Made by a program: the position numbers and the translations under genes
Notes under the pieces: model-generated
Database searches by the model: none
Told to the model about the DNA's origin: nothing
The model's input: only the letters and a program-made list of their open reading frames with translations
Part shown: positions 1-42,500 of the stretch, in pieces
Position numbering within the stretch: position 1 is the stretch's first letter
Layout of the letters: each line of letters begins with the position of its first letter
Origin: an uncultured Eubacterium sp.
GTDB taxonomy: Bacteria > Bacillota > Clostridia > Oscillospirales > Acutalibacteraceae
Assembly (NCBI GenBank): GCA_902462495.1
Contig: CABQCC010000001.1
Coordinates: forward strand, 1-42,500
Direction of reading: 5' to 3'
Length of the DNA: 42,500 nt

Positions 1-1027
1 TTGCACCGTTGCCGACACTGCCCACAACAGCGTCAAGACCGATTGATGCAAAGTCATCCATAAACGGCTCCATACCAATCCAATGGTCACCCATAAACAT
101 CATAGCTTCCTTGCCGTACTCGTGAACAATGTCCACCATTTCCTTGGCAAGTTTGGCAACCTCACGCATTTGGAACTTTTGGAAATCCTTAAATTCCTTT
201 GACGGAATACGATAAGTGTTGTTCATATATCCCTGGTCAATGATGAACTCCGGACGGAACTTGTAGCCGACTTCTTTTTCGAATTGTTCAAGGATATACG
301 GACTTACAGAAGCCGAATAGCCGAACCAATCAACAAACTTTTCTCTTGCAAATTCATCAAACACAAGTGTGAACTGATGGAAAAATGTTGTGAATCTGAC
401 AACATCAACATAATCGTGAGTGTCAAGAAATCTGCGAAGTCTGTCGAGCGAATGTGCTCTTGTCTTTGGCTGACGAACATCAAAGGTAATCTGAGGTTCA
501 ACATCTTTCCACTCGTTGACAACTGCGTTGTACATATGAACCGGGTCCCACATAATGTAAGCAAGGAAGCTTACTGTATATTCGTGGAACGGTGTGCACT
601 TGTTGATTGTTACATTGCCCGTTGCCTCGTCATATTCCCAATCGGTCGGAGCAACAACATCACCTGTTGTGCGGTCGATAACTTCCCACCATCTTGTGAT
701 GTCATCACGGTTGTTGACCTTGAGCATATCGGGATAAAGATGATTCATAAGATGAATTTCAAGTGTTGACTCGGTTGCCGTGTAGAACGGAGTCATAATG
801 TACAGCTGCTGAATTTCATCAGGGTTAGCCTTTGCCCATTCGTTATCTTTTCTGGTTGTGTAATAGGTTGCATAAATCTTTGCACCTGTGTCTCTAAGCT
901 CCTGCGGGAACTCTGTGCCGTCACAATCACGGATTGCGTCTGCACCCCATTCGTCCATAATTTCAAGGGTTTCCTTAACCACATCCATATCGGTTGGAAT
1001 AGTTACTCTGCCTTTGTTTTGTGCCAT
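1..1027 (-). CDS. gnpA: 1,3-beta-galactosyl-N-acetylhexosamine (GNB/LNB) phosphorylase, GH112; 3' part runs off the window
   Basis: Not in the ORF track (no stop in window). Hand translation from ATG at 1027: MAQNKGRVTIPTDMDVVKETLEIMDEWGADAIRDCDGTEFPQEL...YATYYTTRKDNEWAKANPDEIQQ, the characteristic GH112 N-terminus (GRxT.P, WGADAxRDxDGT). GAGG SD upstream; 12 bp below the GH136-like gene. Confidence 0.93.
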   Translation of the reverse strand, partial: MAQNKGRVTIPTDMDVVKETLEIMDEWGADAIRDCDGTEFPQELRDTGAKIYATYYTTRKDNEWAKANPDEIQQLYIMTPFYTATESTLEIHLMNHLYPDMLKVNNRDDITRWWEVIDRTTGDVVAPTDWEYDEATGNVTINKCTPFHEYTVSFLAYIMWDPVHMYNAVVNEWKDVEPQITFDVRQPKTRAHSLDRLRRFLDTHDYVDVVRFTTFFHQFTLVFDEFAREKFVDWFGYSASVSPYILEQFEKEVGYKFRPEFIIDQGYMNNTYRIPSKEFKDFQKFQMREVAKLAKEMVDIVHEYGKEAMMFMGDHWIGMEPFMDDFASIGLDAVVGSVGNGA

Positions 1028-1039
1028 ATTTGTACCTCG

Positions 1040-2326
1040 TTAATCTATAATTTCTATTTTATTATTTTTAAGCGTCATTTTGCCGTGATTTCTCTTGCGT
1101 TTGAGCGGAACACTCTTACGCATATAAAATTCGTTGTCCGCAACATAAGCGTCAGGATTGCCGGACGGACTTAAAATTCCGCCCAAATCGTCATAGCTTA
1201 CATTATTGACAAATGTATTATGCACGGCTTCGCCGAGGCAGAACATCATACATCCGCCCTCGTTGAGCCTTGAATAGTTATATTTATATGTAGTGCCGTC
1301 ACCCGAATCGGCATCCCACGGCATACCGTCTTGATTGAGTTTTGTGTCTACGCCCTCGTTGTATTGAAGCAAAGCATTTTTGCACTTCCACGGCCAAATT
1401 GCAGCCGCAACCTTGCCCATTCTCTTGCCGGGTTTGGTATAAACACGGTCGTTCATCTCTGTTGCACAAGTGTCCGAAACATTGTGTTCAACAAGCGGAG
1501 TGAGTGCATACATCGGAGTGATTGCGTCACCGCCGATATTCTTTGTGTAGTTGCCTGTAATCAAAATGTTGAGGTTGCCGTATTTTTCAAAGGTTTCCTC
1601 TTTAAGTTCCTTGCCTGCAAAATCTGCGTGACGGTAAGTATAGCCGACTGCAATTCCCCATCTGCTGACATTCTTTACAAAACAGCCCTCAACAGTTACA
1701 CCGTCATATCTTGCAACGCCTGTTTTGCTTTCGTCCTCAGGCTTGAAAGCGGTCATATAAATACCGCCGTTGTTCATATGCTTGTTGTAAACATTGCCGT
1801 TGACATCGTGAACAAAAAGATTTTTGAGTGTGATTGAATGAACAGTTCCTCTGTTTTGAGCAACAACCGCAACACCCGTTCTGTCCCTCTTGTCGGGGTC
1901 GCTGTAAGCCTCAGGAGAAACAAATTCCTCCTTGTTGGCAATTTCTATATCACGAATGATGATATTTTCCACATCATAAAGAAGCACGGAGGAAGAAACA
2001 TCACCCTTGTAAATGTGTCCTGCATTGTCAAGCTTTGTGCCGTAATCCTGATACCAAATGCCCTCGCCGTTTGTGTTGATAAACGGAGGGCGCTCACCGT
2101 CACCGTAAGGTGCAATCTCAATCGCCTCGCCGTCAATGCTTCCGCAATTTTTGAGGTGCAAAAACTGATTGTTGAACACCGAGCCTCTTTCGAGCAAAAC
2201 TTTATCGCCTGCGTTGAGTTTGAGCGAATTAACCTTATCAAGAGTTAAAAAAGCGGTTTGAGGAGTCAAGCCGTCATTATTGTCGTTTCCGTTAAGAGAG
2301 CTTGCGTAATATGTTGTTGATTTCAT
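1040..2326 (-). CDS. GH136-like lacto-N-biosidase catalytic subunit (right-handed beta-helix), no signal peptide
   Basis: N-terminal TYYxSSxxGNDxNDG...LxAGDKVLLERGSVF beta-helix signature; AAIWPW and NQDGMPWDADSGDG motifs (two Asp 7 residues apart, as recalled for the LnbX catalytic pair); adjacent to GH112. SD GGAGG spacing favours ATG 2326 over 2332. Confidence 0.8.
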   Translation of the reverse strand: MKSTTYYASSLNGNDNNDGLTPQTAFLTLDKVNSLKLNAGDKVLLERGSVFNNQFLHLKNCGSIDGEAIEIAPYGDGERPPFINTNGEGIWYQDYGTKLDNAGHIYKGDVSSSVLLYDVENIIIRDIEIANKEEFVSPEAYSDPDKRDRTGVAVVAQNRGTVHSITLKNLFVHDVNGNVYNKHMNNGGIYMTAFKPEDESKTGVARYDGVTVEGCFVKNVSRWGIAVGYTYRHADFAGKELKEETFEKYGNLNILITGNYTKNIGGDAITPMYALTPLVEHNVSDTCATEMNDRVYTKPGKRMGKVAAAIWPWKCKNALLQYNEGVDTKLNQDGMPWDADSGDGTTYKYNYSRLNEGGCMMFCLGEAVHNTFVNNVSYDDLGGILSPSGNPDAYVADNEFYMRKSVPLKRKRNHGKMTLKNNKIEIID

Positions 2327-2738
2327 TTTCATATTCCTCCTCTCTTATTTTCTTGTACACAACATCTCGTGATTCTTTGAATCTGAACCTGTCGCCGTTA
2401 TATCGGGTGAACAAGTCCTTGTTGAGTTTGTAGTATTCTTTAAGCTGTGGTTTTTCAATAGGCTTGTAGCTATAATTAATGCCCTTTTGTTCCGACACAA
2501 AATCAAGTCTGAAACGGGTAAGTTCCCAATCAAGATACGCTGTCGGTGTAAACTGCTTCAAACCGTAAACAATCTCGCCGTTATCAAGAGCAGTTTTGCG
2601 CTTGGCATTTTCCTTTTCACATCTTGACACAACCGCATCAATACTGCTGTCGTCAATCAGTCCGAGCTGTTCGGCAAAAACAAGACACGCTTTTGCGTAC
2701 TTTTCCTCTTTTTCGCTCGTGAAAAAAATATTATTCAT
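2292..2738 (-). CDS. Putative GH136 helper subunit (LnbY/Lnb136-I-like helical protein)
   Basis: 148 aa from ATG 2738 (SD GGAGAGGGA); helical and charged, ending in YYKLNKDLFTRYNGD...KKIREEEY; overlaps the GH136-like gene by 35 bp. Call rests mainly on position and on the known two-component organisation of GH136. Confidence 0.6.
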   Translation of the reverse strand: MNNIFFTSEKEEKYAKACLVFAEQLGLIDDSSIDAVVSRCEKENAKRKTALDNGEIVYGLKQFTPTAYLDWELTRFRLDFVSEQKGINYSYKPIEKPQLKEYYKLNKDLFTRYNGDRFRFKESRDVVYKKIREEEYENEINNILRKLS

Positions 2739-2820
2739 AATCCCTCTCCGATTGTTATTTATGCCCGACTGCAAGCCACAATTTTTGGGCTAAAAATTGC
2801 AAATCGACATATCCCATTTA

Positions 2821-2850
2821 ATTATAATATATAATACAATCAATATTCAA
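2821..2850 (-). promoter_or_regulatory. Candidate sigma70-type promoter for the GH136/GH112 operon
   Basis: Minus strand TTGAAT-N18-TATAAT, 82 bp upstream of ATG 2738; region is AT-rich, so chance matches are possible. Confidence 0.4.
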
Positions 2851-2928
2851 GGCACAATCAAAACTATATAGTAAAAAAAGTGTCGGATTTTTTGGCTATT
2901 ATTACTAAAAAATACCGTCTTAATTTGC

Positions 2929-2957
2929 TTGAAAGAACGCTCAATTTTTGGTAAACT
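2929..2957 (+). promoter_or_regulatory. Candidate sigma70-type promoter for tex
   Basis: TTGAAA-N17-TAAACT with TGn extended -10, about 30 bp upstream of ATG 2987. Confidence 0.5.
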
Positions 2958-2986
2958 GAATGTATCACACAAAAAAGGAAGTAACT

Positions 2987-5158
2987 ATGGATATAGTAAA
3001 ACAATTAGAGCTTGAATTTTCGCTAAAGCCTTGGCAGGCAGAAAACACAGTTAAACTCATTGACGACGGAAACACAATTCCGTTCATTGCACGATACAGA
3101 AAGGAAGCCACGGGTTCGCTTGACGACCAATTGCTCAGAGAGTTGAACGACAGGCTGAACTATCTCCGCTCATTAGAGGAGCAAAAAGAAAAGATTGTTG
3201 CATCCATCACCGAGCAGGAAAAGATGACGGACGACATTGCAAAATCTATCGAAAACGCAAAGACGATGACGGAACTTGAGGACATCTACCGTCCGTTCCG
3301 CCCAAAGAGAAAAACAAGAGCCTCGGTTGCAAAAGCACTCGGACTTGAACCGCTTGCAGAGGCAATCTATGCACAGGAAAAAGGCACACCTGCACCCGAA
3401 ATTTTGGCAGAGGACTACCTGACCGATGAGGTTGCAGACATTGAAAGTGCGCTTCAAGGTGCAAAGGACATCATTGCAGAGCTTGTTTCCGACGACCCAA
3501 ATGGCAGAAAACTTATCCGCTACGCCGTGCACAACAACGGTATGCTCACATCAAAGGGAGCAGATGACAACCTCGGCGTGTATGAAATGTACAAGGAATA
3601 CAGCGAGCCTGTGAAATCCATTGCAGGGCACAGAGTTTTGGCTGTCAACAGAGGCGAAAAAGAGGGCAAACTCAAGGTTTCGATTGAATTTGACAAGACC
3701 ATTGCCACCGACCTGTTGTTCAACATCCATTGCAAAAACAACACCAAGGCGACCGACCTTGTTATCGAAGCTGTTGAAGATTCTTTCAGCAGACTCATCT
3801 TCCCGTCTATCGAGCGAGAAATCCGCAACGAACTGACCGACAATGCCTGCGAAGCATCAATCAAAGTTTTTGGCGAAAACACTCGTCAGCTCCTTATGCA
3901 ACCGCCTGTAAAGGGCAATGTTACAATCGGGCTTGACCCCGGCTATCGCACAGGCTGCAAGGTTGCGGTTATCAGCGAAACAGGCAAGGTGCTCGACACG
4001 GGAGTTATTTATCCTGCACCGCCGCACAACAAAATTGACGAAGCGAAAAAGACAATCACCGCACTTGTGAAAAAGCACAATGTCAAGATGTTTGCAATCG
4101 GCAACGGCACGGCATCGCACGAAACAGAGGTGTTTGCGTCCGACCTTATCAAAGAACTTGACTGCGGTATAACCTATATGGTTGTCAGCGAAGCGGGCGC
4201 ATCGGTTTACAGCGCATCAAAGCTTGCGGCGGAGGAATTTCCGCAATTCGATGTCAGCCTGCGTAGTGCGGTCAGCATTGCAAGACGACTCCAAGACCCG
4301 CTTGCAGAACTTGTAAAAATCGACCCAAAGGCAATCGGAGTCGGTCAATATCAACACGATATGCCACAAAAAGAACTGTCGGCAGAGCTTGACGGCGTGG
4401 TTGAAAGCTGTGTAAACAGCGTCGGAGTTGACCTCAACACGGCGTCACCGCAATTGCTGTCGAGAGTTGCAGGCGTTTCAAGTGCCGTGGCAAAAAATAT
4501 TGTTGCATACCGTGAGGAAAACGGCTCGTTCACATCAAGAAGCGAGTTGAAAAAAGTTGCAAAGTTAGGTCCAAAGGCATTTGAACAGTGCGCAGGTTTC
4601 TTGCGTGTTGCCGAAAGCAAGAATGTGCTTGACAACACCGCCGTTCACCCTGAAAGTTATTCGGCGGCAAAAGAACTTTTGAAAGTTTGCGAAGTGTCTG
4701 AAAACGACATCAAATCGGGCAACATCACGAAACTTCAATCGCAGGTGCAAACAATCGGCACATCGGCACTTGCACAAAAACTTGACATCGGCGAGCCGAC
4801 CCTCGTTGACATCATCAGCGAACTTTCAAAACCGGGTCGTGACCCAAGAGATGAACTGCCAAAGCCACTTTTGCGCACAGATGTTATGGGCATGGAGGAC
4901 TTGAAAGCCGGAATGGAACTCAACGGCACGGTCAGAAATGTTATCGACTTTGGTGCATTTGTTGACATCGGCGTACATCAAGACGGACTTGTGCATATCA
5001 GCCAAATCACAAACCGCTACATCAAGCACCCATCGGATGTGCTCAAGGTGGGCGACATTGTGACCGTTTGGGTGCTGTCGGTTGATGTTGACAAAAAGCG
5101 AATTTCGCTGACTATGAAAAACCCTAACGAAAAGAAAGACAAAAAAGACAAAAAATAA
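2987..5158 (+). CDS. tex: Tex/YhgF RNA-binding transcriptional accessory protein
   Basis: TIPFIARYRKEATGSLD, GLDPGYRTGCK (YqgF-like domain), GASVYSAS, SIARRLQDPLAELVKIDPKAIGVGQYQHD, HhH motifs and C-terminal S1 domain (GTVRNVIDFGAFVDIGVHQDGLVHIS). AAGGA SD favours ATG 2987. Confidence 0.97.
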   Translation: MDIVKQLELEFSLKPWQAENTVKLIDDGNTIPFIARYRKEATGSLDDQLLRELNDRLNYLRSLEEQKEKIVASITEQEKMTDDIAKSIENAKTMTELEDIYRPFRPKRKTRASVAKALGLEPLAEAIYAQEKGTPAPEILAEDYLTDEVADIESALQGAKDIIAELVSDDPNGRKLIRYAVHNNGMLTSKGADDNLGVYEMYKEYSEPVKSIAGHRVLAVNRGEKEGKLKVSIEFDKTIATDLLFNIHCKNNTKATDLVIEAVEDSFSRLIFPSIEREIRNELTDNACEASIKVFGENTRQLLMQPPVKGNVTIGLDPGYRTGCKVAVISETGKVLDTGVIYPAPPHNKIDEAKKTITALVKKHNVKMFAIGNGTASHETEVFASDLIKELDCGITYMVVSEAGASVYSASKLAAEEFPQFDVSLRSAVSIARRLQDPLAELVKIDPKAIGVGQYQHDMPQKELSAELDGVVESCVNSVGVDLNTASPQLLSRVAGVSSAVAKNIVAYREENGSFTSRSELKKVAKLGPKAFEQCAGFLRVAESKNVLDNTAVHPESYSAAKELLKVCEVSENDIKSGNITKLQSQVQTIGTSALAQKLDIGEPTLVDIISELSKPGRDPRDELPKPLLRTDVMGMEDLKAGMELNGTVRNVIDFGAFVDIGVHQDGLVHISQITNRYIKHPSDVLKVGDIVTVWVLSVDVDKKRISLTMKNPNEKKDKKDKK

Positions 5159-5167
5159 TTGCAAAAT

Positions 5168-5201
5168 AAAAATCCGTAAGCATAAAGTTTACGGATTTTT
5201 T
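5168..5201. terminator. Bidirectional intrinsic terminator
   Basis: AAAAATCCGTAA-gcataaagt-TTACGGATTTTT between convergent tex and PPTase; T-runs on both strands. Confidence 0.85.
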
Positions 5202-5203
5202 GC

Positions 5204-5770
5204 TTATGAAATTACAATCGCCAACACATAATCGCCGAGGAATTGAAGTTCGGCGGTTATTTTTTTGCCGTCAAAAAGAAAAAAATCACCCTTTGCAAGC
5301 GGTAAAACATCAACCCCGTCAAACAGCATTTTTATGCCCTTGCCCGTGAGTTTTGACAACGCCTCTTTGAGCGTCCACAAGGTCGTCAATTTCACCTTGT
5401 CATCGCCTGCCCACGCCTGTTCGGGTTCTGTAAAAAATCGAGCCGAAACATTCTTTTTCACTCTGCCGACTGCCTCAATATCAATTCCGACAGGGCAATC
5501 AAAAACAGCCAAAACGCAGTAATTTCCGCTGTGTGAAATGCTGACAAATCTGCCGTCGGTCAAATACGGTTTGCCCGTGTCGGAGCACAGAATTTCGTCC
5601 TCGGCAATTCCTGCCTTACCGAGCAAAACAGCAACGCAAAGGCACAAATCCCTGTCCGATTTTTGACTGTATTCAAGTGATTTTTTGTATCTTTTCGGAT
5701 AGTTTTTTTCAACAAATTCAACCGCTGTCGAAGTCAATTCAACAGCGGTCATCATATAAATCTTGTTCAT
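5204..5770 (-). CDS. 4'-phosphopantetheinyl transferase, Sfp-type
   Basis: GKPYL, SISHSG, VGIDIE and WTLKEALSKLTGKG motifs; start overlaps the upstream stop (ATGA, 5767-5770). Confidence 0.9.
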   Translation of the reverse strand: MNKIYMMTAVELTSTAVEFVEKNYPKRYKKSLEYSQKSDRDLCLCVAVLLGKAGIAEDEILCSDTGKPYLTDGRFVSISHSGNYCVLAVFDCPVGIDIEAVGRVKKNVSARFFTEPEQAWAGDDKVKLTTLWTLKEALSKLTGKGIKMLFDGVDVLPLAKGDFFLFDGKKITAELQFLGDYVLAIVIS

Positions 5771-6549
5771 TCAAAATAAAAATATCTGTGCATAAATTCT
5801 TCTACTTTAGGGGCATAAACCTTGTTGTAGCCAGCCTTTGTAGGTGATGAATCGTCAACCATATACAGCCTTTTTTCTTTTTTATCAAGTGAAATTTCCT
5901 CGTCATCGTAGAAATTTATCACTTTCGTGTTCCATTTTTCAGCCACATCATTCGCCGCTTTTACAACCTCGGCATATTTCTTTTTGTTGTTGCTTGGACA
6001 AGTGATAAACACCACCTTGCAACCCCAGTTCAAATCCGCACTTGCGCAAATATATTCCATTGCGCCGTAGAGAGTTGTTGTGTCGTAATCGCCGATATAG
6101 TAGCTTGAGGTCAACTCGCCGTTTGACTGCTTGCCCTTTGCATTGCACACGGGAACTTCGCAAAAAACGACCTTTGGATTTGTATTTTTCTCAACCGCTT
6201 TTTTGAAACAATAAACAAGTGTATCTTCGTCATTGCCGTTGAGTTTGTAGCCCTCACCGCCGTATTTTTTGCACTTTATGCCGTCAACCGCTTTGAGATA
6301 GTCAACAAAAGACTGACCGTCCGACTTGGAACCATAGGTAAAATCCGAGCCCAAAAACACATACGGGTCGCCTTTCATAACAGAATTCTCATTCAATTTC
6401 AGTTGCTGAACATTGTATTCATCGTTGTTGCCCTTGCTGATTGAGCCTGTTTGCTTGCCTGCAACAAAATAAATACCGACAAAAACGACAGCCAATGCCA
6501 ATGCCAAAACGACAAATAATTTCACTTTATTTTTGGTTTGTTTATCCAT
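5767..6549 (-). CDS. Membrane-anchored SGNH/GDSL-fold protein, probably catalytically degenerate
   Basis: N-terminal TM helix (LFVVLALALAVVFVGIYFVA); block I VFLGSDFTYG; AEKWNTKVINFY; block V LYMVDDSSPTKAGY in place of DxxHPxxxGY. Confidence 0.7.
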   Translation of the reverse strand: MDKQTKNKVKLFVVLALALAVVFVGIYFVAGKQTGSISKGNNDEYNVQQLKLNENSVMKGDPYVFLGSDFTYGSKSDGQSFVDYLKAVDGIKCKKYGGEGYKLNGNDEDTLVYCFKKAVEKNTNPKVVFCEVPVCNAKGKQSNGELTSSYYIGDYDTTTLYGAMEYICASADLNWGCKVVFITCPSNNKKKYAEVVKAANDVAEKWNTKVINFYDDEEISLDKKEKRLYMVDDSSPTKAGYNKVYAPKVEEFMHRYFYFE

Positions 6550-6575
6550 CAAAATTTATCCCTTAAACTTTTTGC

Positions 6576-6615
6576 AACAGGCAAAAACGACAATTGCTCA
6601 TCGTCCTTGCCTGTT
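6576..6615 (-). terminator. Stem-loop directly downstream of the giant pilin gene (terminator or 3' stabiliser)
   Basis: Minus strand AACAGGCAAGGACGA-N10-TCGTTTTTGCCTGTT (15-bp stem with two G:U pairs), 9 bp after the stop; no clean U-tract after the stem. Confidence 0.6.
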
Positions 6616-6624
6616 ATTAATCTG

Positions 6625-9600
6625 TCAACCCGTTGTGTCAAGTTCCGTGCCTTGCCCTGTACCGTTTGATTTGTTGTCTAAGATTTTTTCGTCAAAGAAC
6701 ATATAGGCGCCACCCTTGTTTTCGGCTTTTGAATTGCCCAATGCAACATATTCGGACGAAACATTGTTTTCCATATTGTCGAACTCTTCTTTTGAAATCA
6801 AGTAAACCTTACCCGATTCAAGAAGCTGAAGATCCATATTTCTCCAATTTTCAAATCTATGGATGTTGATATAGAAAGTCTTGATGTCAACAGTATCGCC
6901 GATTACCGAGCCCCAAATTTCTTGATAGAAGCCGTCAAAAGTTACGGCACCGTGCGGAGCATAGAACAATGCCGACATTTTGCCATAAATTGCATTATAG
7001 GTGATATTGCCCCTGTAAGCGGCAATAGCATTTGGCAATTGATACAAATTGTTGTCGTCATTTTCCGAAGCATTATAGAACGGGTCGGAAATAGACACAT
7101 CGCCCTTGCAAGCCACAAGATAAGACATTCTCATCTCGGTTGAAGTTGATATGGTGATGTTGTTATTAGCATAAATCGTAACCGGACAGGTCACATTTTT
7201 CCTGAGCGTTTTTTTGTCAAGGAGAGCACCGCACTTGTCACACTTATATGTTTTATTCGGGTCATAATTCTTTGTATAAACCACATATCCGTGAGGGTGC
7301 TTTGCCTTGTTTTTACATCTCAATGTTGTGTAAACATCGCCTCTTGAAACAAAACCGCTGTAGCCATCGCCTTTTATTCCGCCTACCAAATCAAGGCTTG
7401 GTGTTGAACACTTGAAGTCGTGGCCAAAGTAAGCCAAAGAATCGTGACACAACAATACTTTGCCGAATGTAAGCAAATCGTGTGTGCCCATAACGGAAGC
7501 ATTCTTGTTCAAAGTGAAATCACCCATTGCATAAATTGAGCCGTTCTTGAATGACAATTTATCCTTCAAGTTATATGCAAACAATTTGAGGTTTTTGATG
7601 ATTTCGCCACCGACTGTGCCATCACTTTCAAAATTTGCATCAACATGCTTGTAGGTGTCGTTTTCATACGCCTCAGGAAGAACCCACATATCAGAGTTAC
7701 TTCTGAGTGTTATGTATCTGTTTGCAAATACATATTTGCCGACCGTTGTGCTGGAGAAACCGTATTGTCTGATATAACCCAAATACGATACCAAAGCCTT
7801 GCCGATGTAGAATTCACCGCCGTCAGCCTTGTCGGTATAATCATCAAGCAAATCGTTTTTAAGTTCTTCTGCATTTTCATCTGCTATTGCGCACTTGCTA
7901 AAATCGCCCTTACAAACAGGACAATCAGGGTTTGCCTTGCTGCACTTTGAAGTACAAATACAAACCTTGTCGTCTGAATTGTCAGGATTTTCAGCCTTAC
8001 AGCTATGCCAATCAGAACCGTGAGTGCCGTTGCAGACAGGACAATCGTTGTTGAAATTGCCGTCTGTGCACAATTCCGAACAGATACATTCATAAGGTGC
8101 CTTACATGCGTCGGCAGGTTTGCTTGCATTGCCGCAAATCGGGCAATCCTTGTCGTAGTCATCATTTGTACAATGACCTGTACAAGTACAAACATTGTCG
8201 CCTGATTTCGGTGTTTCGTATCTAAGGGTATCCTTATATTTTGCATCGTATTTGCCGAGTTCAATATATCTGAGTGCGGTCATATTGCCTGCACAGAATA
8301 CCTTTGTTTTGTCAGCAATGTTGATTTTGCCGAGTGTTGCCTTTATTGAACCGCAAGCATAAACTATTGCACTTGTTTTTGCCTCAAACGAAGTTCCGCA
8401 CTTTATATCGCCGCCGCTGAAGATTGTGCCGTGCTCACGAACACAAACATAGTTCCAAGCGTTGATATTATCCTTTGCGAAAATTTCGGAATACTGACCT
8501 ACATCAATATATCTGTGAGTCGCAATCTTTCCGCCCGAATATACGCTTGTGTCGTGCATAAGCTTAACCATTCCACGAGGAGTGTAATCCTTTCCGGTTC
8601 TGATTGTTGTGCCCGGATAAATATTTACCTTTCTGTCGAGGTCAAGCTTGCCCTGAACATAGAGATAGCAAGCGTTTGCATAGTTATAATCGAACTTTGG
8701 ATTTTGGACTTTTTCTCCGTCTTTTTGGATAAATCTCGGTTCATCTTCGTCATCAACGAATGTGCCCTTAGATGCCCAAGTGTCGCCGTCATCGGAAACA
8801 TTGAGCGCTCTGCCGATTTCAAATGCGGTAATCTTGCCGAGAACATCGGTTCTGTTAACCAAATCGCCGTAAACATAGAACTTTGTCATATCGGAAATTC
8901 TTGCTCTGTCGTTGAGCAATGCGCTTCCGTGAACATAGAATCTGTTGAGCATTGTCTTTGTTCTGCCCTCTCTAAGAGTAGCCTGAACATCGAATCTGTT
9001 GTTTACAACAAACTTAAAGTTGTCAAGATTATAGCCGTCAATCTTAAGGCTGAGATTTGTCACACGGTTTTGAAGCCATGTGATAAAGTTGGTTGTTGTG
9101 TTAACTCCGCCCTTGTCAAGACCGTCAACGATAAATGTCAAATTCTTGTGAGGGGTGAAGATACTGTTTGTGAAGAATGAACCGCCAACATAGATGTTTG
9201 CATTTGAGAAAACATCAAAATAGTTCCATGTGCTGACACCGCCCCAGCTACCTGCAAGGTCACCGGCTCCGCCTTGACCGTTGGTGCTGATTGCCATATT
9301 TCCGCCAACATAAAGATATGAACTTGAGTTGAGGTCGTCCTCACTGTTTGCTTTTTCAGAGATACCGATTCTTGCGCAACGCTTTGAAATGAAGTTGCCG
9401 TCACACATAAGCATTGAGTTACGCATTGTAAGTGTACCGCTGTTCGAGAAAAGTTCGCCCGAAACGAATGTGCTTGAACCGACTTGTGCAGAAATTGCAA
9501 CATAGTTGATTGCATAATTTTCATAAGAATACGACTTCATGCAACCGTCAACATACATCTTGCCGTAGTTTTGGATTGTGCCGCCTATCTTTTCTTGGGC

Positions 9601-12600
9601 TGATTCTTTTTCGCTTGTGCCGACAACGAGGTCGCCTCCTGCAAAGAACACAGCCTCCTTAACAGGTGCGGAATAATCACCCTTACGCTCCGGATAAAAT
9701 GCAAATCCATTTACGATAGAATAAGTACCTTTCCAGTCACCTGCCAAAGCAGTTCCTGTTCTGTAATATCTTATCCAAAGGCTTCTGATTTCGTAGTTAC
9801 CGAACGCATCGGCTTCGCCAAGTTTGTTTACATTCTTAGTAAATCCAACTTCGCCTGTGTATCCGACTTGATGCTTAGCGTAGAATATACCGCCGTTGAG
9901 AATAATCTGACCGTATGTTGCGTCGCCCTCTGCGGAGAACACAGGCATTTCTTCTTTTTTGCCCGTTGTGTCTCTGTTAAAGGTTACATATCCTGCAAAC
10001 ATAGCAACATTTCCGCCAAAGTTTGCTCTTGAGCCTTGCTCTGCAACGATAGATGCCTTTGCACCCCATTTGTCGTTCATTGTACTATACACGGAATATG
10101 GGTCTTCACCGATAGTTCTCATCCACAGGTAAGAACAAGAATTATAACCCTTGATGTACACATCCTGCATAATATTAATTTTGCCGTAGTTTTGAAGATA
10201 GCCGACAAAAATAATTGTATTCTTTGAAACAATGCCTTTGTCTCTGTCGATATAACCGCCGATGTAAATGCTTGCATTGCGATTGTTTGAGCTACCGTTA
10301 AGGATTGATTTACCTTCTTTATAGTTCGAATCACCCTTATCGGTCGGCCAAGTTCTTGCGTCTGCTTCTTCTGTTCCGTCTGCTTTTTTGTAATTTACAA
10401 ATTCGCCGAATACATAGAACTTGCCGAAGTTATAAATTGCAGAGTCGGAATAGAACGCACCGCCACAAGAAAGCGAGCAATTTTCACCGACATAAACAGC
10501 GTTGCCGAGATTGTTGTTTTTGCCGTTTGAGAAAACATCGCCTGTTACATAAAGGTTTGAATTGCCCTCAACAATGATAGCTTCACCACGGTGTGGAACA
10601 AGATTGTTTCCGCCGATTCCGCCCTTGCTCTTTGAATTGTTTGCAAGGTTGCCGTTTACTATTATATCATTGTCAAAGAACAAGGTTTGTTCGCCAAAAG
10701 CATTAAGTTCTTTGTTGAACTCAAGTTCTCCGCTCTTTGTCCTGCCGATGAATACATCGGCCTTTGGACCTGTGAAAGCAATGCGATCCTCAATATTAGA
10801 AAGTGAAGATGTTGTTGAGCCGTCTTTATAGTATATTTTACCCGTGACATACAATGTGCCCTTGACATTGAGTTTGCCACCATTGGTAAATCTTATGTTA
10901 TTGGCGCAAAGCATCTGACCTTCCTTGATTGTAATTTCGCCCTCAACCTGGACATTACCGCTTGTAACAATTCTTACACCGTCTGCCCTGAAGTTATTTT
11001 CCGAAATGGAAACATAAGCATTCGGGTCGGGAGCGTAGAACGAATCACTCGATTTATACAATTTGGTTGATGGAATTCTTGCATTTTGAGGAGTGAACAG
11101 TACACTCGCATTTGTAAGTGTAACTATTCCCGGATATGTTACAACCTCGTTGCCGTTTTTAATTTTCAAAAGATAAACATATGATTTGTTTGCGGTAATC
11201 GAGTAGAACCTAACGCTGTTGCCAAAGCAGTAAATTCCTGCAAAGTTTTCAAGGTACAAATCTGTTGTAACAGCACATTTGACATTATCCTTGATATAAA
11301 CAACGCCACCGTCCTCGATGTAGAACGACATCAACAAAGGACAAGTATATTCGCCATAAACATACATACTACCCTTTACTGTTTGTGTATTCTTGTTACT
11401 GATAAAATCAGGTGGAGTAACATTAAGATTTCCGCCAAAATAAAGTTGTGCGCCTGTTTGATAGCAATTAATCAAACCGCTGTTGTGACTGTTTTTAGCG
11501 GTTAGTCCTTGATAGCCATATACGCTATATACAGCCTTTTCGGCATCTGCATCAGGATTTTCGGCAATCATCATACCGTCACTTTTATCCGAAAGTGGCA
11601 CATCACCGTAAACATAGAGTTCTGCCGAGCCTTCCATATAGACATTGTTCTTAACGCCGTCTACAGAATACGAAACAGAGTTGGACACATCGGCATCACC
11701 GTAAACATAAAGTTCTCCTGCGGTTGCGTGAATAGCACCGGAAGCAACTATATTTCCGTTGACATACATATTGCCCTCATTAAAGAGAGAAATGCTGTTG
11801 CTGTCATATCCTGTGAATTGAAGTTCTCTCGGACCCGCAAAGGCAAAATTTGCACCTGCCTTGTTCCAAATATATTGGATTTGGAAATCCTTTGAGCCGG
11901 AATCAATAAAGAGTGTGCCCTCATTTTCGATTTTCTGTGCAGAAATCTTTGTTAATTTAAGCTTTGTTCTGTTTACAAGAGTTTCGCTGATTGTAAAAGA
12001 GCCGTTATATTTGAGAGAGCATTTTGCATTAATCTCAAATTTCTTGGTTGAGATATTGCCCTTATCAACATAAATTCTGCTGCCCTTGTAGGAACTGAAA
12101 GTATCGACAACACGAACATTAATGTCGTGTGCAAAGAAATCGGCATAGTTATCAATATGATATGCATAAATCTCTGACGAGGTGCTTGCACTTACAAAGA
12201 ACAAAGCATCGTGATTGTCAATTGTTCCGTTTGTGATTGTACCGCTGACACTTACATTTGAATGGCAATAAACCTTTCCGAAGTTATTGAAAGCACAGCC
12301 TGCTGTTTCGCCCTGCAATGTGCCGAAACACTCAAACTTGCCATAATTCAAAATATTGCCAAAATCTTTAATGTTAACATTTGATACAAAATCACCGTTG
12401 TTTACAAGGGTGTTCATATCGTTACCAAAACTACCGCCGTAAGTTTCGATAACACCGTAGTTTATGATATTACTGCCCGACTTAGAGCCTTCAACATAAA
12501 TCGTCTTGAATGCGCAGATACTTACTACACCTTTTTCGTTATTTTGAAGATTGTTAAAGTAGCATTGATTGTTTGAGCAAACAAAATTGTTGTTTTCAAA

Positions 12601-15600
12601 CAAGCTGTTTGCAACGATAGAGCCTGCAATGCTCATTTCGCCGTTGTTGACAACATTAGATTTAAATGTTGCGCCATACGAAGTGCATTGGAACTTTGCA
12701 TTTGCCGAGTTCACAACACTTCCTTTAAAGGTTGCATCGCTGTCAATCTTTAATTCATTATTGTTTGTAACAGTATTGAATTTGGCAATTCCGCTGATAT
12801 GCAAAATACTGTTATTTTCCAAATCTTCAACAGTGCAAGTGTTGTCAACTCTGATTTCGCCATCTGTATTGTTGAGGAGTTTTCCGTTCACAACAAGATT
12901 GTTTGCCTGAATCTTGCCCATATTTGTGAGATTTTTTACAGTAAATGTAGCAGGACAAATAATCTTGCTGTCTTTCTTGTTTTCTACGGTTGTAAATTTA
13001 AAATCACCGCTGACATAGATTTCTCCGCCTGTTGAACGGGAAGCACTGTATTCATTGACGATTTTGTTGCCCTCTGCACTGCCGATAACCTGAATTGTCT
13101 TGTGGTTATTGATTGTTCCCGTGCAAACGAGCTTTCCGTTAAAGCCCGGATTTGTTGAAACTTTTGCCACACCAATCAAAGTATCGCTGAAATTGTCGAA
13201 TGTGCCTGAAACTTCAAGAGTATTTGTAACAAGGAATTCGCCGTAGTTTTTGATGTCCTTGGCAGTACAGTTGCTGACAACCAAAAGCTTTTTGCCCTCT
13301 TTGATTTCAATCTCGTCGGCTGACTCGATTTTGTTGATAGAAGCGTTTGCATCTATAACAAGTTTTGTTGCTTTGATGCTGTCAATATAAACCGAAGTTC
13401 CGTCCTTGATTGTGAGGGTGTTAACTGTGATACTGCTGTCCTTTGGAATGCAGAAGCCGCCGCCCTGTTCGATTGTAAGGTCGTTGATATTAAGACCTGG
13501 TGCAGAAAGGAAGCTTCCGTTATAAAGTGTATAGTTGCCGTTGCTCTTTTGGAAGCCTGAAATTGTACCTGTTGCGCCAAGCGCAAAGACTTTGTTTTCA
13601 GGGCTTGTTTTGAATACAAGACCTCCGCAGTTAGAGATTGATTGTCCTGAAGTATTGTTGCCAAGGATAAGTTTTACACCCGGATTGAAAGTGAGCGTCT
13701 TGCTGTCCTGAAGATAGATTTCTTCTGATGCAAAAATGTGAGCATTTTCTGCAAACTCGGTTGTTCTGACATCCATCTTTTGACAGATAACATTGCCGAA
13801 CAGCGAAGTATATTCTGTCTTGACCTTGTTACTCTTAATCATATCGGTAACAATGAGGGAACCCTTTTCGCAATTATATCTTGTTGCGTTTATTCTATGC
13901 TTCTTGTCACCTTGAGTAACAAGCACAGAACCTGTTTTCATACTAAGGGTGTAATCACCGCTTACATCAACAACGCCGGTTTCCGCATTGTCTTTCCATT
14001 CATCAGGTCTGTTTGCAACAACAATAGCATTTTTGCCGATAGTGATGTCGCCACTGCTTTTTGCGGAAAGGTCTCTTCCGAGATAGGTTTGAGAACCGTC
14101 GCCGAAATTCATATTTCCACTGCCGCCGTCATAGAAAATGGCTCTTTGGCAGAAAATCTTGCCGTTCATAACAATGTCTGAGCCGGAAACCTTTTTGATG
14201 TCGCCGATTGCATAGATTTGGCTACCCTTTTCAGCCGTCATTGTGTTCATAGAAACAGAGTAATTTTCTTTTGTGTTTGCTTGCTTTGAAACAACAACAG
14301 AATTTTCTCCGACAGTGAATTTTCCGCCAACTCGGATTTCAAATCCACAAATAAGCTTTGAGTTTTTACCGATAATGAGATCGTGACCGTCGACAAACAC
14401 ATGACCGTCAACAATTACGGTTGTGTTGTCGCCGATAGTCAAATCGCCATTATCCACTTCAAGGTTTCCGCCTATATGCATATAGGTAGGCTTTTCGCTG
14501 TCTGAATTATCGCCGATTACGGAATTGGCTGAACCATTTGAAATTTTAACATTATTTTTTACATAAACCGAATGTCCTGATTTAACTCTGATACCAAAGT
14601 AAGAATATGCAGGCCAAGTGCCTTTCCAAGGTTTTTCGATTTCAGAATACTTTGTTTTGTCACTAAGTTCATATTGCCACTTGTCATCATTGTATCCTTC
14701 AACCTTATATACTTTTCCGCCGTCAGTCCAGCCTGCTGTGGACTTAAGAACACGAAGTTCGGTATATTTATCGTTTACAATTTCGCCGATATCATCAGCA
14801 GTCATTTTGAAGTCCTTGCGAGTATCTACAACAATGCTGTCAACTGTTTTTTTGACAACTCCGTCCTTGCCAGGAAGCAAATCTTCGTATGTATAAGTTT
14901 TATCAACATTAACAAGTTTGTTATTTTCAAAATCAGGCTTTAGGTAATTCTTTGAAATGTTCGATGTACTTTCGGTTTCAACACTTACGCTGGTTTTGAT
15001 GTCATATCCAAGGTCAGCAAGGGTTGCGTCAACCAAAGTTCTGTATCTTGACGGAACTCTGTCAACCCTCAAATCCTCAGGGATAGTGAGTTCTGCCTCG
15101 TCGATAGCTTCGGTTTCAGCCTCAATTTTCTTAATTTGCTTGTCAAAATAAGTTTTCTTTGTGCCCGATGACATAAGGAACACATCTTCCTTTTCAGGGG
15201 CAGAATCTTCAAACTTACTGTCATTTGAAAGAGTAAGTCTGTTTTCGATATAATGCTTTTTCTTAGCTACCGCATCACTGCCATAGTGCTTGTCGTAGTC
15301 GGAAATAGTGGAATTATTATAATCGTCATCAACAAGGACATCTTCTTTTTCAAAGTTCTTTACCGCATCCTTGCCGTATTTGCTTGAATTCTTCTTTGCA
15401 TACGAATCAATAACATTTTTGGCAGAATTGAGTTTTCCGTTTTTGTCAAAAACTTTTGTGCCGTTATATGTGGTGTGACGATTGTCATTACTGCCGTACT
15501 TTTCAAGCGTGTATGTTTTGTAATCCATACTGTTTCCTGACGGATCGGTAGAAGTAAGTTTAAACTTCAAAAGCGGTGAAGTTGCTTGATTTGTAAGCAC

Positions 15601-17601
15601 ATCCGATGATGCAAAAGAATTGTCAATATAAGTGTCGGCTTTGCCTGCTTCAACTTTTGATGGGTCGTTTGTTGCGTCTGCCGCACTGTTTGAAAATGTG
15701 CCGTCTTTGTTTTCAACAGTTCCAAGAGTGTTCTTGAGATTTATGGTTTTCTCAAGTTGGTTTTGTGCTTTCTTTACGGCTTCTTTTACAGATACAGAAT
15801 CCGAAATCTCGGTGCCGTTTTCATTGTTAGAATCGTCATACTTAGATATAGTTGCGTTTCTTACAGAACGGTTTACAACTCTTACAAAATAAGGGCGCAT
15901 ATTCGGAATAGCCATAGGGCTTGCATTTTGCTTGAATGTTTTGGCAATTGCAAAGCGATAGCCTGCTTCCGCCTGCTCGGTAACTTTGCCGAGTTTGTTC
16001 ATCTGAACAACATTTCTGTTAGTGTTTTCGGCATCAATAATTTGCAATTCCGCAGTTTGGTCACTATCCGACTTAGTGAATGTGATTGTACTGTTTTCCT
16101 TGTCTATCTTTGTGCCGTCATACAAAAGCAAGCTTTCGTTGGTAGCTGTTGGGTCATAACCTACCGAAAGGAAGCCTTGGTAAAGCTCGCTCATATTTGT
16201 TGTGTTGTTTCGAATGTCCTCCATTATTTTGTTTGCCATAGCATTTGTTGTGGCATAAATAATAGACTTTTGTCCAACAAGCTGATATTTATTTTTGGAA
16301 ACATATTTAAGATTATCCGCCTGTGCAAGAACAGCATTTTTTTGCGCCTCAGGAAGATTTATGCACTCCTTTAAATAAACCTCGCCTGCTTCAAGGAAGG
16401 CTCTTCTCAAAGTCTCCTGACTTGTGATTTTATTAAAATCCATTTGGTCAATGATATAAAGAACTGCCTGTGTTTGTTCGATATACTGATAGTTTCTGAC
16501 ATAAACACGGGTGTTAAGGTCTTTTTCAGAGCCAATAACTGTTCCGACAAGAGAACCGTTTGCTATTTTGCCTGCCGAGAAATCAATCTTATTAACAGCG
16601 GAAAAATGAACTCGATTGTAGTCATCCTCGGTCTGGGTATCACCTGTACACTTTCTGAAATCTTTTTTACAAATATCACAATAGGTATTTACCGCGCCCT
16701 CGGCGCACAACGATTGACAAATACACTTTGGGCTTTTGCCATTGTAATCCGCATCTTTGCCTCGGCTTGCCTGAATTGTATTTACACCGATGCTGATGTC
16801 GGCATTTGAGTGAACATCGGAATTGATAATAGCGTGAGAAAGGCTTGCGTTTACAAGTTCGTTGTAGTTTGGCTGACCGCCAACCCAGCCAACGATTTTT
16901 TGGAAAAATTTCTCATTAACCTTATTAATAAAGTTAACGAAAATGTTTGTTATTGCCTGAGTATTGTTAGTTCTTCCGTTGATTCTGAGCGCCATTTCTC
17001 TGTAATCATCACTTGTTTTGGAAGAATTTGCGATAATGGAATACTTAAAAGCCTCAGGCATAGCATACGGTTGCATTTCGGTCTTGGCATAACCCACTCC
17101 CGTAGGGGCAATGTTAAGTCCTGAAATAGAGCTAAAAAAGCCTTTAAGCTTTACTTTGATGGAAATTTTTATGCAGGCATAATCCATATAAGAACCCTCA
17201 AGTTCCCTATCGTCATCCTGATTTTCTTCCCAAATACCGCCTTTTCTTTCAACGGTAACAGTTGCACCCGGGTCGTCGTTGCTTCCGTATTTAATTACGG
17301 TTTTTGATGCAGTAGATTCGCCCTCGTCCACAACACCCTCGCCGTACTCGGTAATGTCAAAGCGATTCTTGCTCATATAAGTTTCAACATTTTTCTGTAT
17401 ATCGGAATCATCGCCGATATTTTCAATCTCGTGCATAACAGAATATGTTGTAGCATCTACCGCATTTTGCAATTTTGCCCATTGATAATAAGTCATACCA
17501 ACATCTATAATCAATGCGAGAACAGACAAAAGTGCAAGACTGGCGAATATAGAAATAAGCGCTATATCGCCGTTTTCGTTGCGTCTAAACAATTTTTTCA
17601 A
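6625..17601 (-). CDS. Giant (~3660 aa) TadG-type pseudopilin / putative pilus adhesin with beta-solenoid repeats and Cys-rich modules
   Basis: N-terminus KKLFRRNENG|DIALISIFASLALLSVLALIIDVGMTYYQWAKLQNAVDA matches the TadG-like prepilin pattern (basic leader, Gly, hydrophobic helix, DxG...LQNAxDA). Last gene of the tad cluster; uninterrupted 11-kb frame. SD GAGGAG abuts GTG 17610, so TTG 17601 is the likelier start. Confidence 0.85.
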   Translation of the reverse strand: MKKLFRRNENGDIALISIFASLALLSVLALIIDVGMTYYQWAKLQNAVDATTYSVMHEIENIGDDSDIQKNVETYMSKNRFDITEYGEGVVDEGESTASKTVIKYGSNDDPGATVTVERKGGIWEENQDDDRELEGSYMDYACIKISIKVKLKGFFSSISGLNIAPTGVGYAKTEMQPYAMPEAFKYSIIANSSKTSDDYREMALRINGRTNNTQAITNIFVNFINKVNEKFFQKIVGWVGGQPNYNELVNASLSHAIINSDVHSNADISIGVNTIQASRGKDADYNGKSPKCICQSLCAEGAVNTYCDICKKDFRKCTGDTQTEDDYNRVHFSAVNKIDFSAGKIANGSLVGTVIGSEKDLNTRVYVRNYQYIEQTQAVLYIIDQMDFNKITSQETLRRAFLEAGEVYLKECINLPEAQKNAVLAQADNLKYVSKNKYQLVGQKSIIYATTNAMANKIMEDIRNNTTNMSELYQGFLSVGYDPTATNESLLLYDGTKIDKENSTITFTKSDSDQTAELQIIDAENTNRNVVQMNKLGKVTEQAEAGYRFAIAKTFKQNASPMAIPNMRPYFVRVVNRSVRNATISKYDDSNNENGTEISDSVSVKEAVKKAQNQLEKTINLKNTLGTVENKDGTFSNSAADATNDPSKVEAGKADTYIDNSFASSDVLTNQATSPLLKFKLTSTDPSGNSMDYKTYTLEKYGSNDNRHTTYNGTKVFDKNGKLNSAKNVIDSYAKKNSSKYGKDAVKNFEKEDVLVDDDYNNSTISDYDKHYGSDAVAKKKHYIENRLTLSNDSKFEDSAPEKEDVFLMSSGTKKTYFDKQIKKIEAETEAIDEAELTIPEDLRVDRVPSRYRTLVDATLADLGYDIKTSVSVETESTSNISKNYLKPDFENNKLVNVDKTYTYEDLLPGKDGVVKKTVDSIVVDTRKDFKMTADDIGEIVNDKYTELRVLKSTAGWTDGGKVYKVEGYNDDKWQYELSDKTKYSEIEKPWKGTWPAYSYFGIRVKSGHSVYVKNNVKISNGSANSVIGDNSDSEKPTYMHIGGNLEVDNGDLTIGDNTTVIVDGHVFVDGHDLIIGKNSKLICGFEIRVGGKFTVGENSVVVSKQANTKENYSVSMNTMTAEKGSQIYAIGDIKKVSGSDIVMNGKIFCQRAIFYDGGSGNMNFGDGSQTYLGRDLSAKSSGDITIGKNAIVVANRPDEWKDNAETGVVDVSGDYTLSMKTGSVLVTQGDKKHRINATRYNCEKGSLIVTDMIKSNKVKTEYTSLFGNVICQKMDVRTTEFAENAHIFASEEIYLQDSKTLTFNPGVKLILGNNTSGQSISNCGGLVFKTSPENKVFALGATGTISGFQKSNGNYTLYNGSFLSAPGLNINDLTIEQGGGFCIPKDSSITVNTLTIKDGTSVYIDSIKATKLVIDANASINKIESADEIEIKEGKKLLVVSNCTAKDIKNYGEFLVTNTLEVSGTFDNFSDTLIGVAKVSTNPGFNGKLVCTGTINNHKTIQVIGSAEGNKIVNEYSASRSTGGEIYVSGDFKFTTVENKKDSKIICPATFTVKNLTNMGKIQANNLVVNGKLLNNTDGEIRVDNTCTVEDLENNSILHISGIAKFNTVTNNNELKIDSDATFKGSVVNSANAKFQCTSYGATFKSNVVNNGEMSIAGSIVANSLFENNNFVCSNNQCYFNNLQNNEKGVVSICAFKTIYVEGSKSGSNIINYGVIETYGGSFGNDMNTLVNNGDFVSNVNIKDFGNILNYGKFECFGTLQGETAGCAFNNFGKVYCHSNVSVSGTITNGTIDNHDALFFVSASTSSEIYAYHIDNYADFFAHDINVRVVDTFSSYKGSRIYVDKGNISTKKFEINAKCSLKYNGSFTISETLVNRTKLKLTKISAQKIENEGTLFIDSGSKDFQIQYIWNKAGANFAFAGPRELQFTGYDSNSISLFNEGNMYVNGNIVASGAIHATAGELYVYGDADVSNSVSYSVDGVKNNVYMEGSAELYVYGDVPLSDKSDGMMIAENPDADAEKAVYSVYGYQGLTAKNSHNSGLINCYQTGAQLYFGGNLNVTPPDFISNKNTQTVKGSMYVYGEYTCPLLMSFYIEDGGVVYIKDNVKCAVTTDLYLENFAGIYCFGNSVRFYSITANKSYVYLLKIKNGNEVVTYPGIVTLTNASVLFTPQNARIPSTKLYKSSDSFYAPDPNAYVSISENNFRADGVRIVTSGNVQVEGEITIKEGQMLCANNIRFTNGGKLNVKGTLYVTGKIYYKDGSTTSSLSNIEDRIAFTGPKADVFIGRTKSGELEFNKELNAFGEQTLFFDNDIIVNGNLANNSKSKGGIGGNNLVPHRGEAIIVEGNSNLYVTGDVFSNGKNNNLGNAVYVGENCSLSCGGAFYSDSAIYNFGKFYVFGEFVNYKKADGTEEADARTWPTDKGDSNYKEGKSILNGSSNNRNASIYIGGYIDRDKGIVSKNTIIFVGYLQNYGKINIMQDVYIKGYNSCSYLWMRTIGEDPYSVYSTMNDKWGAKASIVAEQGSRANFGGNVAMFAGYVTFNRDTTGKKEEMPVFSAEGDATYGQIILNGGIFYAKHQVGYTGEVGFTKNVNKLGEADAFGNYEIRSLWIRYYRTGTALAGDWKGTYSIVNGFAFYPERKGDYSAPVKEAVFFAGGDLVVGTSEKESAQEKIGGTIQNYGKMYVDGCMKSYSYENYAINYVAISAQVGSSTFVSGELFSNSGTLTMRNSMLMCDGNFISKRCARIGISEKANSEDDLNSSSYLYVGGNMAISTNGQGGAGDLAGSWGGVSTWNYFDVFSNANIYVGGSFFTNSIFTPHKNLTFIVDGLDKGGVNTTTNFITWLQNRVTNLSLKIDGYNLDNFKFVVNNRFDVQATLREGRTKTMLNRFYVHGSALLNDRARISDMTKFYVYGDLVNRTDVLGKITAFEIGRALNVSDDGDTWASKGTFVDDEDEPRFIQKDGEKVQNPKFDYNYANACYLYVQGKLDLDRKVNIYPGTTIRTGKDYTPRGMVKLMHDTSVYSGGKIATHRYIDVGQYSEIFAKDNINAWNYVCVREHGTIFSGGDIKCGTSFEAKTSAIVYACGSIKATLGKINIADKTKVFCAGNMTALRYIELGKYDAKYKDTLRYETPKSGDNVCTCTGHCTNDDYDKDCPICGNASKPADACKAPYECICSELCTDGNFNNDCPVCNGTHGSDWHSCKAENPDNSDDKVCICTSKCSKANPDCPVCKGDFSKCAIADENAEELKNDLLDDYTDKADGGEFYIGKALVSYLGYIRQYGFSSTTVGKYVFANRYITLRSNSDMWVLPEAYENDTYKHVDANFESDGTVGGEIIKNLKLFAYNLKDKLSFKNGSIYAMGDFTLNKNASVMGTHDLLTFGKVLLCHDSLAYFGHDFKCSTPSLDLVGGIKGDGYSGFVSRGDVYTTLRCKNKAKHPHGYVVYTKNYDPNKTYKCDKCGALLDKKTLRKNVTCPVTIYANNNITISTSTEMRMSYLVACKGDVSISDPFYNASENDDNNLYQLPNAIAAYRGNITYNAIYGKMSALFYAPHGAVTFDGFYQEIWGSVIGDTVDIKTFYINIHRFENWRNMDLQLLESGKVYLISKEEFDNMENNVSSEYVALGNSKAENKGGAYMFFDEKILDNKSNGTGQGTELDTTG
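7891..8190 (-). repeat. Three tandem six-Cys protein modules (C-x-C-x3-C-x6-8-C-x2-C-x6-10-C)
   Basis: CTCTGHC..DCPIC..C, CICSELC..DCPVC..C and CICTSKC..DCPVC..C in the translation (about aa 3141-3240 of the 3661-aa ORF). Confidence 0.9.
16648..16725 (-). repeat. Single N-proximal copy of the six-Cys module
   Basis: CICQSLCAEGAVNTYCDICKKDFRKC (about aa 296-321); shares CKxDFxKC with the last C-terminal copy. Confidence 0.85.
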
Positions 17602-17648
17602 AGCAATCACTCCTCTTGCTTACAGGCTGTTACTTGTTTAGGCAGAAA

Positions 17649-18296
17649 CTATTGAACATCCTCTGCCTTTGAATGTGCAAGCGACAACTCGGTTTGAAGT
17701 CTGAAAATCAAATCCTCGCACTTGTCGATTGCTTCCTCGTATATTTTTGAAATTTGAATAAAGCGTTCGTCGGTTACATTTGTGTAGTTTTCCTCGGCGC
17801 TTGTTCTCAAATTGTTGATTTCCGAACGATTTTTGTCAACCTTTTTTGTAAGATGTGCAACATCTCTCTTGAGGTCCTCGTTTTCCTTGGTGAGCTTTCT
17901 GTTTTCATCACCCAGAAGTCTGTGTTTGCTAAACAAAGCGTCATATTTTTCCTGCAATTCTTTTAGTTGAGAATCGTCAACAACTTTAACCGCCTTAGGA
18001 GCTTCGTTGATTTTTTTCATCAATCTTTCTTTTTCTTCAGTTGCAAATTCATTTTTTGCGGTAAGGCTCTTAACCTGCTCCTTGAGTTCATTAACCTCGT
18101 ATTCAAGCATAGAATTTGTGTTTCTGAGGTCCTTGACCTGATTGTCAAAATTCTCCGAAGCATTCTTTTGCACATTGATAAGGTTTGAGATATATTCGTC
18201 AACCTGTGCGGTGTCATAGCCTCTGAGGGACTTGTCAAATTCCACCTTGTTTGTACCTAAAATTTGGCTTCTGTCTACGATTTCTTTGTTACTCAT
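17649..18296 (-). CDS. DivIVA-domain coiled-coil protein
   Basis: N-terminal VEFDKSLRGYDTAQVDEYI matches the DivIVA/GpsB motif F...xRGYdxxEVDxF; remainder is a long heptad coiled coil. Confidence 0.8.
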   Translation of the reverse strand: MSNKEIVDRSQILGTNKVEFDKSLRGYDTAQVDEYISNLINVQKNASENFDNQVKDLRNTNSMLEYEVNELKEQVKSLTAKNEFATEEKERLMKKINEAPKAVKVVDDSQLKELQEKYDALFSKHRLLGDENRKLTKENEDLKRDVAHLTKKVDKNRSEINNLRTSAEENYTNVTDERFIQISKIYEEAIDKCEDLIFRLQTELSLAHSKAEDVQ

Positions 18297-18322
18297 TGTT
18301 CAATTCTCCACTCCGAAATAAT

Positions 18323-18667
18323 TTATTTGAATATCAGAACATCCCCGACATTTATGCCGAGTTGTTCAGCAGTTCCCGCATTCAGTTCAAGGATTTTTTT
18401 TGCGTTTTTAACCTTTTTTCTGACCTTATGCGGAGGAACGGCAGGGTCGATAAACAGCACCCTATTGTCCTTGTCAAGTGCGACGGTATCTATGGAAAAC
18501 CGCATACCGAAAGTGTGAATTTCGTCACACGGTGTAAGAAGCAAGCCGTGATTTTCTGCCATATTCTTGCGGTACATCAAGCCCATAAATCTGCGCACAA
18601 AATGATTTGCGTTTTCAACTTCTTCTACAAGGAGCTTGTCACCCTTGTATGCTTTTAACATTTTCAT
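18323..18667 (-). CDS. DUF192 family protein
   Basis: VEEVENANHFVRRFMGLMYR...GLLL...IHTFGMRFSIDTVALD...ILELNAG...INVGD motif set. Confidence 0.85.
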   Translation of the reverse strand: MKMLKAYKGDKLLVEEVENANHFVRRFMGLMYRKNMAENHGLLLTPCDEIHTFGMRFSIDTVALDKDNRVLFIDPAVPPHKVRKKVKNAKKILELNAGTAEQLGINVGDVLIFK

Positions 18668-18669
18668 AA

Positions 18670-19611
18670 TTAGAATAATCCGCCTTTAAACTGATCCATT
18701 ACCTGAATAATAACCGGACCCATAATAATACAAATGATAGCCGGCAAAATCAAAAGAACGGTAGGGATAGTCATCTTTGTCGGAACTTTTGCAGCTTCTT
18801 CTCTGATTTTTTCTCTCTTTGCAACACGGAGCTGTTCAGACTGTGCGGCAAGTACATTTGTAATCGGAATACCGAGAGTATTTGCCTGAATAACGGCTGA
18901 AACAAAGGTTTTCAGCTCATCAACATCTGTTGAATCCGAAAGTGCTTTAAGTGCGTCGTTTCTGCTTTTACCAAGTTGAATTTGCTTGAATACGGTTACA
19001 AGTTCATCAATAAGCGGACCTTCCATACGCTCGGACACCTTGAGAAGCGAGGCGTCAAAGCTAAGACCTGCCTCCATACAAACGCTGAGGAGGTCAAGTG
19101 TGTCGGGAAGCTGTGCTCTGATTGCGTCCTGATGGCTTTTGATTTTTTGCTTCAAAATAAAGGTTGGTGCAAGCACCGAAAGCATTGAGCCGACAACAAT
19201 TACAAGCCAAAAATAGCTTGTTACATCCATCAACAACACGCCGATACCCGTAAAAACGATTGTGCCGACGATTGCAACGGCAGTTTTGAGATAAGTAAAA
19301 CTGCCTGTCGACATATGAAGTCCTGCCTTGCGAAGCTGAAGAGCAAGCTTTTGAGTTTCCTGTCTTTTACGAGCGGATTTTGTCTGCTTATTGCCCTGGT
19401 CGTCAAGGTTTGAAAGTTTTTTAACAAGCGGCTTGATGTTACGGTCGTAGAATGAGGTTTCTATGTTTTTGTATTCTGCGGTAACAGCCTCTTTGTCGAT
19501 AGACTTCATTCTTTTGAGGTTGTTGTCCTCTTCTTTACCCTTTTTGCCGAATATTGCTATGCACAAAACCAAAATAAGCAAAGCATATGTAATTACCAAT
19601 AAAGCTACCAT
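18670..19611 (-). CDS. tadC: Tad platform protein TadC (T2SS-F family)
   Basis: QLPDTLDLLSVCMEAGLSFD, LGKSRNDAL, EEAAKVPTKMTIP; several TM helices; follows tadB. Confidence 0.92.
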   Translation of the reverse strand: MVALLVITYALLILVLCIAIFGKKGKEEDNNLKRMKSIDKEAVTAEYKNIETSFYDRNIKPLVKKLSNLDDQGNKQTKSARKRQETQKLALQLRKAGLHMSTGSFTYLKTAVAIVGTIVFTGIGVLLMDVTSYFWLVIVVGSMLSVLAPTFILKQKIKSHQDAIRAQLPDTLDLLSVCMEAGLSFDASLLKVSERMEGPLIDELVTVFKQIQLGKSRNDALKALSDSTDVDELKTFVSAVIQANTLGIPITNVLAAQSEQLRVAKREKIREEAAKVPTKMTIPTVLLILPAIICIIMGPVIIQVMDQFKGGLF

Positions 19612-19621
19612 AATGTTTCTC

Positions 19622-20593
19622 CTACATCTTTATGCTTACAATCTTCTTTACGGCGATGAAGCAAAGAACTTCAAGACCTATCGCAATACCCAAGAATATG
19701 TGTCCTGTGCTTGTTGTGAAAAGCGGCATAATGAATTCTTTGTTTACAAAATAGAACAACACGCAAAGTGCAATCGGCATTGAACCTACCATAACGGCGG
19801 TTGACCTGCCCGAAGCGGTTGACGCTTTAAGTTCTTGCTTGAGTTTCATTTTTTCCTTGATAGAGTTTGCAATACCCTCCAAAATTGACGAAAGGTTACC
19901 GCCTGTTTGTCTTTGGATAAGCACCGATGAAACCATAAGCGGCAAATAGTCGCTGTTGATTCTCTTATTGAGTCGTTCAAGCGCTTCTTCCATAGGCATA
20001 CCCATTGTCATTTCTTCAAGAACAATAGCAAATTCCGAAGCAATAGGGTCGGGCATATCTCTTGAAATAGCTTCCATTGCCTGAGTGAAGCTCAAACCTG
20101 CACGAAGCGAACTGCAAGAAATCATCAAAGCGTCCGAAAGCTGAACATCAAACTTTTTAACTCTTTGTTTTTGCTTGATTTTTATAAGTACGAACGGGAT
20201 AAACGCACCTACAACGGTTGCGCCGAGTGCAACAGGTGCAAGGCTCTCCGAAATAAGAAGAATAAACAAAGCCGGCAAAACCGAAATGATTATCCAAATC
20301 AGCAAGAATTCTTCGGGACGCATCTTGATGTCCGCACTTTGAAGCTGACCGTAAAGGGCAGAACCGATTTTTACAAAAAAGCTGTTTTGACCATCTTTTT
20401 TCTTGCGTCTTTTTTTCTTGCTTTTAACAAGAGCAACCTCTGTGTAGCCCTCCTGCTTTTTCAATTCTTCCATTCTTTTGTCTGCGGCAATCTTTGAAGA
20501 GCCTAAGGTATAAGACAAAATGTAGGCAATAACAAAAGCCAAAAGAGCAAATGCTGCGGTAATTAAGATTATACTAATCGTTGAACCAGTCAT
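19622..20593 (-). CDS. tadB: Tad platform protein TadB
   Basis: QLSDALMISCSSLRAGLSFTQA, DPIASEF, IQRQTGGNLSSIL; overlaps the tadA end by 20 bp. Confidence 0.93.
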   Translation of the reverse strand: MTGSTISIILITAAFALLAFVIAYILSYTLGSSKIAADKRMEELKKQEGYTEVALVKSKKKRRKKKDGQNSFFVKIGSALYGQLQSADIKMRPEEFLLIWIIISVLPALFILLISESLAPVALGATVVGAFIPFVLIKIKQKQRVKKFDVQLSDALMISCSSLRAGLSFTQAMEAISRDMPDPIASEFAIVLEEMTMGMPMEEALERLNKRINSDYLPLMVSSVLIQRQTGGNLSSILEGIANSIKEKMKLKQELKASTASGRSTAVMVGSMPIALCVLFYFVNKEFIMPLFTTSTGHIFLGIAIGLEVLCFIAVKKIVSIKM

Positions 20594-21932
20594 TGTTAAC
20601 CACTACTCCGTTTTCTCTTATTTTTTCAACACATTTAGGGATGATGCCTGTCGGCTTAAATGTACCCTTGAACTTACCGTTTGAGTCATATTCACCCTCT
20701 GTTTCGTAGGTGAATATATCCTGCATTCTGACAACATCTCCCTCCATACCGACAAGTTCGGAAATAGAGGTTACTTTTCTTGAACCGTCACGCAAACGAG
20801 CCTGCTGAACAATGAGGTTGATAGCTGACGAAACCTGGTCTCTGATAGCCTTTGACGGCAATTCGGAACCCGACATCATAACCATTGTTTCTATACGGGA
20901 AATCGAGTCCCTCGGTGAGTTGGCGTGAATGGTGGTGAGTGAGCCGTCGTGACCCGTGTTCATTGCCTGAAGCATATCCAATGTTTCTTCGCTACGAACC
21001 TCACCTACGATGATACGGTCGGGTCTCATACGAAGTGAGTTTACAACGAGGTCTCGGATACTGATTCTACCCTTGCCCTCCATATTTGCCGGACGGGCTT
21101 CGAGAGTCAGAACATGCTCCTGATGAAGTTGAACTTCGGCTGAGTCCTCGATTGTGATAATTCTTTCATCCGACGGAATGTATGACGAAAGTACATTAAG
21201 AAGTGTTGTTTTACCCGAACCTGTACCACCCGATACAATTATATTAAGTTTGCCTTTTACCGCTGCTTCCAAAAATTCGAGCATTTTCGGCGAAACCGAA
21301 CCCCATTTTACAAGGTTTTCGGCTGTGATAGGTGTTTTGCCGAACTTACGAATTGTAAGAATCGGACCTACGAGCGAAAGAGGCGGAATAATTACATTTA
21401 CACGAGAACCGTCAAGCAAACGGGCGTCACACATCGGGCTTGATTCGTCAACATGTCTGCCTACTTTTGATACGATTCGGTCGATAATTTGCATAAGATG
21501 TGCGTCATCTTTGAACTGAATGTCAGTAAGGACAAGCTTACCGTGTGATTCAACATAAACATGGTCGTGACCGTTTACCATAATTTCCGAATATTGGTCG
21601 CTGTCGATAAGCGGTTGAATCGGACCGTAGCCCATAATATCGTCAAACAATTCTTTTTTGACAACCTCTCTGTCAACTCTTGCAATATTAAAATCCGGTC
21701 GTTCAACATATTCGTCAATGAGTTTTCTCATTCCCTCATCAGAAATGTCGGCATTGTCCGCACCGAGCTGTTGCTCGATAATCAATGCGTGAATTCTGAT
21801 TTTAACCTCTGCGTATCTGTCCTCAAGAACAGGTTTGATTTTTTCTGCGCTGTCAAGAGGATTGCTTGTTTGCGGTGAGGAAATGCCCTCGGAAATGTCG
21901 GGTGTTGAACCGTATCTGTTAAGTAGTCCCAT
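20574..21932 (-). CDS. tadA: Tad pilus assembly ATPase TadA/CpaF
   Basis: EIMVNG, DESSPMCDARL, Walker A GGTGSGKTT, TIEDSAE, LRMRPDRIIVGEVR, AMNTGHDGSLTTIHANS. Confidence 0.97.
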   Translation of the reverse strand: MGLLNRYGSTPDISEGISSPQTSNPLDSAEKIKPVLEDRYAEVKIRIHALIIEQQLGADNADISDEGMRKLIDEYVERPDFNIARVDREVVKKELFDDIMGYGPIQPLIDSDQYSEIMVNGHDHVYVESHGKLVLTDIQFKDDAHLMQIIDRIVSKVGRHVDESSPMCDARLLDGSRVNVIIPPLSLVGPILTIRKFGKTPITAENLVKWGSVSPKMLEFLEAAVKGKLNIIVSGGTGSGKTTLLNVLSSYIPSDERIITIEDSAEVQLHQEHVLTLEARPANMEGKGRISIRDLVVNSLRMRPDRIIVGEVRSEETLDMLQAMNTGHDGSLTTIHANSPRDSISRIETMVMMSGSELPSKAIRDQVSSAINLIVQQARLRDGSRKVTSISELVGMEGDVVRMQDIFTYETEGEYDSNGKFKGTFKPTGIIPKCVEKIRENGVVVNNDWFND

Positions 21933-21963
21933 TTATGTATCTTCTTTCATTTGTAATTATAGA

Positions 21964-23166
21964 TTATTTTGAGAAAAGTCCTTTTTTCTTGCCCTTGGCA
22001 GATTTTGCAAGACCCTCCTTGCCCTCACGCTCCATAATTACCTTGTCGGCAAAAGCATTAAGTTCTTTTGCGAACGGTGATCTCGGTTTGTATGAAACGG
22101 CAGGCTGACCGCTATTGAGCGAGTCGTTGATTGTTTTGAGGTCGCTGGAGAAAATAGCGTAAGCCTCCATATTCAAAATATTTTCGTAGTCGCTGATTTT
22201 TACATTGTTTTTCTTGGTGTTCTTGTTGATAACAAGCTTTACTTTGTCTGCCTGATTGATTTGGTACAAAACATTTTGGCAAAGCTTTGCACGCTTAAGG
22301 GACAAAATATTAACATCGTTTACCATAAAAATGGTGTCGCTTGATTCAAGCGCTGTGATGACAGGGTCGGTGAGAATGCAACCGCAGTCAAGGATGATGT
22401 ATTCATAATTATTTCTTGCAACATCAATGATAGCCTTGACATGACCTGCCTGAACGTACTCGGCAAGTTCGGGTGATGACGGAGAAGCAAGCACCGAAAG
22501 ACCCGAAGCGTGAGTTACGGAACAATTTGTGATATTGTCAATTGATATGCCGAGCGAATCTCTTACAACATCAACGATGGTTTCTGTCGGGTTGAGGTCA
22601 AGCGCCATATCCGAGTCGCCAAACTGGAGGTCAAGGTCAACAAGGAGAGTTTTTTTGCCACGGCTTGCAAGATTGACTGCAAGGTTGGTGGAAATTGTTG
22701 TTTTTCCGACACCGCCTTTTCCGCTGAAAAACGCATAAACATGCGACCTTGTTTTTCGCTCAACATTGATTTTTTTGCTGAGCTTTCTTTCGCTGTTGAT
22801 TACGCCTTCAAGATTTTTTGTAAGGTCCTCAGGCTTGATGTCGAGGCTCATAACCTGACGGACACCGTAGCGAGCAGCCGTGTTTACAAGGTCAACCGTT
22901 ACATCATCGGTCATTACAACAGGTGAGCAACCGTTTGAGGCAAGTTCCATATCCTCGATAAATGCAAAAAATTCTTCGTCAATATCAGCACTTTCCGCTG
23001 CAAAAATTACAACATCCGGTGAATAACCCAAAATTCTTGTTTTGGCTTCGGTGTTGAATTCGCTGTAGCCTATGATTTCAAGTTTTTCCGGGTCAATTTT
23101 GTTTTTGATATTTACCTTGATGTCGGTTTGCTCGGCGCAAACGACAACGCTTATTATGTCAGACAT
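21964..23166 (-). CDS. tadZ: TadZ/CpaE: receiver-like domain plus MinD/ParA-type ATPase
   Basis: N-terminal receiver-like fold without the acidic residues; SGKGGVGKTT, LVDLDLQFGD, YIILD; C-terminal KKKGLFSK candidate membrane-targeting tail. Confidence 0.9.
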   Translation of the reverse strand: MSDIISVVVCAEQTDIKVNIKNKIDPEKLEIIGYSEFNTEAKTRILGYSPDVVIFAAESADIDEEFFAFIEDMELASNGCSPVVMTDDVTVDLVNTAARYGVRQVMSLDIKPEDLTKNLEGVINSERKLSKKINVERKTRSHVYAFFSGKGGVGKTTISTNLAVNLASRGKKTLLVDLDLQFGDSDMALDLNPTETIVDVVRDSLGISIDNITNCSVTHASGLSVLASPSSPELAEYVQAGHVKAIIDVARNNYEYIILDCGCILTDPVITALESSDTIFMVNDVNILSLKRAKLCQNVLYQINQADKVKLVINKNTKKNNVKISDYENILNMEAYAIFSSDLKTINDSLNSGQPAVSYKPRSPFAKELNAFADKVIMEREGKEGLAKSAKGKKKGLFSK

Positions 23167-23204
23167 AAAAGTTTCTCCTTTTGTTTTGTGTTTTCCAAAA
23201 AATA

Positions 23205-23909
23205 TTATTTAGCATTCGCAGGTGCTGTTGTCGGAGCATTGTTTCTATGCTTCAAAACAAGCTTGAACGAATTTTCATTTTCGATTTTATAAAGTGCAAG
23301 TGCCTGCTTTTCCGTTACCTGAACGGTGAGTGTGCTGTACTCGGTAAGGGTTGTGCCCGAAGCGGAAGCATTCTTGCTGGCAGTAGCTGTTGAAACTCTC
23401 ATAATAGGAAGATTTTTGTAAGCAACCTTTGATTTTTTGGTTTCTGCATCATAGACCAAAACATCAACCTTGTCGCCCTCGTTGATGTAGCCGTCAACAC
23501 TTGTTACGCTTCCTGCACTGAAAGAATAAGCAACCTTGCCCTTTGGAAGTTTGAGCGAAAGAGCAACATCCGCACCGTTGAGATCCTCAACTCTTTTGAC
23601 ATTGATCGGTTCGCCTGCATAAAGCGGGTCAACAGTTACCTTGCCGACAAGCTGGCTTTGATCTGTTGCAACATTTTCTGCATTAACATCGGAAGCAACA
23701 ACTGTTTTCTTTGTGAAAATGCCTGCGTCCTCAGCAAACATTTCCTCGGTGATGCTTGAGTTTTGAGCCAAATCGTTTACAGGAACGATAATCTCAACCG
23801 TATCGGCATCCTTGATTGTTGTCTTTTTGTCGATTTCACTTGCAAAGAAATATGTAGCGAAGCCTGCGATTAATGCAAAAATAACTGCGATTAAATAAAC
23901 TTTTTTCAT
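23205..23909 (-). CDS. cpaB: Flp pilus assembly protein CpaB/RcpC
   Basis: N-terminal TM; SAF-like segment (LVGKVTVDPLYAGEPI); LPKGKVAYS...VDGYINEGDKVDVLV...TLTVQVTEKQALAL. Confidence 0.9.
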   Translation of the reverse strand: MKKVYLIAVIFALIAGFATYFFASEIDKKTTIKDADTVEIIVPVNDLAQNSSITEEMFAEDAGIFTKKTVVASDVNAENVATDQSQLVGKVTVDPLYAGEPINVKRVEDLNGADVALSLKLPKGKVAYSFSAGSVTSVDGYINEGDKVDVLVYDAETKKSKVAYKNLPIMRVSTATASKNASASGTTLTEYSTLTVQVTEKQALALYKIENENSFKLVLKHRNNAPTTAPANAK

Positions 23910-23963
23910 TTTGTTCTCCTTTTATGAAAGCTTTGTGTTGACAAAACTTTTATTTATTATCTA

Positions 23964-23985
23964 AGAGAGCAAATATATGCTCTCT
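23964..23985 (-). other. Stem-loop between tadE and cpaB
   Basis: AGAGAGCA-aatata-TGCTCTCT perfect 8-bp stem; no U-tract on the coding strand. Confidence 0.55.
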
Positions 23986-24020
23986 AATAAATTATTATAT
24001 ATAAATATTAAGTCGGCAAA

Positions 24021-24701
24021 TCAGTCGCCGTCGTTTTCATCTGCACGGAAAGTGAGATTTTCCTCAACCTTATAAACAGATTTGCAAGCAAGGTTACGAG
24101 TCATTCTGCTTTCTCCCGGCTTTGCATCCCAATTTACAAGTGGAGTAATGGCGTGATGAACACCTCTTACAATTACCGTCACATCACCGTTTGAACGGCT
24201 TGCCGGGGTGTAGGGTTCAAGCCCTGTTGCCGTATAATCTTGGTCTTCTGAATAAGACACGGTGACCGTAACTTTGTCAAACTCCTTTGGAACAGTTCTT
24301 TGCACCTGCAACAAAACTCGTCTTTCTTGGTCGGAAATACCCAAATTTTGCATCTTCTGAACCCGCTCGGAAGAAGTGAGATTTCCGTCAAGAACAGACT
24401 TATAAGTGTCAAGGGTATAAGTTCTTTGGTATTTTCCGCTTCCCGGATCGCCGTCTACTTTACCTTCCACATAAGGCGTGCCGTCATTTTTCAAAGCAAC
24501 CTGAGTGTACTCAACACAGGCAATACGAGCGGCATTTCTTGCGGAATTTTCAACAGAAATCTGATGATAAAAAAGCCATCCGAAATCAAAGGTCATAGCC
24601 AATATAAGCATAAATATGGGAAAGACCAACACAAATTCAAGCATTGACTGTCCGTCCTCTGCCTTTCCCTTTCGCAAAAGGCGATTATAAATTTTTTTCA
24701 A
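24021..24701 (-). CDS. tadE: TadE-family pseudopilin
   Basis: AEDG|QSMLEFVLVFPIFMLILAMTFDFG...VENSARNAARIA; TTG start with GAGGTG SD. Confidence 0.9.
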   Translation of the reverse strand: MKKIYNRLLRKGKAEDGQSMLEFVLVFPIFMLILAMTFDFGWLFYHQISVENSARNAARIACVEYTQVALKNDGTPYVEGKVDGDPGSGKYQRTYTLDTYKSVLDGNLTSSERVQKMQNLGISDQERRVLLQVQRTVPKEFDKVTVTVSYSEDQDYTATGLEPYTPASRSNGDVTVIVRGVHHAITPLVNWDAKPGESRMTRNLACKSVYKVEENLTFRADENDGD

Positions 24702-24761
24702 GAGAATTCACCTCTTAATACTTATTTACAATAATTTAACATTATGTCCAATTATGAATAG

Positions 24762-24783
24762 TGGGGCAGGAAATCCTGCCCCA
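24762..24783 (-). terminator. GC-rich stem-loop downstream of flp (leaky terminator or mRNA stabiliser)
   Basis: TGGGGCAGGA-aa-TCCTGCCCCA perfect inverted repeat 33 bp after the flp stop; weak U-tract on the minus strand. Confidence 0.7.
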
Positions 24784-24816
24784 AAATCATTTTGAGTTTT
24801 TACGAAAAACAGACCG

Positions 24817-24990
24817 TTAATCTGCAATATTATCAAGCTGATTAATTTGACCTTCAGCCTTATTCTTGATCTTGCCAGTCTTCTTATTGATGAGAATAAG
24901 AACTGCTACGAGAACCAATGCAATAAGTGCGATAATAAGAACATACTCAAGCATGCCCTGACCGTTTTCGTCTTTGATAAACTTCATCAT
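24817..24990 (-). CDS. flp: Flp major pilin (57 aa), not in the ORF track
   Basis: Hand translation MMKFIKDENG|QGMLEYVLIIALIALVLVAVLILINKKTGKIKNKAEGQINQLDNIAD*; Flp motif G|Q-x3-E-Y; strong SD AAAGGAG. Confidence 0.95.
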   Translation of the reverse strand: MMKFIKDENGQGMLEYVLIIALIALVLVAVLILINKKTGKIKNKAEGQINQLDNIAD

Positions 24991-25025
24991 AATAATTTAC
25001 TCCTTTATATTAATTTATTTATGAT

Positions 25026-25724
25026 TTAGAATAGCATAACTTCAATTTGCCCAATTGTTTTTTCGATAATCGGGAAGCAAACAGAAATTACTGAACTTAA
25101 AGAGATTAGCGGGCCGAGGGGAATCAAAGTTTTGAGTCCGCCCTTTTTGGTTGCCTTGAGATAAATTAGGCAAACAATGGCGAGCAATCCCACAAGTATC
25201 ATTGATTGGAGAAATGCGGTGAAATAAATACACAAGCCGAGGACGGCACAGTATTTTGTGTCACCGGCTCCAACCGGTACTTTGAGCAGAGTGGTGAATG
25301 CACAAGAAGCAAATCCTATGAAAAAACCGAACCCTGCGGTCAGCAGTATAGATACATCCTTTTGAGTGATGCAATAGTATGTAAGGTACACTGCTTGAAT
25401 TATTATCATAAGCAGAAGCAGAGGATTTGGAATTTTCCTAACCAACGAATCCACAACTGCTATTGATGCGATTGGAATGAGGAGCAACTCGTTTCTTACT
25501 GCGAGCGCCGTGTCCGTTGAGGTCAGCATAATTGCCACGGAAGCAACTATTCCGACGAGTATCGACATCACCTTGAAAAGCGGTGTGTCAATCGGTGCGG
25601 CTTTGACGGGGTCATCCGTTCGTTTGAGCGTCAGCTTTTTTGAAAGGAAAATTGTGACAACTCCGAGAATTAAGCCCCAGCCTGCTCCGATTAATAACTT
25701 AATCAAAATTGAATCTGTAAACAT
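25026..25724 (-). CDS. tadV: A24 prepilin peptidase TadV/CpaA
   Basis: Multi-TM; catalytic Asp motifs VVDSLVRKIPN and VGAGDTKY; IPLGPLI; no N-terminal Cys-rich methylase domain; directly upstream of flp. Confidence 0.88.
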   Translation of the reverse strand: MFTDSILIKLLIGAGWGLILGVVTIFLSKKLTLKRTDDPVKAAPIDTPLFKVMSILVGIVASVAIMLTSTDTALAVRNELLLIPIASIAVVDSLVRKIPNPLLLLMIIIQAVYLTYYCITQKDVSILLTAGFGFFIGFASCAFTTLLKVPVGAGDTKYCAVLGLCIYFTAFLQSMILVGLLAIVCLIYLKATKKGGLKTLIPLGPLISLSSVISVCFPIIEKTIGQIEVMLF

Positions 25725-25845
25725 TTAATCTCCTGTGGAACATCTGCTGTTCCTTAATACAAGATTACTACTTTTTACACAAAAATTCAATAAAAAATTC
25801 ACAATCTCGTAATTTTTGTAAGGTTCTCCTATTTGAAAAAACAGT

Positions 25846-25864
25846 TTTGTGCAAATTGCACAAA
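25846..25864. promoter_or_regulatory. Perfect palindrome upstream of the tad operon (candidate operator)
   Basis: TTTGTGCAA-A-TTGCACAAA; the 1-nt spacer argues for a dsDNA site rather than a hairpin. Confidence 0.45.
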
Positions 25865-25890
25865 TAAAAGAAAGTTTGGTTAATTTTTAG

Positions 25891-27042
25891 TTAATATTTC
25901 ACGGTGTATTTTTTGATTTCAAACTCGGAATTATTGTACATTGCAAGTTTCCTGTCAAAATCCTCCTGCGCTTTTTGGCTCTTTTTTTCGTTGCAATACT
26001 TCAATTTACGGTCGTCAAGGTCTGCCTCATAGAACATAAATTTGCCACCCTTGGATTCCGCTTTTGCAAACTGATGTATGAGTTTTTCGCCTTTTTTCAC
26101 ATCTGTGAACTCAATTTCGGTTGAATCAAAATACAAAGCAAACTCTGCGTCTGCTCCTGTTACGCCTGCTCCGCTTTTGAAATTCTTTTCCATCACATAA
26201 TTATATGCTTCAAGCGGAGTGGAGTTGCTTGATTTTTGTGCAAAAGTAACAGAATAGTCTTTTTTTGTTGATATATCCTGCGCCACCATTCGTGCACATT
26301 TATCTACTACAGGAGAAATGCCTGCTTCGGCGAGAGCCTGCATCCAACCGAGCCAGCCATAAAGGGCGGTATATCGTTCAACGCTGATGACTGCACCGTC
26401 ATCGGTCAAATTATTTGCGATAGCTGTTGCAAGAGAAGAAAAAGCCTGCTGATAAGCGTTTTCTCTTTCGCTTCTTTCGCCGATAACGCTCACACCGCTT
26501 GTCTGTTTTTGTGCAATGTCAAGAAGCCCTCTGAACGAAGTGGCAACACTTGCCTTTTCGTCAAGCACAAAATCGTATATATCCGCTGTGACAAATTCCG
26601 CATTTGAAAGACCGAGTCTTTCGGCAAGCACCTTGGCATTGTTGACGGCAAGTTCGTTTTTGTCCACGCCGACAACACGACACTCCGGATACTGCTGTGC
26701 GATGAAGCAAGTGACAAGACCGCAATCGCAGCCGACATCAAGCACCGTGCCGTGAAAATACTCCGCACTGTCAATAATCATATTGCCAAGATGCCTGAAA
26801 AGTCCGCTGTCAAATGCGGCAGAAACGCAAAGCGAACCGTCAAGCGACTTGTTTTTCAATCGATAAAAATATTCGTTATCCGAATTTTGACCCTGCGCTC
26901 TTGAATTGAGAGTTTCGGCAAGCTCCTTGACATAGCCCTTGTCGGTTTTCATCATAAGATTTGCCAAAAAGTCGTTTGTGTTTTTGTAATACTTCAGGTC
27001 AAGCGCCTGCATATAATTGTCTACCTGCTCATAAGTTTGCAT
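25891..27042 (-). CDS. Class I SAM-dependent methyltransferase, substrate unknown
   Basis: Motif I VLDVGCDCG, VVGVD, FVTADI; extra N- and C-terminal regions. Confidence 0.85.
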   Translation of the reverse strand: MQTYEQVDNYMQALDLKYYKNTNDFLANLMMKTDKGYVKELAETLNSRAQGQNSDNEYFYRLKNKSLDGSLCVSAAFDSGLFRHLGNMIIDSAEYFHGTVLDVGCDCGLVTCFIAQQYPECRVVGVDKNELAVNNAKVLAERLGLSNAEFVTADIYDFVLDEKASVATSFRGLLDIAQKQTSGVSVIGERSERENAYQQAFSSLATAIANNLTDDGAVISVERYTALYGWLGWMQALAEAGISPVVDKCARMVAQDISTKKDYSVTFAQKSSNSTPLEAYNYVMEKNFKSGAGVTGADAEFALYFDSTEIEFTDVKKGEKLIHQFAKAESKGGKFMFYEADLDDRKLKYCNEKKSQKAQEDFDRKLAMYNNSEFEIKKYTVKY

Positions 27043-27072
27043 AACATAACCTCTTATTATAAATATGTATAT

Positions 27073-27102
27073 ATATTACCAATAATAATACAACCGTGTC
27101 AA
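27073..27102 (-). promoter_or_regulatory. Candidate promoter for the methyltransferase gene
   Basis: Minus strand TTGACA-N18-TAATAT with TGn, 30 bp upstream of ATG 27042. Confidence 0.45.
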
Positions 27103-27239
27103 GTTTTAGACCGTTTTTAATTATGACAAAATTCACGCAAAAAATTTGTACAAATGCTTGTTTTAGTATAATGTATATGATAATATATTAATTATAACAG
27201 AACATAAATTTTCAGGCGGTAATTGAAAAGAGGTTAAAT

Positions 27240-27890
27240 ATGGCATCAAATCTTGAAAATCTGCTCGGCAAAAGCCAAAACAAAGGCGAAAGTCTGCAAT
27301 CGGCAATTCATAACAAAAACAATTTGATTTCGTTTTCTTTTGACGGCAAAAAATATTATGTGGCTATCAGGGATTCCGTGCTTGTTTTTGACGAAAATAT
27401 GGCACTTCTCTACAACTTTGAGATGAACGAACTTGCCACATCCGACAACGAATTTATCCAAAAGGTAAATGCAACAGTCAACGAAAATTCAAACGACCTT
27501 GTTCACCTTTATATCAACAAGTTGACGGAAGTTGAGCACATCACATTTTCAAGTTTGTTCGACGCAACCTATATTTTTTGGAAGCTGAAGCGAATTATGG
27601 GCAGAGATTCCGAGGGTATAACCTCGCTTATCATAGAAAAAGACTCAAAGGTTGTCCACACGGTAACCAACGAAAAACTTGCTTTTAAAGAAAGTATGGA
27701 CGATACTTTTGACGGAGATGTTGAGGACAGAACCGCAAGAAACGAAGAAAAAACCGAGTACATCGCCACGCTTTCCAAAGTTGAAGATTTGGTGGATACG
27801 GTAATCGGCAAAAATGTAAGCAATCTCGGCATACACAAAGACGATGAAAAAATCAAAAAAGCAATAGAGCTTCTTTCAACCCTCGTTTAA
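27240..27890 (+). CDS. Hypothetical soluble protein (216 aa)
   Basis: AAGAGG SD, codon style like neighbouring genes, fills the gap between genes; no motif recognised. Confidence 0.8.
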   Translation: MASNLENLLGKSQNKGESLQSAIHNKNNLISFSFDGKKYYVAIRDSVLVFDENMALLYNFEMNELATSDNEFIQKVNATVNENSNDLVHLYINKLTEVEHITFSSLFDATYIFWKLKRIMGRDSEGITSLIIEKDSKVVHTVTNEKLAFKESMDDTFDGDVEDRTARNEEKTEYIATLSKVEDLVDTVIGKNVSNLGIHKDDEKIKKAIELLSTLV

Positions 27891-27913
27891 GAAAGCACGG
27901 AAGAAGAATAATA

Positions 27914-27942
27914 AAGGGGGCGAACTGCGTTCGCCCCCTTAC
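27914..27942. repeat. REP-like hairpin, copy 1 (may act as terminator)
   Basis: AAGGGGGCGAAC-tgc-GTTCGCCCCCTT-AC; core is 18/19 identical to 33600-33618. Confidence 0.65.
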
Positions 27943-27969
27943 AGCTTGTCAAAAAAGTGTTTTTGGCAC

Positions 27970-28206
27970 GCTTAGGCTGTTGAGAAAGCCTCTGAATTTC
28001 GTTTTCTTGCGAACTTTGCTGTACGATGGTACCGCTTGTTCGCAAAAAACGAAAAACGCCAAAAATGCCGTAGGTTTAATACCTACGGCATTTTTAAAAC
28101 CCCACCGTCAACACTTCGTGTTGCCACCTCCCCTTGCGTCAATGGGAGGCATAATTCGGTTGGATTATATTTGGCGTGTTTCAGAAGCTTTATCGACAGT
28201 CTAAGC
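27970..28206. mobile_element. Candidate MITE (~237 bp) with imperfect 27-bp terminal inverted repeats
   Basis: Left GCTTAGGCTGTTGAGAAAGCCTCTGAA (27970-27996) vs reverse complement of right GCTTAGACTGTCGATAAAGCTTCTGAA (28180-28206): 23/27 match; no credible ORF; internal hairpins. Confidence 0.6.
28061..28095. terminator. Bidirectional terminator-like hairpin inside the candidate MITE
   Basis: AAAAATGCCGTAGGT-ttaat-ACCTACGGCATTTTT, a perfect 15-bp inverted repeat between convergent genes. Confidence 0.75.
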
Positions 28207-28236
28207 TCCCCTAAATTAGGGGAGCCGGAATTTGGT

Positions 28237-30021
28237 TTACTTATAAAGAGCACCGTATGTTTTGCAAGCTTCGTAATCAGCTGACTGAACATCATCTGTG
28301 CCGAATGCTGCCCAACACTGTGGACGGAAAATTCTATCGTCCGAAACATTGTGCATATTTACAGGAATGCGGAGCATTGAAGCAAGAGTGATAAGCTTGT
28401 CGCCGACATGACCGTAAATTGTTACGCCGTGGTTAGCGCCCCAATTTGCCATAACGCTGTAAACATCCTTGAATGCGCCCTTGCCTGTGAGGGTCGGAGC
28501 AAACCAAGTTGTCGGCCAAGTCTTGTCTGTACGCTGATCGATAGTGTTGTGGATTTGGTCAGGGAGGTCAACCGTGTAGCCCTCTGCAAGCTGAATAACA
28601 GGACCGAGTCCGTCAACAATGTTGATACGGAGCATTGTTACAGGCATTTCTGCCTTGCAACGGAAGTGAGATGAAAATCCGCCGCCACGGAAATACTCAT
28701 AGTTTGCTCTGCACCAATCTGTTGCATCAATGCAAGCCTTGATGTCGTCCTCTGTCATCTTCCAAAACGGTTTCATACAGCCTTCGCCGTTTTCGTTCTT
28801 TGAAGCACCGCAACCGTCAAGTGCAGTTGCACCTGAATTAATGAGGTGAATAAAGCCGTCTTTTGCAACACCGTCAGGACGCATACCTGTTACACGCTCG
28901 CAAGCATCGGGACTCCAATAAGTACGAACATCGTGGAAGCAAGGAGCTGTGTCCGAAACAAGAGTGCCGAGAATCATTGAAGCACCGTTGAGTGTGTCGT
29001 TTTCTGTTGCGAAAGGAGTCGGCATTTTCTTGCCGTTCCAGTCGAATGTTGAAGCCATAATAGCCTCGGTGAAGTCTGCGTTAGGAAGCCAGTCTGTCCA
29101 GTTTCTCTGTCCTTGGAAACCGCCTGCAACAGCGTTTTTGCCGAGTGCTTCCTCGTGCCAGCCCATTTCGTCAAGTTTCTTGTTGCCGAAAAGAATGTCA
29201 CGAACGATAAGTGTCATCTTTGTGATGAACTCCCAATCCTTGTCAGGAGAAACAACCTTTGACTTCTTGATGATTTCAGGGAAGTCCTTGCCTGCGTTTA
29301 CATCAAAACCTTCCTTGCAGTTAGCCTTTACCCAAGCGATAGCCTTGTCGTATTCATCGTGGTCGTAGATTTCGAGAGTTATTCTGCGCACGATTTCTGT
29401 CATATCAACCCACTCAGGACGGATGCCGAGATACTTCTGGAAGAAGTCAGCATCACAATATGAGCCTGCGATACCCATTGCGATACCGCCGAGATTTACA
29501 TAAGATTTATTTTTCATCCAACCAACAGACACGGCACATTTTGCAAAACGCAAAATCTTTTCCGCAACATCAGCAGGGATTGACTTGTCGTCCATATCCT
29601 GAACATCGTGGCCATAGATTGAGAATGCAGGCATACCCTTTTGTGCATAAGCAGCCATAACAGCGGCAAGATAAACTGCGCCCGGTCTTTCCGTACCGTT
29701 GAAGCCCCAAATAGCCTTGATTGTTTTTGGATTGTTATCATATGTTTCCATACCGTAGCACCAGCAAGGTGTTACAGAAAGAGTTGCAACAACATTTTCT
29801 GTTGAGAACTGTTCCTCGCAAGCAGCAGCTTCTGCGCCGCCGCCGATAGTAGTGTTTGAAACAACGCACTGAACAGGTGTGCCGTCAGGATAGCAAAGAT
29901 TTTCTTCAATGAGCTTTGCGGCAGAAGTTGCCATACCCATTGTTTGCTCTTCAAGGCTTTCACGCACGCCGCCCCATCTGCCGTCAATTACAGGACGGAT
30001 ACCGATTTTAGGATAATTCAT
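28237..30021 (-). CDS. fucI: L-fucose isomerase
   Basis: PKIGIRPVIDGR, VTPCWCYG, WGFNGTERPGAVYL, GFQGQRNWTD, ATENDTLNG, IHLINSG, VMANWGANH. Confidence 0.98.
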   Translation of the reverse strand: MNYPKIGIRPVIDGRWGGVRESLEEQTMGMATSAAKLIEENLCYPDGTPVQCVVSNTTIGGGAEAAACEEQFSTENVVATLSVTPCWCYGMETYDNNPKTIKAIWGFNGTERPGAVYLAAVMAAYAQKGMPAFSIYGHDVQDMDDKSIPADVAEKILRFAKCAVSVGWMKNKSYVNLGGIAMGIAGSYCDADFFQKYLGIRPEWVDMTEIVRRITLEIYDHDEYDKAIAWVKANCKEGFDVNAGKDFPEIIKKSKVVSPDKDWEFITKMTLIVRDILFGNKKLDEMGWHEEALGKNAVAGGFQGQRNWTDWLPNADFTEAIMASTFDWNGKKMPTPFATENDTLNGASMILGTLVSDTAPCFHDVRTYWSPDACERVTGMRPDGVAKDGFIHLINSGATALDGCGASKNENGEGCMKPFWKMTEDDIKACIDATDWCRANYEYFRGGGFSSHFRCKAEMPVTMLRINIVDGLGPVIQLAEGYTVDLPDQIHNTIDQRTDKTWPTTWFAPTLTGKGAFKDVYSVMANWGANHGVTIYGHVGDKLITLASMLRIPVNMHNVSDDRIFRPQCWAAFGTDDVQSADYEACKTYGALYK

Positions 30022-30043
30022 AAAAATTTACTCCTTTACAAAT

Positions 30044-31453
30044 TTATTTTATAGCGTTTAAAAAATTTTCGTAAGCCTCCTCAAAACTTTGAGGATTAAC
30101 AGGCTTGTACTCTTTAAGATTTTCTTGTGATTTGATAATTGCTCTGCCGGCATTGACATCTTCAATATCGCCGAGTGCGATGAGCTGAAGAATGATGTTG
30201 CCGAGAGCGGTTGCCTCTGTCGGACCTGCAACAACAGGCAAGTTGAGGCTGTCGGCTGTCATTTGGCAAAGGAAGCTGTCCTTTGTGCCACCGCCGAGAA
30301 GATGAAGCACATCAAAGCGTTTTCCCGTGTTTTCTTCAATCTGTTTGATTGCAAAACGGTACTTCATTGCAAGGCTCTCGTAGATACATCTAACCAACGC
30401 ACCGTCAGTTTGAGGCTCGCCCTGACCCGTTTTTTTGCAATAATCACGAATTTTTTTAGGCATATCTTTTGGAGAAGCAAAGATGTCCTCGTCAGGGTCA
30501 ATAAAGAATTCAAACGGCTTTTCATTTCTTGCAAGCTGTTCCATATCATTATAGGAATAGTCCTTGCCCTCTTCTCTGAAATTGCGTCTGATTTCCTGAA
30601 TCAGCCACAAACCGCTGATATTCTTTAAATAATTGATTTTGCCGTTTGCACCGAGTTCGTTTGAAAGTTCGTCCTCCATACTCTTTTGAGTGAGAATCGG
30701 CTCGTCACATTCGCAGCCGATGAGCGACCAAGTTCCGCAAGAAAGAAACGCAGGTTCTTCGCCGTCAACGCTCGGCATTGCACAAACGGCACATTGTGTG
30801 TCGTGGCCCGCAACCTTGATGACCTTTATGCCGTTGTACTCGCCTGCAACGGTTGCACTTTCAACGATAGGCGGAAGCATATTTTCGCTCTTGCCGGTGA
30901 GTGCAAAAACATCCTTTTGCCACTCGGCATTTTTCAAATCAAGCATTTGAGATGTTGAAGCGATAGTTTGCTCCGCCGTTTTTGCTCCGCAAAGTGCATA
31001 AGCAAAGAGGTCGGGCATAAACAGGAACATATCGGCGCTGTCGTTTTCCTCTGTCAAAAGCTGAAAGAGGGTATTAATCGGCATAATCTGATTGCCTGTT
31101 TTTTTGTACAAATCCGTTTGAGAAATGCTCTCAAATATTTTTTGCGGTGCATCCTTTGTTCTGCCGTCACGGTAGCAAATCGGCAAATCGGCAATTTCGC
31201 CGTCGGCGTTTACGAGCCCGTAATCAACGCCCCAAGTGTCAAAAGCAAGAGAGTCCGCATTGTCGGCAAGCTCTATCGCCTTTTTCACCTCGCCCAAAAG
31301 ATACGGAAAATCCCAGCGGAGATGTCCGTCCTTTTCGGTGAGAACATTGTCAAAACGGTGAACCTCGTTGTACTCGATTTTTCCGTTTTTATATTCGGCA
31401 AGGATTGCCCTGCCCGTTGACGCACCAAAGTCGAATGCTAATACTCGGCTCAT
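30044..31453 (-). CDS. fucK: L-fuculokinase (RhaB/FucK-like FGGY kinase)
   Basis: LAFDFGASTGR, DTWGVDYGL, GHDTQCAV, FLSCGTWSLIG, GPTEATALGN; fucose-operon context. Confidence 0.88.
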   Translation of the reverse strand: MSRVLAFDFGASTGRAILAEYKNGKIEYNEVHRFDNVLTEKDGHLRWDFPYLLGEVKKAIELADNADSLAFDTWGVDYGLVNADGEIADLPICYRDGRTKDAPQKIFESISQTDLYKKTGNQIMPINTLFQLLTEENDSADMFLFMPDLFAYALCGAKTAEQTIASTSQMLDLKNAEWQKDVFALTGKSENMLPPIVESATVAGEYNGIKVIKVAGHDTQCAVCAMPSVDGEEPAFLSCGTWSLIGCECDEPILTQKSMEDELSNELGANGKINYLKNISGLWLIQEIRRNFREEGKDYSYNDMEQLARNEKPFEFFIDPDEDIFASPKDMPKKIRDYCKKTGQGEPQTDGALVRCIYESLAMKYRFAIKQIEENTGKRFDVLHLLGGGTKDSFLCQMTADSLNLPVVAGPTEATALGNIILQLIALGDIEDVNAGRAIIKSQENLKEYKPVNPQSFEEAYENFLNAIK

Positions 31454-31890
31454 ACTGTTACTACTCCTTTTTTGAGCAAAACATTTGCGTAAATTGCGGT
31501 TTCGCCTGTTGCGATGATGAGATAAGCATTCTTTGCTCTTTCATAAAAAGCAAAACGCTCTGTCATTTCAATATCGTGATGGTCAGGCTCGTATTTGTTT
31601 AAAACCTTGTCGTACTCTGCCCAAATTGCAGGAGTCGGTGTGTTGTCGCCCTTAACAACTTCCATAAGTGCAACAGGCTTTTCGGTGTATGTATCAAGCG
31701 GAATGAGTGACAAAACAGCGTCCAAAACATCGGTTGTTGAATGTCCGTCCGCACGAACAACGATTGCGTTTTTGCCAACGCTTTCGCAAGGGAAATTGCC
31801 GTCTGCAATTACAAGTTCGTCACCGTGTCCCATCTCGCAAAGAGCCTTGAGAAGTTCGGGTGAAACAATAGGATTGATACCCTTGAGCAT
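31450..31890 (-). CDS. fucU: L-fucose mutarotase (RbsD/FucU)
   Basis: MLKGI...ELLKALCEMGHGDELVIADGNFP...ERFAFYERAK...ATGETAIYANVLLKKGV; GGAGG SD favours ATG 31890. Confidence 0.95.
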   Translation of the reverse strand: MLKGINPIVSPELLKALCEMGHGDELVIADGNFPCESVGKNAIVVRADGHSTTDVLDAVLSLIPLDTYTEKPVALMEVVKGDNTPTPAIWAEYDKVLNKYEPDHHDIEMTERFAFYERAKNAYLIIATGETAIYANVLLKKGVVTV

Positions 31891-31892
31891 AA

Positions 31893-32603
31893 TCAATCCT
31901 CCTTTTTATGAAGCATCTCATCATCAGGATTGTATACCTTATAGCCCGGATGACGGCCTGTGATTTTGTAATAACTTCTGAGGTCGATAAGCTTTTGGAT
32001 GTTTTCGTGGTTAATGTCGTGGCTTCCGCCGAGAATAACGGCATTGATTGTGATTTTTGCCCAAAGTTCAAGGCTTTCCATTCTGTAAAAAGCTGTGATT
32101 ACATCACTGCCTACTGCAAGAGCGCCGTGGTTTTCAAGAAGCATTACATCGTGCTCCTCAAGATATGGCTCGATTGCATCGGGAACTTCTGTTGTTGACG
32201 GAGTGCCATACGGTGTGAGAGGAACTGCACCGATTGCCGCTACATCCTCAATCATATTGTACATATCCATTGCCTTGTGAGCCACCGCAAAACCTGTTGC
32301 TCCCGGTGGGTGTGCGTGGATTACGCTTGTCACATCGGGTCTTTTGTCGTAGCAACGAAGGTGCATTTTGATTTCGCTTGACGGACGAAGTCCCTCGGCT
32401 GCCTCAAGAACATTACCCTCTCTGTCGATTCTGATGAGCTTGTCAGGAGTGATGAACGACTTGCTCATACCTGTCGGTGTTGCAAGGATTGTGCCGTCCT
32501 CAAGCAATGCACTTACATTGCCGTCATTGGCAGCAACCCAACCGAGTTGCCACATCTTATGGCACACATCACAGATTTGCTCTTTGATTGTTTCGATATC
32601 CAT
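31893..32603 (-). CDS. fucA: Class II aldolase, L-fuculose-1-phosphate aldolase
   Basis: AANDGNVS, TPTGMSK, PSSEIKMH, VIHAHP, LLENHG; first gene of the fucose operon. Confidence 0.88.
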   Translation of the reverse strand: MDIETIKEQICDVCHKMWQLGWVAANDGNVSALLEDGTILATPTGMSKSFITPDKLIRIDREGNVLEAAEGLRPSSEIKMHLRCYDKRPDVTSVIHAHPPGATGFAVAHKAMDMYNMIEDVAAIGAVPLTPYGTPSTTEVPDAIEPYLEEHDVMLLENHGALAVGSDVITAFYRMESLELWAKITINAVILGGSHDINHENIQKLIDLRSYYKITGRHPGYKVYNPDDEMLHKKED

Positions 32604-32640
32604 AATTAAACTTCCTTTCGGTTTATAATACTATATTTAT

Positions 32641-32679
32641 ATTATACTGTTGATTTTTACCGATAACAAGGTGTATAAT
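32641..32679. promoter_or_regulatory. Overlapping divergent promoter candidates (fuc operon / AraC gene)
   Basis: Plus: TTGATT(32650)-N18-TATAAT(32674). Minus: TTGTTA(32669)-N17-TATAAT(32646-32641); the weak -35 would fit activator dependence. Confidence 0.4.
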
Positions 32680-32718
32680 GATAAGTAGTAGGACAATATT
32701 GACATTTTAGGTGAAATT

Positions 32719-33567
32719 ATGCGATACATAGGCTATCAGGAAAATCAGGTGCGTGGCACTTTTGGCTTTCCTATACAATTATATTATGTTGACGCCAATC
32801 ATCCGCAATACGAAATGCCGTTTCATTGGCATATGGAATGTGAGCTTATTCTTGTGCTTGACGGCAAACTTCAGCTGACAATCAACGGCACGGCATACAC
32901 CTTGCAAAAAGGACAGAGTGTGTTCATCCCCGGAGAATTCATCCACGGCGGAGTGCCGGAGGGTTGCATATACGAATGTGTTGTTTTTGACATTGAACGA
33001 TTTTTGGCTCAATCTCCGCAATGCCTTGAAAAATACACCTCGGCGCTTGACAACGGCGATGTTGCGGAAATGATATTTGACGGCAGTTCAAAGTGCGGAC
33101 AAATCGTTGACGAACTGTTTGTGAATATGGAAAAAGAGGGGTCAAACTACACCTTTGCCACAACGGGCTTGCTGTGGCAGTTTATGGGTGAATTGCTTGA
33201 GCAAAAAGCACCGCACAGCACGGATGATTTTGACACGGTTTACCGCAAAAACAAACAGATAAAACGAGTGCTGACAAAAATCAGGAACGACTATTCAAAG
33301 CCGTTGACCCTTAACGATTTGGCAAGAGAGGCTCACCTCAATTCGCAATATTTTTGCCGTGCGTTCAAGGAATTGACGGGCAAATCACCGATTGATTACC
33401 TCAACTATTACCGCATTGAATGTGCGGCGGAGCAGTTGCGACTGCCCGATTTGTCGATAACGGAAATTGCGTTGTCGTGCGGTTTCAACGATTTGAGCTA
33501 CTTCAACCGAATGTTCAAACGCAAAAAAAATATGACACCGTCACAATACCGAAACAAAATTATGTAG
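32719..33567 (+). CDS. AraC-family transcriptional regulator, likely for the fucose operon
   Basis: Cupin N-terminus (PFHWHMECELI) and double HTH (LNSQYFCRAFK...SITEIALSCGFNDLSYFNRMFK...TPSQYR); divergent from fucA. Confidence 0.95.
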   Translation: MRYIGYQENQVRGTFGFPIQLYYVDANHPQYEMPFHWHMECELILVLDGKLQLTINGTAYTLQKGQSVFIPGEFIHGGVPEGCIYECVVFDIERFLAQSPQCLEKYTSALDNGDVAEMIFDGSSKCGQIVDELFVNMEKEGSNYTFATTGLLWQFMGELLEQKAPHSTDDFDTVYRKNKQIKRVLTKIRNDYSKPLTLNDLAREAHLNSQYFCRAFKELTGKSPIDYLNYYRIECAAEQLRLPDLSITEIALSCGFNDLSYFNRMFKRKKNMTPSQYRNKIM

Positions 33568-33596
33568 GAGCAAATAAAATTCAAACCGTATAAATC

Positions 33597-33620
33597 GTAG
33601 GGGCGAACTGTGTTCGCCTA
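33597..33620 (+). repeat. GTAG-type REP-like hairpin, copy 2
   Basis: GTAG-GGGCGAAC-tgt-GTTCGCC-TA; same core as 27917-27935. Confidence 0.65.
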
Positions 33621-33648
33621 AATTAAACCATAACAAGGAGATGTTTTT

Positions 33649-34713
33649 ATGAAAAAATCACTATGTGTACTTATGGCAACGGCAATGTTTTTCACCGTCT
33701 TTTCAGCCTGCTCAAAACCGACCGAAAACGACAAGCCGACCACCGAAGCACCAACCACCGCACAATCGGGATTCGACACCGAGGGACTTATGACCCCCGA
33801 TGAGATTATGAATGACGCATCAACCGTTGATTTGGGTCATTATATGGAAGTTGAGGGGCTGAAAAAAGTTGAGGAAAAAGATGACGAATCAGCCACAGGA
33901 ACAATCAGTTATTACGACAAGAACGGCGAAATTGTATACAAAAAGTATATCGGATACGGCGAGGACACATTCGATTATTACATCAAGTCGAATTCCGACA
34001 AAGACTTAACCGTTAAATATATTTTGGAAGACGGCAAAACAATCGGTGTAAATGCCGAGTGCGAGGACTACACAATCTCGTTCAACAAACTTGACGGCGG
34101 TGCAAAATACGGCGCAAACGACATATACATCACTTCGCAAAAGAAGTATGACAACGATTTTCCGAAAATTGCGGAATACCAATATGACGGCAAAAAGTTC
34201 AATCTTGTTGGCAACACATTTTACGGCAAAGACGGTTATTGCAGATACTCGTGCACCGATGGCGACAACGACAAAAAAGTTGAAGATGAGCTTATACTTT
34301 TTGAAAAAATCGACACCCCGCAGGTCAACAACGATTTGGCAGAAATGGCAAACGACCACAGGGTTTTAAGCGTTGAGTTCATTGAGGGTCAGCACACAAT
34401 CAAATACACAGAGGATAAAGACGGCAAAAAATCGTGGTTTATCGACGGCGAAATATACTTTGTGTTTAACAGCAAAAAAGGTGCAGAGCAATTTGCAAGC
34501 AAATACGGCTTGACTGCAAAGAATTCGGAATATAACGACAGATACTACACCTGCACCTTCACCGCTTCAATTCCGATTGACAAGGACTACACCGACTTTT
34601 ACAGCTTTTCATCGCAGGATTTCAATGACTACATCTTCGGCAGACTTCACATTTCAAACAACGGCACAGTCCTCTACATCACCGAAAACGACACAAACCT
34701 TGTGTTTTATTAA
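33649..34713 (+). CDS. Lipoprotein of unknown function
   Basis: MKK + hydrophobic stretch + lipobox-like FSA|C, then a P/T-rich linker and an acidic, Tyr-rich domain; AAGGAG SD. Confidence 0.85.
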   Translation: MKKSLCVLMATAMFFTVFSACSKPTENDKPTTEAPTTAQSGFDTEGLMTPDEIMNDASTVDLGHYMEVEGLKKVEEKDDESATGTISYYDKNGEIVYKKYIGYGEDTFDYYIKSNSDKDLTVKYILEDGKTIGVNAECEDYTISFNKLDGGAKYGANDIYITSQKKYDNDFPKIAEYQYDGKKFNLVGNTFYGKDGYCRYSCTDGDNDKKVEDELILFEKIDTPQVNNDLAEMANDHRVLSVEFIEGQHTIKYTEDKDGKKSWFIDGEIYFVFNSKKGAEQFASKYGLTAKNSEYNDRYYTCTFTASIPIDKDYTDFYSFSSQDFNDYIFGRLHISNNGTVLYITENDTNLVFY

Positions 34714-34719
34714 AAATAT

Positions 34720-34749
34720 TTGACTTTTTGATTTTTTTGGTGATATAAT
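34720..34749 (+). promoter_or_regulatory. Candidate sigma70-type promoter for the VanZ-like gene
   Basis: TTGACT-N18-TATAAT with TGn extended -10. Confidence 0.55.
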
Positions 34750-34807
34750 ACAAAGCATCTACACGAATGCAGACCGCAATTTGAATGTTTTGATTAAAGG
34801 AAAAAAT

Positions 34808-35386
34808 ATGTTTTCGCTTTCAGAGGCTTTGATTGTTTCCGCAATTATTACAGCAATATTTTATGGTATATTATTAGTTGTAAAATTAATAAAGCATAAA
34901 CACATAAACATTATCAGAGAGATATTTATATGTATTTTTGTTTTTGTTACTGCATTTATTATGTCAATGACAGTTATTCCAAAAATTGAAATTACTCCTG
35001 AAAACTCTATATCAATTTTAAAACCGTATAGCCACGACAATCGTGTAAATTTTATTCCGTTTTCTTTTGTAAAAGAAATAAAATACTATTTAGACAACGG
35101 AATGTATTACAGCATTTTATTTAATCTTATCGGAAACATCATTCCGTTTTCTGTATTTTCGTTTTTATGTGTTCTTTTATTTAAAAAACTCGATAGTTTA
35201 AAAAACATATTAATGTTAGGCTTTGCTTTTTCGCTTATAATCGAATTGTTGCAAATTCCTTTATACAGAGGAAGCGACATTATTGATGATTTGATTTTAA
35301 ATATGGTCGGCTATGCTTTGGGTTATTTATTTTATAAAATATTCTTAAGCAAACATCAATCACTCATTAAAAAAATAAGACCTTAG
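34808..35386 (+). CDS. VanZ-family membrane protein (AT-rich)
   Basis: VNFIPF, NLIGNIIPF, SLIIELLQ, RGSDIIDDLILNMVG motifs; multi-TM; AAAGGA SD favours ATG 34808. Confidence 0.85.
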   Translation: MFSLSEALIVSAIITAIFYGILLVVKLIKHKHINIIREIFICIFVFVTAFIMSMTVIPKIEITPENSISILKPYSHDNRVNFIPFSFVKEIKYYLDNGMYYSILFNLIGNIIPFSVFSFLCVLLFKKLDSLKNILMLGFAFSLIIELLQIPLYRGSDIIDDLILNMVGYALGYLFYKIFLSKHQSLIKKIRP

Positions 35387-35408
35387 GAAGCTTTTGCTTT
35401 CTAAGGTC
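35379..35408 (-). terminator. Intrinsic terminator after tRNA-Pro (convergent with the VanZ-like gene)
   Basis: GACCTTAGGAAGC-tttt-GCTTTCTAAGGTC; followed on the minus strand by TTATTTTTTT. Confidence 0.75.
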
Positions 35409-35411
35409 AAA

Positions 35412-35488
35412 TGGTCGAGGTGACAAGATTCGAACTTGCGACCCCCACGTCCCGAACGTGGTGCTCTACCAAACTGAGCCACACCTCG
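35412..35488 (-). tRNA. tRNA-Pro (anticodon CGG), 77 nt with encoded CCA
   Basis: CGAGGTGTGGCTCAGTTTGGTAGAGCACCACGTTCGGGACGTGGGGGTCGCAAGTTCGAATCTTGTCACCTCGACCA; acceptor stem CGAGGTG/CACCTCG, anticodon arm CCACG-TT-CGG-GA-CGTGG, T-loop TTCGAAT. Confidence 0.97.
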
Positions 35489-35509
35489 ATATTGATTTGT
35501 TACTTGTGT

Positions 35510-35537
35510 ATTATATCACAATCGTCAGAAAATACAA
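35510..35537 (-). promoter_or_regulatory. Candidate tRNA promoter
   Basis: Minus strand TTGTAT-N16-TATAAT with TGn, 21 bp upstream of the mature tRNA 5' end. Confidence 0.55.
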
Positions 35538-35558
35538 TAGTTTTTTCAAAATAATTAG

Positions 35559-35594
35559 TTCAGCTCCCGATTGAAAATGCAGTCGAGAGCTGAA
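35559..35594 (-). terminator. Stem-loop after the TM2 gene
   Basis: TTCAGCTCcCGAtTG-aaaatg-CAgTCGaGAGCTGAA imperfect inverted repeat 14 bp after the stop. Confidence 0.6.
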
Positions 35595-35608
35595 TTTTTG
35601 CTTTTTTA

Positions 35609-36247
35609 TTACTTTTGTTCGTTGCTTTGAGCCTTTGCAAGTTCCTCGGCGAAGGTCATAATCTTGTAATTATTGCTGTCCGCCTCGATTTTGTCGGTGA
35701 GGATTTGCACAGTTTCAACAAGTGCCCAAATCTCTGCCGCAACCAAACCGAGTCCAAAGAAAAGTGAGCCGATGAGTGCAACGAGAAGCTGTGCTGTGCC
35801 CTTGCCGTTGTTTCCAAGATAGAAATTGTGAATTCCGAACGCACCGAGTGTTGCGCCCAAAATAACTGCAACATATTTCTTCTTCGGCTTATAGCCTTCG
35901 GGATAATCGGTCATCGGAGCAGGCGCTGACATAACAGGATTGTAATAAGGCGCTTGCTGAGTCGGGTCGTAATAATTCTGCTGTGGCGCACCGAACGGCT
36001 GTGAATACTGCTGATTGCCGTCAAATGAATTTTGATATTCGCCATAGTTCATTTCAGGCTGGGTTGGTGGCTGATAATATGTATTTTCCGGCTGTGGTTG
36101 CTCTGCTCTTTCAACAGAAGCCTCAACCTCCGGCTGAACCTCGTTTTCAGGCTGTGCCTGTGCTGTTGTTTGAGTGTCTTGTTCAACGGTTGTGCAGGTG
36201 CAAAATTCACCCTCGAGCAAATCTCTGCCGCAATTAGGACATTTCAT
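35609..36247 (-). CDS. TM2-domain membrane protein with N-terminal zinc ribbon and Q/P/Y-rich linker
   Basis: MKCPNCG...FCTC; KKKYVAVILGATLGAFGIHNFYLG...G.AQL TM2 motif; AAAGGAG SD favours ATG 36247. Confidence 0.88.
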   Translation of the reverse strand: MKCPNCGRDLLEGEFCTCTTVEQDTQTTAQAQPENEVQPEVEASVERAEQPQPENTYYQPPTQPEMNYGEYQNSFDGNQQYSQPFGAPQQNYYDPTQQAPYYNPVMSAPAPMTDYPEGYKPKKKYVAVILGATLGAFGIHNFYLGNNGKGTAQLLVALIGSLFFGLGLVAAEIWALVETVQILTDKIEADSNNYKIMTFAEELAKAQSNEQK

Positions 36248-36432
36248 AGTTATATCTCCTTTCAAATAACTTTATTGTCTATGTGTATATATTATGACAA
36301 ATTATCGACAAAGTCAAATTTATTTAGTTAACAAATATTATATTTTTTGTAAACACGGGCAAAAACGAACCGAACTATGTAGAAACCACCGCAAAATTTA
36401 TACAAATTTTATAATAATGTAATTAATAAATA

Positions 36433-36461
36433 TTGAATTGTAAAAGATATAGTTATATAAT
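36433..36461 (+). promoter_or_regulatory. Candidate sigma70-type promoter for uxaC-kdgK-eda
   Basis: TTGAAT-N17-TATAAT, 30 bp upstream of ATG 36492. Confidence 0.6.
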
Positions 36462-36491
36462 AAATTTGATTAAACTATCAGGAGAACTGCT

Positions 36492-37892
36492 ATGACAGAA
36501 TTTATGGGTGAGGACTTTTTGCTTGACACGGATTGTGCAAAAAAGCTGTTCCACGATTTTGCGGAAAATATGCCTATTTGCGACTATCACTGTCATTTGA
36601 GTCCAAAAGAAATTTACGAAAACCGTGAACCGAGCGACATATCGGAGCTTTGGCTCTCGGGCGACCACTACAAGTGGAGAGCAATGCGAAGTGCGGGCAT
36701 TGACGAAAAATATTGCACGGGTGACGCTTCGGGTGAAGAAAAGTTCATCAAATTCGGCGAAGCTTTGCAATACTGCATCGGCAATCCGCTGTATCATTGG
36801 GCACACATTGAGCTTCAACGATACTTCGGCATTGACACTCCGCTGAATGCGAAAACTGCGAAAGACATCTACAAAAGAGCAAACGAGGCAATCAAAAACG
36901 GCGATTTTCGTCCGCAGAGTCTTATTACAAACAGCAATGTAAAAGTTGTTTGCACAACGGACGACCCGATTGACAGCCTTGAATATCACAAAAAGCTGAA
37001 AAGTGTTGACGGTTTTGACTGCAAAGTTTTGCCGACATTCAGACCCGAAAAAGCGCTGAACATCCACATTGACGGCTTTGCGAATTACATCAAGGAATTG
37101 AGCAAGGCGGCAGAAATTGAAATTTCATCATACAAAGATGTGATTAACGCCCTGCTGAAAAGATGCGATTATTTCAACGAAGTCGGTTGCAAGGTTTCCG
37201 ACCATTCGTTTGACTATGTGCCGTTTGACATTGCAACGGATGACGAAATTGAAAAAGTGTTCCGCAACGCTATGAACGGCGAAATCCCGACACAGGCTGA
37301 CGGCGATAAATACAGAACAGCCGTACTCCTTGCACTTGGAAAGAAATATCACGAGCTTGACTGGGCAATGGAAATCCACATCGGTGCGCTGCGCAACAAT
37401 TCCACAAGAATGTTCAAGACAATCGGTGCAGACACAGGATTTGACAGCGTCGGCGACTGCGAAATCGCATACACGCTTTCAAGATTTTTGGACGCACTTG
37501 ATGTGAGCAACTCGCTTCCGAAAACGATATTGTTCAACCTCAACGACAAGGACAACACCGTGCTTGCAACAATGCTCGGCAACTTCCAAGGCACAGAGGC
37601 AGAGGGCAAAATTCAGTTTGGACCTGCGTGGTGGTTCCTTGACACAATGGACGGTATGACCGCACAGATGAAGTCGCTCGGCAACCTCGGTGTGCTCGGC
37701 AAATTCATCGGTATGGAAACCGATTCACGCTCGTTCACCTCATACGGCAGACACGAATATTTCAGACGAATTATGTGCCGTTTGCTCGGCAGATGGATTG
37801 AGGACGGATGGTATGCCTATAATGAGGACATACTAAAGGAAATCGTTTGCGGAATTTCCTACAACAACGCAATAAAATATTTCGGATTTTAA
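36492..37892 (+). CDS. uxaC: Uronate (glucuronate) isomerase
   Basis: PICDYHCHL, WLSGDHYKWRAMR, GNPLYHW, CTTDDP, GPAWWFLD, TDSRSFTSYGRHEYFRR. Confidence 0.97.
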   Translation: MTEFMGEDFLLDTDCAKKLFHDFAENMPICDYHCHLSPKEIYENREPSDISELWLSGDHYKWRAMRSAGIDEKYCTGDASGEEKFIKFGEALQYCIGNPLYHWAHIELQRYFGIDTPLNAKTAKDIYKRANEAIKNGDFRPQSLITNSNVKVVCTTDDPIDSLEYHKKLKSVDGFDCKVLPTFRPEKALNIHIDGFANYIKELSKAAEIEISSYKDVINALLKRCDYFNEVGCKVSDHSFDYVPFDIATDDEIEKVFRNAMNGEIPTQADGDKYRTAVLLALGKKYHELDWAMEIHIGALRNNSTRMFKTIGADTGFDSVGDCEIAYTLSRFLDALDVSNSLPKTILFNLNDKDNTVLATMLGNFQGTEAEGKIQFGPAWWFLDTMDGMTAQMKSLGNLGVLGKFIGMETDSRSFTSYGRHEYFRRIMCRLLGRWIEDGWYAYNEDILKEIVCGISYNNAIKYFGF

Positions 37893-37917
37893 TTATATTA
37901 TCAAAAGGTGATTTATT

Positions 37918-39015
37918 ATGAAACTTAAATTAAGACCAAAAGAAGAATGTATGTTTGACGAGGTTTCACTCGGCGAAATTATGCTCAGACTTGACCCGGG
38001 CGAAGGCAGAATAAAAACCGCACGCTCATTCAGAGCCTGGGAGGGCGGCGGAGAATACAATGTTGCCCGTGGACTTCGCAGATGCTTCGGTATGAAAACA
38101 TCTGTTATCACCGCTTTTGCGGAAAACGAAATTGGCTATCTTATGGAAGATTTGATTCTTCAAGGCGGAGTTGACACATCACTCATCAAGTGGGTGCCAT
38201 ATGACGGAATCGGCAGAACAGTACGAAACGGAATCAACTTCACCGAAAGAGGATTTGGCATCCGTGGCGCTGTCGGCGCATCCGACAGAGGCAACACAGC
38301 CGCTTCACAGCTCAAGCCTGAGGACATTGACTGGGATTACATCTTCGGCACACTCGGTGTTCGTTGGCTTCACACAGGCGGAATTTATGCCGCACTTTCC
38401 GAAACTGCCGCTCAAACAGTAATCACAGCCGTTAAAAAAGCAAAAGAATACGGCACAATCGTTTCTTACGACCTCAACTACCGCCCGTCACTTTGGAAAG
38501 GAATCGGCGGTCAGGCAAAGGCACAGGAAGTTAACAAGGAAATTGCAAAATATGTTGATGTTATGATTGGCAACGAGGAGGACTTCACCGCTTCTCTCGG
38601 TTTTGAGGTTGAGGGCAACGACGCCGACCTCAAGGAACTCAATATGGACGGCTACTACAAAATGATTGAAACCGTCACAAAGGCTTATCCAAACTTCAAG
38701 GTTATTGCAACAACGCTCCGCACGGTAAAAACCGCAACAGTCAACGACTGGAAAGCTATTTGCTGGGCAGACGGAAAAATCTACAATTCTCTTGAATATC
38801 CGGGACTTGAAATTCTTGACCGTGTCGGTGGCGGTGACAGCTTTGCATCGGGTCTTATCTACGGCTTGATGACTTATGAGGACGCACAAAAGGCTGTTAA
38901 CTACGGCGTTGTTCACGGCGCACTTGCAATGACAACTCCGGGCGACACATCAATGGCTTCGCTCAAAGAAGTTGAAGCAAAGGTGAACGGCGCAGGCGCT
39001 CGTGTTCAAAGATAA
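37918..39015 (+). CDS. kdgK: 2-keto-3-deoxygluconate kinase (PfkB family)
   Basis: LGEIMLRL, GGGEYNVA, SYDLNYRPSLW, DRVGGGDSFASG; lies between uxaC and eda. Confidence 0.9.
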   Translation: MKLKLRPKEECMFDEVSLGEIMLRLDPGEGRIKTARSFRAWEGGGEYNVARGLRRCFGMKTSVITAFAENEIGYLMEDLILQGGVDTSLIKWVPYDGIGRTVRNGINFTERGFGIRGAVGASDRGNTAASQLKPEDIDWDYIFGTLGVRWLHTGGIYAALSETAAQTVITAVKKAKEYGTIVSYDLNYRPSLWKGIGGQAKAQEVNKEIAKYVDVMIGNEEDFTASLGFEVEGNDADLKELNMDGYYKMIETVTKAYPNFKVIATTLRTVKTATVNDWKAICWADGKIYNSLEYPGLEILDRVGGGDSFASGLIYGLMTYEDAQKAVNYGVVHGALAMTTPGDTSMASLKEVEAKVNGAGARVQR

Positions 39016-39052
39016 TCGCAATAAATATATTAAATTATAGGAGAAAATTACT

Positions 39053-39709
39053 ATGTCAAATAAAATTGAAACTCTTGCAAAAATTCAAGAAGTCGGAATT
39101 GTTGCAGTTGTTCGTGCAACATCCATTGAACAGGCAGAAAAAATCACAGACGCTTGCATTGCCGGCGGTGTGGCAGCCATTGAGCTTACTTTCACCGTTC
39201 CGCACGCGGACAAGCTGATTGAAGCAATGAGAGCAAAGTACAATTCGGGAGAAATCATCATCGGCGCAGGCACGGTTATGGATGCCGCAACAGCAAGAAT
39301 TGCAATCCTTGCAGGCGCCGAATACATTGTTTCGCCGTACTTTGACCCTGAAACCGTAAAATGTTGCAACAGATACGGAATTCCGTCTATGCCGGGCATT
39401 TACACACCGACAGAGGCTGTGCACGCAATGGAATGCGGTGCAGATGTGCTCAAAGTGTTCCCTGGCGACATTGCAGGTCCTCGCTTCATCAAGGACATTC
39501 ACGGTCCTATTCCAAACGCTGTTATGATGCCGTCGGGCGGTGTTGATGTTGACAATGTCAAGGAATGGATAAAGGCAGGCGCCGTTGCTTGCGGTGCAGG
39601 TTCATCGCTTATCGCAGGTGCAAAGACAGGCGATTACGACAAAATCACCGAAACAGGCAAGCTCTTTGTTCAGAGAATCAAAGAAGCAAGAGAAGAAATG
39701 AAGAAGTGA
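39053..39709 (+). CDS. eda: KDPG/KHG aldolase
   Basis: IVAVVR, IELTFTVP, IGAGTV, YIVSP, PG..TPTE, LKVFP, MPSGGV. Confidence 0.95.
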   Translation: MSNKIETLAKIQEVGIVAVVRATSIEQAEKITDACIAGGVAAIELTFTVPHADKLIEAMRAKYNSGEIIIGAGTVMDAATARIAILAGAEYIVSPYFDPETVKCCNRYGIPSMPGIYTPTEAVHAMECGADVLKVFPGDIAGPRFIKDIHGPIPNAVMMPSGGVDVDNVKEWIKAGAVACGAGSSLIAGAKTGDYDKITETGKLFVQRIKEAREEMKK

Positions 39710-39737
39710 TAAAAAAACAAAATCCATAAAAATAGCA

Positions 39738-39776
39738 AAAACCGTAAGTATCGAAAAGTATCGAACTTACGGTTTT
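39738..39776. terminator. Bidirectional terminator between eda and uxuB
   Basis: AAAACCGTAAGT-N15-ACTTACGGTTTT; the stem/loop contains a tandem AAGTATCGAA x2. Confidence 0.75.
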
Positions 39777-39805
39777 ATTATTTGCCATAAAATATTGTTG
39801 GAAGT

Positions 39806-40654
39806 TTATACTCCGCTGTATGCGTTGAAGCCCCCGTCAACAGGAATGTTCACGCCTGTGATGAATCCGCTGTACGCCTCATCGCAAAGGAACAGAAGTG
39901 TTCCGTCAAGTTCCTCAGGTTCGCCAAAACGATTCATAGGAGTTGCGGCAAGGATTTTGCCTGTGCGGGCAGTCGGAGTGCCGTCCTCGTTCCAAAGAAG
40001 CGTTGCGTTCTGCTTGGTTGAGAAAAATCCCGGAGCGATTGCGTTTACTCTGATTCCCATTGGTGCAAAGTGAACAGCCATCCATTCGGTGAAGTTCTTT
40101 ACCGCAGCTTTGGCAGCCGAATATGCAGGAATACGGGTGAGCGGTCTAAACGCATTCATTGAAGTTATCATAACAATGCAAGCGTGCTCTTTTTCCACCA
40201 TATCTCTTGCAAAAACCTGTGTAGGAATAAGAGTGCCAAGGAAGTTGAGATTGAATACAAAAGAAATTCCGTCGGCATCAAGGTCGAAAAAGGTCTTTAC
40301 ATTCTCGTCCTTTTGAACAAGGTCGATTTGCTCCAAAGTGTCCTTTGTGGTTGTGCCCTTTGGATTGTTGCCACCTGCGCCGTTGAGAAGAATGTCGCAA
40401 GTGCCGAGTTTTTCGTTGATGATTTTTCTTGCATTTTGCATTGATTCGCTGTCAAGAACATTGCAACCTACCGCAATAGCTTCACCGCCGTTTGCAACGA
40501 TTTCGTCAGCACAAGCCTGTGCAGCCGCCTCGTTCAAATCAAGCACGGCAACCTTGCAGCCCTGCTTTGCAAGAGTTTTTGCAAACTGTCCGCAGAGGAC
40601 ACCGCCGCCACCTGTAACAACGGCAACCCTGCCCTTTAAATTTTCATGTGTCAT
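39806..40654 (-). CDS. uxuB: SDR oxidoreductase, D-mannonate oxidoreductase (UxuB, SDR type)
   Basis: VTGGGGVLC, LLNGAGGNNP, PLTRIPAYSAAK, RVNAIAPGFF, VDGGFNAYSGV; directly after uxuA; ATG 40654 with GAGGA SD. Confidence 0.85.
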   Translation of the reverse strand: MTHENLKGRVAVVTGGGGVLCGQFAKTLAKQGCKVAVLDLNEAAAQACADEIVANGGEAIAVGCNVLDSESMQNARKIINEKLGTCDILLNGAGGNNPKGTTTKDTLEQIDLVQKDENVKTFFDLDADGISFVFNLNFLGTLIPTQVFARDMVEKEHACIVMITSMNAFRPLTRIPAYSAAKAAVKNFTEWMAVHFAPMGIRVNAIAPGFFSTKQNATLLWNEDGTPTARTGKILAATPMNRFGEPEELDGTLLFLCDEAYSGFITGVNIPVDGGFNAYSGV

Positions 40655-40682
40655 TTTATTGTCCTCGTATCTGAATTGATGT

Positions 40683-41747
40683 TTATTTTCTTGATTTTTC
40701 AACTGCTTCCCAAAGTCCGTTGAGATAGCACGCACCGAGTGCTCTGTCGTAAAGTCCGTAGCCCGGTCTTGCAACCTCGCCCCATATCATTCTGCCGTGA
40801 TCAGGGCGGATATATCCGTCAAAGCCGACCTCCTGCAAAGCCTTTACAATCTCGTACATATCGAGTGAACCTGCATTGCTCTCGTGTGCGGTTTCGTTGA
40901 ACCATTGATTGTTAATCTGCACATTACGAAGATGCGCAAAATAAATTCTGTCGCCTGCCGATTTGATGATTTCCACAATATCGTTGTTTGGACTTGCACC
41001 GAGCGAGCCTGTGCAAAGGGTCAAGCCGTTGTATTTTGACGGCACCATTGCAAGCAATTTTTCAACAGCGGTTTTGTCCGTGATGATTCGTGGAAGTCCA
41101 AAAATGCTCCACGGCGGGTCATCCGGATGTATTGCCATTTTGACATCGCATTCCTCGCAAGTCGGCATAATCGCTTCAAGAAAATATTTTAGGTTTGCCC
41201 ACAAATCGTCCGCAGTAACATCCTTGTATTTCTCAAAAAGCTCCTTGATTTCGCCCATTCGCTCGGTTTCCCAACCCGGCATTGCATAACCGTTTGAGTT
41301 GTCGTCAATCTCTCTGAACATATCTTCGGGCGACTTGCCCTCCACCTGCTTGCCGTCATAGCAAAGGCAGGTTGAGCCGTCAGGCAAAGGCATATAAAGG
41401 TCGGTTCTCGTCCAGTCGAAAACAGGCATAAAGTTGTAGCAAATCACCTTTACGCCGACCTTTGAAAGATTGCGAATAGACTCCTTGTAGTTTTCGATAT
41501 ACCTATCTCTTGACGGCAGACCGATTTTGATGTCCTCGTGCACATTTACACTTTCGATACATTCCATTGTAAGCCCCGAAGCGGTGATTTCGTCATACAT
41601 CGCCTGAACTCTGTCCATAGTCCAAGCCTCACCGGCAGGCAAATCGTGGAAGGCAGGAACAACGCCGACCACATTTGGTATTTGTTTGATTTGGTCGAGA
41701 GAAACTGTGTCTTTTTCTTTACCAAACCATCGAAATGTCATTTGCAT
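40683..41747 (-). CDS. uxuA: Mannonate dehydratase
   Basis: MTFRWFG, IESVNVHEDIK, ICYNFMPVFDWTRT, AIHPDDPP, TLCTGSLG, RPDHGR, PGYGLYDRALG. Confidence 0.97.
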   Translation of the reverse strand: MQMTFRWFGKEKDTVSLDQIKQIPNVVGVVPAFHDLPAGEAWTMDRVQAMYDEITASGLTMECIESVNVHEDIKIGLPSRDRYIENYKESIRNLSKVGVKVICYNFMPVFDWTRTDLYMPLPDGSTCLCYDGKQVEGKSPEDMFREIDDNSNGYAMPGWETERMGEIKELFEKYKDVTADDLWANLKYFLEAIMPTCEECDVKMAIHPDDPPWSIFGLPRIITDKTAVEKLLAMVPSKYNGLTLCTGSLGASPNNDIVEIIKSAGDRIYFAHLRNVQINNQWFNETAHESNAGSLDMYEIVKALQEVGFDGYIRPDHGRMIWGEVARPGYGLYDRALGACYLNGLWEAVEKSRK

Positions 41748-41802
41748 ACGCTTATCCTCCGTTTGTTTATCATCTTAATTTTAGCACATCATTTATACAT
41801 AT

Positions 41803-42500
41803 TCAACTGTTAATCTTTGCTTTTTTAGAAAAAAGAGGAACCTCCTCGCCGATATTTTCAAGCACCTGTGCGTTGCATTTGACTTCTGCCGAATTAAAGT
41901 TCAAGGTGACATCTATCTGCTTTGACTCAATGTTTTCTCTGCCGAATTCGCCGACAAGTTTTTGCTCAGCAAGTTTTTCGGCAAGTTCAAGCAGAGCCTT
42001 ATCCGACAAATTGACCGTGTAGAGGTTATACTCTCTTGCGTAGGTTTTGACTGTGCCGATTGGCAGAGGGCGGTCGTTGATTGTGAGATACGAATTATGT
42101 CGCACAAGTTCTGCCGTTTCTTTTGGGATTTTGCCGACATACAGCGGAATATACAAACCGAAAAACGAAATCGCCTTGTACTCCTTTTCGCCGATATATT
42201 CCCGTCTGCATTGTTCACGGCTGACGGTCAGGCTGAATTTTTCGTTGACCCTTGCAACAAAATCACCGCTTGCGTGTGCAAAAAAGTTTTCTTTTTTCTC
42301 CTCGGGAGCATAAACGCCCGACACAAGGATTGTGCCCTTTGTCACGCTGTCGCCGACAAAAGCCTGCTGCCAACCGTCCTTGACCATTGCCGACACAATC
42401 ACGCCATCTTTGACCGCCGTGAGATTTGTGTACTTGTCACTTTCTATATTCGGCTTTGGCGTTGCTTCTTGGATTTCCACCCTTGCGGTTGTGCCGATTC
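41803..42500 (-). CDS. yqfD: Sporulation protein YqfD, C-terminal part (start outside the window)
   Basis: Frame open to the window edge (IGTTARVEI...); NLTAVKDGVI...G...VGDSVTKGTILVSG...AHASGDFVAR and terminal ENIG resemble YqfD. Confidence 0.8.
   Translation of the reverse strand, partial: IGTTARVEIQEATPKPNIESDKYTNLTAVKDGVIVSAMVKDGWQQAFVGDSVTKGTILVSGVYAPEEKKENFFAHASGDFVARVNEKFSLTVSREQCRREYIGEKEYKAISFFGLYIPLYVGKIPKETAELVRHNSYLTINDRPLPIGTVKTYAREYNLYTVNLSDKALLELAEKLAEQKLVGEFGRENIESKQIDVTLNFNSAEVKCNAQVLENIGEEVPLFSKKAKINS

Follow-up and report, generated by a model that had tools for sequence, protein, structure and literature searches.

A giant TadG-like protein closes a monoderm tad locus and may form an adhesive pilus tip

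The tad locus of an uncultured Eubacterium sp. ends in a gene for a 402.4-kDa protein (computed pI 5.5) that very probably belongs, as a giant member, to the minor-pilin-like proteins of the TadG/CpaL family. We assign a probability of about 0.55 to the reading that this protein sits at the tip of a Tad (type IVc) pilus and has an adhesive role there, and we infer its cleavage by the peptidase, its incorporation into the pilus tip, its rigidity and its adhesion by analogy with published models of CpaL, TadG and KilN (PMC12607857, PMC13533445 and passages of PMC12075869). Its TadG type is supported by a local match to the Pfam Tad model PF13400 (27.6 bits), by the presence of PF13400 in 59/79 relatives and by database names. 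The genes of the locus are given below, with positions counted in the window, i.e. the whole stretch of 42,500 nucleotides that was analysed.

25026..25724, minus strand: A24 prepilin peptidase (TadV-like); PF01478, 27.8 bits, over the cut-off
24817..24990, minus strand: Flp major pilin, 57 aa (DENG↓QGMLEY); motif present; PF04964 at 29.1 bits, below the cut-off of 32.2
24021..24701, minus strand: TadE minor pilin (AEDG↓QSMLEF); the sole gene of the genome above the PF07811 cut-off
23205..23909, minus strand: RcpC/CpaB; PF16976, PF08666
21964..23166, minus strand: TadZ/CpaE-like ParA-type ATPase; PF13614, PF01656
20574..21932, minus strand: TadA/CpaF ATPase; PF00437, E 1.6e-64
19622..20593, minus strand: TadB platform protein; PF00482
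18670..19611, minus strand: TadC platform protein; PF00482
18323..18667, minus strand: DUF192 protein; PF02643, E 9.8e-21; in 11/11 related loci
17649..18296, minus strand: coiled-coil protein, 215 aa, directly upstream of the giant gene; weak DivIVA/ZapB-like matches below the cut-off; in 10/11 related loci
6625..17601, minus strand: giant TadG-like gene, 3,658 aa plus stop, TTG start, 402 kDa; closes the tad locus

The open frame of the giant gene was listed from a GTG as 6625..17610 (minus strand, 3,661 aa). Because the ribosome-binding site AGAGGAG (17616-17610) lies 8 nt upstream of a TTG at 17601-17599, and an MK... start at this position is common to 83/87 relatives (P0002-P0088), the TTG was taken as the real start, which gives 3,658 aa followed by the stop codon at 6625-6627. 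These values agree with the preliminary description of this DNA, which had placed a single ORF of ~3660 aa and ~400 kDa at the same coordinates. Its further claim that the ORF ends a tad cluster was borne out by Pfam, which identified flp, tadE, tadV and tadZABC beside the giant gene, a complete tad locus of the monoderm type; the Flp of this locus would be 47 aa long after the proposed cleavage. The secretin reported as absent (PF00263) was not found across the 93.8%-complete genome. From that absence it had been argued that no outer-membrane pore limits the size of the tip; one limit is indeed gone without a secretin, but the thick cell wall remains. Genes for host-glycan use were also observed near the giant locus.

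The search for relatives of the giant found 79 proteins, 77 of them 3,172-3,736 aa long and 33-94% identical to it, which were drawn from many independent assemblies and one isolate genome; one of their 90%-identity clusters holds 372 member sequences. Sequence conservation spans the entire length of the protein. The gene order A24 peptidase-Flp-TadE-RcpC-TadZ-TadA-TadB-TadC-DUF192-(coiled coil)-giant was retained in 11/11 inspected loci, as far as each stretch reaches, and these include one locus from another genus with a giant version of 2,624 aa. In the genus sample, tadC and the giant gene co-occur in the same 43/101 genomes, and the other 58 are without either (0/58). The N-terminal 700 aa share 62, 53 and 48% identity between loci, versus 90, 90 and 87% for TadA in the same loci, and this faster divergence fits an exposed protein.

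The giant has about tenfold the size of an ordinary TadG. In the class sample, PF13400 matched 72 other open frames, and these have 130-1,202 aa, which supports the earlier statement that TadG-like pilins normally have a few hundred residues. TadG-like proteins of 2,300-3,700 aa accounted for 25/54 matches. No paper on such a giant TadG was found (supplementary figures of PMC12075869 and PMC13533445 may list other large TadG proteins), but the protein is not unique and belongs to a family of TadG-like proteins of 2,300-3,700 aa. It already carries the automatic database name "TadG", and the 3,655-aa orthologue in the genome entry of Eubacterium coprostanoligenes is named TadE/TadG or TadG by NCBI and UniRef. 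When aa 1-260 were used to search for shorter relatives, 8 matches were obtained (127-1,884 aa, 47-97% identity), which look like contig-end fragments of the giant family and were rejected as small TadG proteins. By BLASTP, nine ordinary-size TadG-like proteins matched the giant only through its N-terminal ~70-125 residues (E 1e-6 to 3e-9). Their co-linear C-terminal match (YAPxG...G-x-V/I-x-G cap) was not significant (E 0.3), so that the view of the giant as a small TadG with an insertion comes solely from a motif recognised by eye.

The protein itself was divided into the following parts.

17047..17601, minus strand: aa 1-185, N-terminal module made up of the leader MKKLFRRNENG with its conserved Gly11, a hydrophobic alpha-1 helix and a small predicted beta-sheet (pilin-like topology)
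16648..16725, minus strand: first six-Cys motif CxCxxxC..CxxC..C, aa 293-318; partial PF14283 profile and regex, Cys invariant
6859..14739, minus strand: predicted right-handed beta-helix body, ~aa 955-3581, with non-helix inserts; AlphaFold2 models cover parts outside aa 1198-2458
7891..8190, minus strand: three further six-Cys motifs, aa 3138-3237; regex, Cys columns invariant, low AlphaFold2 confidence
6628..6867, minus strand: conserved tail, aa 3579-3658; HRFxNWRxMDL, SGxVYLIS and GGAxxFF, invariant columns

The N-terminus reads MKKLFRRNENG-DIALISIFASLALLSVLALIIDVGMTYYQWAKLQNAVDA, with the leader ending at Gly11, and an alignment of 29 rows shows G11, D12, I13, A14, I16, F19 and A20 to be invariant. 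Scored locally, PF13400 matched aa 13-52 (window 17446-17565) with 27.6 bits against a cut-off of 22.3, whereas the whole 3,661-aa protein obtained 20.1 bits, below the cut-off; the local result answers the check proposed in the preliminary description, a Pfam Tad match at the N-terminus. No other gene of the genome matches PF13400, and PF07811 (TadE) scored 12.7-19.7 bits on the giant, below the cut-off. The N-terminal sequence described earlier as a prepilin leader is present, and the leader end, ENG, matches the leader ends of Flp and TadE in the locus. Cleavage after Gly11 would put Ile at +5 (G↓DIALI), unlike the Glu at +5 of Flp (DENG↓QGMLEY) and TadE (AEDG↓QSMLEF), as had also been pointed out; the giant thus lacks the Glu at +5 that is the hallmark of canonical type IV pilins and of the TadE type. 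Small or aliphatic residues predominate behind the Gly in diverged giants. The prepilin-peptidase consensus quoted for CpaL is G/A-X4-F/E (PMC12607857), and since the +5 Ile falls outside its F/E, cleavage of the giant is uncertain. AlphaFold2 modelled a 46-residue helix (12-57) followed by strands 89-91, 100-107, 110-120, 141-150 and 167-175, which in this low-confidence model (pLDDT 33-72) is a pilin topology of one helix and then five strands.

Only one hydrophobic segment was detected in the whole protein (Kyte-Doolittle 19-residue windows >1.6, with window starts at residues 10-21 only). There is no LPxTG-like motif, hydropathy peaks at 0.83 within the last 300 aa, and Pfam gave no match to SLH or another wall-anchor domain, so the features of a sortase- or SLH-anchored wall protein (LPxTG, hydrophobic C-terminal tail, SLH) are absent and the N-terminal helix is the sole evident anchor, as the earlier reading had it. 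No vWA family was among the Pfam hits at E ≤ 1, no other recognised binding domain was found, and neither Pfam nor NCBIfam indicated a catalytic family. The NCBIfam scan yielded nothing useful otherwise.

The AlphaFold2 models of the body gave a confident right-handed beta-helix, and the body is, as modelled, largely of this fold. Modelling in windows had been suggested beforehand, and it returned the long N-terminal helix and beta-sheet at low confidence and the beta-helix at high confidence. The structural matches of the beta-helix include EtpA, the SRRP binding region and tapirins, with adhesins being the best, and polysaccharide lyases and phage tailspike depolymerases are also among them. 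Foldseek against the PDB gave 0 matches at E ≤ 0.001 for both models, among 92 and at least 500 rows at E ≤ 10, and the family profile gave 0 hits at E ≤ 1 against PDB sequences. For aa 1198-2458, the best ESM Atlas score was 0.90, with low recognition, unnamed clusters and weak leads to haemagglutinin/autotransporter beta-solenoids, and the autocorrelation of hydrophobic and G/N/D positions stayed within the shuffle range and was uninformative about a beta-helix periodicity; aa 186-950 gave no usable ESM Atlas hit. PF14283 (CD1107-like) scored 28.5 bits against a cut-off of 26 with only positions 71-112 of its 158-position profile, and the matching stretch is the six-Cys motif present in four copies; membership in the CD1107-like family was rejected, as the match is not full-length.

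The C-terminal tail is strongly conserved. GGAxxFF was found in 75/75 close relatives; among 25 diverged giants, HRFxNW was found in 24, an xxxFF motif within the last 45 aa in 21, and an exact FF end in 5. In the giant itself the conserved motif lies ~20 residues before the end. The tail is reminiscent of the C-terminal strand with which Caulobacter CpaL closes. When the tail was folded against the head, scores of 0.34, 0.36 and 0.40 were obtained (best control 0.01), with a partner pLDDT of 40-41 and at least 43% of contacts agreeing between runs. The mark of this test was reached by 58/80 solved complexes and 2/110 mismatched pairs; at fold scores ≤0.60 it was reached by 7/80 solved complexes and by both passing mismatches, and the result gives weak support to a predicted docking of the tail strand on the head. 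If the giant closes like CpaL, its body would turn back as a loop or hairpin instead of extending as a rod with a free end.

Published work offers a framework for these features. Passages of PMC10191384 describe type IV tip complexes as capped by a subunit without Glu5, and passages of PMC12075869 give a model in which TadG, with its modular C-terminal domain, is the backbone of the TadE/F/G tip complex. CpaL has been presented as a PilK analogue whose C-terminal strand is needed for piliation and whose middle part is dispensable (PMC13533445). On this pattern, the giant would be inserted through the Sec pathway with its leader toward the cytoplasm, and the remaining ~3,600 residues would be exported. 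The A24 peptidase of the locus would probably cut after Gly11, Flp and TadE sharing the (D/N)E(N/D)G-type leader end. As a Glu5-less apical subunit (PilK/GspK/CpaL-like), the giant would then prime Flp polymerisation together with TadE and remain at the pilus tip. The beta-helix would represent a ~3,400-residue insertion that separates the pilin module from the C-terminal tail and would reach across the cell wall into the gut environment, serving as an adhesin or a long spacer; with helix assumed throughout the unmodelled parts, it could comprise ~115 coils in a rod of ~55 nm, or about half that length as a CpaL-like hairpin. This tip and adhesin reading is supported by the PF13400 N-terminus, the tad linkage, the pilin topology, the conserved tail, the fast N-terminal divergence and, weakly, by the tail-versus-head fold (0.34-0.40 against a best control of 0.01). 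Put together in its fullest form, which we advance tentatively, the proposal is that the giant is the largest pilin-like protein noticed, a Tad apical subunit with a ~3,400-residue beta-helix between pilin module and closing strand, forming a 402-kDa rod or hairpin of 25-55 nm on the tip of a filament of 47-residue pilins, that its slender shape may let the tip thread the Gram-positive wall, and that the family of 2,300-3,700 aa may provide an adhesive Tad pilus end in a common gut genus.

A different and rather unlikely explanation is that the giant is no pilus subunit but a surface fibre or a part of the machine, held in the membrane by its N-terminal helix as an uncleaved signal anchor, with a beta-helix that spans the wall beside the Tad machine as a guide, a stalk or a co-regulated independent adhesin. 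The +5 Ile in place of E/F and the low pLDDT (33-72) of the pilin-like fold count against the tip reading and in favour of such a fibre, as do reviews of 2019 and 2023, which in passages count TadG, with no known role, among the components of the cytoplasmic membrane (PMC6916266, PMC10191384). A single hydrophobic segment with no other anchor would also suit the fibre, and we infer that a beta-helix of tens of nm could span a Gram-positive wall. The tip reading has further to accommodate a single TadE-like partner in the locus, versus two in the model systems, and a tip of 402 kDa that must cross the Gram-positive wall. Nevertheless, Flp and TadE of the locus have a matching Gly and leader end (ENG in the giant), the modelled N-terminal helix of 46 residues is longer than a plain anchor, the conserved tail and the weakly supported head docking fit the CpaL scheme, and CpaL/TadG was recently assigned to the tip complex by experiment (PMC13533445).

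It is improbable that the giant is instead a released cargo, which the Tad machine, acting as a type II secretion piston, would push off or shed after peptidase cutting as a free adhesin, matrix protein or enzyme. The lyases and tailspike depolymerases among the structural matches and the host-glycan-use genes nearby would agree with this, but Pfam and NCBIfam showed no catalytic family, the best structural matches are adhesins, the hydrophobic alpha-1 helix would be insoluble, and the strict one-to-one linkage with tadE and flp better fits a structural part. That the ORF is an artefact, i.e. mis-assembled, chimeric or decaying and without function, has a negligible probability. The genome is fragmented (212 contigs), but 77/79 relatives from many assemblies and an isolate genome have 3,172-3,736 aa, conservation is full-length, two DNA runs cover 30/30 bins of window positions 5000-24999, and self-BLAST, with 0 off-diagonal hits at E ≤ 1e-3, revealed no repeat within the protein. 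Mis-assembly, which had been named at the outset as a possible refutation, is excluded by the relatives' lengths, the DNA coverage and the lack of repeats. Contigs from RNA libraries (runs X3 and X5 of one study) lie on 17 and 16 of the 30 bins; with DNA carry-over possible and only parts of the giant gene covered, they are no proof of transcription, and the bins without contigs carry no weight either.

Tad pili are colonisation factors, and a TadG-type customisation of their tips was proposed in 2025-2026. The giant family would carry this idea to roughly tenfold larger proteins and into a monoderm, and it is a natural case for testing what amount of cargo a type IV tip complex can carry and pass through the cell wall. 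It also tests the generality of the CpaL rule that the head and the C-terminal strand are essential and the middle is free to vary. Given the orthologue in the Eubacterium coprostanoligenes genome entry, bench tests look feasible. Among the species sampled from this genus, which is frequent in gut metagenomes, 43/101 carry the gene, and identifying the ligand of the protein (mucin, dietary fibre or other cells) would shed light on how these bacteria maintain themselves in the gut.

The giant was finally compared with known systems. Beta-helical adhesins include EtpA, HMW1 and HxuA (two-partner secretion, TPS), pertactin, Ag43 and TibA (autotransporters), the binding region of L. reuteri SRRP and the Caldicellulosiruptor tapirins. 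The giant has no sequence relationship to them (Foldseek 0 at E ≤ 0.001; PDB profile 0 at E ≤ 1), lacks a TPS domain, beta-barrel or serine-rich repeats in Pfam as well as LPxTG, and has a Tad-type N-terminal helix as its anchor. Its identification as a TPS or autotransporter adhesin was rejected: the beta-helix is shared, but Pfam found no TPS, haemagglutinin or autotransporter family, and the host is a monoderm. PilC/PilY1 and MshQ are large proteins held at a type IV pilus tip through a C-terminal beta-strand added to a PilK-type pilin (PMC13533445). They are not pilins, have no N-terminal pilin helix, measure ~1,000-1,200 residues and belong to diderms. PilB and PilC of the Streptococcus sanguinis type IVa pilus share with the giant a monoderm host and, on the tip reading, an adhesive module on a tip pilin, according to passages of PMC10191384 and PMC12075869, but they are type IVa and not Tad, carry lectin and vWA modules of ordinary size, and are bona fide processed pilins. 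The KilN/KilL/KilM tip complexes of the Myxococcus Kil pilus, as described in passages of PMC12075869, contain a large TadG-homologous minor pilin with an additional domain whose fold is unknown, and in the models this pilin lies at the pilus end with TadE/F-like pilins; that system serves a diderm predator, is linked to a T3SS-like apparatus and uses several interchangeable tips with far smaller extra domains, whereas the giant is one protein from one locus. Compared with CpaL of Caulobacter crescentus (~600 residues), the giant is about six times longer, its insert is a predicted beta-helix and not a vWA domain with a MIDAS motif, its host is a monoderm without a secretin, it has one TadE-like partner and not two, and its conserved motif lies ~20 residues before the end, with closure weakly supported by computation. 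Like CpaL/TadG, it is encoded with tad genes and combines a Tad-type N-terminal helix without Glu5 with a predicted pilin-like module; like CpaL, it places a large region between this module and a conserved C-terminal element, and its proposed role would be the same, that of an apical PilK/GspK-like priming subunit (PMC12607857; PMC13533445).

The last gene of the tad locus lies on the minus strand in a single open frame (6625..17610), which would encode 3,661 aa if counted from GTG. Its start codon is the TTG at 17601, with an AGAGGAG site (17616-17610) eight bases 5′ of it, and an MK... start at the TTG position was found in 83 of the 87 relatives P0002-P0088, three of the rest being called further upstream and one being truncated. 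The product, which agrees with the coordinates 6625..17601 in the preliminary description, is an N/G/S/K/T-rich protein of 3,658 aa (402.4 kDa, pI 5.5), here termed the giant protein, with the N-terminus MKKLFRRNENG-DIALISIFASLALLSVLALIIDVGMTYYQWAKLQNAVDA. Only one of its segments is hydrophobic: hydropathy windows of 19 residues exceed 1.6 at start positions 10-21 only. No LPxTG-like motif was found in it, Pfam detected no SLH or other wall-anchor domain, the C-terminus is not hydrophobic (hydropathy maximum 0.83 across the last 300 aa), and self-BLAST gave no internal repeats. The earlier claim of no evident anchor besides the N-terminal leader was borne out. The locus and its surroundings comprise the following features.

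2-1027 and 28237-31453, minus strand: lacto-N-biose phosphorylase, L-fucose isomerase and FGGY sugar kinase genes, flanking the locus
5204-6552, minus strand: 261-aa protein and 4′-phosphopantetheinyl transferase, directly 3′ of the giant gene
6625-17601, minus strand: giant gene
7891-8190 and 16648-16725, minus strand: copies of a six-Cys motif within the giant gene
17649-18667, minus strand: DUF192 and 215-aa coiled-coil genes, between tadC and the giant gene
23205-23909, minus strand: RcpC/CpaB
24817-24990, minus strand: Flp
25891-27042, minus strand: class I SAM methyltransferase, 383 aa, adjoining the prepilin peptidase on its upstream side

Upstream of the giant gene on the same strand, Pfam confirmed the order A24 prepilin peptidase, 57-aa Flp, TadE, RcpC/CpaB, TadZ-like ParA ATPase, TadA/CpaF, TadB, TadC, DUF192 protein and 215-aa coiled-coil protein, and gene order is conserved in all 11 related loci over the part that each stretch covers. 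The +5 residue is Glu in Flp (DENG/QGMLEY) and TadE (AEDG/QSMLEF), whereas the giant protein has Ile (NENG/DIALI), consistent with the lack of Glu described previously. In the whole genome (93.8% complete), there is a single PF13400 gene, and only one gene exceeds the cut-off of PF07811 (TadE); in keeping with the earlier observation, no secretin was found.

Several neighbours were recorded alongside. The DUF192 and coiled-coil genes recur in 11/11 and 10/11 loci, respectively, the latter protein having DivIVA/ZapB-like matches below cut-off. RcpC/CpaB, which this monoderm locus has, as does every related locus with the region covered, is among the parts that actinobacterial monoderm Tad systems lack according to a review (PMC6916266). 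Flp varies much more than the proteins around it, with 59% identity in the closest related locus (L001 2612-2773), where TadZ, TadA, RcpC and TadC are at 98-99%, and some contigs of one DNA run leave out 86 or 116 bases within flp; together these suggest strain-level diversification of the major pilin. The position of the methyltransferase is kept in five related loci (53-97% identity); since TadV-type peptidases, to our knowledge, lack the methyltransferase domain of PilD, it is conceivable that this enzyme serves as a separate pilin methylase. The downstream 261-aa protein has a single hydrophobic segment, at its N-terminus, and nothing in Pfam matches it; the pair that it forms with the transferase also follows the giant gene in the related locus L017 (81% and 78% identity). 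The flanking sugar genes hint at host or milk glycan use by the organism. A single in-frame TAA lies within the tadC match of each of two genomes of the genus (G221:C169:7442-8392 and G264:C7:40583-41533), which may reflect decay of their tad loci.

The TadG assignment was examined with Pfam, as the preliminary description had proposed, and PF13400 matched aa 13-52 at 27.6 bits when scored as a local stretch (cut-off 22.3), or 20.1 bits in the context of the whole protein. G11, D12, I13, A14, I16, F19 and A20 are invariant across a 29-row alignment, and E-x-G followed by small/aliphatic residues is retained in more distant giants. AlphaFold2 models were built for aa 1-1197 (29 rows; mean pLDDT 58.9) and the C-terminal 1,200 residues (24 rows; mean pLDDT 61.6). 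In the head, the model has a helix of 46 residues (12-57), another helix and, up to residue 175, five strands, a pilin topology but at pLDDT 33-72. The first 700 aa share 62, 53 and 48% identity with relatives in genomes where TadA shares 90, 90 and 87%; such faster evolution than that of the machine proteins would fit an exposed surface.

A mis-assembled frame, raised earlier as a possible objection, is in effect excluded by the relatives and by two DNA runs covering 30/30 bins of window 5000-24999, one contig bridging the giant gene start and the upstream gene. Contigs from RNA libraries of a single study fall on 17 and 16 of these 30 bins, no proof of transcription. A word-indexed search returned 79 relatives (33-94% identity), 77 of them 3,172-3,736 aa long and 59 with a precomputed PF13400 match. 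Conservation spans the entire protein, highest at aa 1-800 and 2700-3600 and lowest at aa 800-2300, and these peaks also hold against two relatives at 33-34% identity. Exhaustive phmmer with aa 1-260 against 1.84 billion representatives gave 54 matches at E ≤ 0.001, 25 of which are 2,315-3,673 aa. Within the genus sample, the giant gene occurs in 43 of 101 species (open frames mostly 2,100-3,680 aa), tadC in exactly those 43, and neither in the other 58, these genomes being kin and the counts carrying no statistical test. At family level, 13/201 genomes matched; outside the genome of the window, they were confined to the first 50-100 residues (eight frames, 363-659 aa) or to the Cys motif (three frames, 265-637 aa), except for one 2,624-aa frame from another genus. 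In the class-level sample, PF13400 gave 73 matches in 57/399 genomes, and the 72 besides the giant fall in open frames below 500 aa (48) or of 570-1,202 aa (24), with none longer, matching the few hundred residues previously stated as normal for TadG.

Beyond the head, the model has an alpha/beta region at 366-560 (block means 58-86) and poorly predicted helical stretches, and a beta-helix begins at about residue 955 with pLDDT of about 89-97. In the last 1,200 residues, three-stranded coils of ~20 residues each run along most of the length, broken by low-confidence model residues 360-520, a Cys-rich stretch and one helix, and followed by a 75-residue low-confidence tail. Foldseek with the AlphaFold2 models found no significant matches, and VIA-align paired the beta-helix with adhesins of right-handed beta-helical fold. 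The segment between the models (aa 1198-2458) is assumed to be beta-helical from its sequence style; its periodicity values lie inside the shuffle range. At 20 residues and 4.8 Å per coil, the roughly 2,290 helix residues would form a single rod of ~55 nm, shortened to about half should the tail come back to the head. The six-Cys motif CxCxxxC..CxxC..C occurs in four invariant copies (aa 293-318 and aa 3138-3237), which account for a partial PF14283 match, the motif being common to that CD1107-like mobile-element family; around aa 3429-3472 there is another conserved stretch, zinc-ribbon-like and with four Cys. As parts of an exported protein from an anaerobe, these Cys stretches may bind metal or form disulfide knots.

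In published work, a subunit lacking Glu5 caps the tip complex from which type IV filaments grow (PMC10191384), models of a TadE/F/G tip complex give it TadG as its large backbone, whose C-terminal domain is modular (PMC12075869), and CpaL/TadG behaves as the analogue of PilK/GspK (PMC12607857, PMC13533445). By analogy with these results, the giant protein is most likely a pilus-tip subunit displaying a beta-helix: it would be exported by Sec behind its own N-terminal helix, probably be cleaved after Gly11 by the peptidase of the locus, form a pair with TadE that initiates the Flp filament, and stay at the tip with the beta-helix displayed. The main rival, itself plausible, would keep the N-terminal helix as an uncleaved anchor, making the protein a wall-spanning fibre beside the machine, and corresponds to the older view of TadG (PMC6916266).

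Beyond the last coil, the tail reads HRFxNWRxMDL ... SGxVYLIS ... GGAxxFF. GGAxxFF is present in 75/75 close full-length relatives; among 25 diverged giants, HRFxNW is found in 24 and xxxFF within the last 45 residues in 21, FF being the exact end in five. This conserved tail recalls the extreme C-terminal strand of CpaL, which is modelled as an extra strand in the N-terminal pilin-module sheet of the same protein (PMC13533445); in that work, deletion of the strand almost abolished piliation, while a mutant without the middle roughly 470 residues kept about 38% of wild-type piliation. The head (aa 12-185) was therefore folded against the tail (last 80 aa), giving scores of 0.34, 0.36 and 0.40 (best control 0.01), with partner pLDDT 40-41 and at least 43% of contacts common between runs. 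The calibration mark was reached by 58/80 solved complexes and 2/110 mismatched pairs, but scores ≤0.60 included only 7 of the 80 solved complexes and both passing mismatches, and the models give a weak hint that the tail may dock on its own head. In openly accessible article texts, including those on Clostridia and coprostanoligenes, we found no description of a giant TadG-like or beta-helix Tad pilin, in line with the earlier remark that no described Tad pilin of this size was known to its author. Databases do contain the family: a 3,655-aa Eubacterium coprostanoligenes relative is named 'TadE/TadG family type IV pilus assembly protein' by NCBI and 'Flp pilus assembly protein TadG' by UniRef, and the family is therefore already present there under an automatic name. 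The giant protein is an extreme member within the known TadG kind and not a separate kind.

Follow-up and report, generated by a model that had tools for sequence, protein, structure and literature searches.

A DivIVA-domain coiled-coil protein encoded in the Tad pilus operon of related Clostridia and very probably dedicated to it

In Caulobacter, the Cpa pilus is positioned by polar scaffolds (PodJ and PopZ-ZitP-CpaM). GpsB, a protein of about 100 to 115 aa, is an adaptor that docks the cytoplasmic tails of membrane proteins, and in the turn of Bacillus subtilis DivIVA the residue before the arginine is Phe. ParA/MinD-type ATPases were described as binding DivIVA in mycobacteria (Ginda 2013, as cited in PMC10482377), and TadZ was reported to be polar in Aggregatibacter (references given in PMC10482377). 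In the Gram-positive tad operon of Bulleidia, a DUF192 protein (~112 aa) is reported to be followed by a coiled-coil protein of unexplained role, and this pair is, according to the authors, consistently located beside tad genes (PMC12786226, 2025). Our literature searches retrieved no description of a Tad component with a DivIVA domain and no paper that counts DivIVA among the Tad proteins, in agreement with the sequence-only reading of the DNA analyzed here.

In this study, a 215-aa open reading frame (ORF) was analyzed at positions 17649-18296 on the minus strand of a 42,500-nucleotide stretch of DNA (hereafter, the window); its product is here named DivL. The Gram-negative Tad/Cpa polar organizers are similar to DivL in concept, in that a scaffold or landmark sets the site of a TadZ/CpaE-dependent pilus machine. 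However, PodJ and PopZ-ZitP-CpaM are unrelated to DivL in sequence. They act as general polarity factors and their genes lie elsewhere, whereas the gene for DivL belongs to the pilus operon itself and was found only there.

The tad operon and the divL gene

The window contains a full monoderm Tad operon in the order tadV-flp-tadE-cpaB-tadZ-tadA-tadB-tadC-DUF192-DivL-giant. The features are as follows.

25026..25724, minus strand: tadV, which opens the operon and encodes a prepilin (type IV leader) peptidase; Pfam Peptidase_A24, 27.8 bits (cutoff, 26.5)
24817..24990, minus strand: flp, 57-aa Flp-type major pilin containing GQGMLEYVLIIALIAL; Pfam Flp_Fap, 29.1 bits, E 8.6e-7, below the cutoff of 32.2
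24021..24701, minus strand: tadE-like minor pilin, 226 aa; Pfam TadE, 53.7 bits (cutoff, 22.9)
23205..23909, minus strand: cpaB/rcpC, 234 aa, one N-terminal hydrophobic segment; TIGR03177, 83.2 bits (cutoff, 71); Pfam RcpC, 49.3 bits
21964..23166, minus strand: tadZ/cpaE, 400-aa ParA/MinD-type ATPase; Pfam AAA_31, 70.7 bits; CbiA, 55.3 bits
20574..21932, minus strand: tadA/cpaF, secretion ATPase, 452 aa; Pfam T2SSE, 218.3 bits; TIGR03819 "TadA family," 314 bits, below the cutoff of 373
19622..20593, minus strand: tadB, platform protein, 323 aa; Pfam T2SSF, 70.4 bits; 20-bp overlap with tadA
18670..19611, minus strand: tadC, platform protein, 313 aa; Pfam T2SSF, 62.1 bits
18323..18667, minus strand: DUF192 protein, 114 aa, no hydrophobic segment; PF02643, 74.1 bits; starts 2 bp after tadC
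17649..18296, minus strand: DivL, the protein studied here, a coiled coil of 215 aa with a DivIVA/GpsB-type domain; no hydrophobic segment
18054..18248, minus strand: DivL N-terminal domain (residues 17-81), DivIVA/GpsB type; matched by Pfam DivIVA, NCBIfam GpsB, and TIGR03544
17658..17741, minus strand: DivL C-terminal helix (residues 186-213), family specific and almost invariant, Y..A.D..EDLI.RLQTE.SLAHSKAED
6625..17610, minus strand: TadG-like giant surface protein of 3661 aa; its N-terminal 400 aa score 23.6 bits against Pfam Tad PF13400 (cutoff, 22.3)

The set of TadA/CpaF, two T2SSF proteins, TadZ/CpaE, TadV, TadE/TadG pseudopilins, and CpaB assigns the operon to the Tad (type IVc) class, in which the Flp pilin scored just below the Flp_Fap cutoff and carries a G/MLEY site. 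A terminator-like hairpin (25864-25846) is located upstream of tadV, after a methyltransferase gene, and a GC-rich hairpin (24762-24783) follows flp. The genes tadC, DUF192, divL, and the giant gene are probably cotranscribed, because no minus-strand terminator-like site was found in the window between tadC and the giant gene. The ATG of divL is preceded by a GGAG-containing stretch, GGAGTGGAG. The minus-strand genes DUF192 and divL are separated by 26 bp, and divL and the giant gene, on the same strand, by 38 bp, which bears out the co-oriented arrangement with gaps under 50 bp first read from the sequence. The same reading had placed the gene outside the usual division context, and indeed none of ftsZ, sepF, ylm, and ileS was present among the scanned ORFs of the window. 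A sporulation gene, a YqfD homologue, is located at 41803-42480.

The giant protein has a basic leader and a single N-terminal hydrophobic helix; the leader, the helix, and an AKLQNAVD motif were present across 50 locus rows of the alignment. When scanned at full length, it scored 20.1 bits against PF13400. It contains Cys-rich CD1107-like motifs (27.7 bits), and no LPXTG motif was found in its 3661 aa.

TadZ has an extra N-terminal domain and a basic, Lys/Arg-rich C-terminal tail. Its deviant Walker A motif, SGKGGVGKTT, is intact and was invariant in 28/28 aligned orthologues. The presence of a MinD-like TadZ in the same operon, as had been proposed, was thus upheld at the level of 87 to 90 bits against the MinD TIGRFAMs, which is under their cutoffs. 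In pairing a MinD-type ATPase with a DivIVA-type protein, the operon resembles the B. subtilis Min system (DivIVA-MinJ-MinD-MinC). However, TadZ scored 87.2 bits against minD_bact (cutoff, 212.9), no MinC, MinJ, or MinE homologue was matched among the scanned window ORFs, and membership in the Min system was rejected. Nothing points to regulation of FtsZ. The earlier description of a "Min-like module" was therefore overstated; moreover, in sequence the N-terminal domain of DivL stands no further from GpsB than from DivIVA.

Similarity of DivL to DivIVA and GpsB

The 215-aa ORF with a DivIVA motif is real: residues 20-35 of the translation of 17649-18296 (minus strand) read FDKSLRGYDTAQVDEY, and the protein passed the NCBIfam TIGR03544 "DivIVA domain" model (27.1 bits; cutoff, 22; residues 17-36). 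In the Pfam scan for DivIVA (PF05103), the match was specific, pairing residues 17-81 with profile positions 8-68 of 131, that is, the N-terminal half only; its score of 23.6 bits (E 5.3e-5) remained under the gathering score of 28, so that the DivIVA assignment stood for the motif and fell short for the Pfam family. The match to the GpsB equivalog NF010725, likewise specific, covered residues 18-80 only, with 33.3 bits against a cutoff of 91. A precomputed PF05103 label was present on some close DivL homologues and absent from most, and public sources name these homologues "DivIVA domain-containing protein."

Residues 17-81 are predicted to form a short helix, an L24-R25-G26-Y27-D28 turn, and the beginning of a long helix. 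In all 24 aligned DivL sequences, F20, D21, R25, G26, Y27, D28, Q31, and V32 were invariant, and position 24 was L or I. DivL thus resembles B. subtilis-type DivIVA (PF05103, 2WUJ) in its N-terminal motif, F-x3-hydrophobic-R-G-Y-D-x2-(E/Q)-V, and in the long coiled coil that comes after it. Neither protein has a membrane segment and both are cytoplasmic, the location of DivL being read from its lack of any hydrophobic segment. In contrast to DivIVA, the residue before the arginine is Leu or Ile, the C-terminal half is family specific, and the gene lies in a pilus operon rather than beside division genes. In B. subtilis DivIVA, an exposed hydrophobic residue and an arginine in the turn of the N-domain, F17 and R18, serve in membrane binding; L24-R25 is their counterpart in the DivL sequence. 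By analogy, DivL may be a membrane-associated scaffold to which other proteins are recruited, as DivIVA is. Among named relatives, GpsB proteins scored best for the head (NF010725; 4UG1, 4UG3, and 6GP7), and the Listeria GpsB chain has an L-R-G-Y turn identical to that of DivL. The adaptor role of GpsB is a plausible model for DivL, although the C-terminal domain of GpsB was not matched by DivL and divL is not linked to genes for penicillin-binding proteins (PBPs).

The AlphaFold2 model of DivL was all helix (mean pLDDT, 80.9), with helices at 20-25, 29-97, and 108-214 and a linker at 98-107. The full-length and N-domain models both showed the short helix, turn, and long helix expected for a DivIVA/GpsB head; a Foldseek search of either model against the PDB returned no matches. 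When a profile of 24 family members was searched against the PDB, it matched the GpsB N-domains 4ug1 (E 0.0033) and 4ug3 (E 0.0048), followed by 9pv2, 6gpz, 6gp7, and 6gqa, and B. subtilis DivIVA 2wuj was matched at E 0.082. These GpsB and DivIVA matches were weak (E 0.003 to 0.08), with generic coiled coils interspersed.

Region 108-215 matched only generic coiled-coil models in the Pfam, NCBIfam, and PDB profile searches, and none of the tests run showed kinship with the DivIVA tetramerization domain. In the 24-sequence alignment, conservation was highest in the C-terminal helix (residues 186-213), which stayed invariant down to ~46% overall identity and was also aligned at its position in distant relatives by hhalign. 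We propose this helix as a candidate site for partner binding or oligomerization.

Conservation of DivL across related genomes

A census seeded with DivL yielded 51 relatives in species-representative genomes. Wherever the contig reached, the operon position was identical in 51/51 relatives, including one broken locus, so that the linkage with tad genes and a giant TadG-like gene expected from this one sequence held throughout. DUF192 was directly upstream in 49 of the 51 loci, and the remaining two begin inside divL; the giant gene was directly downstream in 50, and the contig ends in the other. The genes tadC, tadA, and tadZ were present in 47/51, 44/51, and 41/51 loci, respectively, with the misses at sequence ends except in locus L036, where both tadA and the giant ORF are truncated. 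The median gaps were 2 bp for tadC-DUF192, 21 bp for DUF192-DivL, and 39.5 bp for DivL-giant. Exactly one DivL-type ORF per locus was found in 52/52 sources, and the N-domain HMM matched exactly one ORF in the window. The family is narrow, with 12 of 1.84 billion representatives below E 1e-30. Its full-length architecture is common to distant relatives (hhalign probability, 99.7%; E 2.5e-26; 214 columns).

The median dN/dS of DivL was 0.044 (13 usable pairs) versus 0.063 to 0.097 for tadZ, tadA, tadB, and tadC, indicating that DivL is under strong purifying selection. The giant was its fastest-evolving neighbor, with a length of 2318 to 3661 aa across loci and an N terminus 25 to 60% identical outside the source contig. 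The loci of the census all come from one clade of Clostridia; thus, the common synteny partly reflects common descent. Because the 51 loci were seeded with DivL, they show that DivL is always in tad operons and not that Tad operons need DivL. A Gram-negative Tad locus on a Moraxella bovis plasmid has DUF192 after tadC, then a TadE-family pseudopilin and no DivIVA-like gene, which indicates that the function of DivL is not universal. The Bulleidia coiled-coil protein, which we liken to DivL by description, is reported to have only Smc-like coiled-coil similarity and no DivIVA domain; the DUF192 and coiled-coil pair is described as ending that operon, with TadG elsewhere in it, whereas in the window the giant follows DivL (PMC12786226).

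Taken together, the identical operon position in 51/51 relatives and the dN/dS of 0.044 support the conclusion that DivL is, by conservation and context, a dedicated cytoplasmic accessory subunit of the monoderm Tad (type IVc) pilus machine. We are highly confident that it is a Tad-dedicated DivIVA-domain protein.

Proposed role of DivL in the Tad machine

As a possible mechanism, DivL would dimerize as a parallel coiled coil whose DivIVA/GpsB-type cap exposes a hydrophobic residue and an arginine (L24-R25). Docking of the cap would be either to the membrane, at its inner face, or to TadB/TadC, at their basic cytoplasmic linkers. A soluble Tad component, most obviously the MinD-like TadZ or else TadA, the ATPase, would be held by the invariant helix at the C terminus. 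DivL would set the assembly site of the TadZ-TadA-TadBC platform, which would there extrude Flp pili bearing the giant TadG-like adhesin; by analogy with DivIVA, this site would most probably be the division septum or the young pole. On the same analogy, DivL could plausibly mark the pole or septum for TadZ/TadA. We put forward the adaptor and positioning mechanism as a whole only tentatively, at slightly less than an even chance.

Two other roles within the Tad machine are each unlikely in our estimation. DivL and DUF192 might serve the biogenesis of the giant adhesin only and not the positioning of the whole machine, for example, if DivL held or targeted the 2300- to 3700-aa precursor or tied the insertion of this precursor into the membrane to the Tad platform. 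The adjacency of divL and the giant gene in 50/51 loci, the rapid evolution of the giant, and the Moraxella locus, where the pseudopilin after DUF192 makes this end of the tad operon seem devoted to minor pilins, are in line with such a role. DivL may guide export of the giant, as the sequence-only reading had offered as its alternative. However, DivL is cytoplasmic, and the leader of the giant is of an ordinary class-III type (a basic stretch, Gly, and a hydrophobic helix), cleavage of which would leave little or nothing of the giant in the cytoplasm. In addition, DivL has invariant surfaces whereas the giant is poorly conserved, and the Bulleidia coiled-coil gene, again compared by description, is reported as the last of its tad operon with no giant after it (PMC12786226). 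The other role is that of a nonpositional coiled-coil regulator or stator of the motor, in which DivL, bound to TadA or TadZ, would govern ATPase activity, the assembly of the hexamer, or extension and retraction, irrespective of where the machine sits, its DivIVA-like head being a mere generic membrane or dimer cap. Conservation is highest in the C-terminal helix and in a central block, NRDLQRDVAHLTKKVDKNR, rather than in the head, and the shared full-length architecture fits this role as well; in addition, monoderm Tad systems are not known to have the cytoplasmic and alignment parts of PilMNO type that other type IV pili possess. Nevertheless, the DivIVA-type motif of the head is itself invariant, which argues for a specific job of the head, and no similarity to a known ATPase regulator was found in the Pfam, NCBIfam, and PDB profile searches.

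It is very unlikely that DivL acts as GpsB does, with a head that binds the cytoplasmic tails of PBPs or wall hydrolases and brings wall-remodeling enzymes to the Tad machine, thereby letting pilus and giant adhesin through the thick peptidoglycan. GpsB models and structures scored best for the head, no wall hydrolase was found in the operon by Pfam or NCBIfam, and DivL has a conserved Tyr in RGY and a conserved Asp in QVD, which presumably align with the GpsB residues that bind PBP tails. Against this, the NF010725 score was far under its cutoff, DivL is twice as long as GpsB with a different C terminus, no PBP gene linked to DivL was found among the scanned window ORFs, and S37, at what we take to be the position of the second Asp of the GpsB groove, varies in the alignment. 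That DivL is a housekeeping DivIVA/GpsB homologue of division or sporulation, located by chance beside tad genes, is very improbable even though the organism has a sporulation gene, the YqfD homologue. The same slot with tight gaps in 51/51 species-level genomes, the failed Pfam DivIVA and GpsB cutoffs, the narrow family, and the lack of division genes among the scanned window ORFs all argue otherwise; with all 51 relatives in the tad slot wherever the contig reached and a dN/dS as low as that of the core tad genes, we do not regard DivL as a stray division gene.

We therefore retain the dedicated Tad accessory protein, with siting of the machine as its tentative task. The fixed place and strong conservation of DivL in the Tad operon of some gut and rumen Clostridia suggest that these bacteria have a device of their own for siting the pilus and its giant adhesin.

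Composition of the operon and of DivL

The minus strand of the window carries a single tight gene array (6625-25724) from tadV through a giant tadG-like gene, which makes up a regular Tad operon. Its penultimate gene encodes DivL, our working name for a 215-aa coiled-coil protein with a DivIVA/GpsB-type head.

Genes of the tad array, with the best-supported family match
25026-25724, minus strand: tadV, A24 prepilin peptidase (Peptidase_A24, 27.8 bits)
24817-24990, minus strand: flp pilin, 57 aa, with a G/MLEY site (Flp_Fap, 29.1 bits, slightly below cutoff)
24021-24701, minus strand: tadE-like gene (TadE, 53.7 bits)
23205-23909, minus strand: cpaB (TIGR03177, 83.2 bits, cutoff 71)
21964-23166, minus strand: tadZ, MinD-like (AAA_31, 70.7 bits)
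20574-21932, minus strand: tadA (T2SSE, 218.3 bits)
19622-20593, minus strand: tadB (T2SSF, 70.4 bits)
18670-19611, minus strand: tadC (T2SSF, 62.1 bits)
18323-18667, minus strand: DUF192 protein, 114 aa (DUF192, 74.1 bits)
17649-18296, minus strand: DivL, 215 aa (DivIVA/GpsB-type head)
6625-17610, minus strand: giant ORF, 3661 aa (Pfam 'Tad', 23.6 bits over the first 400 aa, cutoff 22.3)

The intergenic gaps from tadZ to the giant gene were, in order, 31, -20, 10, 2, 26, and 38 bp; the last two flank DivL and bear out the sequence-only reading, which had placed it, co-oriented, between DUF192 and the giant gene with gaps under 50 bp. A search for terminator-like sites on the minus strand from tadC to the giant gene found none. 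Hairpins were seen 3' of flp and, in terminator-like form, at 25864-25846 between an upstream methyltransferase gene and tadV. DivL is probably co-transcribed within the Tad operon. The Rfam scan of the window returned a tRNA alone, outside the array. Elsewhere in the window lie genes for the catabolism of sugar acids and fucose, tex, and a sporulation gene, among others; no division genes were found outside the array, in agreement with the earlier remark that DivL lies away from the usual division-gene context.

The DivIVA motif reported from the sequence was recovered by the NCBIfam DivIVA-domain model, which the head matched at 27.1 bits (cutoff, 22). The Pfam DivIVA match was specific but, at 23.6 bits (cutoff, 28), remained under the threshold, and it covered only the model's N-terminal half. 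The GpsB equivalog gave 33 bits (cutoff, 91). By family cutoffs DivL is therefore a member of neither DivIVA nor GpsB, although the DivIVA domain is present, and its likeness to either in mode of action would be at most an analogy. A PDB search with a 24-sequence DivL profile placed six GpsB N-domain chains (E values of 0.003 to 0.06) and Bacillus subtilis DivIVA (2wuj; E value of 0.08) among generic coiled coils. Judged from these sequence matches, the head is of the DivIVA/GpsB type.

No hydrophobic segment was found in DivL. Its AlphaFold2 model (mean pLDDT, 80.9) showed a short helix (residues 20 to 25), a turn, and a 70-residue helix (29 to 97), followed by a low-confidence linker (98 to 107) and a second long helix (108 to 214). 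Foldseek searches of the PDB with the full-length and 80-aa N-domain models gave 0 matches, long helices being uninformative here. The ESM Atlas look-alikes gave no lead, being only unnamed or MbeD/MobD-labelled coiled-coil clusters (0.88 to 0.93), one of which had DivIVA in 19% of its members. In the family alignment the head motif F20-D21-x2-(L/I)24-R25-G26-Y27-D28-x2-Q31-V32 was invariant. Conservation peaked, rather than in the head, in a central block (…NRDLQRDVAHLTKKVDKNR…) and especially in the last 30 residues (Y..A.D..EDLI.RLQTE.SLAHSKAED), and neither region was matched by a known Pfam or NCBIfam model.

Conservation of DivL and its linkage to tad genes

Approximately 180 clusters at 90% identity match DivL, with lengths of 210 to 240 aa; they come from metagenome-assembled genomes (MAGs) of Eubacterium, Clostridia, and Eubacteriales and, where named, are labelled 'DivIVA domain-containing' or 'hypothetical.' Because only 12 of 1.84 billion representatives (50% identity) fell under an E value of 1e-30, the family proper is narrow. 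A scan of one genome per species, seeded with DivL, found 51 loci. They include Eubacterium coprostanoligenes ATCC 51222 (DivL identity, 95%) and an uncultured Eubacterium MAG with an identical DivL (100%), presumably the window's own contig.

Neighbours of DivL in the 51 loci
DUF192 directly upstream: 49/51 (the other two begin within DivL)
TadG-like giant gene directly downstream: 50/51 (the remaining contig ends)
tadC: 47/51
tadA: 44/51
tadZ: 41/51

The linkage to tad genes asserted in the sequence-only reading thus recurs throughout these loci, which all come from one clade and, being seeded with DivL, place DivL always in a tad operon without implying the converse. Missing neighbours always coincided with the end of the available sequence, except in one locus (L036). 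The median gaps were 2 bp from tadC to DUF192 (n = 47), 21 bp from DUF192 to DivL (n = 47), and 39.5 bp from DivL to the giant gene (n = 50). Exactly one ORF with the DivL head domain occurred in each locus and in the window (52/52). Among ten closer genomes, the median dN/dS of DivL was 0.044 (13 usable pairs), and the medians were 0.063 to 0.097 for tadZ, tadA, tadB, and tadC and 0.067 for DUF192. DivL, a coiled-coil protein of the cytoplasm with a DivIVA-type head, is a conserved and selected part of a monoderm Tad operon.

Two loci looked damaged. In L036, tadA was shortened to 186 aa next to genes that are unrelated and on the opposite strand (1-2122) and the giant ORF was 774 aa (5160-7484); in L049, tadZ was frameshifted (2756-3873) and DivL was internally shortened, without the central block (7550-8029). 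Both could reflect draft-assembly errors or decaying operons, and L049 supports no conclusion because it is a single draft MAG contig.

Several flanking genes were also recorded. A 383-aa SAM-dependent methyltransferase gene (25891-27042, minus strand) lies directly upstream of tadV and was found there in 35 of the 51 loci, the sequence of the others stopping short of that point. TadV-type peptidases are not known to carry PilD's N-methyltransferase domain, so this linkage is perhaps noteworthy. The gene 72 bp past the giant gene (5767-6552, minus strand) encodes a protein of 261 aa that matches no family and has a hydrophobic segment near its N terminus; relatives occupy the equivalent position in three loci only (L011, L012, and L044). 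A 216-aa ORF divergent from the methyltransferase gene (27240-27890, plus strand), without a Pfam or NCBIfam match, is kept in the closest relatives only (L005 to L008).

DUF192 follows tadC directly in a Moraxella bovis plasmid Tad locus as well (L053, 9974-10297), where a TadE-family gene and RHS genes come next and no DivIVA-like gene was found. For this reason DUF192, whose product in the window has no signal peptide, appears to be a widespread Tad accessory beyond DivL carriers, and DivL, next to it, seems to be an addition specific to its lineage. In a 2025 study (PMC12786226), the last two genes of the Bulleidia extructa tad operon are a DUF192 gene (112 aa) and a gene for a coiled-coil protein whose role is left unexplained, the authors giving the protein Smc-like similarity only; the same ending is described there for Helcococcus ovis and some Erysipelotrichales. 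This coiled-coil gene, whose product is a candidate DivL relative, is the nearest published statement that we found.

TadZ, the giant protein, and possible functions of DivL

The deviant Walker A motif of TadZ (SGKGGVGKTT) was invariant in 28/28 orthologues. Both of its lysines are kept here, whereas they are lost in E. rectale TadZ as described in PMC10482377. By sequence criteria, TadZ here is a bona fide ParA/MinD-type ATPase; its Lys/Arg-rich C-terminal tail (…KGKKKGLFSK in the window) may bind the membrane, by analogy with the MinD C terminus. The operon had been proposed to contain a Min-like module. A MinD-like TadZ is indeed encoded, but MinC, MinE, and MinJ were not found among the window ORFs scanned and TadZ scores far below the MinD cutoffs, so that the term 'Min-like module' goes too far.

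The giant protein begins with a basic leader and a single hydrophobic helix. It is longer in the window (3661 aa) than the complete ORFs elsewhere (2318 to 3202 aa), and it contains no LPXTG motif and no internal repeats detectable by self-BLAST. Its 67 cysteines lie partly in CxCx3C…CxxC clusters, CD1107-like, near residues 296 to 321 and 3141 to 3240. It is a candidate tip adhesin of a size unusual for a Tad pilus, and such adhesins (2300 to 3700 aa) probably mediate attachment to the host or to particles. GpsB-style binding of DivL to its N-terminal tail was considered and is unlikely, since this tail, as a class-III-type leader, is expected to undergo cleavage.

We tentatively favor, as a real possibility, an adaptor mechanism in which DivL sets the site of pilus and giant-adhesin assembly. 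The head would cap a parallel dimer and rest either on the membrane or on basic TadB/TadC segments that face the cytoplasm, and the invariant C-terminal helix would bind a soluble Tad protein, the outcome being assembly at a defined site, probably the septum or pole. TadZ would be an attractive partner because it is a ParA/MinD-type ATPase with a basic tail and because ParA-DivIVA contacts are documented in mycobacteria (cited in PMC10482377). Complex prediction for a DivL dimer with TadZ gave 0.00 and 0.01 (mark, 0.32), which counts neither way.

The fixed position of DivL before the giant gene is also compatible with a helper specific to the giant adhesin; this is unlikely, and the sequence of the supposed client is poorly conserved across loci. 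We give the same low standing to DivL as a nonpositional regulator or stator of the motor. A GpsB-like recruiter of wall enzymes would suit the GpsB chains in the PDB search, but set against the GpsB equivalog score it is very improbable. Least credible is a housekeeping DivIVA in an unusual location; the gene keeps company with tad genes rather than division genes. Literature searches on DivIVA with Tad pili, tight adherence, TadZ, and type IV pili/Flp, judged mostly by titles and abstracts, found no DivIVA-domain Tad component, consistent with the initial view that DivIVA is not a canonical one. On Eubacterium coprostanoligenes and pili, nothing relevant appeared among the matches listed, by titles and abstracts.

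Distant relatives and wider significance

The representative search also gave 190- to 370-aa proteins that share the DivL head, the next ~50 residues, and a C-terminal helix of matching pattern. Among the distant relatives are a 287-aa protein of Eubacterium sp. LFL-14 (N5B56_06420, P0342), a 226-aa family with MGN0530234.1 and MCI6245440.1, and MDP4109519.1. Alignment of the DivL family with 12 of these distant relatives by hhalign gave, along the entire length, 99.7% probability (E value of 2.5e-26; 214 columns), a figure subject to coiled-coil bias. A profile search seeded with distant relatives recovered the same family once more, and the cluster labels were 'Eubacterium sp.' and 'Bacillota bacterium' only. 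Plasmid searches with DivL and with one distant relative gave no matches, and none of 217 representatives (E values up to 1e-3) showed the DivL family fused to a further domain.

In one of these relatives, a 189-aa metagenomic protein (P0153), a DUF192 fragment comprising the C-terminal two-thirds of the domain (51% identity to the DUF192 of the window) is attached to a DivIVA-like head, and the 287-aa 'Eubacterium sp. LFL-14' family has an identical head. If genuine, P0153 would represent a naturally occurring fusion of two neighboring gene types. It occurs as a singleton, on a contig of 671 bp; no other among 118 matches has both domains, and the halves of P0153 are 96 to 100% identical to separate 287-aa and 111-aa proteins; it is thus a probable assembly chimera and at most a weak hint that the head and DUF192 genes adjoin in the source organism.

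A broader reading, which we regard as doubtful though not far-fetched, makes DivL the first recognized member of a wider Bacillota superfamily that forms, with DUF192, an operon-encoded, self-contained 'address label' for the Tad pili of monoderm bacteria. Its members (~190 to 370 aa) would share three elements, namely a head of the DivIVA type, a coiled coil, and a C-terminal helix that is conserved; by bringing TadZ and the motor to the pole or septum, they would tie the display of the pilus and the giant adhesin to the cell cycle, as a Gram-positive counterpart of PodJ and PopZ-ZitP-CpaM. The DUF192 and coiled-coil pair of the Bulleidia and Helcococcus tad operons would then be the identical module.

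DivL is carried by Clostridia of the Eubacterium coprostanoligenes group, which are abundant in gut and rumen and whose Tad pilus is accompanied by an adhesin of 2300 to 3700 aa, and because E. coprostanoligenes ATCC 51222 is cultured, the hypothesis is open to direct testing. Proteins that databases label 'hypothetical' or 'DivIVA domain-containing' gain a concrete annotation. Little is known, to our knowledge, about the placement of type IV and Tad pili in Gram-positive bacteria, or about what substitutes there for the alignment proteins and polar landmarks of Gram-negative ones. A protein of landmark type encoded within the pilus operon would, if true, make a compact, transferable positioning module and give the DivIVA/GpsB fold a new job.
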